DNA from: Pirellulales bacterium | Lineage (GTDB): Bacteria; Planctomycetota; Planctomycetia; Pirellulales; JALHPA01 | Direction: 5' to 3' | DNA: 64,000 nucleotides | Assembly: GCA_041736895.1 (NCBI GenBank) | Contig: JBGSSS010000062.1 | Coordinates: 8,558 to 72,557, forward strand | Part shown: piece after piece, positions 1 through 64,000 of the stretch | Numbering within the stretch: the first letter of the stretch is position 1 | How the letters are laid out: each line of letters starts with the position of its first letter | Position numbers and translations under genes: made by a program | Notes under the pieces: generated by a model | What the model was told of the DNA's origin: nothing | Seen by the model: only the letters and a program-made list of their open reading frames with translations | Databases searched by the model: none

Positions 1-758
1 GCTCGGTCGATTTGCTTGTCGTAGACGATGTCCAGTTCATGGCCGGCAAGCGCGCGACGCTGACCGAGTTTCTGCACACCCTCGACACACTCCATCGCGA
101 ACGCCGGCAGGTGGTCCTCACCTCCGATCGTCCGCCGCACGAACTGCAAGAACTCGGGCAGCAACTTAGCACACGTGTCGCCGGCGGAATGACCGCTCGC
201 TTGGACGCACCCGATTTTCCGACTCGCGTCGGCATCACACGGCAGTTCGCGCGGAAGCACGATTTAAATCTGAGCGACGATATCGTCGAACTCGTGGCGA
301 CGCAATTGAGCGAGCACGCTCGGGAATTGGCCGGCGCGGTGCAACGACTCGCCCTCGAAAGGCGCTTGATCGGCCGCGATTTGACGATCACTGAAGCCGA
401 AGAAGCACTCTCCGAGGTCTTCCATCGCCGCGGGCATGGCTGGAAGCTCGACGACATCGAACGCGCGGTCTGCACGGCACTCGGCTTGCCGCCGGAATCG
501 CTGCAATCGGAAAGACGTGCGAAATCACTCAACACGACTCGGATGCTGGCGATGTGGCTTGCACGAAAGTACACTCGTGCGGCGTTGAGCGAGATCGGCA
601 CCTATTTTGGCCGCCGCAGCCATAGCACGGTGATCTCGGCGCAGAAGAAAGTCGGCGGCTGGGTCAACGAACAAACGCAAGTCGCTTTCGGCGGCAAGAC
701 CTGGCCCGTCGAAGAAGCGATTCGCCGCGTCGAGGATCAACTGCGCGCGAGCGGATAA
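1..758 (+). CDS. dnaA: Chromosomal replication initiator DnaA family protein, 5'-truncated by the window edge (probably the atypical planctomycete paralogue)
   Basis: Walker B VVDDVQF, VLTSDRPP, arginine-finger region, domain IV signature LSEIGTYFGRRSHSTVISA. Confidence 0.9.
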   Translation, partial: SVDLLVVDDVQFMAGKRATLTEFLHTLDTLHRERRQVVLTSDRPPHELQELGQQLSTRVAGGMTARLDAPDFPTRVGITRQFARKHDLNLSDDIVELVATQLSEHARELAGAVQRLALERRLIGRDLTITEAEEALSEVFHRRGHGWKLDDIERAVCTALGLPPESLQSERRAKSLNTTRMLAMWLARKYTRAALSEIGTYFGRRSHSTVISAQKKVGGWVNEQTQVAFGGKTWPVEEAIRRVEDQLRASG

Positions 759-763
759 GATTT

Positions 764-870
764 TTTTGCCACTGATGAACGCAGATACCTTCTGATTTTC
801 ACTGATTTGAGAAACCGATTTTTTCAGATCAGTGAAAATCAGCAATAATCCGTGTCGATCAGTGGCAAAA
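764..870. repeat. Nested inverted-repeat intergenic element (REP/MITE-like) between convergent genes
   Basis: Outer TTTTGCCACTGAT...ATCAGTGGCAAAA and inner CTGATTTTCACTGAT...ATCAGTGAAAATCAG inverted repeats. Confidence 0.7.
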
Positions 871-2010
871 TTATTTCAACTGCCCGATATATTTCATCAG
901 CTCCGCGTCCAACTCCTTCGGATCGCCGAACGCTTCGCGGAATTCTTTCAGCCGATCCTCTGGTTCGTCCCAGATAAACGGCTTCTTCGCGGCGAGCTTT
1001 TGCAGATACGCGACATACGCTTGCGGCTTGGCTTTTAACAAGTAATGCGTCAACGCCCAGGCTTCGGCGTACGCATCCAACGAATCGCGCGGGTCGAGAA
1101 ACCGCTTGTTGTTCACAGTCAGCGACGAAAGCGAGTCACGCGGCTTTTGCGGCAGACGCTCGCGGTATTTCGTTAGCCGCAACTTATTGATTTCGCCGAT
1201 CGTGCGCCAGCCCTTCACCGTCGTCAGGTCCGGCGTTTCGAAGAAGACGGCCATCCCTTCGCTGAACCAGATCGACACGTCGGCGAAACGCTGCTGGAGG
1301 CCGCTGTTGTACGCCAACTGATGCGTCGCCTCGTGAATGATCGTCGCGACCATGAGCTGGGCCTCGGGCTGCGAGAGCATCGTGTTGATCTGCGCCGTCG
1401 AGCCGCGTTGATTGCCTGGCCGACGCAGGGCCTCGACGCCCGTCAGATCGTAGAGACTCACGCGATTGCTGGCCTGGTTGTAGTAGGCCACCACGGTGCG
1501 CGGATCGCCTTGAAGGTCTTGCTTGGTATAGCGGCTGTAACTGTCCACGCTATCGAAGACGAGCACGACGAGCGGAAACTCGGGCTTTGTGGTTTTGAAG
1601 CCGAGCTTGTTCCAATACGAGTCGAAGCCGTCCTGCAACCGTTCAAGCAACCCGCCGACCCATTGGGCGTAGGTCTTGGTCGTGTTGTAAACGAGGACGT
1701 AGTTGACAGTCGTGTGCACGGAAAAACCGGCGCCAAGTTCGCGCTGAACTTGCCGCGCGATGTCGGGGGCCTTGAGCGGGACGAACGGTTTGTTGTCGGT
1801 CGTGTGCGAGACGAGTTCCTCGGGCTGGATCGTCCAAATTCGCCCATCGTTGGTTTGGATCAGCAAGCCTCCGTCAGCCGCTTTGAGGAGCAAGCGTCCG
1901 GCAATAGTTTGCGGCTGGTTTTGGCGATTGAAACGAACTGTCTCAACGGCAGAAATATTTGCCGCAAAGAAAGCAAGAAAAGCAAAAAGAAAGGCGAAGC
2001 AGAATTTCAT
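871..2010 (-). CDS. Secreted DUF1570-type gluzincin-like metallopeptidase
   Basis: Signal peptide; HEATHQ (HExxH) followed by WFSEGMA; YAEAWAL motif typical of planctomycete DUF1570. Confidence 0.8.
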   Translation of the reverse strand: MKFCFAFLFAFLAFFAANISAVETVRFNRQNQPQTIAGRLLLKAADGGLLIQTNDGRIWTIQPEELVSHTTDNKPFVPLKAPDIARQVQRELGAGFSVHTTVNYVLVYNTTKTYAQWVGGLLERLQDGFDSYWNKLGFKTTKPEFPLVVLVFDSVDSYSRYTKQDLQGDPRTVVAYYNQASNRVSLYDLTGVEALRRPGNQRGSTAQINTMLSQPEAQLMVATIIHEATHQLAYNSGLQQRFADVSIWFSEGMAVFFETPDLTTVKGWRTIGEINKLRLTKYRERLPQKPRDSLSSLTVNNKRFLDPRDSLDAYAEAWALTHYLLKAKPQAYVAYLQKLAAKKPFIWDEPEDRLKEFREAFGDPKELDAELMKYIGQLK

Positions 2011-2093
2011 TTGGTTCTAATGCCAATAAGAATCGAATCCCTCAAGTGCAGGGAACTCGTCCATCAACTCTAGCATAATCCCCGGCTCTTCCC

Positions 2094-3779
2094 CTAGCTT
2101 GATTTCGCCGCGGAAAACTTCGTGCGATTTCGTGTCAATAACCAAGCAATCCCCACAACTCCCGCCGCGTGCAGCAAAATCAGCAGCAAGCACAACCCCG
2201 CGACCTCGGCTTCATACCCATAATGCAGCAGCGAGAACAATTGCACGCTCAACGGCGTTCGACCAGGAGGGTAAACGAGAATCGTCGCCGCGAGTTCGCC
2301 GAGGGCGAGCTCGAATCCGAGTAACCAAGCGAGCAACCAACTCGGCCAAAGCTGCGGCCAGAGAATTTTGCGGAAAACAAACAGCGGGCGGGCGCCTTCG
2401 AGTTCGGCTTGTTCGAGTTGACCTTGTCCGATCGTAGAAAACGTCACCGCCACGACGCCCCACATCCAGGGCCAGATGCGCAAGAACTGCGCCGCGACAA
2501 CCACGGCCAGCGTCCGATCATACAGCGGATGGAGCGCTGGCAGCGCAGGATTGTTGAATACCGAAATAAGCAGCAAACCCACGACCGGACCTGGCATCAA
2601 CAACATTATCAGCGTGAGCCACAGTCCCGGATTGAGCCACCACGATTGTTTTCTCAGCAGCCATTGCAACGTGACAATGATCAACAACCCCAGCGACGCG
2701 GCGAGTGTTGCGGAGCAGATCGAGACCACGAGTTCGTTGTGGTAGCGGCTGAAGCTGCCGAACGTCGCTTGGAGCACCTTGACCAGACTCCACGTTCGTT
2801 CGTAGTCCTTGCCGACGCGTGTGACAACCCAGCCGGCCTTAAGCAAAAGATTGCCCAATGGAAAGATCAACATCAGGCTCAGAAAAGCGATCCAAATTGT
2901 TCCCGCCAAAACTCGCCAGCGACCCCAAGAGTATCGCAACGATTCATGCACCGGGCTGAGCCGCGCGCCTCGCAACGAGCGCAGCGCGATCAACAGTAAT
3001 GCGCCCCAGGACACGAGGAGCATACCCGCGAGGGTTAATTGCGTTGGCGAAAGCCAGTTCGTGGAAATGACTTCGACCTCGGCGGTTCGAGCAGTCATCC
3101 CGAGCGGTTGCGTTCCTTGGATGGCGTCCCAGCCGCCGACAGCGATGCTGACGTAGACTTCTTCGGCCCAGGTCCGGATGCGAAAAAAATCGGTCACGGC
3201 GATTTCGGTGGTGACTTGGCTGGCGACGAGAATTGCGGCGATCGCGATCGCCGGCCGCAATTGCGGCAGCAACACGCGGCGGATCACGTTGACCGGCGGG
3301 GCTTCGAGCAAGGCCGTTTCTTCGACGGCGCGTTCGCAACGCCGCGCGGCGCTGGCAACTATCCACGCGACCCAGGGAATCGCCGCCGCGCAATGGACGG
3401 TAATGGCCGCAGTCCAGCCATCGAACCAGGCGGTCGTCCAGGATTGATCCAAGTACGCGACCCAACCCTGCGGCCCGAGACCCATCTGCCACGCCGCGGC
3501 CAAGAGATGGAGCGGGGTCAACAAGCTCACCGCGAGCCAGATCGCCAAGCCTCGACGACCTGGCAAATCTGTCCGCGTCGCGGCAACACCGATGATGGTG
3601 CCAAGCGGGAGTGAGATACCGAGCACTGCGGCTGCAAGGACAAACGTATTCCGCAACAGAATCCGCTCGCGCGCGTCTGCTACAGAGAACAGACCGCTAA
3701 TGAGCAGTACAGCGACTAGCGATACGAGGAGATATTTTCGTCGCGTTGAGTTCATCAGAGCAAGCACAACGCGTGTCAA
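2094..3779 (-). CDS. Iron/thiamine-type ABC transporter permease (FbpB-like, two permease domains)
   Basis: Many TM segments; two EAA-like loops (VEETALLEA, LEQAELEGA); GELAATILVYPPG. Confidence 0.8.
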   Translation of the reverse strand: MTRVVLALMNSTRRKYLLVSLVAVLLISGLFSVADARERILLRNTFVLAAAVLGISLPLGTIIGVAATRTDLPGRRGLAIWLAVSLLTPLHLLAAAWQMGLGPQGWVAYLDQSWTTAWFDGWTAAITVHCAAAIPWVAWIVASAARRCERAVEETALLEAPPVNVIRRVLLPQLRPAIAIAAILVASQVTTEIAVTDFFRIRTWAEEVYVSIAVGGWDAIQGTQPLGMTARTAEVEVISTNWLSPTQLTLAGMLLVSWGALLLIALRSLRGARLSPVHESLRYSWGRWRVLAGTIWIAFLSLMLIFPLGNLLLKAGWVVTRVGKDYERTWSLVKVLQATFGSFSRYHNELVVSICSATLAASLGLLIIVTLQWLLRKQSWWLNPGLWLTLIMLLMPGPVVGLLLISVFNNPALPALHPLYDRTLAVVVAAQFLRIWPWMWGVVAVTFSTIGQGQLEQAELEGARPLFVFRKILWPQLWPSWLLAWLLGFELALGELAATILVYPPGRTPLSVQLFSLLHYGYEAEVAGLCLLLILLHAAGVVGIAWLLTRNRTKFSAAKSS

Positions 3780-3847
3780 AAATGCTCCAAGGAGGCAAGC
3801 TCCTTGGCTTTAGCTCACATTCTTCCTTCTAACTCCTAGATTCTCTC

Positions 3848-5197
3848 TCAGAACGTATCCTTGCCGCTGATTTTTTCCTCGACTTGATCGGCTTGCCAGG
3901 CGATCGCGCTCACGATTTGCGTCACCGCCACTGGCGTAAGCGAGTCGGCCAAGACATTGCTTGTCAGAACCAGCGCTTCCGCATCATTGGTCTTGCGGAC
4001 AGCAAATGCGCCGTAAACGAGTTTGCTGTTGAAGCGCAGCAACGTCAGCGCATTGCGATCCGAAACCGGGCCGCAAGCGGACCAGATCGTCACCAAGGGA
4101 TGCCCCCCTTCGTCCGTTTTGTCAAAAGCGACATGGACGCGCTGCTTGCGCAAAGTTCCGATCGGCACCGTCAGCACATACTCGCTGCTGAGATCGTTGA
4201 GCGCGAAACCAGCCGCATCGGCTGCGGCTTTGACCGCTTCTTGAGGATTCGCGGTACTGCCGCCGAGCTGACCAAGCTCCAATCGCTCGTTCGGTCTGGT
4301 AGTCGCAGCCGGACGATTTTGAATCGCGTCAGGAGTAGAACTGCCGGGCAACGGCGTCGCGACCGGAATGCCGGCCGGCGCGCCGCCGATCATGCCCGGA
4401 ATCGCCATCCCAAGCCCAAAGCCCATCCCTTGCGGGGCCTGACCGGACTCGGCCATCTTGCCAAGACTCTTGCCGGTCTGATAACGCATGTAGTCATGAA
4501 TATTGCCAACGGCGCCCATCGCGCCGCGGGCGTCGATCGCTTGCTGCACTTCTTCGGGCGGATTGATGGCGTTGATAAAGAAGTCGACGAGCTCAAGGCC
4601 ATACTTCGCAAAGTCATCCGCGACGCGTTCTTTGGCCGCGGCGGCAATCTCATCGTAGCGCGGCGCCAGGTCGAGCAAGCCGACGTTCAACGACCCGAGC
4701 AAATCCGTGAGCCGCATCACAATGATGTCGCGTTGAAACGCGGTGATCTCTTCAGTCGTGTATTTGCCTTGCGTGCCGACGAGTGTGTTGAGAAGCAGGG
4801 CTCCATCCGTGACGCGGAAAGTGTATTTGCCAAACGAGCGCAGCCGGACGACGCCAAAATCCTTGTCGCGGAAAATGATCGGCTGGCGTGTGCCCCACTT
4901 TTGGTCGACAAACGTTTGTTTGCCGATGTAGTAGACACAAGCTTGGAACGGCGACTTCTCCCAGGGGATCGTTAGGATCCGCGTGATGATCGGCAGATTC
5001 TTGGTCGTCAGCGTGTAGCGGCCCGGACCAAAGGTGTCCATGGCCTTGCCATCATTAAAGAAGATCGCCTCTTGATTCTGGTTGACGATCAGTTGCGCGC
5101 CGTACTTGATGTCGGCCGTGCCGTCGGGCGGAACGCGCGCGACCACCGACGTATTGGCCTCGTCATGAAACTGAATGACCTCGAGACGCCAACCCAT
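3848..5197 (-). CDS. SPFH/band-7 (YdjI-like) protein with probable C-terminal YbjN/CesT chaperone-like domain
   Basis: GAQLIVNQNQEAIF, FGPGRYTLTTKNLP, KWGT, INPPEEVQQAID; C-terminal LLRFNSKLVYGAFAV...IAWQADQVEEKISGKDTF. Confidence 0.8.
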   Translation of the reverse strand: MGWRLEVIQFHDEANTSVVARVPPDGTADIKYGAQLIVNQNQEAIFFNDGKAMDTFGPGRYTLTTKNLPIITRILTIPWEKSPFQACVYYIGKQTFVDQKWGTRQPIIFRDKDFGVVRLRSFGKYTFRVTDGALLLNTLVGTQGKYTTEEITAFQRDIIVMRLTDLLGSLNVGLLDLAPRYDEIAAAAKERVADDFAKYGLELVDFFINAINPPEEVQQAIDARGAMGAVGNIHDYMRYQTGKSLGKMAESGQAPQGMGFGLGMAIPGMIGGAPAGIPVATPLPGSSTPDAIQNRPAATTRPNERLELGQLGGSTANPQEAVKAAADAAGFALNDLSSEYVLTVPIGTLRKQRVHVAFDKTDEGGHPLVTIWSACGPVSDRNALTLLRFNSKLVYGAFAVRKTNDAEALVLTSNVLADSLTPVAVTQIVSAIAWQADQVEEKISGKDTF

Positions 5198-5380
5198 GGC
5201 CGTTGCTCCTAGAGAGTTACTAACAGTGACTCACGATTGTTCGCTGCACCCGTGATCATAACAAATGGGCGCGGTGAATCCACTAGCGAGAAATCGCGGG
5301 AGGTAAAACGAGAGGAACTTTTCCGCGATTAGGAATGGCTATAATTAAAAAAATCAACCGGAATGATATTAAAAACGCAA

Positions 5381-5977
5381 TTAATTGATTGAGAAGTTCA
5401 GAACACGAATTGGGTTTTCACTCACCGGCAGTGGCAGCGTGACGGGACGAGGCAACGGCTTTAGCGGTGCAGTCGGTGGAACAATTTTGCGCTCGATGAT
5501 AGGCAACTCTGCTGTTAAGTGCGGCGGAGATTGAAGCATCGCTGGCGTCACAGGTCGAATGCGAATCTGCACGCTGTACGGCGTTGTAGCACGAGTTTGA
5601 GTGATCGACTGTAGTTGACGTTCTGTCGGCGGGGGGATTTCATTGCCCGCCTTTTGCCAAGGGCGAGTCTGTTCGATCATCGGCAGGGTGCTTTTGATTT
5701 CATTGCCCGTGGCATTGGCCGTGTTCGTTTCGCGGATGGGACGGAATTGAGGTTTCGGCACTGCCACGGGTCCGCCGGATTGAATGGTGAAGACAGGGCG
5801 CTGGACTTCGACCTTGGGCAACCGCGAAGGAACCCCGGTGCCGAGTCGTTCGTTGCTGACTTGCGGCAAGGTTGACAAGGGCATCGTGTTGAGCGCCGAA
5901 TCTTGCGCAACGGCGATGTTGCCGACATAAATGGTCATGACAACCAGAGTGATCCGAAGGGAATTACGTGTGAACAT
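5381..5977 (-). CDS. Hypothetical secreted Pro/Thr-rich protein
   Basis: Signal-peptide-like N-terminus (AVA-QD); only plausible ORF in the interval. Confidence 0.5.
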   Translation of the reverse strand: MFTRNSLRITLVVMTIYVGNIAVAQDSALNTMPLSTLPQVSNERLGTGVPSRLPKVEVQRPVFTIQSGGPVAVPKPQFRPIRETNTANATGNEIKSTLPMIEQTRPWQKAGNEIPPPTERQLQSITQTRATTPYSVQIRIRPVTPAMLQSPPHLTAELPIIERKIVPPTAPLKPLPRPVTLPLPVSENPIRVLNFSIN

Positions 5978-6322
5978 CGCAGCGAACTCCGCACATGCAG
6001 GGGACGAACTTCATCGAAGAGCAAATCGCGAAAGCCGAAATTCCCTTCCATCAAAAATCTATCATGCATCGCGCGGAGATGCCGCGAGATTACCCACAGT
6101 TTGGCGAAGAATTTTGCTTGCTCACACGAACATGACGGTTATGCGGAGCGCGTTCTTTGAATACCACGTCTTATGCGAGAAGATGTTGCCGGATTGCAAC
6201 AGGACTGGAAATATTCGCGGACGACGATGACAGAACGTCGCGGATCCATTGCGCGACTTCCGCGCTGAGGAATCGCCGTAAATAATATTCCAAAAAATCC
6301 CCGCTTGCCATTTGACTTGCGG

Positions 6323-7069
6323 CTATTCATAACATTCGGCATCGCGGAGCAGCTTGCCCTGCAAGTCTTTATCGGCCAGGATCGGGTCCTGCACTGGCCA
6401 CGGAATTCCGACTGCCGGATCGTTCCAGAGGAGCGTTCGTTCATGCTGGGGAGCGTACAAATCGGTGCATTTGTAGGTTACTTCCGCGGCTTCGGACGGG
6501 GCACAAAACCCGTGCGCGAAACCCGGGGGCAGAAACATGGTGCGTTGATTTTCGGCGCTCAACAGCGTCCCGAACCAGCGGCCAAACGTCGGCGAGCTGC
6601 GGCGGAGATCAACGCCGACATCAAAGACCTCGCCGCGCGTGACGCGAATCAATTTGCCCTGCGGCTGCTCGATTTGATAGTGCAAACCGCGCAGTACATT
6701 TCGCACCGAAAGCGAGTGATTGTCTTGGACAAAGGGGAGCGTGATCCCGGCAGCGGCAAATTTTTCCGCGTGGAAGTTCTCGAAGAACACACCCCGGTGA
6801 TCGCGAAAGATGCGCGGCTCGACGAGCACGATGCCCGTGTTCCCCAGCCGTGCAAAGCTAGCACCGCCGATTACTTGAACCGTCGCGGCGTCGATGCCCG
6901 AATTGGTCCAGATGCCCATTTGATCCAACGGCACTAGCGGCTGGTCGAGGAGTTGTCCCACTTGGCGGGAATTCTCGTTGACCGTCACAGAACGACTGCC
7001 GATCCCCAACATTGGCCGCGTTTCCGCCAAGATTTTTGACCAGGGCAACGACGTTTCCATAGGCCACAC
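6323..7069 (-). CDS. rmlC: dTDP-4-dehydrorhamnose 3,5-epimerase (start codon uncertain)
   Basis: EPRIFRDHRGVFFE, FVQDNHS, LRGLHYQ, PPGFAHGF, YKCTDLYAP, WNDP. Confidence 0.95.
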   Translation of the reverse strand: MWPMETSLPWSKILAETRPMLGIGSRSVTVNENSRQVGQLLDQPLVPLDQMGIWTNSGIDAATVQVIGGASFARLGNTGIVLVEPRIFRDHRGVFFENFHAEKFAAAGITLPFVQDNHSLSVRNVLRGLHYQIEQPQGKLIRVTRGEVFDVGVDLRRSSPTFGRWFGTLLSAENQRTMFLPPGFAHGFCAPSEAAEVTYKCTDLYAPQHERTLLWNDPAVGIPWPVQDPILADKDLQGKLLRDAECYE

Positions 7070-7149
7070 AGTGGAGCTAAATCACAAGCGCGGAAATGCC
7101 GATATCCAGCAAAGATATTTCCCGTATCCCCTATCATATCATCGGTCGA

Positions 7150-8031
7150 TTAGGCCGGTGAATTCAGCAGATGCAGCAAATATTGCCCATATTCGTTCTT
7201 CATCGAGCGTCCCAAACGCTCTAATTGCTCATCGTTGATAAACTTCTGGTGCCAGGCGATCTCTTCGAGGCACGCGATCTTCAAGCCTTGCCGAGCTTCG
7301 ATCGTTTGCACGTAATTCGACGCTTGCATCAACGATTCGTGGGTTCCCGTATCGAGCCACGCGAACCCTCGCGAAAATTGTTCCACCGCGCATTGGCCGC
7401 GCTGGATGTATTCGCGGTTCACGTCGGTGATTTCCAATTCGCCGCGCGGCGAGGGCTTCAAGTTGGCCGCGATGTCCACCACTTGATTGTCGTAAAAATA
7501 GAGTCCCGTCACGGCCAGATTCGATTTTGGCTCCTTCGGTTTCTCTACTAGCGACAACACTTTGCTGCCTGGCCCCAATTCGACCACGCCGTAGCGCTCC
7601 GGATCCTTGACCGGATAGGCGAAAATCGTCGCTCCCGTCTCGCGCTGTGCGGCCCGCTCCAAGAGCGGGTGAAACCCTTGCCCATAAAAAATATTGTCGC
7701 CCAAGACCATCGCCACATGATCGCGGCCCACGAATTCGCGGCCGATGATAAACGCCTGGGCAAGTCCCTCGGGCTTCGGCTGCGTGGCGAATTGAAGATT
7801 CATCCCCAGGTTCGCCCCGTCGCCCAGCAACCGCTGAAACGCCGGGGCATCCTCGGGCGTTGTGATGATCAGCACATTGTTGATGCCGGCCAGCATCAGC
7901 GTCGAGAGCGGATAATAGATCATCGGCTTGTCGTAGATCGGCAGCAATTGCTTGCTGACAGCCCGCGTCACCGGATGCAACCTCGACCCCGAACCCCCGG
8001 CCAGCACAATCCCTTTGGTGAAATAGTTCAT
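7150..8031 (-). CDS. rmlA: Glucose-1-phosphate thymidylyltransferase
   Basis: [59 protein letters not shown]. Confidence 0.97.
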
Positions 8032-8415
8032 CGCGTCGCTCCCTCAGACGAAATTTTTGAAATTCCCGCTTTCGCAGCGTGGAATATTGCTCCTTTGCCG
8101 TGTCACTTTACCCGTTCCGGGAAGCCTAGAGCAACAGGGGATTCGGCCCCTGCGGACGATTCGACAAACGACGGGTTGAACACGATTCAAACAAACGGCA
8201 TGCGATTTTAGGGAATTGTCCTGCATAATCATCACAAATCAAAATACTGGCGGGGTTTCGGCAAGAAATGCCAAAAATGAGACCTGACCGGCTTGCAAAA
8301 GAGGCCGCAGAACGGGACGATAGGTTGACCTGGCGCAAAGAGCATTTCAGCTCAGGGAGCAGCCGAAAACGATTCTGATTTTTTTGTCTTGTCTTTTTTT
8401 GGGAGTGAAACGTCG

Positions 8416-8748
8416 ATGTCCACCGCCTCAGATACCCCTCCAGCCGAAGCCCCTCGTCAAATTCAAGTCGACGATACCAAGGCCCTGGCTTGCTACGCCA
8501 ATTTTTGCCGTGTGACGGGCACACCGGAAGAATTGATCATCGACTTTGCCCTGAATCCGCAACCGATGGGCATTCCCGAAGGCGCGATTCACATCACCCA
8601 GCGGATCGTGGTGAACTTCTTCACCGCCAAGCGCCTGCTGGCCGCTCTCGGCATGTCGGTCCAACGCCACGAACAAGCGTTCGGCAACTTGGAAACCGAC
8701 GTCCAAAAGCGCGTCGTTCCCGGTGCCTTCCGCGGCCAAAACAGCTAA
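8416..8748 (+). CDS. DUF3467-like small protein
   Basis: YANFCRVTGTPEELIIDF motif; GGGAG RBS upstream of ATG 8416. Confidence 0.8.
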   Translation: MSTASDTPPAEAPRQIQVDDTKALACYANFCRVTGTPEELIIDFALNPQPMGIPEGAIHITQRIVVNFFTAKRLLAALGMSVQRHEQAFGNLETDVQKRVVPGAFRGQNS

Positions 8749-8808
8749 GGTTGAATTTCAGCCCGACGCGTGAGCGTGAGCGAGTTACTGCAGTACTCTG
8801 ATCAAAAG

Positions 8809-8842
8809 AAAAATCCGAGAGCAAATGCTCTCGGATTTTTTT
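8809..8842. terminator. Bidirectional intrinsic terminator
   Basis: AAAAATCCGAGAGCA..TGCTCTCGGATTTTTTT between convergent genes. Confidence 0.85.
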
Positions 8843-8869
8843 GCGCGCCAGCGAGCTTGCGGAAGCGCT

Positions 8870-9724
8870 TCACGCGAGCTGAAGTTGATAAGCCCTCACG
8901 GCATTGCCGCCGAGGATCGCGGCCTGCTCGCTTGCCGAAAGCTCCGAAATCAATTCCCGCGTCGCGGCGACGACGCGCGCGTAATCGGCTGCCAACTCGC
9001 ATACCGGCCAGTCTGTTCCAAACAGCAATCGCGACGGACCAAACACTTCGAGTGCCGTATAAAAATAGGGCTTCAAGTCCGCGACGCTCCACTTCGCCCA
9101 ATCAGCTTCGGTAACTAAGCCCGATAGCTTGCAATAGACATTCGGAAACGCGGCCGCCGCGCGGAGTTCCGTCGCCCACGGTTCGAGTTCGCGCGCTTTG
9201 ATCCGCGGTTTGCTCAAGTGATCGATCACCAGCGTCGCGTCCGGCACGGCCCGCGCGACCGCGGGTGCGTGCTTCAGATGCTTGGCATAAAACAGCAAAT
9301 CAAACGGCACGCCATGCTTCTCAAAGACGCGCAGTCCTTCGATCACCGCGGGCCGAATGATCCAATCGTTGTCCGGTTCATCCTGGGTAATGTGCCTTGC
9401 GCCGAGGAACTTGGGGTGCTGGCGGTAACGGAGGAGTTGTTCTTCGCACGCGGGACTTTGCAGATCGATCCAGCCGACGACGCCGGCGACCCACGGATTC
9501 TCGTCCGCGAGCCGCAACGCCCAATCGTTCTCCGCCAGATTGTGCTGTGTTTGCACAAAGACCGTCGCATCGACACCCGACGTTCGGCGCTGCGGATCGA
9601 GATCGGCCGGCAAGTAATCGCGGTTGATCGCCGCGAGCTGCGGCTGCTTGAGCCATTCGTAATCATACGGCAGCGATCGCTGCCAAAAATGCTGATGCGC
9701 GTCGATGATAGGAAGGCTTGTCAT
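8870..9724 (-). CDS. Amidohydrolase_2 family (L-fuconolactonase-like)
   Basis: IDAHQHFW, VIDHLSKP, NVYCKLSGL, FGTDWPV. Confidence 0.9.
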   Translation of the reverse strand: MTSLPIIDAHQHFWQRSLPYDYEWLKQPQLAAINRDYLPADLDPQRRTSGVDATVFVQTQHNLAENDWALRLADENPWVAGVVGWIDLQSPACEEQLLRYRQHPKFLGARHITQDEPDNDWIIRPAVIEGLRVFEKHGVPFDLLFYAKHLKHAPAVARAVPDATLVIDHLSKPRIKARELEPWATELRAAAAFPNVYCKLSGLVTEADWAKWSVADLKPYFYTALEVFGPSRLLFGTDWPVCELAADYARVVAATRELISELSASEQAAILGGNAVRAYQLQLA

Positions 9725-9869
9725 GATTGATATTGGCGATTCACTTTTTGGAATGACGATCTTCTGAAATCATAGCAAATCTTCTTGGCTAGCTTTGCGT
9801 ATCTTCTATGCCGCTCTGAATTTCATCCGCCTCTGCGTGTTTCGCATTTGCATTTACATGAGATATCAA

Positions 9870-9923
9870 ACAAAAAACCGTGCTGGGCTCTTACGAAACC
9901 CAGCACGGCCCAAACACCCTGCG
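9870..9923 (-). terminator. Intrinsic terminator plus conserved 3' segment, copy 1
   Basis: CCGTGCTGGG/CCCAGCACGG 10-bp stem with T-run on - strand; near-identical copy at 10908-10962. Confidence 0.85.
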
Positions 9924-9933
9924 CTTGATATTC

Positions 9934-10653
9934 CTAGAAGCCGAAGAAATCTCCGACGGCACTGGCTGCACCGCCTACCGCGTTGCCCACGCCGTGGACC
10001 ACGTTGCTGACCGTTCTGCCGGCGGCATCCACGGTGCGAACCACGGTTCTGCCCGCGGAGTCGACAGTCCTGATCACGGTTCTGCCTGCGGCGTCAACGG
10101 TGCGCACCACATTCTTGCCCACGGTTTGCACCCCGCGGCCGACTGTGTTCACCCCTTTGCCGACCGCATTGAGCACATCTTTCGCGCCAGGCCCAACGCC
10201 ATATACCGTGTTGTCTACCGAACGGCGCGGACGCGGTGAAGACGTGACCGTGACGCCGCCTGGGACATCAGAGCTCACGATGCGATGATCGCGGACGACG
10301 GGAGCAGTCTTGGAGTAAACCGGCGGGACTTTGTAACCCGAGCCGCTGTTGCTGGTCACTGTCCGATGATCGCGAACGACAACGTTGCTGCTGCCGTTGA
10401 CGGCGTAGGGAGTCTTGGTGCGGTGATCGCGCACGATCGGTCCGGTCGTCGGAGCCGCGACGGTTGGCTTGCGATGATCACGGATGACAGGCCCAGCGAG
10501 ATTTTGAGTGGTCGTGGTTTTGCGGTGGTCCCGAATCACGGGTCCGGTCTCGGTTTTCTTGGAGCGATAGTCGCGAACCGTGGGTTCCGCGGCGAAAGCG
10601 GACGAAGTAATGCTGAGCAAAGTCAGAACGGCAAAAGACAAAAGGCGATTCAT
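9934..10653 (-). CDS. Secreted RDHR-repeat protein, paralogue 1
   Basis: Signal peptide ending SAFA; six RD[HY]R motifs; three 11-mer V[VI]RTVD[AS]AGRT repeats; AGGA RBS. Confidence 0.8.
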   Translation of the reverse strand: MNRLLSFAVLTLLSITSSAFAAEPTVRDYRSKKTETGPVIRDHRKTTTTQNLAGPVIRDHRKPTVAAPTTGPIVRDHRTKTPYAVNGSSNVVVRDHRTVTSNSGSGYKVPPVYSKTAPVVRDHRIVSSDVPGGVTVTSSPRPRRSVDNTVYGVGPGAKDVLNAVGKGVNTVGRGVQTVGKNVVRTVDAAGRTVIRTVDSAGRTVVRTVDAAGRTVSNVVHGVGNAVGGAASAVGDFFGF

Positions 10654-10704
10654 GTATGAAGAATCCTGGGAAGGAGATAGAGGTAACGTTGAAAAGAGTT
10701 AAGA

Positions 10705-10776
10705 ACAACTCAGTAACTCTATTTCCAGCCAGCGTCCTTCATACGGTTTTGTTACATCACGCTGTTGTTACGAAAA
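10705..10776 (-). promoter_or_regulatory. Conserved upstream regulatory block of RDHR paralogue 1
   Basis: Six conserved blocks align without gaps (offset 1204) to 11909-11980. Confidence 0.7.
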
Positions 10777-10907
10777 AGCTGGAAATTCCGTAGGCAATTC
10801 CCAGCTCAATTTTGAAGAACACGAGCGGAAGATGTTTGTGTTGAGCTAGCGGATGCTCCGCGATGCAAGAGCTTGCCATCAGTAGGTTGGATCGTATTTG
10901 CACTCGT

Positions 10908-10962
10908 ACAAAAAAACCGTGCTGGGTTCTTACGAAACCCAGCACGGCCCAAACACCCTGCG
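10908..10962 (-). terminator. Intrinsic terminator plus conserved 3' segment, copy 2
   Basis: Same hairpin and flanking CCCAAACACCCTGCG as 9870-9923. Confidence 0.85.
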
Positions 10963-10979
10963 TTTGCTAGATTGTTCAA

Positions 10980-11861
10980 CTAGCGATTGCGGTGGTCGAC
11001 GACTTGCGGACGGGTCGGAGCACCCGAAGTCACGCTGCCATAGCCGATGCCAAAGGCATTCCCCACCGAAGTCAGGCCGTTGCTCGCTGCATCGACCACG
11101 GTATGCAGACCAGGTCCGGTCCCGTAGATCGTGTTGTCGGCCGAGGCCGAACCGTTGCCGCGATGATCACGGACAACAGGGCTCGTCGTTTGGCTAAAGC
11201 TCGGCCACTTGTAATTCGCGGCGGCGCTTGACGGGACACGATGATCCCGCACCACGGGCGGCGTTCCCCGCGGGGAAAGCTGCGGAGCGACCGCGACACG
11301 CGAATCAACGATTTTCGGCCTGCCGCTATGGCCAGTCTGCTGCGTGACCATCACACCACCGGACATCTTGCTAACGTCAGGCTTGCCATAGTACGGATAC
11401 CGCCCATAGCCGCTTTGGTCGCGATGGTCTCGGACAACGGGACCGCTGCCAGTCATCGGCGTGAAACGTTGGTCCTTGGCACCGTGACTGACCAGGTCTT
11501 GGCTTGTCAGGGTTTTCCGTGGATCACGGGGTGGAGTCTGGGGACTCATCGAGTGCGTGAGGGGAACCTGCGGCTTGTTGACGGCCGGGGCACGTTGGAC
11601 GATGCCGTTAACGTTGACATACCCACCGCCAGACTGTTTCCCCAGGCCCGGGTTCACAAGCTTGGGTTGCTGTTTGCTTTGCCCGCTCGAAGTGCGGTGA
11701 TCGCGAACGACGGGAGCGAGATTGGGTGTGCGATGATCGCGAACGATCGGTTGCTGCTTGTTCGATTGATTCTGGGGCTTGTGTTTGTTGTTTTTGTCGG
11801 CAAACGCCGAGGAAGACAAAGCAAGCAACGTAAGCGAGGCAAAAATAAAAAGGCGTTTCAT
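10980..11861 (-). CDS. Secreted RDHR-repeat protein, paralogue 2 (293 aa; start ATG 11861)
   Basis: Signal peptide MKRLFIFASLTLLALSSSAFA; five [IV]VRDHR plus degenerate copies; shares DNT[VI]YG[VT]GPG and GGV[TM]VT with paralogue 1. Confidence 0.8.
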   Translation of the reverse strand: MKRLFIFASLTLLALSSSAFADKNNKHKPQNQSNKQQPIVRDHRTPNLAPVVRDHRTSSGQSKQQPKLVNPGLGKQSGGGYVNVNGIVQRAPAVNKPQVPLTHSMSPQTPPRDPRKTLTSQDLVSHGAKDQRFTPMTGSGPVVRDHRDQSGYGRYPYYGKPDVSKMSGGVMVTQQTGHSGRPKIVDSRVAVAPQLSPRGTPPVVRDHRVPSSAAANYKWPSFSQTTSPVVRDHRGNGSASADNTIYGTGPGLHTVVDAASNGLTSVGNAFGIGYGSVTSGAPTRPQVVDHRNR

Positions 11862-11908
11862 CGTAGAAATCCTAGGGAGAAAGTGCTGGCAGTAGAGCAA
11901 GTTGCAGC

Positions 11909-11980
11909 ACAACTTTGTAACTCTGTTGTGAGCCAGCGTCCTTTCCACAGAAGTGTTACAAAACGCTTTTGTTACAGAAA
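11909..11980 (-). promoter_or_regulatory. Conserved upstream regulatory block of RDHR paralogue 2
   Basis: GTAACA direct repeat, AAGGACGCTGGCT and AGAGTTAC at the same spacing as in copy 1. Confidence 0.7.
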
Positions 11981-12009
11981 ATCTCCCCTTTTTATTGAGG
12001 GCAAAGCAC

Positions 12010-12045
12010 AAAAAAAGCGGATTCGTTGGGTTACAACGAATCCGC
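12010..12045 (-). terminator. Intrinsic terminator of the TPR gene
   Basis: GCGGATTCGTTG/CAACGAATCCGC 12-bp stem with T-run on - strand. Confidence 0.85.
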
Positions 12046-12075
12046 GCGGAAAATCGGGGGATGTGGGAAACGCTA

Positions 12076-15000
12076 TCAGTTACTGAGCATCTGCTGGACC
12101 TTTTGCAAGCGTTCGTTGCGTTCCAGCATTTTTCCGGGATAGATCGGGCTTTGCTGTTCAGGGTCATTGAGCCGCGCCATCTGCATCCGTTGCATGCGGC
12201 GCATCTGCTGCATCTCATCGTTGCCCCCTTTATTCGCCTCTTCGTCGAGCCGTTGCTGTTCGGCCTTGGCTCCAGCAAGTTCGAAATCAATTGTCGGCGG
12301 CGGCACGCGGCGTTTGATCGCCGCGGCGGCTGCCTCCCAAAACTTGGCCAGATCTTTGATCTCGCGCGCATCGACTTGGGCATGGCGCTGTTGCGGATCG
12401 AGCTTGATCAAAGCGCAAATCGCATCGTCGTGCAATTGCGCATGTTCGGGATAATTGCCCGCGATCGCGGCCAGCTTTTCCCAGGCATTCAAATATTGCG
12501 GCGCGAGCCGTACCGCTTCTTGATAGTGCTTAAGCGCTTCCCGTGGACGATCTTGAGCCGAGCGGAGGTAACCCAGCAGGTAATGCACCTGCGGCTTCTT
12601 GGGGTCTTCTTGGAGCAGACGGAGGAAGATTTTCTCGGCCAGTTCCTGCGCCAATTCGCCGGCAAACGCTCCTTCGCAGCCGAAGCAATGGCTTTCGATC
12701 ATGCCAAAGCTCCCCGGCATTAATTGAAACGCGCGCTCGAAGTGAATCGCCGCTTGTTCCAGGTCGCCGTTTTCATAAAACTCGATCGCCAAACGCGATT
12801 GAATACAGTAGGCATCGTCAAAAAGCTTCAGCGAATCCTTGTACATCTTGCGGGCGATCGAGTGCAGCCCGGCACCGCGATAATCGTCGGCGCGTTCGGA
12901 TTTTCGAATCGCGGCGATCGCGCCGTCAAAAACCTTGGCCGTCTCTTCGTCCCCTTCCTTGCGAAGAACTTCGGCAAAGACCTTGTAGCCATACATCCGC
13001 GTGTTTTTGCCTTGCTCGCCGTCCGAGGGGTCGATGGAGATCGCTTCGCGGATCGTTTGGCCTGCTTCGGCCAGATTGCCTTGATCCAACAAGAGTTTGG
13101 CTTTCCAGATCAAGGGGCGTTCTTGATACGGATCGAGCTTGGCCAGCGTGTCGAGTTTCTTCAACGCGCCGGCGGGGTCCAATCCGATCAACAACTCGTA
13201 AGCCGGATCAAGTCCCGGCGAGCGGTTGATCAGAACATCAAGGATTTGCAGCGCCTTGTCGGGCTGCTTGGCATCGGCATACGCACGGGCCAAGATCACG
13301 CCAAAGGGTTCATTCTCGCGATAACCGGTGTCCAACAAATCGCTCAGCTTGGTTGTTCCCCACCAGGGCGCGGTGTTGAGCAGCTTGAGGACTTCGTCAC
13401 GGCGATTGAGCTTGTCATAGACTAGGCAAAGACCCTTGAGGGCCGATTGACTAAGGTTGTTGGAGCTGGAACTGAAATGATTTTGTTCGGTGTCTTGATT
13501 TTTCAGCGACGCCGCGAGGGTCTCGATCGCTAGCCGTTCGGCATCGGCGTAACGCTCGACTTTGACGAGCAGGCGGAGCAGCGAATCGAACTCGCTGGTC
13601 AATTGGTACTCGTTTTCAGTAGCCTTTGTCAGTTTCGCGGCATAACATTTTTCCGCCGCCGCGAGGCCTTCGGCTTTCCACTCGGGTTTGTCGAGCAAAT
13701 CGCCGAGGAGATTCAGCTTGAGGGCATGTTCGACACTTTTGTCTTCTTCGCCGTTCTGTCGATTCGCCGGACGCGGCGCATCAACGAGCAAATGCTTGCG
13801 GAGTACTTCGATTGAATCGTTGGTCAGTTCCTTGCCAAGCAAGTACTCGAAATACGCCGTAGCGATCTCGGATTTGCGCTCGGCCGGAATCTTGCTGCTG
13901 GCGAGCGCCAGGTTGACCGTTTTCTGGATCGGCTCGACTTTGTCTCGCCGCGCGGCAAGTTGCAGGTATTCCTCCCACGGCAAATCGGCGAGACGGTCTT
14001 GGAACGCATCTTCCAACAGCCGCAGATATTTCTCGCCGCGTTCGCCGGCAAACTGCTTGTCGTTGGCTTCTTCGCGGCCATGATGGCGGAAACGGTGATT
14101 CATCCGCGAATCATTGTCGTCGCCCTTGAGCAAGTCATCCGCGCGGCGGAGGACAATTTTTTTGGCTTCGTCGAGATTGTCTTCGTCCAGCAATTTGCCA
14201 AGCAAGATATTTTCCGCGGCTGGCGGAATGGTGTCCGTGACAGCGCTCCCGCCCAAAAATTGACCAAGCTTGCCAGTCCCCTTCCGCATTTTCTTTTTGA
14301 AGACGTCATACAACACCAAATCGTCGGTGCCTTCGATCAACTCCCAGTGTGGGCGGGAAACTTTTTCGCCGAGCGCTAGCGCACGTTCTTTGAGCAACTG
14401 TTTCGTCGCCGGCGCTTCCACATGCAGATCGCTGATCTCTTGTTTTTGCAAAATCTTGTCGGCGAGCGCGGCAGCTTTTTCCGCGTCGAGCGCTTTCGTG
14501 ATATCCGGCAGGTGCAGCGGCATCTCGCGGTTCGGCGGCAACTGTTCGAGGAGCTTCTCGATCTTGGCGACTTGCTCCGAAGGCTCGCCCGTCGGTTCTC
14601 GATGAGGGCTGAAATCTTCTTCCAATATCTCTTCGTGATTGAAGCGGCCAAAGTTGCCGCGATTGCCGTGGATAAGGCCCGACTTCTTGGAGGCTTCCTC
14701 CCAAGCTTTCTGCTCGGCTTCGATCGCCTTGGCATCGTTCGCCAAGACGGCGTTCAAAATCCGCAGCGCATAGGCAAACCGGACTTCACTCGCCTCTTCG
14801 GGAATCGCCCGGGCGTTGATCGTGTCGCCCATTTTCTTCCAAGCAGCCGGCGGCGGCAGCAGTTGAAAGAGCTTTTCGATCGCTTCGCGGGCTTGATATG
14901 AGCGTTGATCCTCGGGCAGTTTCGCCACGGCGTCAAACAAACGCAGCCATTGTTGGGCATGTTCATCGGGCGTCAGCTTTTCGTATCCGGACTCCAGATG

Positions 15001-15180
15001 TTTGATTTGTTTGTTGATCTCGGGCAGCGTCGCGGCATCGGCCTGTGCCTCGGGCTTTGTTGGCTCCTTGGCGAGACTTCGAATTTTTTTAATCGCGGCG
15101 TCAGCACCAACGATTTCCGCACCCACGGCACTCGGCAAGCACACACCGGCTGCCAAAAACGAAGCAAGAATCCAGCGCAT
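12076..15180 (-). CDS. Large secreted tetratricopeptide-repeat protein
   Basis: Signal peptide from ATG 15180; C-terminal TPR-like repeats (VHYLLGYL..., ALKHYQEAVRLAPQYLNAW); HCFGCE motif. Confidence 0.8.
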   Translation of the reverse strand: MRWILASFLAAGVCLPSAVGAEIVGADAAIKKIRSLAKEPTKPEAQADAATLPEINKQIKHLESGYEKLTPDEHAQQWLRLFDAVAKLPEDQRSYQAREAIEKLFQLLPPPAAWKKMGDTINARAIPEEASEVRFAYALRILNAVLANDAKAIEAEQKAWEEASKKSGLIHGNRGNFGRFNHEEILEEDFSPHREPTGEPSEQVAKIEKLLEQLPPNREMPLHLPDITKALDAEKAAALADKILQKQEISDLHVEAPATKQLLKERALALGEKVSRPHWELIEGTDDLVLYDVFKKKMRKGTGKLGQFLGGSAVTDTIPPAAENILLGKLLDEDNLDEAKKIVLRRADDLLKGDDNDSRMNHRFRHHGREEANDKQFAGERGEKYLRLLEDAFQDRLADLPWEEYLQLAARRDKVEPIQKTVNLALASSKIPAERKSEIATAYFEYLLGKELTNDSIEVLRKHLLVDAPRPANRQNGEEDKSVEHALKLNLLGDLLDKPEWKAEGLAAAEKCYAAKLTKATENEYQLTSEFDSLLRLLVKVERYADAERLAIETLAASLKNQDTEQNHFSSSSNNLSQSALKGLCLVYDKLNRRDEVLKLLNTAPWWGTTKLSDLLDTGYRENEPFGVILARAYADAKQPDKALQILDVLINRSPGLDPAYELLIGLDPAGALKKLDTLAKLDPYQERPLIWKAKLLLDQGNLAEAGQTIREAISIDPSDGEQGKNTRMYGYKVFAEVLRKEGDEETAKVFDGAIAAIRKSERADDYRGAGLHSIARKMYKDSLKLFDDAYCIQSRLAIEFYENGDLEQAAIHFERAFQLMPGSFGMIESHCFGCEGAFAGELAQELAEKIFLRLLQEDPKKPQVHYLLGYLRSAQDRPREALKHYQEAVRLAPQYLNAWEKLAAIAGNYPEHAQLHDDAICALIKLDPQQRHAQVDAREIKDLAKFWEAAAAAIKRRVPPPTIDFELAGAKAEQQRLDEEANKGGNDEMQQMRRMQRMQMARLNDPEQQSPIYPGKMLERNERLQKVQQMLSN

Positions 15181-15388
15181 CGTCTGACCCTTTGCAAAAA
15201 AGAAAAGCACGATTTTGTGAAAAGAACTGCCCAACAGCGGCTGCATCCAAAGTCATTGCCGCGAACGAGCAATTCTTGAACGACGAGACCGGCAACCGCA
15301 CGAATCCAACCCTCGACAGAGAAGTTCCTGTTCTATACCACGGATCAGGTCGGGGGGCAACGAAAAAGGTGCGGGGGGTGGAGAATCT

Positions 15389-15454
15389 GTATGACGGACT
15401 TCTAGTCCTTCGCAAGAGTTTGCGGGACTTCGACGGACTAGAAGCCCGTCGTAC
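15389..15454. repeat. REP doublet (REPIN), family A
   Basis: GTA(C/T)GACGGACTTCTAGTCC(G/T)TCG ... CGACGGACTAGAAG(T/C)CCGTCGTAC; also at 18929 and 51376. Confidence 0.85.
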
Positions 15455-15564
15455 GAATAAGAATCTTACGCCATTTGAACATGGCGCAAAAAAAGCCGCG
15501 CGTCGAGGGTTGACGAGCGGCTTCAGTGGCTTGTCCCGCCTTGCAGCGGGGTGGTGTACGGGGG

Positions 15565-15816
15565 TTAGCGAGGCTTGCGTGGGGCTTCGCTTGATGGCTC
15601 TTCGGTCTTGAGTTCGAAGGGCTTCGGGAACTTGCCGCCACGACGGCTGCTCCGGCTCGCGTGGGGCGCGGCTAACGCGGCCCAGCGATTTTCCAGAACT
15701 AGCAAGTCCGTTTCCAACTGCAATTCGAAGGCAGCGAAATCGTTCGTATCGCAGTATTCATCAAATCCGTCGGCTCCGAGGAGGGCGGCAATCGATGCGT
15801 TTGTTGGCGTGTTCAT
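15565..15816 (-). CDS. Small hypothetical protein (83 aa)
   Basis: GGAG RBS upstream of ATG 15816; own terminator at ~15488-15523; upstream sigma54-like promoter. Confidence 0.65.
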   Translation of the reverse strand: MNTPTNASIAALLGADGFDEYCDTNDFAAFELQLETDLLVLENRWAALAAPHASRSSRRGGKFPKPFELKTEEPSSEAPRKPR

Positions 15817-16063
15817 GGTGGCGATGCTCCGTTCCGTGTGGGTAGCAAAGGCCGTGCCTCTGCAAGCATTACGACGGACACTGGCGAAGAGTTCAGGTTC
15901 GGTCTCGTAGTCTGTAACGAGTCTTATGACCTGAATCTTCTCCTTGGTTGCTGATTCCCTGTGACAAAAACCGTTCCAGGGTTCCGGTCGAGTTGAATCA
16001 GCGTCTCGCACAACCGCTTCTCTATTCAACTCTACCCGACTAAGCGTAGACGGTAGACAAATG

Positions 16064-16081
16064 AGACAATTATTGTGCCAA
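16064..16081 (-). promoter_or_regulatory. Sigma54-like -24/-12 promoter
   Basis: TTGGCAC-AATAA-TTGT on - strand (consensus TGGCAC-N5-TTGC, one mismatch). Confidence 0.6.
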
Positions 16082-16216
16082 AAAATCTCAAGAAAAGTTC
16101 TTCTTTCTCCGACTGGGCAAAATCCCCGTGCAAAACCGTAAAAAAGAAATCTTGGCGTCTTCATCGTGCAGAATTTCACGAACATTTCTGACAGGTTTGG
16201 CATCCTCTAAGATGCC

Positions 16217-16250
16217 AAAAAGCCACGCCACTCAAGGAGTGGCGTGGCTT
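16217..16250 (-). terminator. Intrinsic terminator of the EF-hand gene
   Basis: AAGCCACGCCACTC/GAGTGGCGTGGCTT stem with T-run on - strand. Confidence 0.85.
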
Positions 16251-16304
16251 CGAAAGGGACAGTCAAATTGTCGTCAGTCGCTTAGCGGAAACCCGCGTGA
16301 ATTG

Positions 16305-17582
16305 CTACTCCGATTTTGGCTTTTCACTCGTTGGTTTATCACTTTCACGAGGACGATCGCCTTCACGCGGTTTGTCGCCATCACGCGGACCAGCGGGACG
16401 ACGTTCACCATCACGAGTTTCCGGTCGGCGGTCGCCTTCGCGTGCGGCGGGACGATCGCTGGGGCGATCCCCTTCGCGAGCAGCCGGTCGATCACCGGCA
16501 GGACGGTCACCTTCGCGCGGACGGAAACCCTCGCCAGTAGCTGGCCGATCGCCTTCGGGGCGACGCATATCCGGTCGCAGTTCCGGCATCAGTTCTTGCT
16601 GGGTCAATTCGCCATCGCCATTGCGATCCAGTTTGCTCAGAACCTTGGCGGCGTTTTCGATTTCACTTTTTGAAAGCCGACCGTCGCGATCCGTATCGAG
16701 GAGGAAGAACATTCCCGCGGGTGCCGGACCGCGTTGAAGGCCAGGAACGCCCGGCCGTCCTTCGATTCGTTCCCCAGCGGGTCGATCGCCTTCGCGGCGC
16801 ATTTCAGGTCGCTCCGCTGCCGGTCGATCTCCCTCGCGCCGCATTTCGGGACGGCCCTCGGGTCGAGCAGGCGGACGATCTCCTTCGCGACGTGTCTCTG
16901 CTGGCTTGTCGCCATCGCGCGGGCCACCTTCGCGGCGCTCGCCATCGGGGCGCGCTTCGGGGCGGCGCTCTGCGTCAGGACGCTTGTCGCCTTCTTTGAT
17001 CGGATTTTCTAGTCGAGCTGATCCTTCGGGACGTTCGCGGCCGGGTGTCCCGTCGCGCGGGGCCATCCGTTCGGCGAACTTGGTGAACTCTTCCTTCGAC
17101 ATCGCGCCATCTTTGTTCGTGTCCGCCATTTCAAGCATCCGGGTGAAGCGTTCGCGACGTTCTTCGGGCACGTCCGACGCCTTGACCGAGCCTGTCCCGT
17201 TGCGGTCGAGCATCTTCCAGAGTTGTTCGGCCCCGCCCCCCTGCCCTGGTGCGCCGGGTCGGCCACCAAAAGGACCTGTGCCCGGGGTGCCTTCGCGCTG
17301 CGGCGCTGGGTCCGATTGCTTTTCGAGACCGGCCTTGAACTCGGCGGCGGTGAGCTTGCCGTCTTTGTCCTTATCCGCATTGCGGAAGAGGCGTTCGGCC
17401 AGCGTTTTCTTGTCGGCCGGAACTTCTTCCATGGTAAGGACGCCGTCGCCGTTGGCGTCGAGCTGTTTGAATATCCCAGCGGGGCCTTCGTCCTTCGCCG
17501 GCTCATCAGCGACGACCGTCGGTGCAGTAAAACAACTCCCCCATAAAGCGAGCCCCAGAAACTTCCAACGTAATGCCGACAT
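16305..17582 (-). CDS. Secreted EF-hand calcium-binding protein with REGDRP low-complexity repeats
   Basis: Signal peptide; six EF-hand-like loops ([72 protein letters not shown]). Confidence 0.85.
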
Positions 17583-18637
17583 GTGAGTTACTCCCTTGAG
17601 AAAAGATTAGGCGTGTGCGGAGACGGGTATCTATGTCAATGAACGACGGATTGAGCTCCATGATTTTTATGTCTGCGTCCTTGGCAGCTTGCCGGCCGTC
17701 CACCCTGGCGTGCAATGAATATTAACCGTGCAACGCCATCAATGTCTCGGATATTCGCCCCAAAGCGTCCGAAAATGCTAGCAAATTCGCTACGATTGCC
17801 GTTTTTGCCGCGATTTCTACGACCAGCAACAATCGTGAACGGCAGAGGCGTGGTACCGATCTTGCTGATTTCCCGACGATCGCCTAGGATCGCCTGTTGT
17901 ATTCGGGATTTCCAGAATTTTTAGACCGAACTGGTGAACCCGCGTACAGCATGGTCCGTAGAAGTGTTTGTGGCAAGGTTTGGAACCATTTGCCCCTTTA
18001 GAAGCGTTGGGTGTCGAACGGAAGCGATTTGCAGCCCTGGACGGAAACGTTCTCAGTACGCTGGCGGTCACGGGTAAATCGACGGGTAAGCATTGTGGTG
18101 TTTCCGCAACATCACCACGCGAACCAGAAACACGAATCCCGTAACTGTTCTATCCGTTTCGCCATGACCAACCCGTCCGATGGGTATGAATGGAGCATTA
18201 CGCACTTCGGCGATTTTTTTGGACCAGTAATCCAAATTGTTCGATGAAGAGAGTGTAAGCTGAGTGGAACGGGTTGAGAGAACGCGGAAATCCTGAAACG
18301 CGGCTCTCAACAACGAACCGTCTCAAAGCTCCCCAAATTTTGCTCGGAAGCGATTCGCGCGTTACCCTGAGATAGATCAGTGATCGATCTCGGCAGTGAC
18401 AGGGAAGTGATTCGCGGTGTACTAGAACCAGTTTTTGGAGGTCGCAGGACGAGAGATTCGCGGTGAACGCCAAGAGGTTGCCCCACCAGGTCTGCATGCT
18501 CCGGTTCCGGAGGCGTGCGGGGCGACAAGCGAGCCCGATTTCTGCCAGTCGCGTCTTCCCCGTCCCATGATTGGGCCGGACACTTTCCGATGCACGGCCC
18601 AACAAGCAAACGGCCGCTCATCTTAGGAGCATTCATC

Positions 18638-18919
18638 ATGCAAGTTTACGGACCCACAGCGTTGCACGGCGCTCAAGGCATTAGCGCCCCACACAATAAC
18701 CGCTTGAACTCGGTCGCCCCGTCGGGCAGCCGCGGCATCGACACGGCCGACACGCTCGAGATTTCCTCCGAAGGGATGTTCGTCGAGGCGGCCAAGAATC
18801 TGCCTGAAATGCGGATGGACCGCGTTGCCGAGCTCCGCGCTCAGATCGCCAGCGGCAAGTACGAGACGGCCGATAAGCTCGACATGGCCCTCGAGAACTT
18901 GCTCGACGAACTGGCCTAG
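18638..18919 (+). CDS. flgM: Flagellar anti-sigma-28 factor FlgM
   Basis: DTLEIS, RMDRVAELRAQIASGKY motif; AGGAG RBS. Confidence 0.9.
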   Translation: MQVYGPTALHGAQGISAPHNNRLNSVAPSGSRGIDTADTLEISSEGMFVEAAKNLPEMRMDRVAELRAQIASGKYETADKLDMALENLLDELA

Positions 18920-18928
18920 TTGACCCGA

Positions 18929-18992
18929 GTACGACGGACTTCTAGTCCGTCGTAAATTTGAAGAAATCCGACGGACTAGAAGTCCGTCGTAC
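18929..18992. repeat. REP doublet (REPIN), family A
   Basis: Perfect inverted copies of GTACGACGGACTTCTAGTCCGTCG. Confidence 0.9.
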
Positions 18993-19002
18993 GAAAACAA
19001 AG

Positions 19003-19031
19003 CCCAGGGGTTTACCCCCTGGGATTTTTTT
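19003..19031 (+). terminator. Intrinsic terminator after flgM
   Basis: CCCAGGGG/CCCCTGGG stem followed by T-run. Confidence 0.75.
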
Positions 19032-19068
19032 GTGCTGATCGTGCGTTTTTACGCGAAGTATTCGGGAC

Positions 19069-20088
19069 TTATTGCAGTGCATCTTTAGGAATCAGTTTCC
19101 CATCATCACGATCACCGAGGGCTTGAAAGACAGCAGTTTCAATTTCGTAAGCCACAGTATGCACTGAGCCATCCGCCATCACCAACTGGCAACCGCTGGC
19201 GTGGATCGATCCGAATAGCCTTGCGTATTTGTTTTTAAGTGCTGCATCGCCATTGCATTTGATATCAGTCTGTGGAGGTTCGTGTGTCCAGCGGGCAATA
19301 TCCCAATCCCAGCCCAGATTCCAGCCTTGGTCATTGTTGGCATCGCTTGTATCAAGAGTATCTACATCTTGAAATTTCTCTCCATAGAGTATGGTCTTGG
19401 ACAATCCATCCCTGATTTGGCGAGTTCGGCAGGCGCTGCTTTGATGTGTGACCCCGCTTCTGTTGAAGTAGGTGGTGCCGCTTTTGTATTGATTAAAAAG
19501 TGCTTGGTGAGAACCAGGCCCTTGGGGATTATGTCCGGGATCTAAGGAGCCGCCGCTCGCGGCATAGTCATTCCTCGCGACGACATCTGGGCGAGCTGCC
19601 AATTTATAATTTGTCCCATGGGTAAATGGAACCGTCTGGGCCGTGCGTCGCGAGGGGCAAAAATAATGCTTCACGGGAGTCTGAATCGCGTCACGGATGG
19701 CGTTTTGCTTTGCCGTGCCAGTAAGACCCTTGCCAAGACTGCGCAACCGCCCTTCTTCCATCCAGGGTAAAATGTTGTACATCCAACCGCCAGGTTGGTC
19801 GTTCTTGTAACCGCGGTCAGGATCGCCGGGCCAAGTCCAACCCCAACCGCCGGTGGGAAAGTGTTTGTTGACCTCGAGGTGATTCTGCGCGGCAAGCCCC
19901 ATCTGCTTCAGATTGTTCTTGCACTCACTCCGCCGCGCCGATTCGCGCGCCGATTGAATCGCCGGCAATAGCAGCGCGATCAAGATGCCGATGATCGCAA
20001 TCACCACCAACAACTCAACCAGCGTGAATGCGAGGAGACGCGTGTTGTTTACACGCGGATTCGTTTCTTTAAAAACGCACGGTCTCAT
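19069..20088 (-). CDS. DUF1559 prepilin-type protein
   Basis: AFTLVELLVVIAIIGILIALLLPAIQSARESARR, FCPS, IRDGLSKT, H-x9-DG (HASGCQLVMADGSVH). Confidence 0.95.
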   Translation of the reverse strand: MRPCVFKETNPRVNNTRLLAFTLVELLVVIAIIGILIALLLPAIQSARESARRSECKNNLKQMGLAAQNHLEVNKHFPTGGWGWTWPGDPDRGYKNDQPGGWMYNILPWMEEGRLRSLGKGLTGTAKQNAIRDAIQTPVKHYFCPSRRTAQTVPFTHGTNYKLAARPDVVARNDYAASGGSLDPGHNPQGPGSHQALFNQYKSGTTYFNRSGVTHQSSACRTRQIRDGLSKTILYGEKFQDVDTLDTSDANNDQGWNLGWDWDIARWTHEPPQTDIKCNGDAALKNKYARLFGSIHASGCQLVMADGSVHTVAYEIETAVFQALGDRDDGKLIPKDALQ

Positions 20089-20245
20089 TGAACCCCCACG
20101 ATTCAAAAGAAAACAGGATGAAAAGATTTATTCCTGCAACGCCTCAAGCAGCGCTAATCATAGCAATGAGTAATCAGAGGGGCAGCAGCTATTTGATAAT
20201 CCTATCAGAAATTCATTAGATTTTTGCCAATTTGCCGTAAAAACA

Positions 20246-20683
20246 CTACAAATGCACGATTTTGTGCTGCAACGTCGAGCCGGCGAACAGGATGCCCTGA
20301 AGCCGTTGCAATTGCGGTCGTAGATGGCGAATTTCCGCCGTGTCACGATCGAGTTCCCACAGCTCCGCACGTACGAAAACACTTGCCGCGGGTTCCATCG
20401 CCCGGGCTTCAGACAATTCCCGCAACGCCGCGGAATCGGCTTTATCCAATTGATGAACGCGGCAGAGTTCAGCCCAAAGTTCCGCGGGTGAATTCAGCGC
20501 GCCCTTGGGGTTGCAGCGTTGCCGATACTGGATCACAGCGACAATCAGCGCCATCACGACAAGAGCCCCGAGTCCTAGCCCGATCAACATCGGCACGGAT
20601 GAAGCAAGCGGAGTCGCGGGGAGGCGTGACGATGCCGAGCGATCGGCCAAGAGTAATCCGCTACTGAGCAAATACATCAACAT
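20246..20683 (-). CDS. Hypothetical membrane-anchored protein
   Basis: One TM helix; start overlaps the stop of the upstream HEAT gene (translational coupling). Confidence 0.65.
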   Translation of the reverse strand: MLMYLLSSGLLLADRSASSRLPATPLASSVPMLIGLGLGALVVMALIVAVIQYRQRCNPKGALNSPAELWAELCRVHQLDKADSAALRELSEARAMEPAASVFVRAELWELDRDTAEIRHLRPQLQRLQGILFAGSTLQHKIVHL

Positions 20684-22314
20684 GGCACAGTCTCCAATTC
20701 CCAAGGCAACGGCGGCACCAGCGGCGGAGGCGCGCTGTCCAACTCTTGCAACCCGGCACGCGCGGCATCTTGCACGGTCACGCTCCGATCATGGAGCGCG
20801 TGCTCCAAGCCCTGCCGCGCTGTTTCCGTATCGCACTGAGCCAGCAAGCGCACGGCTTCCGCGCGCACCACGTGGTCATCGTTGTCGAGCAATTCGATCA
20901 GCGATTCTTCCATCGCGTAGACGATGTCCAGCGTCTGGGTAATCGCCATCGCGCGAATCCGCCGCGTGCGCGAGGGCGCTTTGAACTCGTTCATCAGTTC
21001 GGTCAGTGCTTGCGGATCGACCTTGAGCACCAGCTCGCCCGTGCTGCGGCGCACCTCGGGTTCGAGCATGTCATGAATGCCCAAATACTTCTTGAAGGTG
21101 AACTCATTCAGGCTCTCGCGCGCCGCTTGCAAAACCGACTCGTGCGGGCTTTGCAGGTAATCCATCAAACGCGTCATCGCGCCTGGAATTCCGCGAGGGC
21201 GAAGCTGCGCGATGAGTGCCGCCTGCACCAGCGGATCGGGATCGGCGAGCGCCTGGAGCAAGAGGGCGTTGGCTTCGGTTCCTTGGAACTCATTGAGCAT
21301 TTTCGCGGCGGCGCGGCGGCCAGCGGCTTTGCCATGCAACAGCAGCCATTCCAGCACGCGAAACGCCGTTTTGCGGAGCAAACCCGAACGCATCGCCACG
21401 ACCGCGACCGCGTGCTGACAGTTTTCATCGAGCCTTGCCAGCAGGCTCAGATCTTTCTGCAGCCAGGCAATCGTCTCGATCCGTTTCAAGTTCGCGGCCA
21501 CCACCGAGGTCGGTTCGTAGCCGATTTTCTTGAGCAGATATTCGAGGAATTTCTGATCAGTCCGATACGCCAGGAGCGTGATGCTGGATGATGGCGCGTG
21601 GGGATCGTCGAGAAAACTGAGAACCAAGCGCATCACCCCGCCGCGTGTGCTATGGGTCAGCATGTCGGTCGTGGCGAGATAGGCCGGATGCCGCGGCTCA
21701 TTGAGGATTTGTTTGAGGAGCGAGTTGTCGCGCGGCACCAGCAGCAGGAACGCTTCGAGAATCTCGGGCGCTTGATGTTTGGCATACCGCTGCAGCGAAT
21801 GCTCCAGCATGCTCAAGTAATAATCGCGTAAGCGCTGCGGATCGCGGCGCTTGGTGTAGTCGCGCGGGCCGGCGAGTTCCTCATAGAAGTGCTCGAACAT
21901 CCGAATCAACGCGCCGGCGATCAACGGCTGGCGCGGATTGGCTTTGTCTTCGGCGGCGGCAAGCAGCGTCGGGATCAAGTCATAAATTCTCAGCCACGCG
22001 ACCGCTTCGCAGCCATTCTGGCAAATCTGTTCGTGCGGCGATAAGATCGCTTCGCGCACCGCCGCCGTGAAAATATCGCGCTGTTCCGCAATCCGTTCGC
22101 GGATCGCCGCGTCGCACTCGTGCAGGTGTTCGATCAGCGATCGCTGGCAATGCGGGCTGAGACGTTCGATCGCGGCTTGCAGCGCTGCGCCGCGCAGAGC
22201 GGCGCGCGGCGAATGCAGCGCGGCATGAATGACCTCGTCCGCGGCCTCGTTGACCGTCGAGGTCAAACAGGCATACGTCGCGGCTAGTCCGGTTTTTGCA
22301 GTAGCTGAATGCAC
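20677..22314 (-). CDS. HEAT-repeat protein
   Basis: LADPDPLVQAA, LDNDDHVVRAEAVRLL, LHDRSVTVQDAA repeats. Confidence 0.8.
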   Translation of the reverse strand: MHSATAKTGLAATYACLTSTVNEAADEVIHAALHSPRAALRGAALQAAIERLSPHCQRSLIEHLHECDAAIRERIAEQRDIFTAAVREAILSPHEQICQNGCEAVAWLRIYDLIPTLLAAAEDKANPRQPLIAGALIRMFEHFYEELAGPRDYTKRRDPQRLRDYYLSMLEHSLQRYAKHQAPEILEAFLLLVPRDNSLLKQILNEPRHPAYLATTDMLTHSTRGGVMRLVLSFLDDPHAPSSSITLLAYRTDQKFLEYLLKKIGYEPTSVVAANLKRIETIAWLQKDLSLLARLDENCQHAVAVVAMRSGLLRKTAFRVLEWLLLHGKAAGRRAAAKMLNEFQGTEANALLLQALADPDPLVQAALIAQLRPRGIPGAMTRLMDYLQSPHESVLQAARESLNEFTFKKYLGIHDMLEPEVRRSTGELVLKVDPQALTELMNEFKAPSRTRRIRAMAITQTLDIVYAMEESLIELLDNDDHVVRAEAVRLLAQCDTETARQGLEHALHDRSVTVQDAARAGLQELDSAPPPLVPPLPWELETVPC

Positions 22315-22580
22315 GGGATCGAATTCCGCCTGGAATCAAACACGTTGCCATCACTCCTGCCCTCAAAGGAATAGCGCCGACAGCGAACGCAGCCATTCCG
22401 GCACAAATCTACGTCGCAAAATCGTGCCCTGAGCCCCTTGGCGATGCTTTCTTGGCCCTTGATTTCCCGCAAGTCGGGTGTGACACTGAAAATAGGAGTT
22501 ACTCGGGGCGGAGAAAGCCAATGATCCGTCCCTTCTTTCCCCATTTCCCGCCACGAGAACGGCTTCGGCCGATCATAACG

Positions 22581-22865
22581 ATGCTGCCGATCCCCCTGAG
22601 TGCGCCGGATTTGCTGGAACGCGAATTCTTGATCCTGCGGGCCAAAGCCCTGGAACTAGGAGCCGGACTTGATCGCCTGGAACGTGCCGCGGGTGATGTC
22701 TCGCGCGATCCGCGGTATCTTAATTTGCAAAAGGCACTGCAGGAATTGCAACAAACGGGCAGCGATCGGGCCGAGCGGCTGCAGTTGCTCTTCTCGCTCC
22801 CCTTCGACGAAAACTGGCAACGCAAATTCGCGATCCAAAGCGGGCCGGAGGCGAAGAATGAATGA
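22581..22865 (+). CDS. Small hypothetical protein
   Basis: Helical 94-aa ORF (LLEREFLILRAKALELGAGLDRLER...RAERLQLLFSLPFDENW). Confidence 0.7.
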   Translation: MLPIPLSAPDLLEREFLILRAKALELGAGLDRLERAAGDVSRDPRYLNLQKALQELQQTGSDRAERLQLLFSLPFDENWQRKFAIQSGPEAKNE

Positions 22866-22977
22866 AGCTAATTCTTTGTTCCACTGCACGCCGTAGGCGA
22901 GCCGTTAAGATCTAAAAAGTTTCGAGTCCAATATCCCTGTCTTCCTGTCCTCCTGAAATCCTGTCCCCTGCCCAACC

Positions 22978-23874
22978 ATGGACTACTTCGATCCGCATAT
23001 TCACATGGTCTCGCGGACGACCGACGATTACGAGACGCTCGCCAAGATGGGCTGCGTCGGGATGAGCGAACCGGCGTTTTGGGCCGGCTTTGATCGGGGG
23101 AGCGTCGAAGGCTTTCGCGATTACTTTCGCCAACTGACGCAGTTCGAGCCAAAGCGCGCCGGCTGGTACAACCTGCAGCATTACACCTGGCTCTGCATCA
23201 ACGCCAAGGAAGCCGAAAACGTCCGGCTCTCGCGCGAAGTCATCGCCATGATCCCCGAGTTCATCAACCAACCGGGGGTACTCGGCATCGGCGAGATCGG
23301 CTTGAACAAGAACACTCGAAATGAGTCGATCGTGTTCCTCGAACATGTGCAGTTGGCCGAGCAATTGAACACACAGATCCTGATCCACACGCCGCATCTC
23401 GAAGACAAGTGGCCCGGAACGCAGATGATCTTGGACATGCTCGGCGATTTTCCGGATCTTGAACATCATCGCGTTTTGGTCGATCACGTCGAAGAGCACA
23501 CGATCCGGCCGGTTTTGGAACAAGGATACTGGGCCGGCATGACGCTTTATCCGACAAGCAAATGCACGCCCGAGCGCGCGGTGGACATGGTCGAGATGTA
23601 TGGCCCCGAGCGGCTGATGGTGAACAGCGCCGGCGATTGGGGTCCTTCGAAGCCAACGGCGGTGCCGGATTTTATTCTCGCCATGCGCAAGCGCGGGCAC
23701 TCGGAAGCGCTGATTCGCCGGATCGTCTACGAAAACCCGCTGCGGTTCTTTCAGCAAAGCCCAGGTTTCCGCTTCACGCCGCGCGACGGCGGGACTTGGA
23801 ACGCGGAGGGCGAGCCCGATGTGATCCGGATGGATGCGCCGGCGGGCGAAGCGCGGCTGCGGGTGAAGCGCTAG
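22978..23874 (+). CDS. TatD-family metal-dependent hydrolase (EboB-like)
   Basis: DPHIHMVSRTTDDY, GIGEIGLN, IHTPH, VDHVEE, NSAGDWG. Confidence 0.85.
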   Translation: MDYFDPHIHMVSRTTDDYETLAKMGCVGMSEPAFWAGFDRGSVEGFRDYFRQLTQFEPKRAGWYNLQHYTWLCINAKEAENVRLSREVIAMIPEFINQPGVLGIGEIGLNKNTRNESIVFLEHVQLAEQLNTQILIHTPHLEDKWPGTQMILDMLGDFPDLEHHRVLVDHVEEHTIRPVLEQGYWAGMTLYPTSKCTPERAVDMVEMYGPERLMVNSAGDWGPSKPTAVPDFILAMRKRGHSEALIRRIVYENPLRFFQQSPGFRFTPRDGGTWNAEGEPDVIRMDAPAGEARLRVKR

Positions 23875-23878
23875 GCAT

Positions 23879-23905
23879 AAAAAAGCTCCGGCCAAAACCG
23901 GAGCT
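23879..23905 (-). terminator. Terminator downstream of the tRNA
   Basis: AGCTCCGG/CCGGAGCT stem with T-run on - strand. Confidence 0.7.
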
Positions 23906-23907
23906 AG

Positions 23908-23981
23908 TGGGCGCAACAGGGCTCGAACCTGTGACCTCGACGGTGTGAGCATCGCGCTCTAACCAACTGAGCTATGCGCCC
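23908..23981 (-). tRNA. tRNA-Val (anticodon CAC), CCA not encoded
   Basis: GGGCGCATAGCTCAGTTGGTTAGAGCG-CGATG-CTCACAC-CGTCG-AGGTC-ACAGGTTCGAGCCCTGT-TGCGCCCA cloverleaf. Confidence 0.95.
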
Positions 23982-24128
23982 GAAGGAGCAATTAAGTGTA
24001 TCGACGGGCGGATTGCTTGTCGAGCCAGACAATCATATCCACGCAAAACGCTGGCGAACCAGCAAGCTCCAAAAAGAGCGGGCAGCGTAAGCTGCCCGGT
24101 TCAGAAAGATCGCAGATATCCATTGCCG

Positions 24129-24404
24129 TCAAGAACTGCTTTCGACCGGCTTGGGTTCGCTCGTCGGCGGCTCGAACTTGGGAGCGGTTGGCTCTTCATA
24201 GTCGTCGTGGCTTCGATAGGGCGTGCTGCGAGCAGTCGAGGTCGATCCTGGGTTGTGGATCTCGTCGGTGATCCCGTTGATCCCCTTCTTGAACTCAACG
24301 ATTCCCTTGCCGAGCGAGCGGCCCACTTCCGGCAAACGCTTGCCGAAGAGCAGCACGGCAAGGATGCCGATAATCATCATTTCCATCGGACCAAGACCAA
24401 ACAT
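24129..24404 (-). CDS. tatA: Twin-arginine translocase TatA/TatE family subunit
   Basis: FGLGPMEM..LLFGKRLPEVGRSLGKGIVEFKKG. Confidence 0.9.
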   Translation of the reverse strand: MFGLGPMEMMIIGILAVLLFGKRLPEVGRSLGKGIVEFKKGINGITDEIHNPGSTSTARSTPYRSHDDYEEPTAPKFEPPTSEPKPVESSS

Positions 24405-24466
24405 CGCACACCTCGAACTCACTGCGTTGGAATTACTAAAATACTTTTACGGAAATCACATGACTC

Positions 24467-24691
24467 TTAGCGAGTCGTTGTTTCGTGCGGAGTGTTGATC
24501 GTGTTCGTGTTCACGGTCGGGCGATTCAGATCATCTTCGATGCCGTTGACACCCTTCTTGAATTCGGTGACGCCTTGGCCGAGCGAGCGCATGACACTTG
24601 GCAACCTGCTGCCGAAGAGCAACAACACCACCACGCCGACGATAATCAATTCCATCGGGCCTAAACCAAAAATTGCAAAGAGCGGAGACAT
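24467..24691 (-). CDS. tatA: Twin-arginine translocase TatA/TatE family subunit
   Basis: LLLFGSRLPSVMRSLGQGVTEFKKG. Confidence 0.9.
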   Translation of the reverse strand: MSPLFAIFGLGPMELIIVGVVVLLLFGSRLPSVMRSLGQGVTEFKKGVNGIEDDLNRPTVNTNTINTPHETTTR

Positions 24692-24999
24692 CGAGATCAC
24701 CTAGGGTGAATGAGAAAGAATCTGCTGCCGCCCCGAACCACTCATGACGTACGAATATGATTCGACGTCAGTTCGGAAGCGGAAAAAGTTGTAAGGTGGG
24801 AATGCTTCTTCTGCGATCGCTGCTGCTTCAGATGCACAATTTATTATTGTCCGAAGTGCCGCAGGTGTCAAACTGCCGGTAAATAGTTCCCGATTTCAAT
24901 TCGCGCTCCTTTCAATTCGGTTAACTTGCACATTTCGTCCGAATTGCAGGATTTATTGCAAACGTTCTGAAATTGGCAATTCAGTGCTCCTTGGTCAGA

Positions 25000-26919
25000 T
25001 TATCTGCGCGTATTCTCCGGAACTCGAATCTGCTCCGCCAGCCGCTGCTCATGCTGATAGAGGGGCAGGTAGCGATAGTAAACTTCGAGACAGAGTGTCG
25101 CCATGGCGGTACTGTAGACGCGGCCTCCGTAGCCGCCCCAGACACAGTCAGGATCCCAACTGCCCGCATTCGTTCCCGTGGTGATCTGACGCGGGAGGAG
25201 TGTGCTCTGCATCGCACGGTTCCATTGCTGCCACGGTTCGCCCCCTTGCTGATACATGCTGAGCGTGCCGTAGTACCAATAGTAGAGGTTAATTCGCTCC
25301 GATGTTGGCAACTCGCCAAGCAAGTAGTTCGCCGCTTCTCCCGCCGCCGGATTGTCGCGCGACATCCCGAGAAACTGCCGGCAGACGAGTGCTTCGGCTG
25401 TCATCGTGCGCGAAGGCTGATCATGGGGACGATACGCCGCGATGCCTCCGTGAGTTCCGCTGCTCGCACTCTTGATAAAGCGAATCATCCCGTCGCGTGT
25501 CGCCGCCGGTGTGGGGATGCCGCTGAGTTCTGCGCTCTTGAGCGCCATCAACTGCCAGCCCAATTGGCTCATGTCGCCTGAGTCGAGCGGCTGATATCTC
25601 CAACTGCCGCTGGCCGGATGTTGCGCGCGGATCGTGTAGTCAATCGCCGCGCGAACGCCTGGCTCGAGACGTTTGTCGCCGCTTAAGACGAATGCCTCGC
25701 TCAAGGCCAACGTCGCGATGCCGTGACTGTACATCGCCGCAAATAACTCGGCGTCGCCCGCCAGACAGCCATCGCGGCGTTGCGCTTGCAAGAGCGATTC
25801 GAGTCCGCGGCGGATCGTGTCGGCATAAGGTCCATTGTCGAGATGCGTATGGCCATTCCCCAAGAAGCAGAGCAAGGCCAAGCCCGTCATCGCCGTATCG
25901 GCCTTGGCACCTGCGCCGCGGCGATCGTGTCCAAGCACCAACCGCTCCTGCCCTGCCCCAAAACGATCGGCGTCCCAATGACCGGGCTTCGACTGTGCGG
26001 CCGCGAGCCAGCGCAGCGCGCGTTGCACCGCCTCTTCCGATTCAGGCGAACCGCCACGGCTGCGCAACAGTTCGCCGCGATTCTCGGCGACACGATCCTT
26101 GTACAATTCCGGGAGCACGGTATTGATGCCCACGATTCCCGTCGTCGCCGCGGCGATGGCCGAAGGAACGACATTGTTCGGCGCTGTTGCTGGAGGAGCC
26201 GCTTGAACCGCGGCCGCGTTCACTTCACTCGCGCTGACTGTACTGCTGGACTGCAAGATGCTTGCCACACTCACCATCGCTGCTTGCTCCGGTAACGTGC
26301 CGTTTGGCTGAATGCTTGCCGCGGGAACTGGGGCCGCAGGGTCCGCCGCGGCCAGCATTTTGGCAAGCTCCTCGGGTGTCATCACGTTCGATGCTTCGGC
26401 GGGTTGATCAGAGCGCTTCGCCGGTTCCGCAGACGGCGTCTTGGCTGCGGATTGCGGGAGGACGAGCGCTTCGTCCTTGCTTGGTTTGAGCAACAAGGAT
26501 TCGGTGCTTGGGGTTCGCTCTTCCGGCTGAGGCTGTTTCACAGCTTCAGTTGACGCGTCGTTGGCAACCGCGGCAACGGACTCTTTCATCGCTTCGTTGG
26601 CAGTCGACTCGTTGGCAAGGGGGTTGCTTTCGGCCCAAGTTACCGGACCTTCGTCCCAGAACGTGGCGTGAATACCCTCGCCATGCGCCGGCCCATGAGA
26701 GCTGCCGACGATTTCGATAGTGGTCGCGTAGATGCCTAACAAAAGATGTGCCAACAGCGAAAGGACGATGCACTTCTTGAGCGGCTGCGAGTTACCCCAT
26801 TGTGTCCGCAGCAAAACCAAAACCGCTACGCTCAGCGCGGCCAAGCCAAGCCATAGCCCGATCCACGCCCAACTGGCGCGGTGGAGGGATTGCAGCAGTT
26901 CGCCGAACCAAGCGGTCAT
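25000..26919 (-). CDS. Membrane-anchored prenyltransferase/squalene-oxidase-repeat (alpha/alpha barrel) protein
   Basis: Two N-terminal TMs, Pro/Ala-rich linker, QW-like repeats (LAAAQSKPGHW, AQHPASGSWRY, GSWDP), YSTAMATLCLEVYYRYLP. Confidence 0.85.
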   Translation of the reverse strand: MTAWFGELLQSLHRASWAWIGLWLGLAALSVAVLVLLRTQWGNSQPLKKCIVLSLLAHLLLGIYATTIEIVGSSHGPAHGEGIHATFWDEGPVTWAESNPLANESTANEAMKESVAAVANDASTEAVKQPQPEERTPSTESLLLKPSKDEALVLPQSAAKTPSAEPAKRSDQPAEASNVMTPEELAKMLAAADPAAPVPAASIQPNGTLPEQAAMVSVASILQSSSTVSASEVNAAAVQAAPPATAPNNVVPSAIAAATTGIVGINTVLPELYKDRVAENRGELLRSRGGSPESEEAVQRALRWLAAAQSKPGHWDADRFGAGQERLVLGHDRRGAGAKADTAMTGLALLCFLGNGHTHLDNGPYADTIRRGLESLLQAQRRDGCLAGDAELFAAMYSHGIATLALSEAFVLSGDKRLEPGVRAAIDYTIRAQHPASGSWRYQPLDSGDMSQLGWQLMALKSAELSGIPTPAATRDGMIRFIKSASSGTHGGIAAYRPHDQPSRTMTAEALVCRQFLGMSRDNPAAGEAANYLLGELPTSERINLYYWYYGTLSMYQQGGEPWQQWNRAMQSTLLPRQITTGTNAGSWDPDCVWGGYGGRVYSTAMATLCLEVYYRYLPLYQHEQRLAEQIRVPENTRR

Positions 26920-27084
26920 GAGATTAAGAAGAAGCAGATGCTCCAGGGAGATGAACTACTTGGCTTTGGTTTTGCTAGCAAACACAGATTACGCGCGTAG
27001 CCGCGTCTATCAACATCAATCGTCTTTTTCTGCTCAGAGCGTCAATCTTCTCAGAAGTCAGTGGAGTTTTCGGATACAGACTGC

Positions 27085-27531
27085 CTACCTTTTCGTTCCG
27101 GCATCTGACTTTGCTGCTGTATTGGCGATTTTCACGGCGATGCCGAGGTCGGGGATGCCGGCTTGCCGCACAGCCCCGTAAACGTCGGCCATGCGTCCGT
27201 GCGGCGTCATCCGATCGCCGCGAACTAGGACTTGGATCTTGGGCGATTGCTGGCGCGCGGCGGTCAATTGCTTGGTCAGATCTTCAAGCGAAACGGGCGT
27301 CGACCCAAGCTGGAGCGAACCATCGGCTTGCACATTGACGATCCGCGGCGTTCCCGCCGCAGCCGCCGGCGAACCGGACTGCGCCGCGGTGGGCAGCTTG
27401 AGCTCCACCGCGCGTTCTTCTTCGCTGAACTTGGTCGCGACCATGAAGAAAATGATCAACGTCAAAATGACGTCAATCATCGGCGTCAAGTTGAGCTGCG
27501 GTTCTTCTTGGGGGAGGGTTTTGATGGGCAT
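27085..27531 (-). CDS. exbD: Biopolymer transporter ExbD/TolR
   Basis: LNLTPMIDVILTLIIFFMV, VLVRGD. Confidence 0.9.
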   Translation of the reverse strand: MPIKTLPQEEPQLNLTPMIDVILTLIIFFMVATKFSEEERAVELKLPTAAQSGSPAAAAGTPRIVNVQADGSLQLGSTPVSLEDLTKQLTAARQQSPKIQVLVRGDRMTPHGRMADVYGAVRQAGIPDLGIAVKIANTAAKSDAGTKR

Positions 27532-27650
27532 AACTGGATCGCTCGTGTAAAGCAAAAAGCCAAGGGGGTTACCCCTTGGAGCGTTTCTCGATGATTTGAT
27601 TCACTCACAACAAACGAGCTATGACGCATGCAGCAGCAACGGCTTTCGAT

Positions 27651-28472
27651 TTATGCAGCGCGTTTTTTGCTGCTTGAACGCGCACTCAGCGCTTCGCTCG
27701 AAATCGCTTCGACCACATCTTGCCCCAAGGCATCCAAGCGAATCAGCAGCCTATCGACGCAACTGCTGAAATAGAGCGATAACACGACCGCCGGTATCGC
27801 GACGGCGAGACCCGAAGCCGTGGTGAAAAGTGCTTCGCTGATGCTGCGGCTCAACATTTCCATGCGCCCCATCGCTTCGGTCCCGGAGATATCTTGAAAC
27901 GCTTGGATGATTCCCAACACCGTGCCCAACAACCCGAGCAACGGGCCGATCGTGGCCAGGGCACTAAAGATGCGCAAGAATCGCCGCAGCTCATGCGACG
28001 CACGTTCGCCTGCATCAATTAGAGCCTGTTCCATTTCGGCGGCCGAGCGGCTCCATTTCTTGATCCCCGCCGCCATCACCCGCGCGGCGATACTTTGATT
28101 TTCTTCACAAACGAGCAAGGCCTGTTCGCGGTCGATCTGTCCAGACTGCAATTGCTGGGTCAGCCGTTTCGTGAATGGACCGGGAATGATCCGGCTGCCG
28201 CGCAGGCTAATCGCGCGCTCTAGCGTGAAGACGACGAGCGTGAACGAGCAAAGCAAGATCGGGTACATCACATACCCGCCGTCGTGAATGATGCTCAGCA
28301 AGCTGCGGTTCTTGCCGAACATGCCGGCGGGTTGAGCTGCTTCTTCCGCAAAGAGCGGGCTGGTGCTGAATGCGAGAAACGCCAGCAGTGCGCCCAGCAG
28401 CAGAACGCTCCTCTTTCCCAGCGAGCGGAAGTCAATCTGGTATTTGCTAAGCAGCAAGCTAGAAAGTTTCAT
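27651..28472 (-). CDS. exbB: MotA/TolQ/ExbB proton channel
   Basis: GPLLGLLGTVLGII, ISEALFTTASGLAVAIPA. Confidence 0.9.
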   Translation of the reverse strand: MKLSSLLLSKYQIDFRSLGKRSVLLLGALLAFLAFSTSPLFAEEAAQPAGMFGKNRSLLSIIHDGGYVMYPILLCSFTLVVFTLERAISLRGSRIIPGPFTKRLTQQLQSGQIDREQALLVCEENQSIAARVMAAGIKKWSRSAAEMEQALIDAGERASHELRRFLRIFSALATIGPLLGLLGTVLGIIQAFQDISGTEAMGRMEMLSRSISEALFTTASGLAVAIPAVVLSLYFSSCVDRLLIRLDALGQDVVEAISSEALSARSSSKKRAA

Positions 28473-28558
28473 CGCATCCTCTCCGGATAGTGACCAAGCC
28501 ACGGCGCGAATCACGCCGTGGCTTGGAGATCGTCAGTAGAAGTTTCCTTTCCCGCCGC

Positions 28559-29143
28559 TTACGGGTTCGGGTAAGGACTGCCCGGACCGTAGTTGAGATT
28601 CCCAACCATGTGGAAGTGGTCATGATCGATGTAGACAACTTCGACTTCTTCAGGCTTTTCCAGCGTGTGCGGAATCGGCCAGCCGACTCGGATGCGTTCA
28701 TCAAAATAGATGATGATCTTGTACCGAGCATGGTGCAGTTGGACGGGGCCGATCAGCGGCACAACGCGCGGCGGATCGATGAAGTCGGCGATCTTTTCCT
28801 TGACGATGCGAACGTTGTTGCGTTGCGTTTCGTCGAAGAACGGCACACCGCCGCGGACGGGGCGCGCCTTTTCCAACGCCCGCATGCATTCGTCATCGCT
28901 GGGCGTGTCGATCGCTTGTGTTGGCCCGCCGGCGGCGATCGGCCCGAGGATCGGAGCGCGGTCATAGCGCTCATGCATGTGGTGATTCCACTCTGGTTGA
29001 TCCTGATAGAACGGGCTGACCGGAATCGGAATCGACAAGGGGCCAAGGTTCGGACCTTGGGTGGCGATCCAGAAGCAACCCGTGTTGGTCAGCGTCCAAA
29101 GTGCCAGGACGGCGAGCCAGGATGATTTGAGTTTGAGCGACAT
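28559..29143 (-). CDS. Conserved hypothetical lipoprotein
   Basis: Lipobox-like TNTGC; GGAG RBS; coding-like composition. Confidence 0.75.
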   Translation of the reverse strand: MSLKLKSSWLAVLALWTLTNTGCFWIATQGPNLGPLSIPIPVSPFYQDQPEWNHHMHERYDRAPILGPIAAGGPTQAIDTPSDDECMRALEKARPVRGGVPFFDETQRNNVRIVKEKIADFIDPPRVVPLIGPVQLHHARYKIIIYFDERIRVGWPIPHTLEKPEEVEVVYIDHDHFHMVGNLNYGPGSPYPNP

Positions 29144-29339
29144 GCACCACTCCTTGGAGCCTGTAATAGTTCGCTGGTTTCTGCCGCCGGAAGCGGCTGG
29201 TCTTTAGCACATCGGGGAATCCCCGCCGATGTCGATGAACACTTGCCCGAACGAGCGCAATGTCACTACACCATTTATCGTGTGAAACTATGACGAACTT
29301 GCGGATTATTTCGATCCGGCGAAGATTTCTGGGAAAGTA

Positions 29340-29397
29340 GTAGCTGAAGTCGTAAGACTTCAGAGCATTCAATCTGAAGACTCACGACTTCAGCTAC
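29340..29397. repeat. REP doublet, family B
   Basis: GTAGCTGAAGTCGTAAGACTTCAG ... CTGAAGACTCACGACTTCAGCTAC; related copy at 30650-30707. Confidence 0.8.
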
Positions 29398-29434
29398 AAA
29401 AAAAGACCCTGGAGAATCGCATCGATTCTCCAGG
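29398..29434 (-). terminator. Intrinsic terminator of the BON gene
   Basis: CCCTGGAGAATCG/CGATTCTCCAGGG stem with T-run on - strand. Confidence 0.8.
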
Positions 29435-29482
29435 GCCGAGGGTTTCAGTCGTAAGCCGATCAGGCGGGCTGCAAGCCTTCGC

Positions 29483-30376
29483 TTAGTGCGAGTCCTTGAA
29501 GTCCAGCATCCACCAGCCATCGTCCCATTCCAAGCTAACTTTGCGCCAGCCCATCGGAACTTGCGGATAAGGATAGAACGGCCCGATGTACGGCCAGGCA
29601 CTGGCCGAATATTGCTTCGGATAAGTCACCGCCGCGTAGTTCGGATGCGCGGCATAGCTCGGCCAAGCATAGTTCGGCATGCTCGGGGCGTCGTACGCCA
29701 TTGGAGCAGGCATCATGTTGGGGCTGGGAATCGCCGCGGGCATCGGGCCGCCTTGCATCGGACCGCCTTGCATCGCACCAGAAGGCAGCATCCCCGGAGC
29801 TGGAACTGGTTGATGCGAGGCCATCATTTGCGGCGGAGCGCCGCGGCCTTGCATGGCTTGACCCGAGATGGGCTGGCCATACGGTTGATTCGAGCGCGGG
29901 GCCATCATGGGCATCGGCTGGCGTTGCGGGGCAGCGCTTGGCAAGCTCGTTGGCATTGCGGGATACGACTGCATTTGTTGCGGCATTGTGCTCGCCGCCA
30001 CGGCTTGTTGCACACCGCTGGTTGGTTCTTGGGCGAACAAACCCGTTGGCTGACGCAATGGCGAAGCCGCAGGCGTCGGCGTCCCAACGGGCTTAGCGCC
30101 AGGTGCCTTGACACTCAGATTGTTCACCACGCGCTCGATCCCGGGGGTGACCTCGGCAATCGACAGAGCATCGTCGAGCTGCTGGGCGCTGCTCACGGTG
30201 CCGTTGAGCTGAGCCACGCCTTCGTGGACTTTGACATTAATGCTGTAGCCCTTGAGCTTACCGCTACTCTTCAGGTTTTGGCCGATTTGTTGGGCCACTT
30301 CTTGATCTCCGGCCACGGCAAAAGCCGGGCTGAGAATGGCGAATCCCATCGCCAAGGTTGTCCAGAACCGTCGCAT
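29483..30376 (-). CDS. BON-domain protein with aromatic-rich C-terminus
   Basis: Signal peptide; INVKVHEGVAQLNGTV...PGIERVVNNLSV; C-terminal YPKQYSASAWPYIGPFYPYPQVPMGWRKVSLEWDDGWW. Confidence 0.85.
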   Translation of the reverse strand: MRRFWTTLAMGFAILSPAFAVAGDQEVAQQIGQNLKSSGKLKGYSINVKVHEGVAQLNGTVSSAQQLDDALSIAEVTPGIERVVNNLSVKAPGAKPVGTPTPAASPLRQPTGLFAQEPTSGVQQAVAASTMPQQMQSYPAMPTSLPSAAPQRQPMPMMAPRSNQPYGQPISGQAMQGRGAPPQMMASHQPVPAPGMLPSGAMQGGPMQGGPMPAAIPSPNMMPAPMAYDAPSMPNYAWPSYAAHPNYAAVTYPKQYSASAWPYIGPFYPYPQVPMGWRKVSLEWDDGWWMLDFKDSH

Positions 30377-30649
30377 GAATCCCTCCTGGTGGCATGCAGC
30401 GGGTTCGTTGTCGGCGTGAACCGAGGATTACCGGCCCACGGCCGGAATCCTGCAACGAACCATCATGAATTGTTGACTGAAACCCTAGTCACCTGCGCGA
30501 TGCGCAAGGTGGCTGAATAAGATTGTCGGTAAACGGTTATGCCGAAGGGGAGTCTTTTTTGGGATTTGCCGAAAATGTCTGGAAGTCGGATTAAGCGGAG
30601 TGTTCCGCTAGCAGAAGGAACCTTGCCCCGATTGCCTAGACCTTCGTTT

Positions 30650-30707
30650 GTAGCTGAACTCGTAAGAATTCAGACTTGTGCCACTGAAGTCATACGACTT
30701 CAGCAAC
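30650..30707. repeat. REP doublet, family B (degenerate)
   Basis: GTAGCTGAACTCGTAAGAATTCAG ... CTGAAGTCATACGACTTCAGCAAC. Confidence 0.75.
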
Positions 30708-30728
30708 ATACGGGAATCCTAGCCTTGC

Positions 30729-31289
30729 TTAGCGCCGTTCGGAAATTCCGCTGCGTGCTTGCACCGGGGTGCGGAGCACTGTCTGCAAGGTGCCCTGAAT
30801 TATGGCCGGCGTTTGTTTGCCAACGATTCGCGCCGTGAGTTGCCCCTGCGGACCAAGGCAGATCAACGTGGGAAATCCCGTCACCCCGTATTGCTTGCAT
30901 AATTCGGGATGCGCATCCGCGTCGATTTGTATGCACTGAAACGAGCGGGTCAGGTTTTGAATCTCGGGCAGGCTCAACACATCGTCGGCCAATTGATGAC
31001 AATATTTGCACCACTCGGCCGTGAAAAACAGGAGTACCGGCTGGCCGAAGCGCTGCGCGCGAGCGATCGATGCATCGTGGTCGAGCGAAAACGCCACTGT
31101 TGGAACGCTGGTCGTTTGCGCAGGGGAGTTCACAGTAGATGGTTTATTTGGCACAACCCAAGAATCGCAGCCGCTTAGGGCGATCGTTGCCAACGAGCAA
31201 CCCGCTAGCTTGAACCAATCGCGGCGGGTTGGATGAGCGGCTAGAGCAACACAACAGTCGGGATCGAGATCGGGATCCATCGGCGACAT
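30729..31289 (-). CDS. Thioredoxin-family protein, probable Tat-exported lipoprotein (start uncertain)
   Basis: TRRDWFK twin-Arg motif, LSGC lipobox, FTAEWCKYC, YGVTGFPT. Confidence 0.8.
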   Translation of the reverse strand: MSPMDPDLDPDCCVALAAHPTRRDWFKLAGCSLATIALSGCDSWVVPNKPSTVNSPAQTTSVPTVAFSLDHDASIARAQRFGQPVLLFFTAEWCKYCHQLADDVLSLPEIQNLTRSFQCIQIDADAHPELCKQYGVTGFPTLICLGPQGQLTARIVGKQTPAIIQGTLQTVLRTPVQARSGISERR

Positions 31290-31696
31290 CCATTCGCTAC
31301 CAAACATACATACCTTCGGAGAAAAGATTGCGGGAATTGCGGCGGCACGCATCCTACGCGCCGTGATTTGGGACGATTCCCGCTTTACTAACATCGAGAC
31401 GAGGAGTGCCACCCTATCAGGTTTTCAAACCGGCGAAAGGGAGATTTGTCGTACTAGCGTGTTGGTCGGCGTGGTTAGGCAGCCAAGGTCATCCTGGCAA
31501 ACTTTTTTCACCCCACTGACGCTAGCAGCCACTCCGCAAGAAAGAGATTTGCTGGCGACAAAGGTTCGCATCTTGACGAAAACGGTCTGGACCATGCCCC
31601 GGTCATCAAGTATTTTCCCCGCCCTTGTCGGATGTCCTTTTCGAAAACTTGAGAAAAAGTTTTCACATCCGCAAGAAAATATTCTGGGAGTCCTGG

Positions 31697-33793
31697 ATGT
31701 CCGTCGGGTCGGCCACCGCCGCGCCGGTTACCTCGCTGCCGCTTGCCCGTGCGCAGGACTTGGTCCTGCCGTTGGGCATCATCGCCAGCGTGTTGGTAAT
31801 CATGGTGCCGCTGCCTCCGGCATTGTTGGATATTTTGCTGTCGTGCAACGTCACGGCGGCAATCATCATTCTGCTCACCACGATCTACGTTAAAACACCG
31901 CTCGAGTTCAGTATCTTTCCGTCGCTGCTCTTGGCAACGACACTCGCGCGATTGGTGTTGAACGTCGCGACAACGCGGTTGATTCTGACGCGTGCGCCAA
32001 AAGACAAGGCCCTCGCCGCGGGGCATGTGGTTAAAGAATTCGGCGAGTTCGTCGCGGGGAATCAACTTGTCGTCGGGATCATCATCTTTGTGATCATCGT
32101 CATCATTCAGTTCATGGTGATCACCAAGGGTGCGACGCGTATCAGCGAAGTTGCCGCGCGTTTTGCCTTGGACGGGATGCCCGGCCGGCAAATGGCGATC
32201 GACGCCGACTTGAATGCCGGCACGATTGATGAAAACGAAGCGCAACGCCGCCGCCAAGACATCACCAAACAAGCCGACTTCTTCGGGGCCATGGATGGTG
32301 CGAGTAAGTTCGTCCGCGGCGATGCCATCGCCGGGATCCTGATCACGATCATCAACGTCATCGGCGGAATCGTCATTGGTGTTGTCGATGGCGGCATGAC
32401 TGTCGGCGGCGCGATGTCGGTTTACACGAAGCTCACGATCGGTGACGGCCTCGTCAGCCAGGTTCCGGCGTTCTTGATCTCGTTGGCAGCCGGTTTGCTC
32501 ACGACTCGTTCGAGCTACGAAACGAACCTGCCCAAGGAATTTTTCGGGCAGCTCTTTTCGCGTCCGCAAGCGTTGTTTGTCACAGCCGGCTTTCTTGGCG
32601 TGCTGGTCTTCACAAACCTTCCCGCCGTGCCGCTGCTGAGTTTGAGCGGTGGTTGCATTGCGATCGCGCTGGTATTGCGTCGTGATAAGAAACAACAAGT
32701 CGTTGCCACCGAAACCAAAGCCGCGGCCGAAGCGGCAAAGCCGACCGAAGAGCGCATCGAAGACTTCCTCGCCACCGATCCGATGGAAATCGAAATCGGC
32801 GTCGGGCTCATCAAGCTGGCCGATCCGAAACGCGGCGGCGACTTGCTCGAACGCGTCCAGCGCGTGCGGCAAAACGTGGCAGGCGAAATCGGCATCATCA
32901 TGCCCAAGGTTCGCATCCGCGACAACGTCCGCCTCGACCCGAACCAATATCGCATCAAGATCGCCGACATCTCCGTCGCCGAAGGGATGCTCGAACCACA
33001 CAAGCTGCTGGCGATGAACTCTGGCATGGCGACCGGGACGATCGGGGGCCTCGAAACGCGCGACCCGGCGTTCGGCACCCCTGCTCTGTGGATCGAACCA
33101 GGTCAACGCAGCCAGGCCGAACTCTACAGCTACACCGTCGTTGAACCGGCCTCGGTCTTGGCGACACACCTGAATGAAACAGTGCGCAAGCACGCTGATG
33201 AAATCCTGACGCGCGACGCGACCAAGCACCTGGTCGATGAGCTCAAGAAGACGCAACCAGCGACGGTCGATGAACTGATCCCAAGCCAAATGAAACTGGC
33301 CGAAGTGCAGCGCATCTTGCAGATGCTGCTCCGCGAGCAGGTCTCGATCAAACTTCTCAGCCCGATCCTCGAAACGCTCGGCGACTACGCTTCGCGCACG
33401 AAAGATCCGGTGCTGCTCACCGAGTATGTGCGGCATCGTTTGGCGCGGCCGATCTGTTCGCGCTACCGCGATCGCGAGAACCGCTTGTTTGTCCTCACGC
33501 TCGATCCGGCTGTCGAAGACCGGGTCAAGGCGGGCATCGAACACAACGAGCGCGGGCTCAACGTCAGGATGTCGCCGCCGGCGATTGAGGCCACGAACCG
33601 CGCGATCGCCAAGGAACTCGACAAACTCCTCCGCCAAAACAAGCCGCCAATTTTGCTGGTCAGCCCGCAGATTCGCGCGGGCCTGAAACAAATCACGGCG
33701 ACGCAACTGCCGCGGTTGGTTGTGTTGAGCTTCAACGAAATCACGCGCGACACGGTGATCGAATCGGTTGGCATGGTGGTGGATGGGAAGTAG
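31697..33793 (+). CDS. flhA: Flagellar export protein FlhA
   Basis: FSIFPSLLL, ITKGATRISEVAARFALDGMPGRQMAIDADL, FFGAMDGASKFVRGDAIAG. Confidence 0.97.
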   Translation: MSVGSATAAPVTSLPLARAQDLVLPLGIIASVLVIMVPLPPALLDILLSCNVTAAIIILLTTIYVKTPLEFSIFPSLLLATTLARLVLNVATTRLILTRAPKDKALAAGHVVKEFGEFVAGNQLVVGIIIFVIIVIIQFMVITKGATRISEVAARFALDGMPGRQMAIDADLNAGTIDENEAQRRRQDITKQADFFGAMDGASKFVRGDAIAGILITIINVIGGIVIGVVDGGMTVGGAMSVYTKLTIGDGLVSQVPAFLISLAAGLLTTRSSYETNLPKEFFGQLFSRPQALFVTAGFLGVLVFTNLPAVPLLSLSGGCIAIALVLRRDKKQQVVATETKAAAEAAKPTEERIEDFLATDPMEIEIGVGLIKLADPKRGGDLLERVQRVRQNVAGEIGIIMPKVRIRDNVRLDPNQYRIKIADISVAEGMLEPHKLLAMNSGMATGTIGGLETRDPAFGTPALWIEPGQRSQAELYSYTVVEPASVLATHLNETVRKHADEILTRDATKHLVDELKKTQPATVDELIPSQMKLAEVQRILQMLLREQVSIKLLSPILETLGDYASRTKDPVLLTEYVRHRLARPICSRYRDRENRLFVLTLDPAVEDRVKAGIEHNERGLNVRMSPPAIEATNRAIAKELDKLLRQNKPPILLVSPQIRAGLKQITATQLPRLVVLSFNEITRDTVIESVGMVVDGK

Positions 33794-33832
33794 GAAGTTG
33801 CTCCAAGATATGAATGGTTACATGTGAAAGGG

Positions 33833-33917
33833 TTTTAGGTTGTAAGTCGTAAGTTGTAGGTAGATGCGATTTGCCTTCTACCTACGACCTATAACTTACA
33901 ACTTACAACTTACAACC
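33833..33917. repeat. Inverted array of heptamer tandem repeats (TTGTAAG / CTTACAA)
   Basis: GTTGTAAGTCGTAAGTTGTAGGTAG ... CTACCTACGACCTATAACTTACAACTTACAACTTACAACC. Confidence 0.75.
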
Positions 33918-33941
33918 CAAGACCAGAACACAGTCAAAAAA

Positions 33942-35231
33942 ATGAAAACTCCAATCGATAACCCCGACATCCGCGTCTTCCGCGCCAAAAGTCTCCACGA
34001 GGCGATTGCGCGAATCCGTGCCGAGTTCGGACCGACGGCGGATATCGTGCGGACGCGCGAAGTTCCCGTGCCAGGTTTCTTGAATCGGATGTTCGGCCGC
34101 ACGGAAATCGAAATCACCGCCGGCCCGCCGAAAGCTGTTGCAGGAGCGACTCCAAAATCGGGACCACCAGTCGAATCGCCACGCATGACCGAATGGAATG
34201 ACGGCGTCGGACTCGATTTGAGTGCGGGACAAATCGCGGATAGCTACGCCGCCATCGATAACCAGCAGAGTAATCCGACAGACACGGCTTCTGACCTTGA
34301 TGAAGCCACGGCCGCCTCATTGAGCCGCTTGCGAAACCTCTTTCAAGAGCGCAAAAACGAGTCGCAGGCCCCATCGCAGCCTGCTCCAACCTTCAGTGCC
34401 GGCCCGAGCCGGCTGGTGCATTGGCCCGAGACCTGCTTCGAGGTGTACAACGAATTGATCGAAGCCGATCTCGAGACCGAGATCGCCCGCGAGCTCATCA
34501 CCGCCGTTCATCAAGCCGCGAATCCACGCGAGTTGGCCAGCGTCAACTTGCTGCGGCAGCGCGTCCTGCGCGAGATGGCCGGCCGAATAGCGACCTCGGG
34601 TCCGGTGCGGATCCCTGTCGGCCAACGCCGAGTCGTCGCGCTCATCGGCCCCACGGGTGTCGGCAAAACGACAACCATCGCTAAACTCGCGGCGAACTCA
34701 CGGCTACGCGATCGCCGCCGCGTTGGCTTGCTGACGCTTGATACGTATCGAATTGCCGCGGTCGATCAATTGCGAACTTACGCCGAGATCATCGAGTTGC
34801 CATTGGCCGTGGCCTCGACGCCGGATGAGGTCGTCGCCGCGCTCGACCGAATGCGCGATTTAGAATTGGTCCTCGTCGATACGGCAGGTCGCAGCCCGCG
34901 CAACGAACAGCAACTGCAAGAACTGCAAACAATGCTCGACGCGATTCAACCCGACGAGACGCACTTGGTGATGAGCTGCTCGAGCAGCACCAAGCAATTG
35001 CTGCAAACGGCCGAACTTTTTGCCACGGTCGGGTATTCTCACCTGCTGATGACCAAGCTGGATGAAGCTCTTTCTTTGGGGTCGCTCGTGTCGCTCGCCC
35101 GAGCGCAACAAGTGCCGCTCAGTTATCTCACCACGGGCCAGAACGTGCCTGACGACATGGAAATCGCGGAGAGCACGCGTTTGTGCGAGCAGATTCTGCG
35201 GTTTGGAACGCAACGAAACATGGCTGCTTGA
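33942..35231 (+). CDS. flhF: Flagellar SRP-family GTPase FlhF
   Basis: GPTGVGKTTTIAKLAA, DTYRIAAVDQL, DTAGRS, TKLDE, TGQNVPDD. Confidence 0.95.
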   Translation: MKTPIDNPDIRVFRAKSLHEAIARIRAEFGPTADIVRTREVPVPGFLNRMFGRTEIEITAGPPKAVAGATPKSGPPVESPRMTEWNDGVGLDLSAGQIADSYAAIDNQQSNPTDTASDLDEATAASLSRLRNLFQERKNESQAPSQPAPTFSAGPSRLVHWPETCFEVYNELIEADLETEIARELITAVHQAANPRELASVNLLRQRVLREMAGRIATSGPVRIPVGQRRVVALIGPTGVGKTTTIAKLAANSRLRDRRRVGLLTLDTYRIAAVDQLRTYAEIIELPLAVASTPDEVVAALDRMRDLELVLVDTAGRSPRNEQQLQELQTMLDAIQPDETHLVMSCSSSTKQLLQTAELFATVGYSHLLMTKLDEALSLGSLVSLARAQQVPLSYLTTGQNVPDDMEIAESTRLCEQILRFGTQRNMAA

Positions 35232-35283
35232 GTTTGTCTTTTGAGCAGCAATTTTACTTTGGAGATTGAAGGCGGTTTTGAAT

Positions 35284-36144
35284 ATGAACAAGACTTACGA
35301 CCAAGCCACGCATTTGCGATCCCTCGTCCACCAGACGGCGACCTGGGAACCGCTGGCCGATCGTCCGCGCATCATCACGCTCTGCGCCGGCAAAGGGGGC
35401 CAGGGCAGCACCACCGTTTCGGTCAACCTAGCGCTCGCGCTCGCGGAGCGAGGTCGCCGTGTCGTGCTAGTCGATGCTTCGTTAAGCCGGCCCGATGTGG
35501 CGAATCTGTTGCGGATCGATCCGGCGTTTTCGATCCTGGATGTGCTGAGTGGACAGCGCAGCATGCATGAAGCCCTGACCCCTGGTCCCGGCGGCATCAT
35601 GGTGTTGCCCGGCGCATGGGATGCGGCCCGCGGGAATCAAATGGTCACGACACTGGAACTCTCGCGCTTGCGGCACGAGTTCGAACGTCTGGGCCGGCAC
35701 GCCGATGTCCTGGTTCTCGATGCTGGCAATACCAACACGCCGTCCTTGGCCGAGTTTTGGCGCATGGCGGACTTAGTTTTGACGATGACGACGACGCAGC
35801 CGCTGGCATTGATGGGAACGTATGCCTTGATCAAGTCGCTGCACACCGAAGCATTGAATTCGACATTAGTCACGCTGGTGAATCAGTCGAGCGACGAAGA
35901 TCTGGCCGAGCGAATTACCGACAAGATCCAGGAAGCGACCCAGCGTTTCAGCGGACGCCAGATCGAAGCCTGGCCCGGCATTCCATTTGATCCTGCCGTC
36001 AGTCAATGGGACGAAGCCCGCCGGCCCTGGTGGCTCACGGCGCGCCTGGACCCCGCGGCATTGGCGCTAGAACAATTGGCCGAGCGTTGTCTGGCGGTGC
36101 TAGCAGAAGTCGGCACTCATGGCCGTGCGCTGGCGTGTGCGTAG
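35284..36144 (+). CDS. flhG: MinD-like FlhG/FleN protein (degenerate Walker A)
   Basis: N-terminal DQATHLR motif, GKGGQGST, NLALALA..VVLVDA; position between flhF and fliA. Confidence 0.85.
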   Translation: MNKTYDQATHLRSLVHQTATWEPLADRPRIITLCAGKGGQGSTTVSVNLALALAERGRRVVLVDASLSRPDVANLLRIDPAFSILDVLSGQRSMHEALTPGPGGIMVLPGAWDAARGNQMVTTLELSRLRHEFERLGRHADVLVLDAGNTNTPSLAEFWRMADLVLTMTTTQPLALMGTYALIKSLHTEALNSTLVTLVNQSSDEDLAERITDKIQEATQRFSGRQIEAWPGIPFDPAVSQWDEARRPWWLTARLDPAALALEQLAERCLAVLAEVGTHGRALACA

Positions 36145-36236
36145 TACAAGCCAACAAAGCCGCCGATGGTATCGGCGGGCATTTGCATTTCTCCTTGGTT
36201 GATTGAGCAGACACAGAAACTTTTTCGGAAATTGAT

Positions 36237-36264
36237 TCACGATGTAACCAGCGGATGCCGATAA
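36237..36264 (+). promoter_or_regulatory. Sigma28-like promoter upstream of orf-fliA
   Basis: TCACG-N15-GCCGATAA (consensus TAAAG-N15-GCCGATAA). Confidence 0.6.
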
Positions 36265-36350
36265 ACTTCGCGTACCCACGACTGCGCCTTGGGGTGTTAA
36301 GTTGTGCGGGTTGCGAAAAGATTGACGGCACTCGAACGCTTGAATGAATC

Positions 36351-36608
36351 ATGTTGGCTCGCCAATTCGCCGTTTTCCTCGGAGTGTTGGCGTTCACCAT
36401 GACGCAAGTTCGGGCAATGGTGAATGGGTTTGAGTTCACCGCGAATCTTTGGCAAGGCTTGGCCGCGATGGCCACCCTCGCCGCGCTTGGCGGAGTGTTG
36501 GGCGGGATCGCCGAGTGGATGCTCGGGGATTCGCTGCGAATGGAGTTGGCCGCCGCGATGGCGGAGAAGCAGAACGAAAAACTAACGGGTCGGCCGCGGG
36601 TCAATTGA
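36351..36608 (+). CDS. Small membrane protein in the flagellar cluster
   Basis: Two TM helices; co-oriented between flhG and fliA. Confidence 0.7.
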   Translation: MLARQFAVFLGVLAFTMTQVRAMVNGFEFTANLWQGLAAMATLAALGGVLGGIAEWMLGDSLRMELAAAMAEKQNEKLTGRPRVN

Positions 36609-36695
36609 ACCGACAACGGTTCAGGCACGCCGAACTGATTCGCAGACGATTCCGGAGGACCATGATGGTCAGCCACTCCGGAATCGAGACCACTC

Positions 36696-37526
36696 ATGGA
36701 GGAGCCGATGGCAACAGTGATCGCCGAAACAGCACCGCCCGCATCGACAGCCGCAGAAATTGCCGCTCAAGAAATCCTGCAAGTCTGGCATGCCTTCAAA
36801 GCGGATATGAACAATCAAGATCTGCGCAACCGGCTCGTCGAGCGGTATCTGCCGCTGGTCAAGTACAACGGCGAACGGATCTGGTCGCGGCTCCCCGAGG
36901 GAGTGGAACTCGACGACCTCATCTCGGCCGGGATCTTCGGTCTGATGGACGCCATCGACGCTTTCGATTTGTCACGCGGCGTCAAGTTCGAGACCTACTG
37001 CGTGCCGCGTATTCGCGGGGCGATGCTCGACGAACTCCGGACAATGGACTGGGTTCCGCGCCTCGTTCGGTCGAAAGCCAGCAAGCTCAACGAAGCATAC
37101 AAGTCGCTCGAAGTCCGCCTCGGCCGCGCCCCGACCGAACTCGAGTTGGCCGAACGCATGGAATTAAGCGTTCCCGAAGTCGAAAAACTGATCCTCGACG
37201 CCAGCGCGGTCAACCTGATCAGTCTGAACAAGAAATGGTACGAAACGGACAGCTACAAGGATGTCCGCGAAATCGATATTCTCGAAGACAAAAAGGGCGA
37301 AGACCCGACCCGCCGCATTCAGAAGAACGACCTGATGCGTCTGGTGACCAAGGGCCTGAATCGCAACGAACGGCTCATCATCATTCTCTATTACTATGAA
37401 GAGCTGACGATGAAAGAAATCGGCGCAACGCTCGATCTGAGCGAAAGCCGCGTGAGCCAGATGCACAGCTCGATCATGCAGCGCTTGCAGCAACAACTCG
37501 GCCGCCGCCGGCCGGAATTTGCCTAA
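36696..37526 (+). CDS. fliA: RNA polymerase sigma factor FliA/WhiG
   Basis: DDLISAGIFGLMDAI, FETYCVPRIRGAMLDELR, DWVPR, LTMKEIGATLDLSESRVSQMH. Confidence 0.95.
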   Translation: MEEPMATVIAETAPPASTAAEIAAQEILQVWHAFKADMNNQDLRNRLVERYLPLVKYNGERIWSRLPEGVELDDLISAGIFGLMDAIDAFDLSRGVKFETYCVPRIRGAMLDELRTMDWVPRLVRSKASKLNEAYKSLEVRLGRAPTELELAERMELSVPEVEKLILDASAVNLISLNKKWYETDSYKDVREIDILEDKKGEDPTRRIQKNDLMRLVTKGLNRNERLIIILYYYEELTMKEIGATLDLSESRVSQMHSSIMQRLQQQLGRRRPEFA

Positions 37527-37557
37527 GGCTTACGGGCAAAACTCATGATGAAAACAG

Positions 37558-37589
37558 AAACACCGCGAGTGATCTCGCGGTGTTTTTTT
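37558..37589 (+). terminator. Intrinsic terminator after fliA
   Basis: AAACACCGCGAG/CTCGCGGTGTTT stem plus T-run. Confidence 0.85.
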
Positions 37590-37627
37590 GTTTAACAACA
37601 GGGCGAGACTGCTGACAAGCGATTCGT

Positions 37628-38185
37628 TTATTTGAGATCGACGAGTTCGCTCTTATGGTCTTCGGCGAATTTTTTTGCCTCTTCAGCGAGTGCTGTATAC
37701 TCGTTTGTCAGTGCCGTTGATTGATCCTCGAGTGCCAACGTCTTTTTATTGAGTGTCGCAAGATCTTGGATCGAGGGGTCCGCGTAGATGAGAAGATACT
37801 TGCGCAGCAGGTCTTGAAGCTCCGCCAGTTTGGCCGTTGATTTTTGCTCCAAACTGTAATACTCGTTCAAATGAGATTCCAGGACGGTATCAGCAGCCAA
37901 CTGATATTTCGCCGCAGCGTCGCGGAAGCTTTCGCCGCTTTTGACAAACAGTTCGGCACCTGCATCTGCAAGTTGACGAATTTCCACGGCTTGCTCAGGG
38001 AAATTCGCTGCTTGGACAGCATGAAACTTCTCGAGGGCTTGGGTCTGCCACGTATTGCCTTGCGTGTAATTGGCGTTGCCTTCTTTGATCAACTCATTCG
38101 CATCGCCTTTCGCATGATTGGACCACCACACCGCGAGCGCGATCAGAATTCCTACCACGCCGAGAATCACATTGAAGATTTTCAT
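37628..38185 (-). CDS. Hypothetical membrane-anchored helical protein
   Basis: N-terminal TM then coiled/helical domain; GAGG RBS. Confidence 0.7.
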   Translation of the reverse strand: MKIFNVILGVVGILIALAVWWSNHAKGDANELIKEGNANYTQGNTWQTQALEKFHAVQAANFPEQAVEIRQLADAGAELFVKSGESFRDAAAKYQLAADTVLESHLNEYYSLEQKSTAKLAELQDLLRKYLLIYADPSIQDLATLNKKTLALEDQSTALTNEYTALAEEAKKFAEDHKSELVDLK

Positions 38186-38265
38186 CTAGCCGCCTCTTTG
38201 CCTAGAACAAGTTTCAACATCGCACTTGAACTATAGCACACAGAAATACGGCGAGATGCAAGTGT

Positions 38266-38814
38266 TTACAGCTCTCCGTTTCGCTTTTCTGGTTTTTTCT
38301 GCGGCGAGTCGTCGGCTTTGAGGATCAACGAATGTCGATGCTCAAATAACCCGACGACCCGCGGCATCAAGGTCAGAATCACATACGCCAGCAGCGTACT
38401 CAGTAAGGCCGTCGCTTCGCGTCCCATTCCGGCGGCCATGCCGATGGCGGCCGTCAGCCAAACGCTTGCGGCCGTGGTCAGGCCCTGGATATTGCCATCG
38501 CCGTTGCCTTTGATAATCGAACCCGCCCCGAGAAAGCCAATCCCCGCGACAAGCCCTTGCAGCACGCGCGTCAAGTCGGCATCACTCACGCCCATCTGTT
38601 GCGGGACGAACACAAACAACGCCGAGCCCAGTGCCACAAGCATGTGGGTGCGCACGCCGGCGGCTTTGCCCTGTTGCTCGCGCTCGAAGCCAAGGATTCC
38701 GCCAAGCAAAGCGGCGATCGTCAAGCGCACAACGATCGTCGTGAGCTGGCTAACATCCGCGATGTCCGAAAACTCGGATTTCAAGGTCTGCCAAATTTCG
38801 GCCCATATTTCCAT
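38266..38814 (-). CDS. MgtC/SapB family membrane protein
   Basis: LGFERE, AGVRTHMLVALGS, GIGFLGAGSI, GLTTAASVW. Confidence 0.92.
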   Translation of the reverse strand: MEIWAEIWQTLKSEFSDIADVSQLTTIVVRLTIAALLGGILGFEREQQGKAAGVRTHMLVALGSALFVFVPQQMGVSDADLTRVLQGLVAGIGFLGAGSIIKGNGDGNIQGLTTAASVWLTAAIGMAAGMGREATALLSTLLAYVILTLMPRVVGLFEHRHSLILKADDSPQKKPEKRNGEL

Positions 38815-39012
38815 CGATCCAACTCTCAAAAATCGTTGCTTGCAGAAGTCACGAAGCGAATCAACGTGAAAGGAGCAAATTCCAAGCCAAGTTCGCTAGC
38901 AACTTCGCTGACACAGAAACTGCTATCGACAGCATCACGCAAATCGTTATTCTTGCACCACGAAACCGGGAGAAATCTCCCAGCAGTTCTTGCGATCTTT
39001 TGAACTTTGCGC

Positions 39013-40065
39013 ATGGCCGTCGCATCCAGCAACACCGAGCAGCAGCACCAACCCGAAATTGATGGCGGGTGTACTCTTGCTGCGCGTTGTGCGAGTCGAC
39101 TGATTAGCTTGGTACTTTTGTTCGTTGCGTTGACCGGATGCCAAAGCGGGCCTACAACAAGCAGCGCGCCGCTGTACGGCCAATCGACGATCGCTCCACC
39201 CGGCACGGCGAACACGGCGATGGCCAATCCCGGTGCGTTTGCCATGAGTGCGCCCCCAATGCCGAACACAAGTCAGCCGAATGGCTGGGCTCCGCCGCCC
39301 GTCAATGGCGGCGCGCCGGCGAACAATTGGAACTCGCCCTCGATCTTTGGCGGCAGCGCTCCACCGCCGAACAATGCCACCGCGTGGAACCCCAGTCAAC
39401 CGCCGAATGCTTACGGAGCCTCGGGCAGCATTTTCGACCAAGCTCCCCCCACGCAGCAGCAAGGAATCTTTGATTCCTTTGCCAGCACCAACACCGCGAG
39501 CGCTCCCGGAGGGAGCTTCAATCCGAATAGCATGTCCCGCGGCTACGAAAGTCCCAACAGTTCCTTCACCAGCGGGAGCCCTTCGTATTCGGCCAAGCGC
39601 TCGGGACCGACGGATTCCGGCAACGGCAATTGGTGGGATCGTCTGACTGGCACGCAGAGCACTGTCCCAGCCGCGGGAAACCCCGGCTGGAACCAGCCGG
39701 CCCCGATGAGCGCGCCGAATCCGGCAACCGCTTGGAACGACCCGCGCAATCCAAGTTACGCGCGGCAACCGATCCCAAATCCCAACGCGATGCCGAACAA
39801 TGGGTGGAACATCACCTCGGCCCCCGCTCCGTATGCATCGAATCCGTTGAACACCGCGCCGAACTACACGAACTACGGCAGCCCTGCCCCGAGTTATCCG
39901 CCGAGCAATATCGCCCGCACGTTGCCCGCTTCGACGAATCCACTGCGGCCAAGCAACACGGTTCCCGCCGGCTGGGGAGGCAACCCTGCACCAGCGGCGA
40001 CGAGCGTTCCGGCCAGTGGTCCGGTCGCGGTTCGAAATCTCGAAGACTTGGCGCCGGCGCGCTAG
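39013..40065 (+). CDS. Pro/Asn/Ser-rich low-complexity putative lipoprotein
   Basis: LTGC lipobox after hydrophobic stretch, IAPPGT motif, disordered body. Confidence 0.7.
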   Translation: MAVASSNTEQQHQPEIDGGCTLAARCASRLISLVLLFVALTGCQSGPTTSSAPLYGQSTIAPPGTANTAMANPGAFAMSAPPMPNTSQPNGWAPPPVNGGAPANNWNSPSIFGGSAPPPNNATAWNPSQPPNAYGASGSIFDQAPPTQQQGIFDSFASTNTASAPGGSFNPNSMSRGYESPNSSFTSGSPSYSAKRSGPTDSGNGNWWDRLTGTQSTVPAAGNPGWNQPAPMSAPNPATAWNDPRNPSYARQPIPNPNAMPNNGWNITSAPAPYASNPLNTAPNYTNYGSPAPSYPPSNIARTLPASTNPLRPSNTVPAGWGGNPAPAATSVPASGPVAVRNLEDLAPAR

Positions 40066-40466
40066 AGCAATTGCAGCAGGGAACCCTGCGGTTTCCCCGC
40101 TTCTGTTCGATCTTTCGAGACACTTCTCTCGTCGTCTGCAGGCTGATTGCGCGTGGTTTCTAAGCGCTTTCCACGTCGAAAATCGGCGGATTTTCGTTCA
40201 AATTCCGTGCGCATTTTCGGCGCGCAGTTTCTTGCACGCGCAAAGTTGCGAAGCAAGTTTCGAAGTCCATTCGAGTAGATTCCACTCGAATAAATTTCGA
40301 TTCGCGCGCTTTTCAAACACCAAATTGTCAAAGATCGACTGTCACCCCGGACCGTAGGCCAGGGACTTAGGTTCTGGCCTAAGTCACCAAGCGACAAGCG
40401 CAACCTCACCAACATGCGCTGCCCCTGTGGCTAGCGGTAAACACTGCAGTGCAGATCCTGCGTCTC

Positions 40467-40612
40467 GTAGGTCAGTCTTTCCAGCCTGACGAGTGTTGAT
40501 GTTGCTTCTCGCTGATCGTTGACCCTCGCGAAGCGTTCAACACGTCTTGCGTAGGTTCCAACAATCAACAGCAAGTGACGTCAAACAGTGTCAGGCTGAA
40601 AACCTAACCTAC
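40467..40612. repeat. REP doublet, family D, embedded in a longer hairpin
   Basis: GTAGGTCAGTCTTTCCAGCCTGAC ... GTCAGGCTGAAAACCTAACCTAC. Confidence 0.7.
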
Positions 40613-41133
40613 GGAACAGGGCACGACACAAGCGAACAGGGGAACATGTCAGGGATCGGTGACTCGCGATTCGGCTAGTGAGTGAACACCCGCACGAATT
40701 CCACGAGCTGCCGAGTTTTCTGGCTTACTTCAATCCGGCCATATTGAACGTGATCAGGCCCTTGCCACTACCACTCAACGCTCACGGATCGTTTTCTCGC
40801 CAACTCGGCCCCAAGCGGCCAGTCGAGGAATGAATCATCTCGACTCGAAGCCACTGGGCGCACCATCGCATTTCTAGATCCCACTACACCACACCAGTTG
40901 GCACAAAATCAAACCCCTTTTTCAGAAATTTTCAGGTCATTCAAACGCTGCCTACGGGTTCTGCGAGAAACTCTTTTTCTCCTTCTCGAAATGCTCCCTT
41001 CTCACTTGGGAATCTGTTACAAAGACACGGCACTAGGATTCGCTCGCTATTATCACGATTCATGCCGACGAATTCTGCGAGTCTTGTTCACAAGTCTGAC
41101 TTTTTCGCGTGGGTTAAAACCCACGCTACGGCG

Positions 41134-42339
41134 ATGCGCTACTTCTACTTGCTATTCGTGCTTGTCTGTGCCACTTCCTCGGCTGCCGAACTCAAATTCG
41201 AGCCGCAGGAAATCGAGACCAAGCTGACCGTCGGGTACGCCGTGTCGCTCTGTGATGTGAACGGCGATGGCAAGACGGATATTGTCGTGGTCGACGCGGA
41301 TCGCGTGCTGTGGTACGAGAATCCGACATGGAAAGCGCGCACGATCATCGCGAATCAGACACTGCGCGACAACGTTTGCATCGTCCCGCTCGACATCGAC
41401 GGCGACAAGCAAATCGACTTTGCTCTTGGCGCTGATTGGCGGCCATTCGATACGAACAAGGGTGGCACACTGCAGTGGCTGCAACGCGGCAAGTCGCTCG
41501 ACGAAAACTGGAAGGTCCATCCGATCACGACCGAACCGACAATCCACCGGATGCGCGCGGCAGACTTCGATGGCGATGGCAAGGTCGAACTCCTCGCGTC
41601 GCCGCTCATGGGCCGCGGCACGACCAAACCGAACTTCGCGGAAGCCGGCTCGCGCACCATGCAATTTCCGCTGCCCGCTGATCCGGTCAAAGGGCCTTGG
41701 ACGCCGCGCGTGATCAACGACGATCTGCACGTGACGCATAATCTTTGGCCGTGCGACATTGACGGCGATGGCAAGCTCGAACTCTTGATCGTCTCGTTTG
41801 AAGGCGTGTTTCGGCTCGACCCGACCGAGAACGGTTCGTGGAAAAAGAAGAAGCTCGGCGAAGGGAACCAGGCGACCAGCCCCAACCGCGGTGCAAGCGA
41901 AATTAAACTCGGCCGGCTCGCCAACAAAATGCCGTACATCGCCACGATCGAACCGTGGCACGGGTTTCAGGTCGTCGTCTACACGCCGCCCAAGGACCCC
42001 AACGATCTTTGGACGCGCGTCGTTGTCGATGACGAACTTCTTTGGGGTCACGCAGTGTGGTACGCGAACATGGACAACGATCCGGACGAGGAACTGATCA
42101 TCGGCGTGCGCGACCACAAAGACGCGACCCACCGGAGCGGGATTCGCGTTTACGATCCGACACTCGACTCAACAGCGCCGGGCGGCGTGCGATGGCAGCG
42201 GCAAATCGTCGATCCGGCGGGCGTCGCGGTCGAAGACGCGGCCGCGGCGGACCTCGACGGCGACGGCAAAACAGACATCGTGGCCTGCGGCCGCGCGACT
42301 AAAAATGTCAAGATTTATTGGAACCGCGGGGCGAAGTGA
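41134..42339 (+). CDS. FG-GAP/VCBS repeat beta-propeller protein
   Basis: Signal peptide; DVNGDGKTD, DIDGDKQID, DFDGDGKVE, DLDGDGKTD repeats; IEPWHG. Confidence 0.9.
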   Translation: MRYFYLLFVLVCATSSAAELKFEPQEIETKLTVGYAVSLCDVNGDGKTDIVVVDADRVLWYENPTWKARTIIANQTLRDNVCIVPLDIDGDKQIDFALGADWRPFDTNKGGTLQWLQRGKSLDENWKVHPITTEPTIHRMRAADFDGDGKVELLASPLMGRGTTKPNFAEAGSRTMQFPLPADPVKGPWTPRVINDDLHVTHNLWPCDIDGDGKLELLIVSFEGVFRLDPTENGSWKKKKLGEGNQATSPNRGASEIKLGRLANKMPYIATIEPWHGFQVVVYTPPKDPNDLWTRVVVDDELLWGHAVWYANMDNDPDEELIIGVRDHKDATHRSGIRVYDPTLDSTAPGGVRWQRQIVDPAGVAVEDAAAADLDGDGKTDIVACGRATKNVKIYWNRGAK

Positions 42340-42353
42340 AAATGCAAATGCGG

Positions 42354-42579
42354 TTGAACAGAAGGCCGCAAAGAACGCAAAGAATACAAATACGAGTTTC
42401 GACAGAAGGTTACGAAGGAAACGAAGAGGGGATTTTGTGACAAGAACCATTACTCGCAAACCGCGTTTTTTTGAAAAGATGTTTATTGAAATGCATTTGC
42501 CTTTCCTTCGTTACCTTCGCTTCCTTCTGTAGAATACTCCTCGCATTTTTCTCTGCGATCTTTGCGGCCTTCTGTTCAA
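42354..42579. repeat. Nested inverted-repeat intergenic element (ACAGAAGG-type, MITE/REP-like)
   Basis: Perfect 21-bp outer IR TTGAACAGAAGGCCGCAAAGA / TCTTTGCGGCCTTCTGTTCAA and inner ACAGAAGG..ACGAAG / CTTCGT..CCTTCTGT. Confidence 0.8.
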
Positions 42580-42759
42580 TATTCTGCTGCATCGAAATAA
42601 CGAAAAAAGCACGAGCGGCGAACAGTTGCCTGAACGCCATTCGTGCTTTGCGTGTTTTCGGATATGGTTCTTGTGCCGACTCGCTCGAAGCATGGCTTCG
42701 TGCTACGTCGGCGTACTCGCCGCAATCAACTCTGCCGCGTTCGTAGCAATGGCTACGAA

Positions 42760-43362
42760 CTACCCAACGTTGCGGACAACGCCGACCAGGACACCGAGAA
42801 TCTTGGCTTCCTTGACGTAGATTGGCTTCATCGTGCTGTTGGCCGGTTGCAGACGGATGCGGCCTTTTTCCGGATACCAGTACTTGAGCGTTGTTTCGCC
42901 TTCATCGGTTTGGGCAACGACGATCTGGCCGGGGCTGGCTTCGCGGGCTTTACGCACGACGACGTAATCGCCGTCGGCAATTTGCGCTTCGATCATCGAG
43001 TCGCCGCTGACGCTCAGCACGAACAAATTTTTCTTGCTGAACATCGCGTCGAAGTCGACTCGTTCATCTTGTTCAATCGCTTCGTGCAAGACACCGGCCG
43101 CGATTCGGCCACGGAGAGGAAGGCCCTTCTCTTCGGCGAACCCGTCGACGATTTGGATCGCGCGGGACATACCCGGCTCGCGGGTGATGATCCCTTTCTT
43201 TTCGAGGGCCTTGAGATGGCACATGACGCCGTTCGGGCTGGCGATTTCAAAGTGATCGCCAATCTCGCGAACCGTGGGGCCATAGCCGCGCGAGCGCATC
43301 TTTTCCTTGATGAAGTTCATCACCGCTTCTTGGCGTTTTGTCAGGTCGTTTTGCTCGGACAT
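42760..43362 (-). CDS. lexA: SOS repressor LexA
   Basis: LTKRQ, GYGPTVREIG, HLKALEKKG, IAAG cleavage site, GDSM serine, TLK lysine. Confidence 0.97.
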   Translation of the reverse strand: MSEQNDLTKRQEAVMNFIKEKMRSRGYGPTVREIGDHFEIASPNGVMCHLKALEKKGIITREPGMSRAIQIVDGFAEEKGLPLRGRIAAGVLHEAIEQDERVDFDAMFSKKNLFVLSVSGDSMIEAQIADGDYVVVRKAREASPGQIVVAQTDEGETTLKYWYPEKGRIRLQPANSTMKPIYVKEAKILGVLVGVVRNVG

Positions 43363-43741
43363 CGTGTGGCATTCCTTTGACTGGAGTATGTTTTTGCTCG
43401 CCGGGGATTTGTGCCCCAGGGCCAGGAAATCGCAACCAAGCGCCGAATAACAACGGACCGGCTTGAGGTGAACCTGTACCCTTAACCATGTAATATACGC
43501 CCGTTCACGTCAAGTCCATTTGTACAGTAATCGGCAAAATATTTTCAGACCTGCACCTATCCTCTGAGAAAAACTGGGGAATTCCAAGCTTTTTTCAGTA
43601 GGAAGAAATATTGGCACACAAGTTCAAGTTGGGTTAGGATGAATGTCCCACCCGCCAAAAGTTGCCGCCAGCCGGCGGATTTGGTTCACGCCCCGCCTCG
43701 TATTGCACGCCAGCCGTTTCCCCTTTTTGGATTCTGACACG

Positions 43742-44992
43742 ATGTGCCGCATTGCCCAACTTGGCCGTCTGATGACTTTTGTTTGTGCTGCCCTGCTCTG
43801 TTGCGAGTCACTTCCCGCACAGGAGTGGACTCGTTTTCGTGGACCTGAGGGTAGCGGCATCAATGCCAAAGTGGATATCCCGGGCGAATGGAAGGAATCG
43901 GACATCGCTTGGAAAATCGAACTTCCGGGCAAAGGGCACTCTTCGCCCGTGCTCTGGGGGGACAAGCTCTTTGTCAACAGCGCGATCGCAGAAACGGGCG
44001 AACGCGTGATCTGCGGCATCGATTCGGCCAAGGGGAAGATCCTGTGGACGAAAAAATTTCCCGCCAGTGCCAGCTTCCGGATTCATGCGCAAAACAGTTT
44101 CTCGTCCGGTTCGCCGGCGTGTGACAAGGACGCCGTCTACTTTGCTTGGGCCTCGCCCGAGAAAGGCGAACTCATCGCCGTCGATCACGCGGGCAAGGTA
44201 CTGTGGGAAGCGCCGCTCCCCGGGTACGTTAGCCGGCATGGGTTCGGCAGCTCGCCGATTGTGCATGGCGACTTGGTTTATCTGACCTACGATCAAGATG
44301 GCCCGAGCACTGTCTTTGCGATGGATCGCAAGACAGGCGAGAAAAAATGGAGCGTCGAACGCAAGGTTCTCAACGAACAAAATGCGAGCTACGCCACACC
44401 GATGATTTTGCCCGCGATGGGCAAGCAAAGCGAATGCCTGATCATCAACAGTTGGGCTCATGGCATCAGTTGCTTGAACCCGACGAACGGAGCGACGATC
44501 TGGGAGAAGACGGTCTTCCATCGCAGGCCGGTGGGTTCGCCAATCTTGCACAACGGCATGATCATCGGCAATTGCGGCGAAGGGGGCGGCGACAACGCCG
44601 TCATCGGACTCAAGGTCAACAACCACGAACCGGAAATCGCATTCAAGATCGACAAGACGATGGCCCCGTATGTGCCGACGATTATTGCCGAGGGCTACTA
44701 CGCGTATCTGTGGAGCGACAAGGGGATCGTCAATTGTATTCACCTGCCCGACGGCAAGAAGGTCTGGCAACAGCGCATCGGCGGCAATTTTTCTAGTTCG
44801 CCCGTCATCGCCAAGGACAAGTTGATCAATATCTCGGCCGAGGGCGAGGTCATTGTTCTCGCCACGGGCGACAAATTCCAGCAACTCGGCAAAAACAAAC
44901 TCGGCGAAACGACCCGCTCGACCCCGGCTCTGGCGAATGGAAAAATGTTCATCAGGACCGAAGGGCATCTACATGCGGTGAAGGGAAAGTAA
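43742..44992 (+). CDS. PQQ-binding-like (BamB-type) beta-propeller protein
   Basis: WTRFRGPEGSG, GHSSPV, GSSP, SYATP, FSSSPV, STPALANGKMFIRT. Confidence 0.9.
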   Translation: MCRIAQLGRLMTFVCAALLCCESLPAQEWTRFRGPEGSGINAKVDIPGEWKESDIAWKIELPGKGHSSPVLWGDKLFVNSAIAETGERVICGIDSAKGKILWTKKFPASASFRIHAQNSFSSGSPACDKDAVYFAWASPEKGELIAVDHAGKVLWEAPLPGYVSRHGFGSSPIVHGDLVYLTYDQDGPSTVFAMDRKTGEKKWSVERKVLNEQNASYATPMILPAMGKQSECLIINSWAHGISCLNPTNGATIWEKTVFHRRPVGSPILHNGMIIGNCGEGGGDNAVIGLKVNNHEPEIAFKIDKTMAPYVPTIIAEGYYAYLWSDKGIVNCIHLPDGKKVWQQRIGGNFSSSPVIAKDKLINISAEGEVIVLATGDKFQQLGKNKLGETTRSTPALANGKMFIRTEGHLHAVKGK

Positions 44993-45049
44993 GGACCAGC
45001 GTTACGTTGCACGATCCCCTGGACATCGAACATCACGTTTTTTGACATT

Positions 45050-46504
45050 ATGAAAAACTGCTTGGGACTTCTGGGAACGTTGTTCGCTTTGTTGGGCAGG
45101 CTCAATGCCGCTGAGCACTTGGCCGCAAAGCCGAATATCATCTTCATCCTGGCGGATGATCTCGGCTGCATGGATGTCGGTTGCTTCAATCCAAAGACGT
45201 TTTACGAAACGCCGAACATCGATGCGCTGGCCAAACGCGGGATGCGTTTCACTCAAGCTTACGCCGCATGCTGCGTCTGCTCGCCGACACGCGGCAGCAT
45301 TATGACCGGGAAATATCCGCCGCGCTTCGGGATTACGGATTTCATTCCGGGCGCGGCCTCGGGCAAGCTCAAGTCCGCCCCCAATGCGAATCATCTGCCG
45401 CTCGACGAAGTCACGCTCGCCGAAGCTCTCGGCGCGCATGGCTATGAGACGTTTTTCTCCGGCAAGTGGCATCTCGGCGGCGGCGAGTTCTATCCAGGGG
45501 CACAGGGTTTCCCTAAAGACCTCGGCAACGGCGGAGGCACCAAGGGCAACGTCCAGTTCTGGTATCCCAAGTCCGGTTTGCCTCTGCCCGATCCCAAAGA
45601 CGACCCGAAGACCACGGAACGGATCGTGAACGACGCGGTGAAATTCATTGGCGAGCCGCGAGACCGGCCGTTCTTTGCCTACTTGCCGTTTCTGGCCGTG
45701 CATACTCCGCTCGGGGCCCGCGCGGAACTTGTCGAAAAGTACAAACAGAAAGCAACCAGCGCGCCGCCAGACGCGTGGGGCCAGGAACGCGATCGCCGTG
45801 TGCGGCTCGCCCAAAACAACGCAGTCTACGCCGCGATGCTCGAGCAGCTTGATACGGGTATCGGCCGCATCTGCAGCGCGCTCGAGAAAAACGGCCTCAC
45901 CGAAAAGACGATCATCGTTTTTATGTCCGACAACGGCGGACTCTCTACCGTCAATAATCCTCCGACTTCGAATTCGCCGCTCCGCGCCGGCAAAGGTTGG
46001 CCCTACGAAGGCGGAGTGCGCGAGCCGCTGATCATTTGCGCGCCCGGCGTTGCCAAGCCCGGGAGTGTCTGCGACGTGCCGGTGATCAGCACCGATTTTT
46101 ATCCGACGCTGCTCCAACTCGCCGGCTTGGAATTACAACCGCGGCAGCATCTCGATGGCGTGAGCTTCGTTCCGTTGCTGCGGGGCGAAAATGTCCCACG
46201 CGGTAAACCACTCTTTTGGCACTACCCGCATTACCACGGTTCGGGCAGCATGCCGAACGGCGCGATGCGCGACGGCGATTGGAAGCTGATCGAGTGGTTC
46301 GAGGATGGCGCGCTGGAACTCTATAACATCCGACAAGATCTCGGCGAAACGAAGAACCTGGCCGAGCAAGAACCCGCGAAAGTGAAAGAATTGCACGCGC
46401 AACTTCTCGCGTGGCGGAAAGATGTCGGAGCATTAATGCCCACGCCGAATCCCGAACCCGCACGAAAAAAGGGGAAGCAGGCAGCGGCCCAAAAACAGCC
46501 CTGA
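45050..46504 (+). CDS. Secreted formylglycine-dependent sulfatase
   Basis: PNIIFILADDLG, CSPTRGSIMTG (CxPxR), GKWHLG, SDNGG, YEGGVREP. Confidence 0.95.
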   Translation: MKNCLGLLGTLFALLGRLNAAEHLAAKPNIIFILADDLGCMDVGCFNPKTFYETPNIDALAKRGMRFTQAYAACCVCSPTRGSIMTGKYPPRFGITDFIPGAASGKLKSAPNANHLPLDEVTLAEALGAHGYETFFSGKWHLGGGEFYPGAQGFPKDLGNGGGTKGNVQFWYPKSGLPLPDPKDDPKTTERIVNDAVKFIGEPRDRPFFAYLPFLAVHTPLGARAELVEKYKQKATSAPPDAWGQERDRRVRLAQNNAVYAAMLEQLDTGIGRICSALEKNGLTEKTIIVFMSDNGGLSTVNNPPTSNSPLRAGKGWPYEGGVREPLIICAPGVAKPGSVCDVPVISTDFYPTLLQLAGLELQPRQHLDGVSFVPLLRGENVPRGKPLFWHYPHYHGSGSMPNGAMRDGDWKLIEWFEDGALELYNIRQDLGETKNLAEQEPAKVKELHAQLLAWRKDVGALMPTPNPEPARKKGKQAAAQKQP

Positions 46505-46743
46505 TTGTTGGGCATTATATCCAAGGCGTCTGAACGTTCTTGCGGAACATCGTTGCACGCAACTGCCCTAGTGGTTGTTAAGAAACAGACCAGATCATTC
46601 CTAAAACTACCTTCCCCGTTCTGCCAAGGACTTGCGATTCTGACGGCCAACAATCAAGATAGTTGTTCCCGCCAGTTGGGGTCCGTTTTCGCAGACGGCC
46701 ATCACTAAAACCATTTTCCTCTCTGTTCTTTTGGTGCCTTTGT

Positions 46744-47658
46744 ATGCTGCGCCGTTTCACTGTTTTGTGTCTGCTGGCTGTCGCATGTCTCGCTCGTTTG
46801 ACGCTGGCCGAAGAGAAACCGGCCGCAGCCAAAGCTGCCGATGAAAAAGCTGCCGTCAAACCGCTCAAGGTGCTGCTCATCACGGGCGGCTGCTGCCATG
46901 ATTACGCGAAGCAAAAGGATATCCTCAAGGAAGGCCTCGAAGCCCGCGCCAATATCGAGGTGACTGTCCAGTACAATCCTACCAAGGGGACCGACACCAA
47001 GTTCGAAGTCTACGACAAGGACAACTGGGCCGACGGCTACGACTGCATCATTCACAACGAGTGCAATGCGAATGTGAAGGACGAGGACTTCACGAAGCGC
47101 ATTCTGAAACCGCACCGCGAAGGCTTGCCGGCCGTGGTCATCCACTGCGCCATGCATTGCTACCGCGATGGAACCGATGAATGGTTCAAGTTCACCGGCG
47201 TCACCACCCGCGGCCATGGCCCGAAATATCCGTTCAAAATCGTGAACATGAACCGCGACAACCCGATCATGAGCGGCTTCGGTGCCGAATGGACCACGCC
47301 CAAGGGCGAGCTCTATCACATCGACAAAGTCTGGGATACGGCCAAGGTTCTCGCACACGGCGAACGGATCGATCCCAAGAAAGCAGACGCCGGCGTAATT
47401 AAGACCGACGCCTGTATTTGGACCAACCAATACGAAAAAGGCCGCGTCTTTGGCACGACCGTTGGACATTACAACGAAGAGATGAGTGACCCGAAATTTC
47501 TGAACTATGTCGCCCGCGGTGTGCTTTGGTCCTGCGACAAGTTGAACGACCAGTACCTGAAGCCAGAACCGAAGGTGGAAAAGAAAGCCGCCGCGCTGGA
47601 AGTTCCTGGCCCGCAGCCAACGTTGGCCCCCGTCGAAGTTTCTGTAAAAAAAAAGTAA
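46744..47658 (+). CDS. Secreted ThuA-like (trehalose utilisation) domain protein; ends at a putative -1 frameshift site
   Basis: Signal peptide; LLITGGCCHDY, HCAMHCYR, GRVFGTTVGH, RGVLWSC. Confidence 0.85.
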   Translation: MLRRFTVLCLLAVACLARLTLAEEKPAAAKAADEKAAVKPLKVLLITGGCCHDYAKQKDILKEGLEARANIEVTVQYNPTKGTDTKFEVYDKDNWADGYDCIIHNECNANVKDEDFTKRILKPHREGLPAVVIHCAMHCYRDGTDEWFKFTGVTTRGHGPKYPFKIVNMNRDNPIMSGFGAEWTTPKGELYHIDKVWDTAKVLAHGERIDPKKADAGVIKTDACIWTNQYEKGRVFGTTVGHYNEEMSDPKFLNYVARGVLWSCDKLNDQYLKPEPKVEKKAAALEVPGPQPTLAPVEVSVKKK

Positions 47659-47685
47659 CTGAGCCTGCGGCTTCAAAGCCGCAGG
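47649..47685 (+). other. Putative programmed -1 ribosomal frameshift signal
   Basis: In-frame A AAA AAG followed by TAA, 8-nt spacer, hairpin CCTGCGGCT-TCAA-AGCCGCAGG; -1 frame open for >1000 codons. Confidence 0.6.
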
Positions 47686-50600
47686 AATCGTTGCTGCTAG
47701 TCCAAAAGAAGGCCGACAAGAAAAAGGAAGACAACCAGAAAGAAGAAAAGCCCGCCCCAACCGAGGAGCAACTCCTCCGGGATATCAAAGTTCCCGAGGG
47801 TTTCACGACCAAGGTCTTTGCCGCTCCGCCCCAAGTGGGCTATCCCGTGGGGCTCTGCGTCGCGCCGAATGGCGACGTCTACATAGCCAGCGATGAGAAC
47901 GGCTCACTCGGCGCTGGCCCGAACCGCGGCAAGATTTTTCGCTGCATCGATACAGACCGTGATGGCCGCGCCGACAAGATCGACGTCTTTGCGGTGATCG
48001 ACAGCCCCCGCGGATTGTTTCACGACGGCAAGCAGTTGTTCGTCCTTGCGCCGCCGAACCTGGTCTCGTTCACCGACACCGATGGCGATGGAAAGTCGGA
48101 CAAGCAAGAAACACTCGTCGCCGGCATCGGGTTCGATCTGAAATTTCGCGGCGCGGATCACACGACCAACCAATTACAAATGGGTGCGGACGGCTGGATC
48201 TATGTCGCCGTCGGCGATTACGGTTTTCGCAAAGCGACCGACAAATCGGGCAAGACGCTCGAATACCGCGGCGGCGGGATCGTCCGCGTGAAATCCGACG
48301 GTACGAATCTGGAAGTCGTCAGCCGCGGCCAACGCAACATCTACGACGTTGCGATCAGTCCCCTTGGCGAGCTCTTCACGCGCGACAACACCAACGACGG
48401 CGGCGGCTGGAATGTACGGCTCTCGCATGTCCTGCCCGGCGCGCAGATGGGTTACCCGTCGCACTTCCTCAATTACCCGGCGGAGCATTGGCCGGCGCTG
48501 GTCGATTACGGTGGAGGCTCGCCCTGCGGTTCGCTGTTTATCGACGAACCAGGTTTGCCGCCGGAAATCGGCCGGACTTTGCTGACGTGCGATTGGGGCC
48601 GCAGCGTGATCTATCGTCATCCTCTCAAAGCCGACGGCGCTTCGTTCACGCCCGAGGCGGCGGACTTCATCAAAATCTCGCGCCCGGTCGACATCGATTA
48701 CGACGGTGCTGGAAAATTCTACGTCGCGAGTTGGCGTGACGGCGGGTTCAAGTACAGCCATCCGTTCGTCGGCTATGTCGCGACGATCGAATACACGGCC
48801 GGCAAGTTCCAGCCGATGCCGGATGTGGCGAAGCTCGATGTCAAGCAACTCCTCGCCGAGCTGCGCAGCGACAGCCATCGCCGCCGGCTCTTCGCCCAGC
48901 TTGAATTGCAACGCCGCTTGTTTGGCGAAGTGAAACCCGAAGTTGCCAACCTTGCCGGCGGCAAAGAAGCTCCGGGCATGATGATGGAAGGAATGAAGAC
49001 GGAGACGATCACCAAGCTGATGGACCTGCTCTTTGATTCCAAAGCGTCGCTCGAATCACGCCTGGCAGTCGTGCCGTTGCTAAATGAGCACCTCAAAGAC
49101 GCCAACGAAACAGAGTGCCAAGAATTGAACGCTCGCTTTGAGACCGAAATCTTGGCGAAGAATGATCCCGGCGCGCTGGTAATCCCAGGACTGCTTGCTC
49201 AATCGCCGCTTTGTTCGTCCGGTCACACGCCGATTATCTACAAAGCCTTGCTCACGCACGATGACCCGCGAGTTCGACTGCAAGCCGTGGCAATCGCCGG
49301 CAAAATTCCGCAATCGCCGCTGTTGCTGCGGATGTTGCTCTCGCGCTTGACAGACGAAGACCGGGCGGTTGCGCACATCGCCGAGCGGTCGTTGCTGGGC
49401 TTGGCTGGCTATCCCAAAGCCCAGAGCGGCAACGAGCATCCGCAGAATCTCGAGAAGCAAAATCCCGAACTGCCTAGCAGAGTCGCCGACACGATTTCGC
49501 TCGGCCTGACCGATGAGAATCCGAAGCTCAGCGCGGCGGCGAGAATCTTGGCCCAGGTGAATCGCCCGGCCGTGGTCACGGACCTAATCCAGACACTCGG
49601 CAAGAAATCGCTCGCGGCCGAGCAACGCCAAGCGATCCTGACCGCGCTCTGTCGGCAGTACTTTGTCGATCAAGCGTGGGATGGCAAGTGGTGGGGAACG
49701 CGGCCCGACACGACCGGCCCGTATTACACGCCGGTCAAGTGGAGCGAAAGCGACCGCATCGCCGAGACCCTCAAAAGGCAACTGACCACGCTGCCGGACA
49801 CGGATCGCAAACACCTGCTATCGCAGGCGCTGAAGCACAAAATCGATCTGCCCGAGGTGCTCGCCGCGGCGCAGGAAGCAGCCGTGAGCGATGCCGATTT
49901 CCGCAAGACGATGGTTCCGGTCCTGGCCACGCGCAAGGAACTCGCGCCGCTCGATATCAAGGTGCTGGAACTGGCAGCCCGCGATGCGCAGCTCGAGGCG
50001 AAAATTCGCGCCTCGGCGATTAATAGCCTCTGCCGCGGTAAGTTCGATTCCCCGGCCTTCACCGCTGGATTTGCCGCTCTGGTTGAAGCGCTCGAGAATC
50101 CGAAGCCGGCGAAGGAATTGACCGATGCCCGCGATCAAATCCAACGCGATTCGAAGAACAGCAAGCAGTTCCGCCAAATTCTCGACCGCCTGAATACCGA
50201 TAATCGCGTGGAACGAGAATTGTTGTTTGCCATGTTATTGACCTCGGCCGCGGACCCCAAATTCGCGGAGAAGGACAAGTACGAAATCGAATCCCATTTG
50301 AACAAATCCTGGGATGAACCCGCACAAAGCGTCGATCTACTCAAGGCGATTGCCCGCACCAAATCGGAGTCGTTCAACGACGCCGTTCGGAAGCAGACAA
50401 CCGCCGCCGACAAAGACGTGCAAGCCGCGGCGCAACAAGCGTTCAAGGCATTGCAACTCGACAAGAAACCCGACGCTGGGCCGAAGATCGCCAATCTCTC
50501 GTTCGAAGAAGTCCTAGCCGAAGCCAAAAAACTTCCCGGCGATCTGGCCCGCGGTGAGCAACTTTTCACCAAGCAACAATGCGTGAATTGCCACACGGTC

Positions 50601-50954
50601 AACAAGGGCGATACGCCCAAGGGGCCGTACCTTGGCGGAATCTCCGCGCGCTACAACCGCACGGAACTGACCGAGTCGATCCTCAAACCGAGCGCCAAAA
50701 TCGCACAGGGTTTCGAAACGCAATGGTTCGAGACCGACGAAGGTTTGACCTTCGAAGGCTTCGTCACCCGCGAGTCCGGCACCGAAGTCGAAATCCGCAA
50801 CACGAAGGGCGAGCAGCAAATCGTCAGCAAGGAGCACATCGAAGAACGCGGCAAGCGCGAGCAATCGATCATGCCCAACGGTTTGCTCGATACACTGACG
50901 CCGGCGGACTTGGCCGCGCTGCTCAAGTATCTGGAATCGCTGCCAGCGCAGTAA
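47652..50954 (+). CDS. PVC-type membrane-bound dehydrogenase/heme c protein (propeller + HEAT + CxxCH), probably expressed as a ThuA fusion
   Basis: IKVPEGF, DTDRDGRADK, GADGWIY, GQRNIYD, DNTNDGGGW, CVNCH, GPYLGGI, SILKPSAKI, SIMPNGL; no ATG or signal peptide of its own. Confidence 0.85.
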   Translation, partial: KVTEPAASKPQESLLLVQKKADKKKEDNQKEEKPAPTEEQLLRDIKVPEGFTTKVFAAPPQVGYPVGLCVAPNGDVYIASDENGSLGAGPNRGKIFRCIDTDRDGRADKIDVFAVIDSPRGLFHDGKQLFVLAPPNLVSFTDTDGDGKSDKQETLVAGIGFDLKFRGADHTTNQLQMGADGWIYVAVGDYGFRKATDKSGKTLEYRGGGIVRVKSDGTNLEVVSRGQRNIYDVAISPLGELFTRDNTNDGGGWNVRLSHVLPGAQMGYPSHFLNYPAEHWPALVDYGGGSPCGSLFIDEPGLPPEIGRTLLTCDWGRSVIYRHPLKADGASFTPEAADFIKISRPVDIDYDGAGKFYVASWRDGGFKYSHPFVGYVATIEYTAGKFQPMPDVAKLDVKQLLAELRSDSHRRRLFAQLELQRRLFGEVKPEVANLAGGKEAPGMMMEGMKTETITKLMDLLFDSKASLESRLAVVPLLNEHLKDANETECQELNARFETEILAKNDPGALVIPGLLAQSPLCSSGHTPIIYKALLTHDDPRVRLQAVAIAGKIPQSPLLLRMLLSRLTDEDRAVAHIAERSLLGLAGYPKAQSGNEHPQNLEKQNPELPSRVADTISLGLTDENPKLSAAARILAQVNRPAVVTDLIQTLGKKSLAAEQRQAILTALCRQYFVDQAWDGKWWGTRPDTTGPYYTPVKWSESDRIAETLKRQLTTLPDTDRKHLLSQALKHKIDLPEVLAAAQEAAVSDADFRKTMVPVLATRKELAPLDIKVLELAARDAQLEAKIRASAINSLCRGKFDSPAFTAGFAALVEALENPKPAKELTDARDQIQRDSKNSKQFRQILDRLNTDNRVERELLFAMLLTSAADPKFAEKDKYEIESHLNKSWDEPAQSVDLLKAIARTKSESFNDAVRKQTTAADKDVQAAAQQAFKALQLDKKPDAGPKIANLSFEEVLAEAKKLPGDLARGEQLFTKQQCVNCHTVNKGDTPKGPYLGGISARYNRTELTESILKPSAKIAQGFETQWFETDEGLTFEGFVTRESGTEVEIRNTKGEQQIVSKEHIEERGKREQSIMPNGLLDTLTPADLAALLKYLESLPAQ

Positions 50955-51063
50955 AACACAGCTTGCAAATCGAATGTTGTCAGGTCTCGCTTGACAACCG
51001 GCTTAGCCGGAGCGTCCATGCCCGCCCTGTGTTTACTGCTCGCTACGCTCGTCATCGGCGGCT

Positions 51064-51375
51064 TTATCGATCGCGCGGCAGCTTCGGAAAAGAGTTCCGC
51101 GGATCGCGCCAGATGCTGCGCTCCTCCTCCGGCTCGTGAAAAAACTTCATCACGAGCCAGAGCGTTCCCAATTGCACGAGAAACAGCACACCCAGCACAC
51201 TTCCCGTCACCATCAGTCCGAGCGTCACATCGCCCATCCCCATGGTTGTCAGAAAACTGACAAACAACCCGATTACCGTATTAAAGAGCAGCAGCCCACG
51301 CAGACTGATCTGCGGCAATGGCGGCGGTTGGTCGTCGGGTTCGGAGTCCATTGGAATTGTGGCTTCTGCAGTCAT
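51064..51375 (-). CDS. Small hypothetical membrane protein
   Basis: PQISLRGLLL (planctomycete QFSLR-like motif) plus two TMs. Confidence 0.6.
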   Translation of the reverse strand: MTAEATIPMDSEPDDQPPPLPQISLRGLLLFNTVIGLFVSFLTTMGMGDVTLGLMVTGSVLGVLFLVQLGTLWLVMKFFHEPEEERSIWRDPRNSFPKLPRDR

Positions 51376-51441
51376 GTACGACGGACTTCTACTCCGTCGA
51401 ATAACCGAATTCTGTTCCGACGGACTAGAAGTCCGTCGAAC
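51376..51441. repeat. REP doublet (REPIN), family A
   Basis: GTACGACGGACTTCTACTCCGTCG ... CGACGGACTAGAAGTCCGTCGAAC. Confidence 0.85.
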
Positions 51442-51585
51442 GGCGACTTAATAGATACAATTGAATTCTAGCATGTTTCTTGTCGGCTGAAGCTCACGCT
51501 ACCCTTGACACTTGCGGATTGCTCCAGCGTTTGCCAAGATTCTACCAGCGACCGCACCTTCTCCGCATCTCTGTGAGCTTTCTCC

Positions 51586-53373
51586 ATGTCCGAATTTCCG
51601 CACTGGAACCTTGCGCCGATTTTTCCCGGGCTTGATAGCGAAGAATATCGCGCAGGCCGCATCGATTATGAAGAGCGCCTGGCCGCGCTCGAGTTGCTCT
51701 TTGATGAAAATCAAATCCGCCGCCGCAACATCGCCAGCCACGAAACGCCGGCGGTGCTCGGCGAATTGCTGGAACGGATTTTAACAGCAAGCAACGAGTT
51801 GTTCGTGCGCGGCGAGACGCTCGGCGCGTTCCTCCATGCGCTCATCACGACCGACAGCTATAACGCCGCGGCGGCCAAGGAAAACTCGGCGCTGGAAATG
51901 CTCGGCACACGCCGGCAACAGCTTGAAGTCCGGCTCAAGGGCTGGCTCGGCGCGCTCGCCAAGCAACTCCCGGAACTCATCAAAGGCAGTTCGCTCCTGG
52001 CTGAGCATCACTTCTTCCTCACGTTCACCGCCGAGCAGAGCCGGTACCTGATGAGCGAACCGCTCGAAGCACTCGCCGCCGAGTTGGCACTCGATGCGGG
52101 CACCGCTTGGGGCCGCTTGCAAGGCACCGTCACGAGCCAGCTCACGGTGAACTTCGACGGTAAAGAAATGCCGATCACGATGGTTCGAAACCTGAGCTTC
52201 GATCCCGATCCGGCAGTGCGCGAGCGTGCCTATCACGTCGAGATCGCCGGCTGGAAATCGATCAGCCCCACGGTCGCGGCCTGCTTGAACGGCGTCAAGG
52301 GAACGGCACTGACGCTCAACAAGCAGCGCGGGCGAGCCAGCGTGTTGGATTTATCACTCGAACAAAACCGCATCGACCGCGCGACGCTCGACGCACTGCT
52401 GGGGTCGATTCATGAATTCTTGCCCGAGTTTCGCCGTTACTTTACCTCGAAGGCGAAGAAGCTTGGCCACAAGGCGCTGATGTGGTGGGATCTGTTCGCT
52501 CCGATCGGCCACGCCGAACAGCGTTTCACGTGGGACGAGGCACGCCGCTTCATCGTCGAAAAGTTCAGCAACTTCTCGCCGGAGCTCGGCGCCTTCGCCG
52601 AACGCAACTTCGCCCAAAGTTGGATCGACGCAGAACCACGCGCCGGTAAACGGGGCGGGGCGTATTGCATGAGCGTGCCAGGCCGCGAAGAGAGCCGCAT
52701 TCTGATGAACTTCGATGGCAGCTTCGAGCAACTGATGACGCTCGCGCACGAGTTGGGCCATGCCTGGCACAACGAGTGTCAGACAGGCTTGCCGATGCTG
52801 CGCCGTGGTTCGCCGGCAACGCTGGCCGAAACGGCAAGCATCTTCTGCGAGACGCTCGTCGCCGAGTCATCGCTCGCCACGGCCTCGCCGGCCGAGCAAT
52901 TGATGATCCTCGAAGCGCAGTTGGCGAACGCAGCACAAGTTTGCGTCGATATCAGTTCGCGGTACCTGTTCGAAACGGCCGTCATGGAACGCCGGCCACA
53001 GGGCGAATTGAGCGCCGAGGAGTTCTCCGAAATTCTCCATGCCGCGCAGCGCGAAACGTATGGCGAGGCCGTCGCCGCGGGGACCTATCACCCGTATATG
53101 TGGCTGTGGAAAGGCCACTACTACAGCCACGACGATAACTTCTACAACTTCCCGTACGCCTTCGGGCATTTGTTCAGCCTGGGTCTCTACGCGATCTTTC
53201 AAAAAGAGGGTACGTCGTTCGTGCCGCGCTACAACGCGCTGCTCCGCGACACGGCGCAGGACATGGCCGCACCGCTCGCCGAACGCTTTGGTCTTAACAT
53301 TCGCGAACGCGAATTCTGGCGCGGAAGTCTCCGCGTGGTCGCACGGATGGTCGATCGGTACGAGACGCTGTAG
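51586..53373 (+). CDS. pepF: M3 family oligoendopeptidase F
   Basis: WNLAPIFPG, GKRGGAYC, TLAHELGHAWH, LAETASIFCE, FYNFPYAFG. Confidence 0.92.
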   Translation: MSEFPHWNLAPIFPGLDSEEYRAGRIDYEERLAALELLFDENQIRRRNIASHETPAVLGELLERILTASNELFVRGETLGAFLHALITTDSYNAAAAKENSALEMLGTRRQQLEVRLKGWLGALAKQLPELIKGSSLLAEHHFFLTFTAEQSRYLMSEPLEALAAELALDAGTAWGRLQGTVTSQLTVNFDGKEMPITMVRNLSFDPDPAVRERAYHVEIAGWKSISPTVAACLNGVKGTALTLNKQRGRASVLDLSLEQNRIDRATLDALLGSIHEFLPEFRRYFTSKAKKLGHKALMWWDLFAPIGHAEQRFTWDEARRFIVEKFSNFSPELGAFAERNFAQSWIDAEPRAGKRGGAYCMSVPGREESRILMNFDGSFEQLMTLAHELGHAWHNECQTGLPMLRRGSPATLAETASIFCETLVAESSLATASPAEQLMILEAQLANAAQVCVDISSRYLFETAVMERRPQGELSAEEFSEILHAAQRETYGEAVAAGTYHPYMWLWKGHYYSHDDNFYNFPYAFGHLFSLGLYAIFQKEGTSFVPRYNALLRDTAQDMAAPLAERFGLNIREREFWRGSLRVVARMVDRYETL

Positions 53374-53440
53374 TGTGGGCTTCAGCCCACACGTCATTTC
53401 GCTGAATCTTTTTTTACGCGTGGGCTGAAGCCCACGCTAC
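53370..53440. repeat. REP doublet, family C (its GTAG supplies the pepF stop codon); single copy also at 41106-41129
   Basis: GTAGTGTGGGCTTCAGCCCAC ... GTGGGCTGAAGCCCACGCTAC. Confidence 0.8.
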
Positions 53441-53443
53441 TTT

Positions 53444-54391
53444 ATGCTCGCGATCTCCTGTAAAAACCTCGTCAAAACCTACGACAGCAAGCCGCCGGTC
53501 GATGCCGTGCGCGGGTTGGATCTGGCAGTCGAGCGCGGCGAATGTTTTGGGCTGCTCGGACCAAACGGCGCGGGCAAGACGACCACGATCGAGATTCTTG
53601 AAGGCTTGCTTGCCGCGACCAGCGGCGAAGTCGAGGTCATGGGTCTGCGCTGGGGCCGCGACGACGATGCGATACGGGAGCAAGTCGGCATCTCGCTGCA
53701 AGAGACAAAGCTCTCGGAAAAGCTCACTGTCCGCGAAACGGTGCAACTGTTTCGCAGCTTTTATCAGAAACCGCTGGCCGCGGACGAAGCAATTGCCAAG
53801 GTTTCGTTGCAAGAGAAAGCCGACTCGCGCGTCGGCAAGCTCAGCGGCGGACAGAAACAGCGCCTCGCCGTGGCATGCGCGATTGTTGGCGATCCCCAGT
53901 TGCTCTTCCTCGACGAACCGACGACGGGTCTCGATCCGGCATCGCGGCGCGAACTGTGGGAGATTATTCGCTCGTTCAAAGCCGCCGGCCGTACGATTTT
54001 GCTCACAACGCATTACATGGATGAAGCCGAGCGGCTGTGCGATCGCATCGCCATCGTCGATCATGGCCGTGTGATTGCGCTCGGCACGCCGCGGGAGTTA
54101 ATCGCGAGCCTGGGCGGGGAGCATATTCTCGAGTTTACCCTCGAGACCGACAGCGCGGCGATACTCAATGGCGAACTCACCGCGTCGTTGCAGCAATTGC
54201 CCTCGGTAACGAGCGCCGAAGTTCACGATGGCCAAGCGCGATTGTCGGTCCGCGAGTTTCACGTCGCCCTCCCAGCGGTGGTGAATCTGCTGGCGGAGCG
54301 CGGCTACAAACTAGTGAATCTGGGGACGCATCATGCCTCGCTCGAAGATGTTTTTGTGAAGTTGGCGGGTCGGAAGTTGAGCGAGGAATGA
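53444..54391 (+). CDS. ABC-2 type transporter ATP-binding protein
   Basis: GPNGAGKTT, LSGGQKQR, LFLDEPTTGLD, TTHYMDEA. Confidence 0.95.
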   Translation: MLAISCKNLVKTYDSKPPVDAVRGLDLAVERGECFGLLGPNGAGKTTTIEILEGLLAATSGEVEVMGLRWGRDDDAIREQVGISLQETKLSEKLTVRETVQLFRSFYQKPLAADEAIAKVSLQEKADSRVGKLSGGQKQRLAVACAIVGDPQLLFLDEPTTGLDPASRRELWEIIRSFKAAGRTILLTTHYMDEAERLCDRIAIVDHGRVIALGTPRELIASLGGEHILEFTLETDSAAILNGELTASLQQLPSVTSAEVHDGQARLSVREFHVALPAVVNLLAERGYKLVNLGTHHASLEDVFVKLAGRKLSEE

Positions 54392-54455
54392 ATCGGCTAT
54401 GACGCAAGCGGGTGGGTAGTTCGACGGTACAAAGCACGACTTTTCTTAAAAATCA

Positions 54456-55532
54456 ATGTCCTCACGCTCCTGGTTCGAACACCCGTTGGCACAAATCGTC
54501 ATCGCACGCGTGCGCGAATTCACGCGTGAACCCGAGGCCGTTTTTTGGGTCTGCGGCTTTCCCATCATGATGGTGATTGCGCTGGGTCTGGCTTTTCGCA
54601 ATCAACGCGTCGAAGAGATCCAAGTCGACCTCGTCGGTGAACCCCTGCTCGTCGAACAAACGGCGAAGATCCTCAAAGAAGACAAGCGGATGAACGTCAC
54701 GCCGCACAAAGATGCGGCCGATGGCGAGCAACGGCTGCGCACGGCGAAGACGTCGCTGCTCGTCCGAGTTCTCGCTAGTGAGCAGACCGAACCCAAATTC
54801 ACTTACCAATACGAACTTGACCCCACGCGCGCCGAGAGCGTGCTGGCGAAAAGCGCGGTCGATGATGTCTTGCAGCGCGGTGCTGGCCGCAAAGACTCCG
54901 TGACGATCAAAGAGGTCGAACGGGCTGAGCCGGGAGGACGCTACATCGATTTTCTCGTGCCGGGCTTGCTCGGCATGAGTCTGATGGGGGGCGGGCTCTG
55001 GGGCATTGGGTTTGTCACGGTCGATATGCGGATTCGAAAACTTCTCAAGCGATTCCTCGGCACACCCATGAAGAAAAGCCAATTCCTCGGCGGATTGATG
55101 CTCGCGCGGCTGTTGTTTTTGCTGCCCGAGGTGCTGATCCTGCTCCTCTTTTCACACTTTGTCTTCGAGGTGCGAGTCGCTGGCTCCTATTTCGAGGTCT
55201 TGCTCTTGATCTTGCTCGGAGCTTTCAGCTTCTCCGGCATAGGACTGTTGGTGGCAAGCCGCGCGAACACCATCGAGATGGTCACGGGATTGATGAACTT
55301 GGTGATGGTGCCGATGTGGATCTTCTCGGGGATCTTCTTTTCGCCCGAGCGTTATCCCGATTGGATGCAGCCATTCATTCAGGCGTTGCCGCTCACAGCG
55401 CAGAACAACTTGCTGCGCGCGGTGATGCAAGAGGGCGACTCGATGTGGCAGCATCTGGTGCCGCTGGCCATTCTCTTGACCTGGGGGATTGTGACGTTTG
55501 CTCTGGGGCTCAAAATCTTCAAGTGGAATTGA
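54456..55532 (+). CDS. ABC-2 type transporter permease
   Basis: YIDFLVPGLLG, FSGIFFS, six TM segments. Confidence 0.92.
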   Translation: MSSRSWFEHPLAQIVIARVREFTREPEAVFWVCGFPIMMVIALGLAFRNQRVEEIQVDLVGEPLLVEQTAKILKEDKRMNVTPHKDAADGEQRLRTAKTSLLVRVLASEQTEPKFTYQYELDPTRAESVLAKSAVDDVLQRGAGRKDSVTIKEVERAEPGGRYIDFLVPGLLGMSLMGGGLWGIGFVTVDMRIRKLLKRFLGTPMKKSQFLGGLMLARLLFLLPEVLILLLFSHFVFEVRVAGSYFEVLLLILLGAFSFSGIGLLVASRANTIEMVTGLMNLVMVPMWIFSGIFFSPERYPDWMQPFIQALPLTAQNNLLRAVMQEGDSMWQHLVPLAILLTWGIVTFALGLKIFKWN

Positions 55533-55608
55533 TCGCCGTCGATTCCACGACACTTTGCCATCAAATTGACGACGACATCAATGCGCGATGATTCGTCCTA
55601 AATTTTGA

Positions 55609-55626
55609 TGGGCAAATTGTTTGCAT
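55609..55626 (+). promoter_or_regulatory. Possible sigma54-like promoter
   Basis: GGGCAAATTGTTTGCAT: GG-N10-GC spacing, about 90 nt upstream of ATG 55717. Confidence 0.35.
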
Positions 55627-55716
55627 CGCGCATGTCGGCTTGTTAAGTTGATAGCGACGAGGACCACACACGCTCCCAGCAAAGTGTTCCTTCTCTTCTC
55701 GACGCCAGGCGCGGCA

Positions 55717-57990
55717 ATGCACAAAACTCTCGACGTGGAAACCAAGCCGCTCACAGGCCGCGGGTTGGTGGTGTTACTCGCCTGTACGATTTTTGTCAGC
55801 GCGTTTTTGTTGTTTCAGGTGCAACCCCTGATCAGCAAGTTCATTCTTCCCTGGTTCGGCGGCAGCCCCGCGGTCTGGACCACGGCGATGCTATTCTTTC
55901 AATGCGTGCTCTTTGGAGGTTATCTCTATTCGCATGTGACCTCGACGTATCTCGGGCTGCAGCGGCAGACGCAATTGCACATCGTCTTGCTGATCGCCGC
56001 ATCGATCATGGCGACGTATGTGATCCCGATGGAATCACTCAAGCCCGTGGGCGAGGAGAATCCGACACTGAAAATCCTCATGCTCTTGGGGACTTGCGTC
56101 GGCTTGCCGTATTTCATGCTCTCGACGACCGGCCCGCTGATACAGTCTTGGTTCAGCCGCGCGTATCCCGGGGCGTCGCCCTATCGCTTGTTTGCGCTGT
56201 CGAATTTCGGTTCGCTGCTTGCGCTAGCGTCGTTTCCGTTTTTGTTCGAGCCGAATTTGGAATTGCCGCAGATGGGCAAGTTCTGGATGTATGGGTTTTG
56301 GATCTTTGCCGGGTTGTGCATCTACGCGGCGGTGCGCGTTTTGGGGATGCACTTGAAGCAGAAAGAACTGGCCGAACCCCGCATCGAGGAAAAGTCCGAT
56401 GCGCCGATGTTTTGGCAAAAGCTGGCGTGGTTGTTTTTACCAGCCGTGGCGTCGATGGTGTTTATTGCCACCTCGAACGAAGTCACGCACAATGTCGCGC
56501 CGACGCCGTTCCTCTGGATTGCGCCTTTGGGTTTGTATTTGATTACGTTCATTATCTGTTTCGATCACGAACGCTGGTATGTGCGAGGGATTATCGGCCC
56601 GCTCTGCATGCTTTCAGTTCTACTGCTTGTCACTTATGCCAAGAACTTGAGTTATGTACAGGAGCTAGTGCTTTATTTCACGGCGATGTTCTTCATGTGC
56701 CTGATCTGCCACGGCGAGTTTGTCAAACTTCGGCCGAAAAGCCACAAGTACCTCACCGAATATTATCTGTTTCTTTCCGCCGGCGGAGCACTCGGGGGCT
56801 TGTTCATCAGCTTCATCGCGACAAACTTTTTTGACGATTACCACGAATGGCCGCTGGGATTGATTACTTGCTTCATCATCGCCGGGGCGGTGCTCGCGGC
56901 GTCCTGGCATAAGCGATATGCAAAACCAACACTCACCGTGGGTGCTTGCGCCGCAACGCTTGCAGGATTCATCTACTTGGGCTGGATGCTGAATCCTTAT
57001 GCTGTTGGTGCGCCGGAACCCGGTTATGAATCCGTGGTTCTATTCAAAGCACGAAATTTTTATGGCACGGTCACCGTGCGAGAAAATCGATTTACCAGGA
57101 ATTTCTCGGCTGAAGAGAATAACGGCATCGCCCGCAGCGCGCGTGATAGTAACCGCGAATTCCGCAGCGGGTCTATTCTTCACGGCAGGCAATTGATCGA
57201 CCCTGAACACCGCAAGCAGCCGATTGCCTACTACCACAAAGATTCCGGCTCCGGCCAAGCGATCAACTACGTCCTCAAGAAGAATGCCGCGCGGCCGATC
57301 AAGTTCGCCGTCGTCGGGTTAGGAGCCGGATCGCTCGCGGCCTTCGCGCGCGGCCCCGAAGGAGATCGACCCGCTGACGAATGCGTCACGTATGAAATCA
57401 ATCCGCTGGTCGAAAAGATCGCGCGGGAATACTTCTGGTACCTCCCTGATTATGAAGCCCGGACGGGGAAAAAATGTGAAGTCCGGCTCGGTGATGCACG
57501 GCTCACAATGGAACGCGAACCGGCGCAGAATTATGACGTCATTATTTTAGATGCGTTTAGCGGCGACTCCGTGCCGGCACACTTACTTACCCGCGAGGCG
57601 TTTGAAATCTACAAGAAGCATCTCCGCCGAGATGCCGACGGAAAGATTCAGGGGATCATTGTGTTGAATATCACAAACAGTTACCTGAACCTTTATCCGG
57701 TGGTGAAAAACGCGGCCGAGCAAGTCATGCAAATGAAGTATACCAGCGTTTATCGAGAATCTTTTCCGCAAGAATACGCGCAGCGGACGCACTATTTCAT
57801 TATGTCCAACGACGAAGAATATCTGAAAGCGAATCCGATGGTGAAACGCCAAAAATATAAATACGTGACGGATGCGGAGGGAAATGAAAAGAAAGTCCCC
57901 ACAGGCGAAGAATACGACTACGACTGGAAAGATATCCCACTTTGGACCGATCATTACAGCAATCTGTTTAAGATTCTGCTCAACGATTGA
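55717..57990 (+). CDS. Fused MFS-like membrane domain/spermidine synthase-like SAM-dependent protein
   Basis: IFVSAFLLFQVQPLI, CHGE, VVGLGAGSLA, YEINP, LGDARL, LDAFSGDSVPAHLLTREAF, WTDHYSNL. Confidence 0.92.
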   Translation: MHKTLDVETKPLTGRGLVVLLACTIFVSAFLLFQVQPLISKFILPWFGGSPAVWTTAMLFFQCVLFGGYLYSHVTSTYLGLQRQTQLHIVLLIAASIMATYVIPMESLKPVGEENPTLKILMLLGTCVGLPYFMLSTTGPLIQSWFSRAYPGASPYRLFALSNFGSLLALASFPFLFEPNLELPQMGKFWMYGFWIFAGLCIYAAVRVLGMHLKQKELAEPRIEEKSDAPMFWQKLAWLFLPAVASMVFIATSNEVTHNVAPTPFLWIAPLGLYLITFIICFDHERWYVRGIIGPLCMLSVLLLVTYAKNLSYVQELVLYFTAMFFMCLICHGEFVKLRPKSHKYLTEYYLFLSAGGALGGLFISFIATNFFDDYHEWPLGLITCFIIAGAVLAASWHKRYAKPTLTVGACAATLAGFIYLGWMLNPYAVGAPEPGYESVVLFKARNFYGTVTVRENRFTRNFSAEENNGIARSARDSNREFRSGSILHGRQLIDPEHRKQPIAYYHKDSGSGQAINYVLKKNAARPIKFAVVGLGAGSLAAFARGPEGDRPADECVTYEINPLVEKIAREYFWYLPDYEARTGKKCEVRLGDARLTMEREPAQNYDVIILDAFSGDSVPAHLLTREAFEIYKKHLRRDADGKIQGIIVLNITNSYLNLYPVVKNAAEQVMQMKYTSVYRESFPQEYAQRTHYFIMSNDEEYLKANPMVKRQKYKYVTDAEGNEKKVPTGEEYDYDWKDIPLWTDHYSNLFKILLND

Positions 57991-58037
57991 ACGCGGAATG
58001 TACCAAGAAGAAAAACGCCTTGGCTTTGCAATGAAAT

Positions 58038-58071
58038 AAAGCCGGCCTCACGATCGCGAGGCCGGCTTTTT
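58038..58071. terminator. Bidirectional intrinsic terminator
   Basis: AAAGCCGGCCTC/GAGGCCGGCTTT stem between convergent genes. Confidence 0.85.
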
Positions 58072-58098
58072 GCTCAATCGTTAGCGAAAACAAGCCGC

Positions 58099-58443
58099 TT
58101 ACTTGTGCGCGTCGTGGCAGGCTTTGCAATTCGCCGCTTTCAGCAGCGCCTTGCCGTCTGTCCCCTTGGCGGCGGCGAGCAGCGCGTCGGTCTTGGTTTT
58201 CCAATCAGCGGCGTCGCCTTTCTTCGGAGTCGCGGCGACCATCGCTTCGTACAACTCGACGAGTTGTTTCTTTTCATCATCGCTGGCGCCGCCATCGGCG
58301 ACCTTCTTGTTAAGCCCCCCCTTCATTGCGACCTTCATAACGTCCTTGATCGTGTGCTTGGGCTTTTCATCGGCGGCCTGAGCCGCGAGCCAAGTCGTTC
58401 CCACGATGGCGAGAATCGCCAACAAACCAAATACCTTCCGCAT
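58099..58443 (-). CDS. Small secreted c-type cytochrome (C-terminal CxxCH, class II-like)
   Basis: Signal peptide; IKDVMK, C-terminal NCKACHDAHK; GGAGG RBS. Confidence 0.85.
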   Translation of the reverse strand: MRKVFGLLAILAIVGTTWLAAQAADEKPKHTIKDVMKVAMKGGLNKKVADGGASDDEKKQLVELYEAMVAATPKKGDAADWKTKTDALLAAAKGTDGKALLKAANCKACHDAHK

Positions 58444-58592
58444 TGAATCCTCCTGAACAAATCCCGAGATTTTGTCGCGGCGGGTTCTACGAGCCCGCAC
58501 CGCACAAGAATTATGCCGCTTGGGCCAAGGAGATTCCATGAATTTCCAGAGAATTGACTCAAAATTCTGGAAAAGCAGGAACTGCCGTGGAA

Positions 58593-59483
58593 TTAAGGTG
58601 AATGCGCTTCGGCATTTTGCGCTCCAGCAAAGTCCGCGGGCTCCAAGAAGCGGCGGAAGATGTTATGCCAGAGCTGCCGCCAGACGGCCTGCTCCGCCGC
58701 TGGATCCAAAGCGGTCATGGGCGCGCCTTCCCTCAGAGAAACCGCATTCGCCGTCCCGGACCAACTCCAGCGCCAAGGCCAGCCGCGCCGCACTGCAACC
58801 TCGTTGATTCGTTCCGTGACTCGCAGCGCCCACACCACGCCATAGGCCGCGCGGAAACTTTTCCATTCGTCGATTTCTGCCGATGTGGGAAAGATCGAGT
58901 CGTCTGTAACTGCGGCATCTCGTTTGACGGGCCGGAAGTTCAAAACCACCCACCACGGCACCACCGCGAGCATCGACGCGCCGATCAGCCAACTCGTGGG
59001 ATTCACGTCACCATCGCCCCAGGGAAGCTGCGGCCAGAGCATGGTCAATTGTGCCGCGGTGAGTAATAACACGGGTCCGGCATTGCTCGTGATGAGCCAG
59101 TTCCCGCCCTGCACTGCCAAGAGCAAGACAAGAAACCACGCGCGCAAGGGCTGCGCGGCGAGGTCGAACGACCGTTCCAAGAAATAACTTTCACCCGCCG
59201 GCCAGATGAGCATCAAGAGCAGCGCCGCGACGATCCATTGCCAACCGCGGTCTTGCGGACGTTTTGCGCCGTAAATCGCCGCCGCCGGAAGCAAGGTCGT
59301 GACGGCCGCCGAGTAATTTAGCAGCGAATTGTCTGCCCCTTGCCACGCCACGAACAATACCGCCAACCCGCTCGCCAAAACCCAACACCACGGAGCAGCC
59401 AATGTCGTTCGCCGGACATGCCTCCACAATCTCGGCAGGGCGAGCAATCCAACCAGCCCAGGAATAACGGCGATCCACGGCAT
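58593..59483 (-). CDS. Hypothetical integral membrane protein
   Basis: Multiple Trp-rich TMs; GAKRPQ and W..FR..YG..W motifs. Confidence 0.75.
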   Translation of the reverse strand: MPWIAVIPGLVGLLALPRLWRHVRRTTLAAPWCWVLASGLAVLFVAWQGADNSLLNYSAAVTTLLPAAAIYGAKRPQDRGWQWIVAALLLMLIWPAGESYFLERSFDLAAQPLRAWFLVLLLAVQGGNWLITSNAGPVLLLTAAQLTMLWPQLPWGDGDVNPTSWLIGASMLAVVPWWVVLNFRPVKRDAAVTDDSIFPTSAEIDEWKSFRAAYGVVWALRVTERINEVAVRRGWPWRWSWSGTANAVSLREGAPMTALDPAAEQAVWRQLWHNIFRRFLEPADFAGAQNAEAHSP

Positions 59484-59715
59484 CAGGAAAAAGGAGAATA
59501 TCGGGAAGTGGTCTGGGAACACCGACCGCAGCAGCAAGCTGGGCAATCCAAGCGGACCTTGGCGATTGCCACGATCTTGGCGGACAAGTTTTCCGCGAAA
59601 TGCCGAATGATAACTCCAGCGGCTTGCGAACAGCTAGCAAGGGTGCATTTTAGTATAGTGACTCGATTGAGCTACGGTTCTTGTTTTTCGGTTCGTGCTT
59701 TTTGTGGGGTGCCTG

Positions 59716-60099
59716 ATGAAGATCTCCCGCCTTGTCTTGACAACGGCCATCATTTGCGGCGGCGCGGCCTTGTTGCCGGCGGTGGAGATGTTCACGCACT
59801 ACAGCGATGGTTCGAGAATTGGCTTCGAATCGCTCAATGCCACGAAGAAAAGCTACCCCGGCTATCTCTTGCCAAATGGCACGCGGATGCCCGTCGCAGC
59901 CCCGTATTTTTATCCGGCCAACGGGGCGCATCCCTGGAACTGGCATGTGATGAGCAAACCAATGGTCGGGTTGCCGCTGCATGGAACGGCTTCGGCCCCG
60001 GCCGAACCGCCGCACAACCCCTACACCAAGCTGCCAATTCCTGCTCCGCGAGAAGTTGCCCCATTTCCGGCAAAAGTGCCTGGACAAATCTGGCCATAA
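59716..60099 (+). CDS. Hypothetical secreted Pro/aromatic-rich protein
   Basis: Signal-peptide-like N-terminus followed by EMFTHY. Confidence 0.6.
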   Translation: MKISRLVLTTAIICGGAALLPAVEMFTHYSDGSRIGFESLNATKKSYPGYLLPNGTRMPVAAPYFYPANGAHPWNWHVMSKPMVGLPLHGTASAPAEPPHNPYTKLPIPAPREVAPFPAKVPGQIWP

Positions 60100-60259
60100 A
60101 CGGCGCGATGGCATACGACTAGTTGCTAAGCAATTCAATCTGATCGCTACAGTTTCACAACATCAGCTTTACGGTTCTCCGTTGTTCAACCCGCAGATGA
60201 TAACTTGAGAGTACTCTAAGCGGCTTGTCCAGCTTGGACTTGCGGCATTGTCCATAGCC

Positions 60260-60276
60260 CCGGCAAAAACATTGCA
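60260..60276 (+). promoter_or_regulatory. Sigma54-like promoter with no downstream ORF
   Basis: CCGGCAAAAACATTGCA: GG-N10-GC with TTGC -12 box. Confidence 0.45.
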
Positions 60277-60287
60277 GCCCGGACGAA

Positions 60288-60481
60288 GTTCGGACGATGC
60301 TATCTATGTCGGAAAGAGCGATTCTCCAGTAGCCTGAGACAGGATGTCTGGCTCCATGAACGCTTGCGACACCGACAACAACTCGGAAGGGCGAACGGAC
60401 TCCGCTAGCACGAATCCGTTCGTTTCAGGATAAAGATCATGGCACGACGACGGAACGACGTGCCATGATCTTTTAATTTTT
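60288..60481 (+). ncRNA. Candidate GGA-rich small RNA (CsrB/Rsm-like)
   Basis: Sigma54-like promoter, seven GGA motifs including ACAGGATGT in a hairpin loop, 15-bp terminator stem with T-tail. Confidence 0.4.
60432..60481 (+). terminator. Intrinsic terminator (possibly bidirectional)
   Basis: AAAGATCATGGCACG/CGTGCCATGATCTTT stem followed by TAATTTTT. Confidence 0.85.
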
Positions 60482-60546
60482 ATGCAGCTGAATTGGCGAG
60501 CATTCCGAGCCACAATTATTCGTAGATCAAGGTCTTACGACCTTCG

Positions 60547-62046
60547 CTACTTCTTCGGCGCTTCCTTGCTGCTGTCAGGTGAGGCCAATTTCCGCTGCAA
60601 GGTTTCGGCGGCAACCCGATTGAAAAACACGGGGGTCTGCAAAGCCTCGGTCACGACGTTCAGCGCATCCGCGTTTTGGCCGCGATCCGCCAACATCTGG
60701 GCGACATAATACTTGCTATCGGGTGTAAGTTGGTTGGATTTGATGACCTCTTGGAGCACTTCTCCGGCCTTTTGTACATTGCCGGACTTGTAGTATGTCC
60801 AACCAAGGGTCGCCGCGGCTTCGACGGCAGTCTGTTGGTTTTGCCTGTTGTTGTTGAAGTTCAACATGGCCAATTGCACGGCACGTTCTTTCTTGGCCGG
60901 TTCAGGCTGTTCGGCGAGAACCAGGGCCAGATTGTTCGACACCGCGAAGTTGATCGGATACTGGGCGTTCAGCGCATCAAGCTGTCTCTCGGCAGTGACG
61001 TAATCTCGTGCCATGCGGGCGACAATCCCGCGCGTGAGTTGGGCATCGAGCGACTTGGAATCAATTTTCAGGGCTCCTTCGGCGTACTTGACGGCATTCT
61101 CGAGCTTGTTGGCCGAAACGGCGGATTGTGTCGCGTACAGAAAGCTCTTCAGGACGCGCTCCTTGTTACTGGCATCAGCGGCAACTTTTTCGGCCACAGC
61201 CGTTTCGACATACTTGGCCGCTTGTTCGCGTCCAGCATTGTCATTGAGCGACTCAAAGAGTTGGGCCATCGCGACATTCGGCGAAGGGAAGTTCTTATCG
61301 AGCTTCGCCGCTTCTTCCAGTTCTTTCAGGACCTCCGGGTCTTTGGAATTCAACTGAAATAACACTCGAGCCAAGCGTTGACGCGGGATCGAGGATTTGG
61401 CGTCCAGTCCAATCCACTTGTTCAAGCTGGCCTTGGCCACATCCCATTGTTTACGTGATTCAGCCACTGCTGCATTTATGTTCCAATAACGCTTGGCTAG
61501 ATTGTTAAGCCGAAAATTATTATCTTTGTAAGCCGCCAGTTTGGGCGAGGCGATGGCTAATACGGCCGCGGCGTCGGTGATACGTCCTTCGCTTATCGCT
61601 GCTTCGGCAAAGTAGAGATACGGTTCCGGGTCGGCTTCATTAGTGCGCACGCATTGTTCCAACTCGGCCCGTGCCAGTTGCGGCGACCGTGCGGCAATCA
61701 GCATGCGGGTCATCAGAATTTCCGCCGGAGGAAGTTCTTTGTAGTCGAGTCGCGCCGACTCGAATTTTTTGCGGGCAGCGTCGAAGTCGCGCTTCACAAA
61801 CAAAGCCATCGCGTCTTTGACGACCTTATACATTGGCGCTTCCGGCGTGGGGGTGCAGTCCTCGATGATGAGTTTGGCCTGCAGTTCCTCGGGCTTGGGC
61901 GCTTCGGCCTTCGCAGGATCGGCCTTGGGTGCAGCGGCCTTCGTGGGATCAGCCGCTGGTTGAGCCTGGATTCCTAGCCCCAGCACCGACAGCAGCAGGG
62001 CAATGCCCGACACATGAAATAACAAACGCGAGTGGAGCGACAACAT
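60547..62046 (-). CDS. Secreted tetratricopeptide-repeat protein
   Basis: Signal peptide; TPR-like helices (NNLALVLA, AATLGWTYYKSG, KYYVAQMLA). Confidence 0.85.
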   Translation of the reverse strand: MLSLHSRLLFHVSGIALLLSVLGLGIQAQPAADPTKAAAPKADPAKAEAPKPEELQAKLIIEDCTPTPEAPMYKVVKDAMALFVKRDFDAARKKFESARLDYKELPPAEILMTRMLIAARSPQLARAELEQCVRTNEADPEPYLYFAEAAISEGRITDAAAVLAIASPKLAAYKDNNFRLNNLAKRYWNINAAVAESRKQWDVAKASLNKWIGLDAKSSIPRQRLARVLFQLNSKDPEVLKELEEAAKLDKNFPSPNVAMAQLFESLNDNAGREQAAKYVETAVAEKVAADASNKERVLKSFLYATQSAVSANKLENAVKYAEGALKIDSKSLDAQLTRGIVARMARDYVTAERQLDALNAQYPINFAVSNNLALVLAEQPEPAKKERAVQLAMLNFNNNRQNQQTAVEAAATLGWTYYKSGNVQKAGEVLQEVIKSNQLTPDSKYYVAQMLADRGQNADALNVVTEALQTPVFFNRVAAETLQRKLASPDSSKEAPKK

Positions 62047-62412
62047 GACGAAAACTCTCCGAAGACGTGTAGTGGAGGATAATGGGCTGAGTTGGGCGGG
62101 CAGAAATACCGAGTCAGTTCAAGACTAACGATTCTTTTAAGTTTAATCATCCGCGCGGCGTCTCACTAGGGAATGGCGCGGAGATTTTACGTCGATTTAC
62201 GGGGAGTTTTGCGGAATATGCAGGTTGCGCCAGTTAGCCGACTGAAGAGCGTTTCCGCTGTGTAAATCTTCTTGCGAATATTTTCTTCATTTTTTGGATT
62301 TCCTTGCTTTTATATTTTTTCCGTCCCAGAGCGTGACTCGCTTGGCATTGCGAAGAATGCGAGATTCTAAAACATTATTTCTCGTCAATGCTCAATTATC
62401 AGTGCTTCTAAC

Positions 62413-63387
62413 TCAGCGAATCTTCTGCATCAGCAAAAGGTTGTCCGTCAGGTCCACAATCTCTTGCTGCTTGCCTGGTTGAAATTCGAATGTCCCTGGT
62501 TCGATCGGGCGATCGGTCGTGATGTCGGTGAACTCGATCATCACACACGGCACCCATTCTTCCGGCGGCACATTGCCCTTGGCTCCCAACGGCGGGCGGC
62601 TGTATTCGATGCGTTGCGGGAAGTAGTCGTGCTGACGAATGTAGAGCGTCACGCATCCAGGTATTTGCGGCGGGAATCCCCCCAGCACGCCGCCGGCGAC
62701 TTGCCCTGCTTGCTGCGGAACAAGTTTGGCGTACTCTTCGCCGCGCCACATCCCGCGAATCGACCAGGCCGGTGTCTTGTCGGCTTCCAGGTACCCTGTC
62801 TGCGCCTGATCCCATTGGAAATTCGTCTCGAGCTGCTTCAATAACTTGGGCATCCCGCCCCAGGCCCATAGATCTTGGGGAAGTTCCGCGCCCGACTGTT
62901 CTTGGCGATGGCGCAGCCGCCGCAAGTCTACCCGCGTCAGCATCGGCCCGATGAACGTCTCGTTGTTTGTCCAAACATACCGCCCATCGCAAACCTGAAA
63001 CGCGCTGACCGCGGTCTCTCCTGTTTGTAGGCGCAGTTCGTAGCGCAGTTTTTTTTCTTGGCCAGTCCCTGTTTGAAAATAGGTTCCCGCGCCGATCAAG
63101 TCCTGATCAAACAGCGCGACGCGCACACGAATGCGGGCCGAGAACTGTTCCAACCGGTCCAATTCTTGGCGAGTCCGTTCCAAGATTTGCTGGGCGGGAG
63201 TGGCTTGCGACGGTGCGGGCACTGCAGCCGCTATAGAATCCGTGGCAACAAGCGTTTCTCTCTCGCGCAAAGGTGCTGGCGGAGTGAGCGGCGTGCTAGC
63301 AGTTGCATCCCGATCTTCGGTGGCGGAACTGAACAATGCCAGCAATATGCCGGAGAGAATTGCGAAGCCTGGTAAAAGAATCTTCAT
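62413..63387 (-). CDS. Hypothetical exported protein, LolA-like fold suspected
   Basis: GTYFQ, QVCDGRYVW, FPQRIEY, FEFQP pattern resembling LolA/outer-membrane-sorting proteins. Confidence 0.65.
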   Translation of the reverse strand: MKILLPGFAILSGILLALFSSATEDRDATASTPLTPPAPLRERETLVATDSIAAAVPAPSQATPAQQILERTRQELDRLEQFSARIRVRVALFDQDLIGAGTYFQTGTGQEKKLRYELRLQTGETAVSAFQVCDGRYVWTNNETFIGPMLTRVDLRRLRHRQEQSGAELPQDLWAWGGMPKLLKQLETNFQWDQAQTGYLEADKTPAWSIRGMWRGEEYAKLVPQQAGQVAGGVLGGFPPQIPGCVTLYIRQHDYFPQRIEYSRPPLGAKGNVPPEEWVPCVMIEFTDITTDRPIEPGTFEFQPGKQQEIVDLTDNLLLMQKIR

Positions 63388-63718
63388 GTGCGGCTTTTAC
63401 CGGATTTGCCAAAGATTCGCATCGTAGCGGACCGAACTTACCCAGTAGGGCGAATTTGGATGCGCACCGATTGCGCAGGGATTTCGCTCGCGGCCGCCAG
63501 ACCATGCGGCGCGGAATCTTTCGAGCGGCCACCATAGTGCGGCCGGGCGAACGAGTCCAGAGAGATTTGAGAACTTGTCCGTTGCCTGTGATCCGGCCAC
63601 GAGTCCGCCGGCCGCCGGCAACAACGTCCTGCAATCCATGACGGATCAAGAATCCACGTCACCCGCTTGTCCGGCGTGGAGCCTTGTCACAACCCAAGAG
63701 GGCTCAGGGGGGAATCGC

Positions 63719-64000
63719 ATGAAAGTCACATTACGCTACGGGGCGCTGCTAGCAGGGTTGACCATCATGGTCACCGGCTGCGCGATTCCGGTGAATTCAC
63801 CGGAACCAATATTGTCCAAACACCGGCCGTTGAAGGTGCCGCACACCAACGTCCTCCCGCCAGCCCAGATGCTGATGCATCCGGGTCCGGGGGTCGATGG
63901 TCCGGGTCCTGGCGTGTTTATGACCGGCGTGCCGGTCTCCGATCCCGGCATGCTCGGCCCCTTGCCGACCTCGCAGATCGGTTTCGTCGGCATGGATGGG
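63719..64000 (+). CDS. Putative lipoprotein, 3'-truncated by the window edge
   Basis: GGGGGA RBS; MKVTLRYGALLAGLTIMVTGC lipobox; LMHPGPGVDGPGPGV; frame open to the end. Confidence 0.7.
   Translation, partial: MKVTLRYGALLAGLTIMVTGCAIPVNSPEPILSKHRPLKVPHTNVLPPAQMLMHPGPGVDGPGPGVFMTGVPVSDPGMLGPLPTSQIGFVGMDG

Follow-up and report, generated by a model that had tools for sequence, protein, structure and literature searches.

What is the function of a six-residue motif that recurs five times in each of two adjacent exported proteins? The question is raised by a pair of genes in the window, a stretch of 64,000 nucleotides from a Pirellulales bacterium, whose products are here called P0001 and P0002. 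The source organism is a hot-spring planctomycete; the stretch is present in four DNA runs of a single hot-spring study, in which its contigs show no variants, and the runs listed as containing it are DNA runs only, with no RNA run among them.

Two exported proteins with a repeated RDHR motif

Gene 1 (9934..10653, minus strand) encodes P0001, with 239 amino acids, and gene 2 (10980..11861, minus strand) encodes P0002, with 293, as read from their open reading frames and translations. Elsewhere in the window, their neighbours comprise an amidohydrolase, a DUF3467 protein, RfbA/RfbC and a TPR protein. Both products are predicted to start with a Sec-type signal peptide spanning residues 1–21 and ending in SSAFA (10591..10653 for P0001, where residues 3–18 are modelled as a helix, and 11799..11861 for P0002, both on the minus strand). 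The initial annotation had described these peptides, MNRLLSFAVLTLLSITSSAFA and MKRLFIFASLTLLALSSSAFA, as near-identical Sec signals; the Sec type holds, but the two are similar rather than near-identical, sharing 14 of 21 residues. The rest of its anatomical description, comprising two neighbouring same-strand genes with export signals, the motif counts given below and three blocks common to both proteins (YK[VW]P..PVVRDHR, GGV[TM]VT and DNT[VI]YG[VT]GPG), was confirmed.

Downstream of the signal peptide, P0001 has a disordered part with one TVRDYR and five [VI][VI]RDHR copies, followed by the GGVTVTSSPRPR and DNTVYGVGPG blocks and by a Gly/Val-rich C-terminal part with GDFFGF as its final residues. 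P0002 combines five [VI][VI]RDHR copies with the degenerate forms PRDPR, AKDQR and IVDSR, continues with the GGVMVT and DNTIYGTGPG blocks, and ends in PQVVDHRNR, which contains a terminal VVDHR. The AlphaFold2 model of P0001, built on a 10-sequence alignment, predicts that the motif array (residues 24–124; 10282..10584, minus strand) is disordered, with pLDDT below 50 for most of residues 25–126 and no strands in the motif region. The only strands of the model, four in number, lie outside the array at residues 181–220 (9994..10113, minus strand; pLDDT ~77) and are made of 11-residue repeats of the form RTVxRTVDxAG.

The density of RDHR in these two proteins is far above chance. The tetrapeptide occurs 264 times in the 7,638,548 six-frame ORF residues of the genome, a frequency at which about 0.02 copies would be expected in the 532 residues of P0001 and P0002, versus 10 observed. 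Six ORFs of the genome contain two or more RDHR, and copies preceded by V, I, L or T are found in number only in P0001 and P0002, five in each; they are the only ORFs with such [VI][VI]RDHR arrays in this 5.9-Mb genome. The motif copies are written in differing synonymous codons and are therefore conserved as protein sequence, not as a recent repeat of the DNA.

Family membership and modular use of the array

As initially noted, the pair belongs to no named family: Pfam and NCBIfam searches with P0001 and P0002 returned sub-threshold noise only, PDB sequence searches with P0001 and P0008 yielded nothing meaningful, the best ESM Atlas score (0.82) fell below the useful range, and no relevant paper on a VRDHR-type motif was found in the literature library searched. 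We define here a VRDHR-repeat family, consisting of exported, low-complexity proteins with at least three [VI][VI]RDHR copies. P0001 and P0002, with five exact copies each, show reciprocal similarity to 19 and 20 other VRDHR-repeat proteins, and such relatives are rare, with about 20 among billions of proteins. Relatives were also sought through a DNA pattern scan of a genome collection, and 120 listed matches were inspected. Most of these were Arg-rich alternative frames of GC-rich genomes, and four further candidates (L029, L058, L060, and L075) were dropped as spurious frames or fragments. At least 23 loci are true, and among the matches listed all of them fall in the Alphaproteobacteria, Myxococcota-type lineages or the Acidobacteriota. 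A scan of the Planctomycetota gave five positive genomes, two of which were discarded as spurious (G269, whose frame is antisense, and G062, a DNA repeat of 31 nt that contains stops), so that true family members are found in 3 of 401 genomes of this phylum. Among the matches listed, the phyla that harbor the family, Planctomycetota included, are all double-membraned. A crude heuristic detects a signal-peptide-like N-terminus in 49 of 60 family proteins, and most of the others are fragments. P0001 and P0002 are members of a rare, undescribed family whose listed occurrences are scattered over double-membraned bacteria.

The motif itself is almost invariant. Across 60 family proteins from four phyla, 289 exact [VI][VI]RDHR copies are found versus four with a single substitution in RDHR. 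Among the 227 copies of a set of 34 proteins, V or I occupies position −1 before RDHR in 225 and position −2 in 210, while position −3 is P in 164, and the extended motif reads (G/P)-P-[VI]-[VI]-R-D-H-R-(T/D)-(P). The gap between copies in these 34 proteins has a median of 8 residues and a range of 4–179, and between P0002, P0003, and P0022 the spacers differ and the motif alone is conserved. An accessory GG[VT]xV[TS] block, represented by GGVTVT in P0001 and GGVMVT in P0002, is present in 33 of the 60 proteins. The near letter-perfect conservation of six residues over four phyla points to a very specific recognition event.

Arrays are used in a modular fashion: some stand alone, and others are joined to unrelated secreted domains as a linker or a C-terminal tail. 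A Bradyrhizobium ORF (L021) consists of a signal peptide, four motif copies and nothing else; Microvirga sesbaniae (L023) is another carrier of the family. The partners seen in other proteins include DUF3455, DUF6600, WXXGXW repeats, a Tyr/Trp-rich lipoprotein domain, and long proteins without Pfam matches. WXXGXW-type motifs occur in 12 of 60 family proteins versus 112 of 11,358 background ORFs of this genome, a count that overstates independence because the members of the VRDHR-WXXGXW fusion architectures, of which there are at least four, are related. The Pfam model for these repeats, PF12779, matches only two of the 60 proteins; the relatives L092 and L170 do match it, and it finds neither P0001 nor P0002 even at E up to 10. 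The AlphaFold2 model of a natural VRDHR-WXXGXW fusion (L069; 3-sequence alignment) has a mean pLDDT of 31.5, too low to be informative.

Terminators and a shared upstream element

A terminator-like hairpin followed by a T-run lies directly 3′ of gene 1 (9872..9930, minus strand), and a 95% identical copy lies 3′ of gene 2 (10911..10969, minus strand); the whole genome contains these two copies and no others. On the upstream side, both genes are preceded by the element TGTAACA-N13-GACGCT, which ends 77 nt before the start codon of gene 1 (10731..10756, minus strand) and 73 nt before that of gene 2 (11935..11960, minus strand), within conserved upstream blocks (10702–10780 and 11906–11984) that are 75% identical. 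The pattern TGTAACA-N12-14-GACGCT has 14 sites in the genome, versus none for control patterns (reversed, with halves swapped, or with two other spacing ranges) and 155 for TGTAACA alone. Ten of the 14 sites are followed, after 64–79 nt, by a start codon, and the product of each of these ten genes is a signal-peptide or membrane protein. Besides P0001 and P0002, these products include P0035 and P0036, two proteins with GHWERERAP (WXXGXW-like) repeats and His-rich tracts (HDHKKHDKDCHDCHDGHCH in P0035 and HGNGHGNGHG in P0036), and the element also lies upstream of other exported proteins of low complexity that abound in Tyr, Trp or Gly, with QYPQYP repeats or GGWGG. A predicted complex of P0036 (residues 168–255) with P0001 (residues 22–135) scored 0.00. 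Element sites without an ORF gave no Rfam match at gathering level.

Published promoters of ECF sigma factors carry “AAC” at −35 and “CGT” at −10, that of ECF41 reading TGTCACA-n16-CGTC (PMC3426412). The element shares with them a two-part structure, AAC in its upstream half and CG(N)T in its downstream half at about 16 nt, and a location before envelope-protein genes, but it departs from ECF41 at −10, where GACGCT provides CGCT rather than CGT(C). The resemblance suggests that TGTAACA-N13-GACGCT may be an ECF-sigma promoter. The genes for P0001 and P0002 would form two transcription units, each closed by a terminator of its own, and would be turned on in concert with other exported proteins of low complexity by way of this putative ECF-type promoter. 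The 14 sites include no sigma gene behind the element, no cognate sigma was found among the 38 Sigma70_r2 matches of the genome, and no sigma/anti-sigma pair is linked to the element. Both same-genus genomes have no site and the other 22 relatives have at most one, which equals the control level; the search upstream of family genes in other organisms found none.

Possible roles of the VRDHR array

The 98 neighbour ORFs at 24 family loci reveal no conserved neighbour family, with the best-shared Pfam families each appearing in three. Such a lack of a co-inherited partner fits a ligand that is already present in every host. Our best reading, which argues by analogy, is that the motif binds something, and that the VRDHR array may be a multivalent short-linear-motif module for a universal envelope ligand; on the anatomy of the proteins and this analogy, we advance it tentatively, as having somewhat less than an even chance of being right. 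P0001 and P0002 would be exported, largely disordered envelope proteins with their function seated in the short linear motif, of which five to six copies are set between fast-evolving Pro/Thr/Ser/Gly spacers. The array would serve as a binding or retention module, weak per copy and gaining avidity over many copies, and its ligand would be chemically the same in all double-membraned bacteria, either an envelope polymer or anion, with peptidoglycan stem peptide, LPS, and phosphate groups as candidates, or a small ligand. A broader proposal, which we consider doubtful, would make [VI][VI]RDHR a portable envelope-targeting signal, whose arrays tether exported proteins of otherwise unrelated kinds to a universal ligand in the periplasm or outer membrane; in this planctomycete they would be deployed with Trp-rich partners, as part of a regulon of secreted disordered proteins governed by a lineage-specific ECF-type sigma. 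Ligands that would suit a targeting signal are, for instance, peptidoglycan stem peptide or LPS phosphates, possibly via a bound metal.

That R, D, H, and R are all invariant would also be in keeping with a site for metal or with one recognised by an enzyme. The copies of a metal-binding repeat, with one His and one Asp per RDHR, could jointly chelate Cu, Ni or Zn in the periplasm, and the proteins might act as a buffer or metallochaperone. Both His and Asp are invariant, additional His-rich tracts occur in the N-terminal region of 5 of 34 family proteins (L170 starts HGHGGHGGHGG), the two GHWERERAP-repeat proteins behind the same promoter element are His-rich as well, and a metal would be a universal ligand, which fits loci that have no partner gene in common. 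Against this, both Arg residues are as invariant as His and Asp, and positive charges beside a cation site are unexpected in general coordination chemistry. Furthermore, His is not enriched outside the motif (92 of 6,817 residues, 1.35%), 29 of the 34 proteins have no His tract, and the 98 neighbour ORFs of the 24 loci show no recurrent family for metal resistance or transport, which leaves a metal-binding role unlikely. Comparable proteins are the prion protein, whose octarepeats chelate metal through one His per repeat, and E. coli Asr, a His-rich, disordered periplasmic protein. The VRDHR proteins are like them in having an exported disordered chain, one His per short repeat and Pro before the motif, but there is no sequence relation, and the invariant Arg-Asp-His-Arg quartet is not known from those repeats.

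A self-assembling envelope or extracellular matrix, in which Arg-rich motifs would act as “stickers” to form a gel, coat or fibre, appears more improbable still. The stickers could pair with the Trp/Tyr-rich co-regulated proteins, or the motifs could pair with one another as beta strands. In favour of a matrix, the same element stands before other exported proteins of low complexity and high Tyr, Trp or Gly content, VRDHR arrays are fused to WXXGXW-type repeats in other lineages, and the 11-residue repeats at the C-terminus of P0001 form a small beta meander in the model. The motif region, however, is modelled as disordered rather than as solenoid or cross-beta, generic sticker chemistry would not require four invariant residues, and a spacing that varies between 4 and 179 residues is ill-suited to a regular fibre. 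Among the alternatives listed in the initial annotation, an amyloid accordingly lacks AlphaFold2 support, while a multivalent binding repeat fits better than the multi-core peptide precursor that it had favoured.

In such a precursor, a periplasmic or secreted protease would cut at each RDHR and free short peptides. RDHR conforms to the minimal R-x-x-R cleavage pattern, the Sec-type signal ending in AFA would provide an export leader, one relative contains 24 tandem 11-residue EPVVRDHRDRR units, and one ORF of this genome has a P_proprotein (kexin-type) domain. In addition, 12 of 34 proteins end exactly at RDHR, much as the last unit of the yeast alpha-factor precursor ends at the stop codon; 17 of the 34 end within two residues of RDHR, and 26 of 60 proteins in the larger set end at or near the motif. 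The likeness to alpha-factor precursors and Kex2-processed fungal repeats extends to the signal peptide, a repeated short constant element and a unit-final basic residue, but in the VRDHR family what stays constant is the putative site, dibasic KR is lacking, and processing genes are not linked. No processing protease, tailoring enzyme or exporter recurs among the 98 ORFs at the 24 loci, and the absence of a conserved neighbouring gene family disfavours a precursor. Close relatives keep the site but not the stretches between sites, which leaves no conserved product in evidence; arrays are fused to folded domains, lipoproteins or Trp-rich repeats, or link domains in long proteins; the P_proprotein domain is found in one of four genomes with true family members; and protease sites are rarely invariant at six positions. 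With neighbours, spacers, and fusions speaking against it, the precursor is very unlikely, and what survives of the original proposal is a real, unnamed exported repeat family with a constant motif and variable spacers.

Little is understood of the disordered proteins that bacteria export, and the bacterial envelope has few known short linear motifs. If the VRDHR motif were an anchoring or ligand-binding tag, as in the multivalent envelope-binding module preferred here, it would aid the annotation of many hypothetical proteins, among them the widespread WXXGXW repeat proteins, and could find use as a short tag in envelope display. Through their common promoter element, a set of co-regulated, secreted proteins of low complexity becomes accessible to testing, in a phylum with a little-explored envelope biology.

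Two further groups of known proteins provide parallels to the VRDHR proteins. The WXXGXW repeat family (PF12779), which reportedly includes BcpO-related lipoproteins of Burkholderia bcpAIOB loci, resembles the VRDHR family in comprising exported or lipoprotein, low-complexity proteins of double-membraned hosts whose function is likewise without assignment. In this genome two GHWERERAP-repeat proteins share their promoter element with P0001 and P0002, but P0001 and P0002 themselves have no WXXGXW repeat, and the VRDHR motif is absent from the PF12779 model. Choline-binding repeats, GW modules, SLH, and LysM, known mostly from single-membraned bacteria, mediate non-covalent retention in the envelope through folded units of 20–60 residues. 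Like VRDHR arrays, they occur in multiple copies, take terminal positions on unrelated passenger domains and have no dedicated partner gene, which in their case follows from the ligand being a wall polymer; the VRDHR array differs from them in being built on a linear motif of 6–8 residues within a disordered chain.

Paired genes for motif-array proteins

The initial annotation described two co-oriented genes, and both do lie on the minus strand, gene 1 (window 9934-10653) encoding the 239-aa P0001 and gene 2 (10980-11861) the 293-aa P0002. Both proteins carry Sec-type signal peptides with SSAFA at the end, but the near-identity claimed for these peptides does not hold, 14 of 21 residues being the same by our count. 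The motif tallies stand (TVRDYR and five [VI][VI]RDHR in P0001; five [VI][VI]RDHR, PRDPR, AKDQR, IVDSR and a terminal VVDHRNR in P0002), as do the shared GGV[TM]VT, YK[VW]P..PVVRDHR and DNT[VI]YG[VT]GPG blocks. The proteins are alike (BLASTP E = 7e-08) chiefly in their signal peptides and close to the motifs. Synonymous codons differ between the motif copies, which indicates conservation of the amino-acid motif. Across the 7.64 million six-frame ORF residues of the whole 5.9-Mb assembly there are 264 copies of RDHR, and only the P0001 and P0002 ORFs contain arrays of it.

Each gene possesses its own upstream block (10702-10780 for gene 1, 11906-11984 for gene 2; 75% identity over 79 nt) and its own hairpin with T-run (9872-9930 and 10911-10969; 95% identity over 59 nt), elements found nowhere else in the genome; this suggests that the genes form separate transcription units, not one operon. 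Neighbouring genes in the window encode Amidohydro_2, DUF3467, RfbA/RfbC, a 1,056-aa TPR protein and an EF-hand protein; a DUF1559 protein identifies the host as a planctomycete. Just 3' of gene 1 lies a repeat of about 47 nt (9809-9855), possibly a REP-type hairpin repeat, with at least 12 more copies elsewhere in the genome, on different contigs; it is a point where many metagenome contigs end or accumulate. The sequencing runs containing this stretch are exclusively hot-spring metagenomes.

Distribution and modular use of the array

The VRDHR-repeat family is real, undescribed, unusually constrained and rare. The absence of a named family, noted at the outset, was upheld by Pfam and NCBIfam profile searches with P0001 and P0002 (nothing above noise), PDB sequence searches (no meaningful match) and a full-text literature search for the motif (no relevant paper). 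Among 5.8 billion proteins, a word-seeded search identified 19 relatives, and exhaustive phmmer against 1.84 billion cluster representatives gave 21 proteins, query included, at E up to 0.001; all are low-complexity and share the motif, and a signal peptide is present in most. Matches were found in 2 of 41 related genomes, the window's own included, and a coding-pattern scan matched 5 of 401 Planctomycetota genomes (reversed control, 0), reduced to 3 after two were dropped as non-coding or wrong-frame. A 31-nt tandem DNA repeat (G062:C75, about 64.4 kb; L125) fits the coding pattern with stops in frame, and was rejected as a non-coding look-alike. Scanning one genome per species with a DNA pattern gave at least 120 loci, of which 23 were accepted after translation. 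Among the matches listed, these comprise 10 from Alphaproteobacteria (Bradyrhizobium, Microvirga, Hoeflea, Hyphomicrobiaceae, Xanthobacteraceae, Phyllobacteriaceae and two unclassified MAGs), 12 from Kofleriaceae and other 'delta-proteobacterial' MAGs and one from Acidobacteriota, the remaining loci of the 120 listed being Arg-rich alternative frames. Metagenomes added 15 loci, 12 of them with ORFs carrying at least three copies.

The array is used in modular fashion. It stands alone behind a signal peptide in L021 (four copies), forms 24 near-identical tandem 11-residue EPVVRDHRDRR units in a planctomycete secreted protein (G333, C39 about 221.2-224.5 kb, L127), serves as linker in two long proteins that Pfam does not match, and is fused elsewhere to DUF3455, DUF6600 or WXXGXW repeats. 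In seven loci (L010, L107, L162-L164, L168, L173) VVRDHR is the C-terminal tail of a lipoprotein with an unnamed Tyr/Trp-rich domain (...DYDEPVFYxDNYYWRY..GxWYRS...), which had no Pfam match in the two scanned, L162 and L168. WXXGXW-type motifs occur in 12 of 60 family proteins, representing about four related groups, versus 112 of 11,358 background ORFs (~1%), while Pfam's own WXXGXW model matches only 2 of the 60.

Readings of function

Across 34 proteins (244 RDHR copies) the motif context is (G/P/A)-P-[VI]-[VI]-R-D-H-R-(T/D)-(P), with a median gap of 8 residues between copies (range 4-179); the 60-protein set holds 289 exact [VI][VI]RDHR versus 4 with one substitution inside RDHR. Such cross-phylum invariance, alongside unconstrained spacers, is characteristic of short linear motifs, which would be read by one fixed partner. 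AlphaFold2 (10-sequence alignment, mean pLDDT 53) leaves P0001 residues 25-126 mostly below pLDDT 50 and models two short helices, then four strands at 181-220 (pLDDT ~77) from 11-residue repeats. In a Pfam comparison of 98 ORFs around 24 family loci, no protease or exporter recurred, nor did any radical-SAM or other tailoring enzyme; the commonest families were ABC_tran and PDDEXK_1 (three each).

We tentatively favor an exported, disordered protein that would work through a multivalent linear motif, perhaps binding a ligand already present in every double-membraned cell, as suggested by the lack of a co-inherited partner, the patchy but wide distribution among such cells and the letter-perfect conservation. 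Metal binding by the array is unlikely: although neither His nor Asp varies and His-rich stretches are present in some members or putatively co-regulated proteins, the Arg residues are just as invariant, and only 5 of the 34 proteins have His tracts. A self-assembling matrix protein appears somewhat less likely again. The peptide precursor preferred by the initial annotation, whose observations were otherwise confirmed, is only partly supported, chiefly by the many C-termini ending at RDHR (exactly so in 12 of 34 proteins), and seems the least probable.

A promoter-like element shared by secreted proteins

Both upstream blocks include TGTAACA-N13-GACGCT, which the genome has at 14 sites; four controls (the pattern reversed, its halves swapped, spacings of 8-11 and of 15-18) gave none, and TGTAACA alone is found just 155 times. 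Ten of these 14 sites are followed, after 64-79 nt, by the start codon of a gene whose product has a signal peptide or membrane helix: P0001, P0002, the His-rich GHWERERAP-repeat proteins P0035 and P0036, a QYPQYP-repeat protein, three more small secreted proteins (one Gly/Ser/Tyr-rich), a small membrane protein and a Peripla_BP_6 lipoprotein. P0036 and P0035 are encoded adjacently in this genome (C79:6036-6800(+) and C79:7433-8161(+); L147:1537-2301 and 2934-3662), each behind its own element copy. Both are secreted and have His-rich tracts together with an LDPGKGDGK block and PGFxWV..GHWERERAP repeats; other planctomycete proteins (P0005, P0011, P0018, P0025, P0028) have these blocks joined to VRDHR arrays. 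In the same genome, a P_proprotein (kexin-type) domain lies in a 698-aa open frame (C53:12223-12468(-)), some 5 kb away from a putative regulon member (C53:17208-17657). The other four sites (C37:18540-18565(-), C54:11178-11203(+), C54:5115-5140(-), C183:30513-30538(+)) are followed by hairpins and T-runs with no ORF and may represent small RNAs controlled in the same way; an Rfam scan of them gave no match at gathering level. One-mismatch sites number 15 versus 4 and 4 in two controls, with signal-peptide ORFs behind 3 of the 15 versus none.

In 24 relatives, both same-genus genomes included, the element does not exceed control level, and P0036 has no convincing counterpart there; the secreted low-complexity set and its control element therefore look lineage-specific. 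The genome has 38 Sigma70_r2 matches, and no sigma gene lies behind the element at the 14 sites; one Sigma70_r2 gene of ECF size (286-aa open frame) is located in the window at about 36834-37052 (+), 25 kb from the gene pair. The layout of the element resembles that of ECF-sigma promoters as described in PMC3426412, but its -10 here reads CGCT.

What the first reader, a model, noticed from the sequence alone, without database searches (positions are those of the whole stretch)
46744..50954. Probable programmed -1 frameshift producing both a free ThuA-like protein and a ThuA-dehydrogenase-cytochrome c fusion
Seen: the ThuA ORF ends TCT GTA AAA AAA AAG TAA, placing A_AAA_AAG (47649-47655) in the correct phase immediately before the stop. 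Eight nt downstream is a perfect 9-bp GC-rich hairpin (CCTGCGGCT-TCAA-AGCCGCAGG, 47664-47685). The -1 frame continues as a Lys/Glu/Pro linker into a ~1100-aa PVC-type heme c protein with no ATG, RBS or signal peptide of its own, although its CxxCH domain needs export. Known: A_AAA_AAG plus a 3' stem-loop is the E. coli dnaX and IS3-family -1 signal, and an A9 run drives transcriptional slippage in Thermus dnaX. Inference: one locus makes a short secreted ThuA protein and a ~1400-aa fusion at a set ratio, which would be a rare case of recoding in a non-mobile cellular gene. A one-base homopolymer assembly error or phase variation remains possible.
Basis: partly seen in the sequence, partly recalled or inferred. 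Interest (0 to 1): 0.85.

Follow-up and report, generated by a model that had tools for sequence, protein, structure and literature searches.

The report
Conserved frame break splitting ThuA-cytochrome fusion gene
A planctomycete gene that is one long reading frame in most relatives is here broken by one base at a run of nine A's followed by an RNA hairpin, a layout kept across a small clade, which suggests the cell slips at this spot on purpose to make both a short enzyme and a long fusion.

Summary
The ThuA ORF (46744-47658) ends GTA AAA AAA AAG TAA. A perfect 9-bp hairpin starts 8 nt later, and the -1 frame runs on for 1099 codons (DUF7133 propeller, HEAT, CxxCH cytochrome c).

- Logan contigs from three runs span the run as A9.
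- **Frame break kept in a clade:** six ThuA lineages (68-100% identity, one clade) all stop at KK[K/N]. All seven close relatives of the second ORF were called as separate proteins of 688-1102 aa (five of them 1040-1102).
- **Ancestral state is a fusion:** 45 of 46 more distant loci have both parts in one frame.
- **Second ORF is under selection but cannot stand alone:** dN/dS is about 0.25. It has no signal peptide, and its first ATG is 176 codons in.
- **Hairpin tracks the break:** a perfect stem of 9 bp or more occurs in 2 of 2 shifted loci and 1 of 45 in-frame loci.

Best reading (about 0.62): conserved -1 recoding gives a 304-aa ThuA and a 1403-aa fusion. The mechanism is open. The 3' hairpin points to ribosomal frameshifting. 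The A9 run, plus the presence of tRNA-Lys(CUU), points to polymerase slippage. No RNA or protein data were available. This is a new member of a known kind.

The parts
46744..47658 (+). ThuA-like ORF (0 frame), 304 codons plus TAA; the short product
   Evidence: Pfam ThuA PF06283 at 5.9e-23, residues 42-262.
46744..46806 (+). Probable Sec signal peptide (MLRRFTVLCLLAVACLARLTLA), the only export signal of the locus
   Evidence: Read by eye; no predictor was run. In-frame fused homologues start the same way.
47646..47654 (+). A9 homopolymer, candidate site of RNA-polymerase slippage
   Evidence: One of 25 A/T runs of 9 or more in the genome. Read as A9 by spanning Logan contigs in X1, X3 and X4.
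47649..47655 (+). Slippery heptamer A_AAA_AAG in 0-frame phase
47656..47658 (+). 0-frame stop TAA directly after the heptamer
   Evidence: The stop position is kept in six ThuA lineages that end KK[K/N], and as TAG in G001.
47664..47685 (+). Perfect 9-bp G+C-rich hairpin with loop TCAA, 8 nt after the heptamer; candidate 3' frameshift stimulator
   Evidence: It has no T tail and is not called terminator-like. No Rfam family reached its gathering score; the only match was E 0.94, 14.5 bits against a cutoff of 37.
47655..50954 (+). -1 frame ORF, 1099 codons plus stop; the C-terminal part of the 1403-aa fusion
47766..48659 (+). DUF7133 / PVC-type N-terminal beta-propeller domain
   Evidence: PF23500 at 2.3e-38, residues 38-335. 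TIGR02604 at 134.9 bits.
49230..49394 (+). HEAT repeat region (weak match)
   Evidence: PF13646 at 25.1 bits, below its cutoff of 27.7.
50538..50939 (+). C-terminal haem-binding cytochrome c domain; CVNCH at 50580-50594
   Evidence: TIGR02603 at 101.2 bits. PF00034 at 4.1e-11. Motif located.
47691..47693 (+). In-frame TTG after an AGGA-like stretch that lies partly in the hairpin's 3' arm; start chosen by a gene caller (P0003) and used by the rival 'separate gene' reading

Best explanation
The locus is an ancestrally single ThuA-DUF7133-HEAT-cytochrome c gene. In one small clade of Pirellulales it carries a genuine, conserved one-base frame break at an A9 run at the ThuA/linker boundary.

Standard decoding ends at the TAA directly after the run. 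It gives a 304-aa pre-protein with a signal peptide, a free periplasmic ThuA-like protein.

A fraction of expression events moves to the -1 frame at the run and gives a 1403-aa fusion with junction ..SVKKK|VTEPAASK... Two routes are possible: tandem ribosomal slippage on A_AAA_AAG stimulated by the hairpin 8 nt downstream, or RNA polymerase adding one A to the A9 run. Both give the same protein. Only the fusion carries the propeller and the haem c domain across the membrane, because ORF2 has no export signal of its own.

Shown: the sequence features, the A9 call in three assemblies, the stop kept across a clade, in-frame relatives, purifying selection on ORF2, and the link between hairpin and frame break. 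Inferred: that the shift happens, by which route, at what rate, and that both products are used.
For: 1. **A9 is real.** Logan contigs span the run with 0 differences and 0 gaps in X1 (possibly the source sample), X3 and X4. These are three samples of one study. About six other A/T runs of 9 or more lie inside long open frames without a frame change, so the assembly is not riddled with homopolymer errors.
2. **The break is kept.** ThuA clusters P0123 (own), P0124 (83%), P0125 (82%; Logan, 12 members on 11 contigs), P0126 (78%), P0127 (G001, 68%) and P0128 (69%) all end ..[V/I/Q]KK[K/N]-stop. They form one clade with support 99/97.
3. **ORF2 relatives are also split.** All 7 close ORF2 relatives (85-94% identity) are separate proteins of 688-1102 aa. 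P0007 reads SFCKKKVTEP in the -1 frame across the same site.
4. **No close fused form was found.** The best longer protein has 60% identity.
5. **The ancestral state is a fusion.** Of 46 other loci from species-representative genomes with ThuA followed by DUF7133, 45 are in one frame with 0 stops. G002, of the same genus, is a 1415-aa fusion without the A run.
6. **ORF2 is translated.** dN/dS between G000 and G001 is 0.24 for ThuA and 0.26 for both parts of ORF2, with dS about 1-2.
7. **ORF2 cannot work alone.** Its N-terminus is K/E-rich with no signal peptide, and its first ATG is at codon 176 inside the propeller. 13 of 15 stand-alone homologues inspected begin with a clear hydrophobic signal-like stretch just before the same LL.G.K.P.GF motif, and one more (P0018) has it behind a longer called N-terminus.
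8. **The hairpin goes with the break.** A perfect stem of 9 bp or more lies in the inter-domain stretch of 2 of 2 shifted loci (9 bp in G000, 13 bp of unrelated sequence in G001). It occurs in 1 of 45 in-frame loci, which total 19,956 nt.
9. **The A run is selected at nucleotide level.** GTA AAA AAA is expected in 1.2% of V-K-K triplets by this genome's codon usage, yet it is shared by G000 and G001. The 42 stand-alone ThuA genes read to their stop show no long A run there; several end in Lys coded AAG.
10. **Precedent.** Slippage is efficient at runs of 9 A/T, and two-ORF dnaX genes make their long product by slippage at A7-A10 (passages of PMC5009743; section 23 of PMC3711429).
Against: - No RNA run holds the stretch and no proteome was available, so neither product nor any shift has been seen.
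- Only two DNA sequences of the clade could be read. The second, G001, is a Nanopore MAG (record title) with a further 1-nt break in a G run inside ORF2. Its A9 could be a miscalled A10, and its evidence for the A_AAA_AAC form is weak. P0007 also seems to break frame near its end.
- In G001 the hairpin starts 21 nt after the heptamer, which is far for a classic stimulator.
- The genome has tRNA-Lys(CUU) on C1 and C215. By the argument quoted for Thermus this should reduce ribosomal slippage on AAG.
- No SD-like element is seen upstream of the site (by eye).
- A TTG with an AGGA-like stretch 33 nt after the stop could start ORF2 on its own.
- The Logan contigs have low depth (3.7-8.9) and come from one study. 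Contigs cannot show minority A10 reads.
Confidence: 0.62

Rival explanations
1. The frameshift mutation is real and fixed but the site is not programmed. ThuA and ORF2 are now two genes. ORF2 is started on its own at TTG 47691, perhaps by coupling: the terminating ribosome melts the hairpin that covers the AGGA-like stretch. Alternatively the fusion arises only from unavoidable background slippage at A9, a tolerated 'compensated' indel.
For: - TTG 47691 is preceded by AGGA 5-6 nt upstream, partly inside the hairpin's 3' arm.
- A gene caller used this start (P0003).
- An aligned TTG exists in G001.
- Runs of 9 A slip in any case (passage).
- Compensated indels are a recognised class (passage).
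Against: - A product started at 47691 has no signal peptide, yet it carries a CxxCH domain and a fold whose stand-alone homologues mostly begin with a signal-like stretch (13 of 15 inspected).
- Starts chosen by callers differ among relatives (V, M, internal M), so no start is conserved.
- G001 has no SD-like stretch at the right distance.
- The adjacent stop, the rare GTA AAA AAA codons and the hairpin are kept at dS about 1. That is more than a tolerated lesion needs.
Confidence: 0.2
2. The site is a phase-variable locus. Replication slippage switches the run between A9 (ThuA only) and A10 (fusion) within populations.
For: Homopolymers are classic switches for exported or surface proteins (passage of PMC3711429). 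Contigs cannot show minority alleles. X2 has a hole around the site.
Against: - All 3 spanning contigs read A9.
- All 6 lineages carry the out-of-frame state, and no fused form above 60% identity was found.
- The hole in X2 (47599-47668) is not centred on the run.
- The hairpin has no role in this model.
Confidence: 0.08
3. The break is an assembly or sequencing error, and the true sequence is A10 with one continuous ORF.
For: Homopolymers are error-prone. G001 is a Nanopore MAG with another homopolymer break.
Against: - Three separately assembled runs give A9.
- Short-read-type collections (Logan, JGI) give the same C-terminus and separately called ORF2s.
- The 0-frame stop falls directly after the run in both DNA sequences, with different letters (TAA and TAG).
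Confidence: 0.04
4. ORF2 is a decaying pseudogene left after a frameshift.
For: ORF2 has no start or signal peptide of its own. G001 and P0007 each show one more break.
Against: - ORF2 is intact over 1099 codons here.
- ORF2 is intact over about 1040-1100 aa in five relatives.
- dN/dS is 0.26 at dS 1-2.
- The CxxCH motif is kept in the six relatives whose sequence reaches it.
Confidence: 0.03

Closest known systems
E. coli dnaX -1 programmed ribosomal frameshift (A_AAA_AAG, 3' stem-loop, 5' SD-like element)
   Same: Identical heptamer in phase, and a stable 3' hairpin at a short spacer (8 nt here). One gene gives a short and a long protein with a common N-terminus.
   Different: Here the long product needs the shift, and the 0-frame stop sits directly after the site. 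No SD-like stimulator was seen. The genome has tRNA-Lys(CUU), unlike E. coli (passage). The gene encodes an exported enzyme, not a replicase subunit.
Thermus thermophilus dnaX, and the two-ORF dnaX genes of Chlorobi and others (transcriptional realignment at A7-A10)
   Same: A9 run, and two lysine tRNAs as in Thermus. In the two-ORF dnaX type the frame is broken at DNA level and the long product needs slippage, with the stop for the short product right after the site.
   Different: Different gene family and phylum. A strong 3' hairpin is present here, which polymerase slippage does not need. The known slippage-stimulating stem-loop (Roseiflexus IS630) lies 5' of the motif.
IS3/IS1-family transposase orfA-orfB fusions
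   Same: A_AAA_AAG or A_AAA_AAC with a 3' structure gives an OrfAB fusion, while OrfA ends nearby (recalled; heptamers listed in PMC3711429).
   Different: This is not a mobile element. No transposase, inverted repeats or copies were seen; it is a single locus in a sugar- and polysaccharide-related neighbourhood.
E. coli copA (-1 frameshift gives the 70-aa CopA(Z) chaperone)
   Same: A stable chromosomal gene gives two functional proteins that share an N-terminal domain (passage).
   Different: In copA the shifted product is the short one. Here the shifted product is the long one.
In-frame ThuA-(discoidin)-DUF7133-HEAT-cytochrome c proteins of Planctomycetota, such as the Pirellula staleyi DSM 6068 haem-binding protein (P0112, 1462 aa) and Bremerella and Singulisphaera DUF7133 proteins
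   Same: Same domains in the same order, with one N-terminal signal peptide.
   Different: They are single ORFs. Most carry a discoidin domain between ThuA and the propeller. None of the 45 in-frame loci has the A9, stop and hairpin layout.

Membership tests
-1 programmed ribosomal frameshift site (dnaX / IS3 type) | Slippery heptamer X_XXY_YYZ in 0-frame phase | tested here: met
   A_AAA_AAG at 47649-47655. A_AAA_AAC in G001 (Nanopore caveat).
-1 programmed ribosomal frameshift site (dnaX / IS3 type) | Stable 3' structure about 5-9 nt after the heptamer | tested here: met
   9-bp hairpin after 8 nt, -16.7 kcal/mol. In G001 a 13-bp hairpin lies 21 nt away.
-1 programmed ribosomal frameshift site (dnaX / IS3 type) | Site and frame layout conserved among orthologues | tested here: met
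   Six ThuA lineages stop at KK[K/N]. P0007 reads across the same site. The split forms make one clade. DNA was seen for only 2 lineages.
-1 programmed ribosomal frameshift site (dnaX / IS3 type) | Shift-prone decoding of AAG by a single tRNA-Lys(UUU), as in E. coli | tested here: not met
   tRNA-Lys CUU (2 genes) and UUU (2 genes) found among 74 tRNAs.
-1 programmed ribosomal frameshift site (dnaX / IS3 type) | Both products, or a measured shift rate | not testable with these tools
   No RNA holder was listed. No proteome or reporter data.
Programmed transcriptional realignment (Thermus dnaX type) | Homopolymer of about 9 or more A/T at the frame change | tested here: met
   A9 at 47646-47654. 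A9 in G001.
Programmed transcriptional realignment (Thermus dnaX type) | mRNA population with added A's that is absent from DNA | not testable with these tools
   Only DNA contigs were available.
ThuA (PF06283) | Match above Pfam's gathering score | tested here: met
   82.7 bits against a cutoff of 33.4, profile positions 1-208 of 209.
PVC-type haem-binding CxxCH protein (TIGR02604 with TIGR02603) | Both NCBIfam domains above cutoff, and a CxxCH motif | tested here: met
   134.9 bits against 122.2 and 101.2 bits against 68.15. CVNCH at residue 976.
Phase-variable contingency locus | Run-length polymorphism among reads or strains | tested here: not met
   3 of 3 spanning contigs read A9. 6 of 6 lineages are out of frame. 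Minority alleles cannot be seen in contigs.
Intrinsic terminator | G+C-rich hairpin followed by a T run | tested here: not met
   The hairpin is not among the 7 terminator-like sites of 46300-48300. The tail is AATCGTTGCTGC.

The most novel reading that the evidence does not exclude
A clade of hot-spring Pirellulales turned an in-frame ThuA-dehydrogenase-cytochrome c gene into a recoded two-product gene. A conserved A9 run, adjacent stop and 3' hairpin set the ratio of free periplasmic ThuA to the 1403-aa fusion. Both RNA-polymerase and ribosomal slippage may contribute at the same site. This would be the first programmed recoding event described in Planctomycetota, and one of few in a bacterial metabolic, exported enzyme.
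Probability: 0.55. Interest if true: 0.72.

Novelty: new member of a known kind. Interest (0 to 1): 0.6.

Why it matters
Productive frameshifting in stable bacterial chromosomal genes is known for only a short list (dnaX, prfB, copA and a few more), and most cases sit in mobile elements and phages. A conserved case in an exported redox enzyme of Planctomycetota would add a new gene family and phylum.

It would also show fission of a fusion protein by recoding rather than by gene splitting. And it would offer a natural site where ribosomal and transcriptional slippage can be told apart, since the same A9 carries a 3' hairpin in a host with two lysine tRNAs.

There is a practical side. Annotation pipelines call this locus as a ThuA gene plus a headless 'haem-binding protein' with arbitrary starts (V, M or internal M). 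That misstates the exported product.

Tried and rejected
**DNA of other split lineages.**
- The scan of species-representative genomes found only G001 from the clade.
- The family holds 8 genomes in the genome set.
- As a result, hairpin covariation could not be tested beyond two sequences.

**Expression.** No RNA holder was listed for the stretch, so expression is unknown.

**Hole in X2.** Contigs of X2 leave a hole at 47599-47668. It is not centred on the run and the depth is low, so I draw nothing from it.

**Other tests of the hairpin.**
- Terminator reading: rejected, because there is no T tail.
- Rfam: one chance-level match (E 0.94) on the other strand.

**Other recoding sites in the genome.** I looked for frame changes at the other 24 A/T runs of 9 or more and found none. 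The A9 on C189, 1.4 kb upstream of the ThuA paralogue, lies at the end of an ordinary ORF.

**K-rich ends of stand-alone ThuA proteins.** I checked whether these ends (..PTPAKK..) hide the same trick. In the 42 stand-alone loci read to a stop, there is no long A run before the stop. The -1 frame is open for less than 600 nt past the stop in all but three, and those three have no A run either.

**Literature searches.**
- Searches for a report of this case found none: 'ThuA' with 'frameshift', 'planctomycetes' with 'ribosomal frameshifting', and 'ThuA' with 'cytochrome c' and 'planctomycet'.
- The supplementary cluster tables of PMC3711429 were not seen and could list a related cluster. That study covered only 2 Planctomycetes genomes.
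- The primary copA paper, Tsuchihashi and Brown on tRNA-Lys, and work on ribosome sliding on poly(A) are recalled and were not read here.

Full report
**Observation.**
An ORF with a signal-peptide-like start (ATG 46744) and a full ThuA domain (PF06283, 5.9e-23) ends TCT GTA AAA AAA AAG TAA.
- The A9 run is 47646-47654, the heptamer A_AAA_AAG is 47649-47655 in phase, and the stop is 47656-47658.
- Eight nt later lies a perfect 9-bp hairpin with a TCAA loop (47664-47685). It has -16.7 kcal/mol at 37 C and still -8.4 at 70 C. The context folds with z = -3.9.
- The -1 frame continues from 47655 for 1099 codons: a K/E/P-rich linker, a DUF7133 propeller, a weak HEAT match and a haem-binding domain with one CVNCH. 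The NCBIfam models of the 'PVC-type heme-binding CxxCH protein' both score above their cutoffs.
- The first in-frame ATG is at codon 176, inside the propeller. One TTG at 47691 follows an AGGA-like stretch.

**Is the break real?**
- Four runs of one hot-spring study hold the stretch. Their independently built Logan contigs span the run with no difference and no gap in X1 (possibly the source sample), X3 and X4. X2 has a hole there.
- The genome has 25 A/T runs of 9 or more. About six lie within long open frames without a frame change, and only this one sits at a change of frame.
- An assembly error is therefore unlikely. Minority alleles cannot be excluded from contigs.

**Relatives of the two ORFs.**
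- One search scored 8000 candidates, found 4086 hits and listed 120. The seven close relatives of ORF2 (85-94% identity) are all separate proteins of 688-1102 aa (five of them 1040-1102) with differing caller-chosen starts.
- One of them, P0007, begins upstream in the -1 frame and reads ..SFCKKKVTEP.. across the same site.
- Among near-length ThuA relatives, the five closest clusters end exactly as the window's protein does..VEVSVKKK..AEVSVKKK..DEVAQKK..VAVKKN and ..EVSIKKN.
- A search for longer proteins found no fused form above 60% identity. That search also missed the fused protein of G002, so this is 'not found', not 'absent'.
- In a tree of 24 hand-picked ThuA rows (14 near-length hits, G002 and 9 fused proteins), the six split forms make one clade (99/97). 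It is sister to P0129 plus the fused G002.

**More distant relatives.**
- Among species-representative genomes, G002 (same genus) and G053, G031, G044 and G038 carry single ORFs of 1415-1470 aa.
- Over all fetched loci other than the window's own, ThuA is followed within 900 nt by DUF7133 in 46. Of these, 45 are in one frame with no stop, and only G001 is shifted. A further 40 loci are ThuA alone, and 11 are too short to tell.
- The fusion is therefore ancestral and the break is derived within one clade.

**G001, the only other DNA of the clade.**
- G001 reads GTA AAA AAA AAC TAG. This is again A9 with a stop directly after, though with different letters.
- A perfect 13-bp hairpin of unrelated sequence lies 21 nt downstream.
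- G001 is a Nanopore MAG by its record title. It has one more 1-nt break, in a G run inside ORF2, so its run length is not reliable.

**Is ORF2 alive, and can it stand alone?**
- Between G000 and G001, dN/dS is 0.24 for ThuA and 0.26 for both parts of ORF2, at dS about 1-2. Five relatives keep about 1040-1100 open codons. This excludes a pseudogene.
- Of 15 stand-alone DUF7133 homologues inspected, 13 begin with a clear hydrophobic signal-like stretch just before the LL.G.K.P.GF motif. P0018 has it behind a longer called N-terminus, and P0081 shows none.
- The five fused homologues inspected carry the signal on the ThuA end.
- ORF2 here starts with a charged linker instead. A c-type cytochrome domain needs export for haem attachment (established knowledge of the cytochrome c maturation systems). 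The only visible route is fusion to the ThuA signal peptide.

**Signals at the site.**
- A perfect hairpin of 9 bp or more starts at 3.4e-4 of genome positions.
- In the inter-domain stretch it occurs in 2 of 2 shifted loci but in 1 of 45 in-frame loci (19,956 nt). The two shifted loci are kin, but their hairpin sequences differ.
- GTA AAA AAA is expected for 1.2% of V-K-K by this genome's codon usage.
- The 42 stand-alone ThuA genes read to their stop show no long A run there, and several end in Lys coded AAG.
- The hairpin has no T tail and is not terminator-like. No Rfam family fits.

**Mechanism.**
- The heptamer, the 8-nt spacer and the 3' hairpin are the anatomy of the dnaX/IS3 type of -1 ribosomal frameshift.
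- Against a pure E. coli-like mechanism, the genome has tRNA-Lys(CUU) as well as tRNA-Lys(UUU). One copy of each sits in a 21-tRNA array and one elsewhere. The review PMC5009743 (passages) links this condition to Thermus using polymerase slippage at its A9 dnaX run. The same review states that runs of 9 A or T slip with high efficiency in vivo.
- The known slippage-stimulating stem-loop lies 5' of the motif, not 3' as here.
- Both routes give the same 1403-aa protein. I therefore commit to conserved -1 recoding and leave the route open, at roughly even odds.
- The closest formal precedent is the two-ORF dnaX type, with breaks at A7-A10 and a stop for the short product right after the site (section 23 of PMC3711429; passage).

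**Verdict.**
- This is a real, clade-conserved frame break with recoding signals, in a non-mobile gene for an exported redox enzyme. It is a new member of a known kind.
- Confidence that the fusion is made by selected -1 recoding is about 0.6.
- The main rival (0.2) is a fixed split with independent or merely background expression of ORF2. Phase variation, error and pseudogene readings are minor.
- No report of it was found. Supplements were closed.

Noticed in passing
own genome contig C215:711-4757 (outside the window): Array of 21 tRNA genes on one strand within about 4 kb of a 19-kb contig. It includes second copies of tRNA-Lys CUU and UUU. It could be a tRNA island, a phage-derived array or a mis-binned contig.
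   Followed up: partly
L005:3215-3235 (G001) and the C-terminal end of P0007: Each of these two relatives has one more frame break inside ORF2. In G001 it is a 1-nt loss in a G run. P0007 departs from the family about 25 residues before its end. These may be long-read errors or real decay.
   Followed up: partly
window 41062-46504 and 51586-57990: Neighbours on the same strand: an FG-GAP / aldos-2-ulose-dehydratase-like propeller, a PQQ-like propeller, a sulfatase, then after the locus an M3 peptidase and an ABC-2 transporter pair. A 789-aa ORF (55621-57990) and a 352-aa ORF (39007-40065) have no Pfam match.
   Followed up: no
own genome, several contigs: Long C and G homopolymers (C14, C15, G11, G12) exist in the assembly. 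Their positions and context were not examined.
   Followed up: no
L071 inter-domain stretch: This is the one in-frame fused locus with a perfect 10-bp hairpin between ThuA and DUF7133. It has no frame break there.
   Followed up: no
proteins P0130-P0140 and others: Many stand-alone ThuA proteins end in a conserved ..G.P.PTPAKK(P/K/N) tail, at the same place where the window's ThuA ends (..PQPTLAPVEVSVKKK). This suggests a natural domain end with a Lys-rich tail.
   Followed up: partly
window 47599-47668 in run X2: Logan contigs of X2 stop at 47598 and resume at 47669, while X1, X3 and X4 span the stretch. The cause is unknown; it may be low depth or a variant.
   Followed up: no
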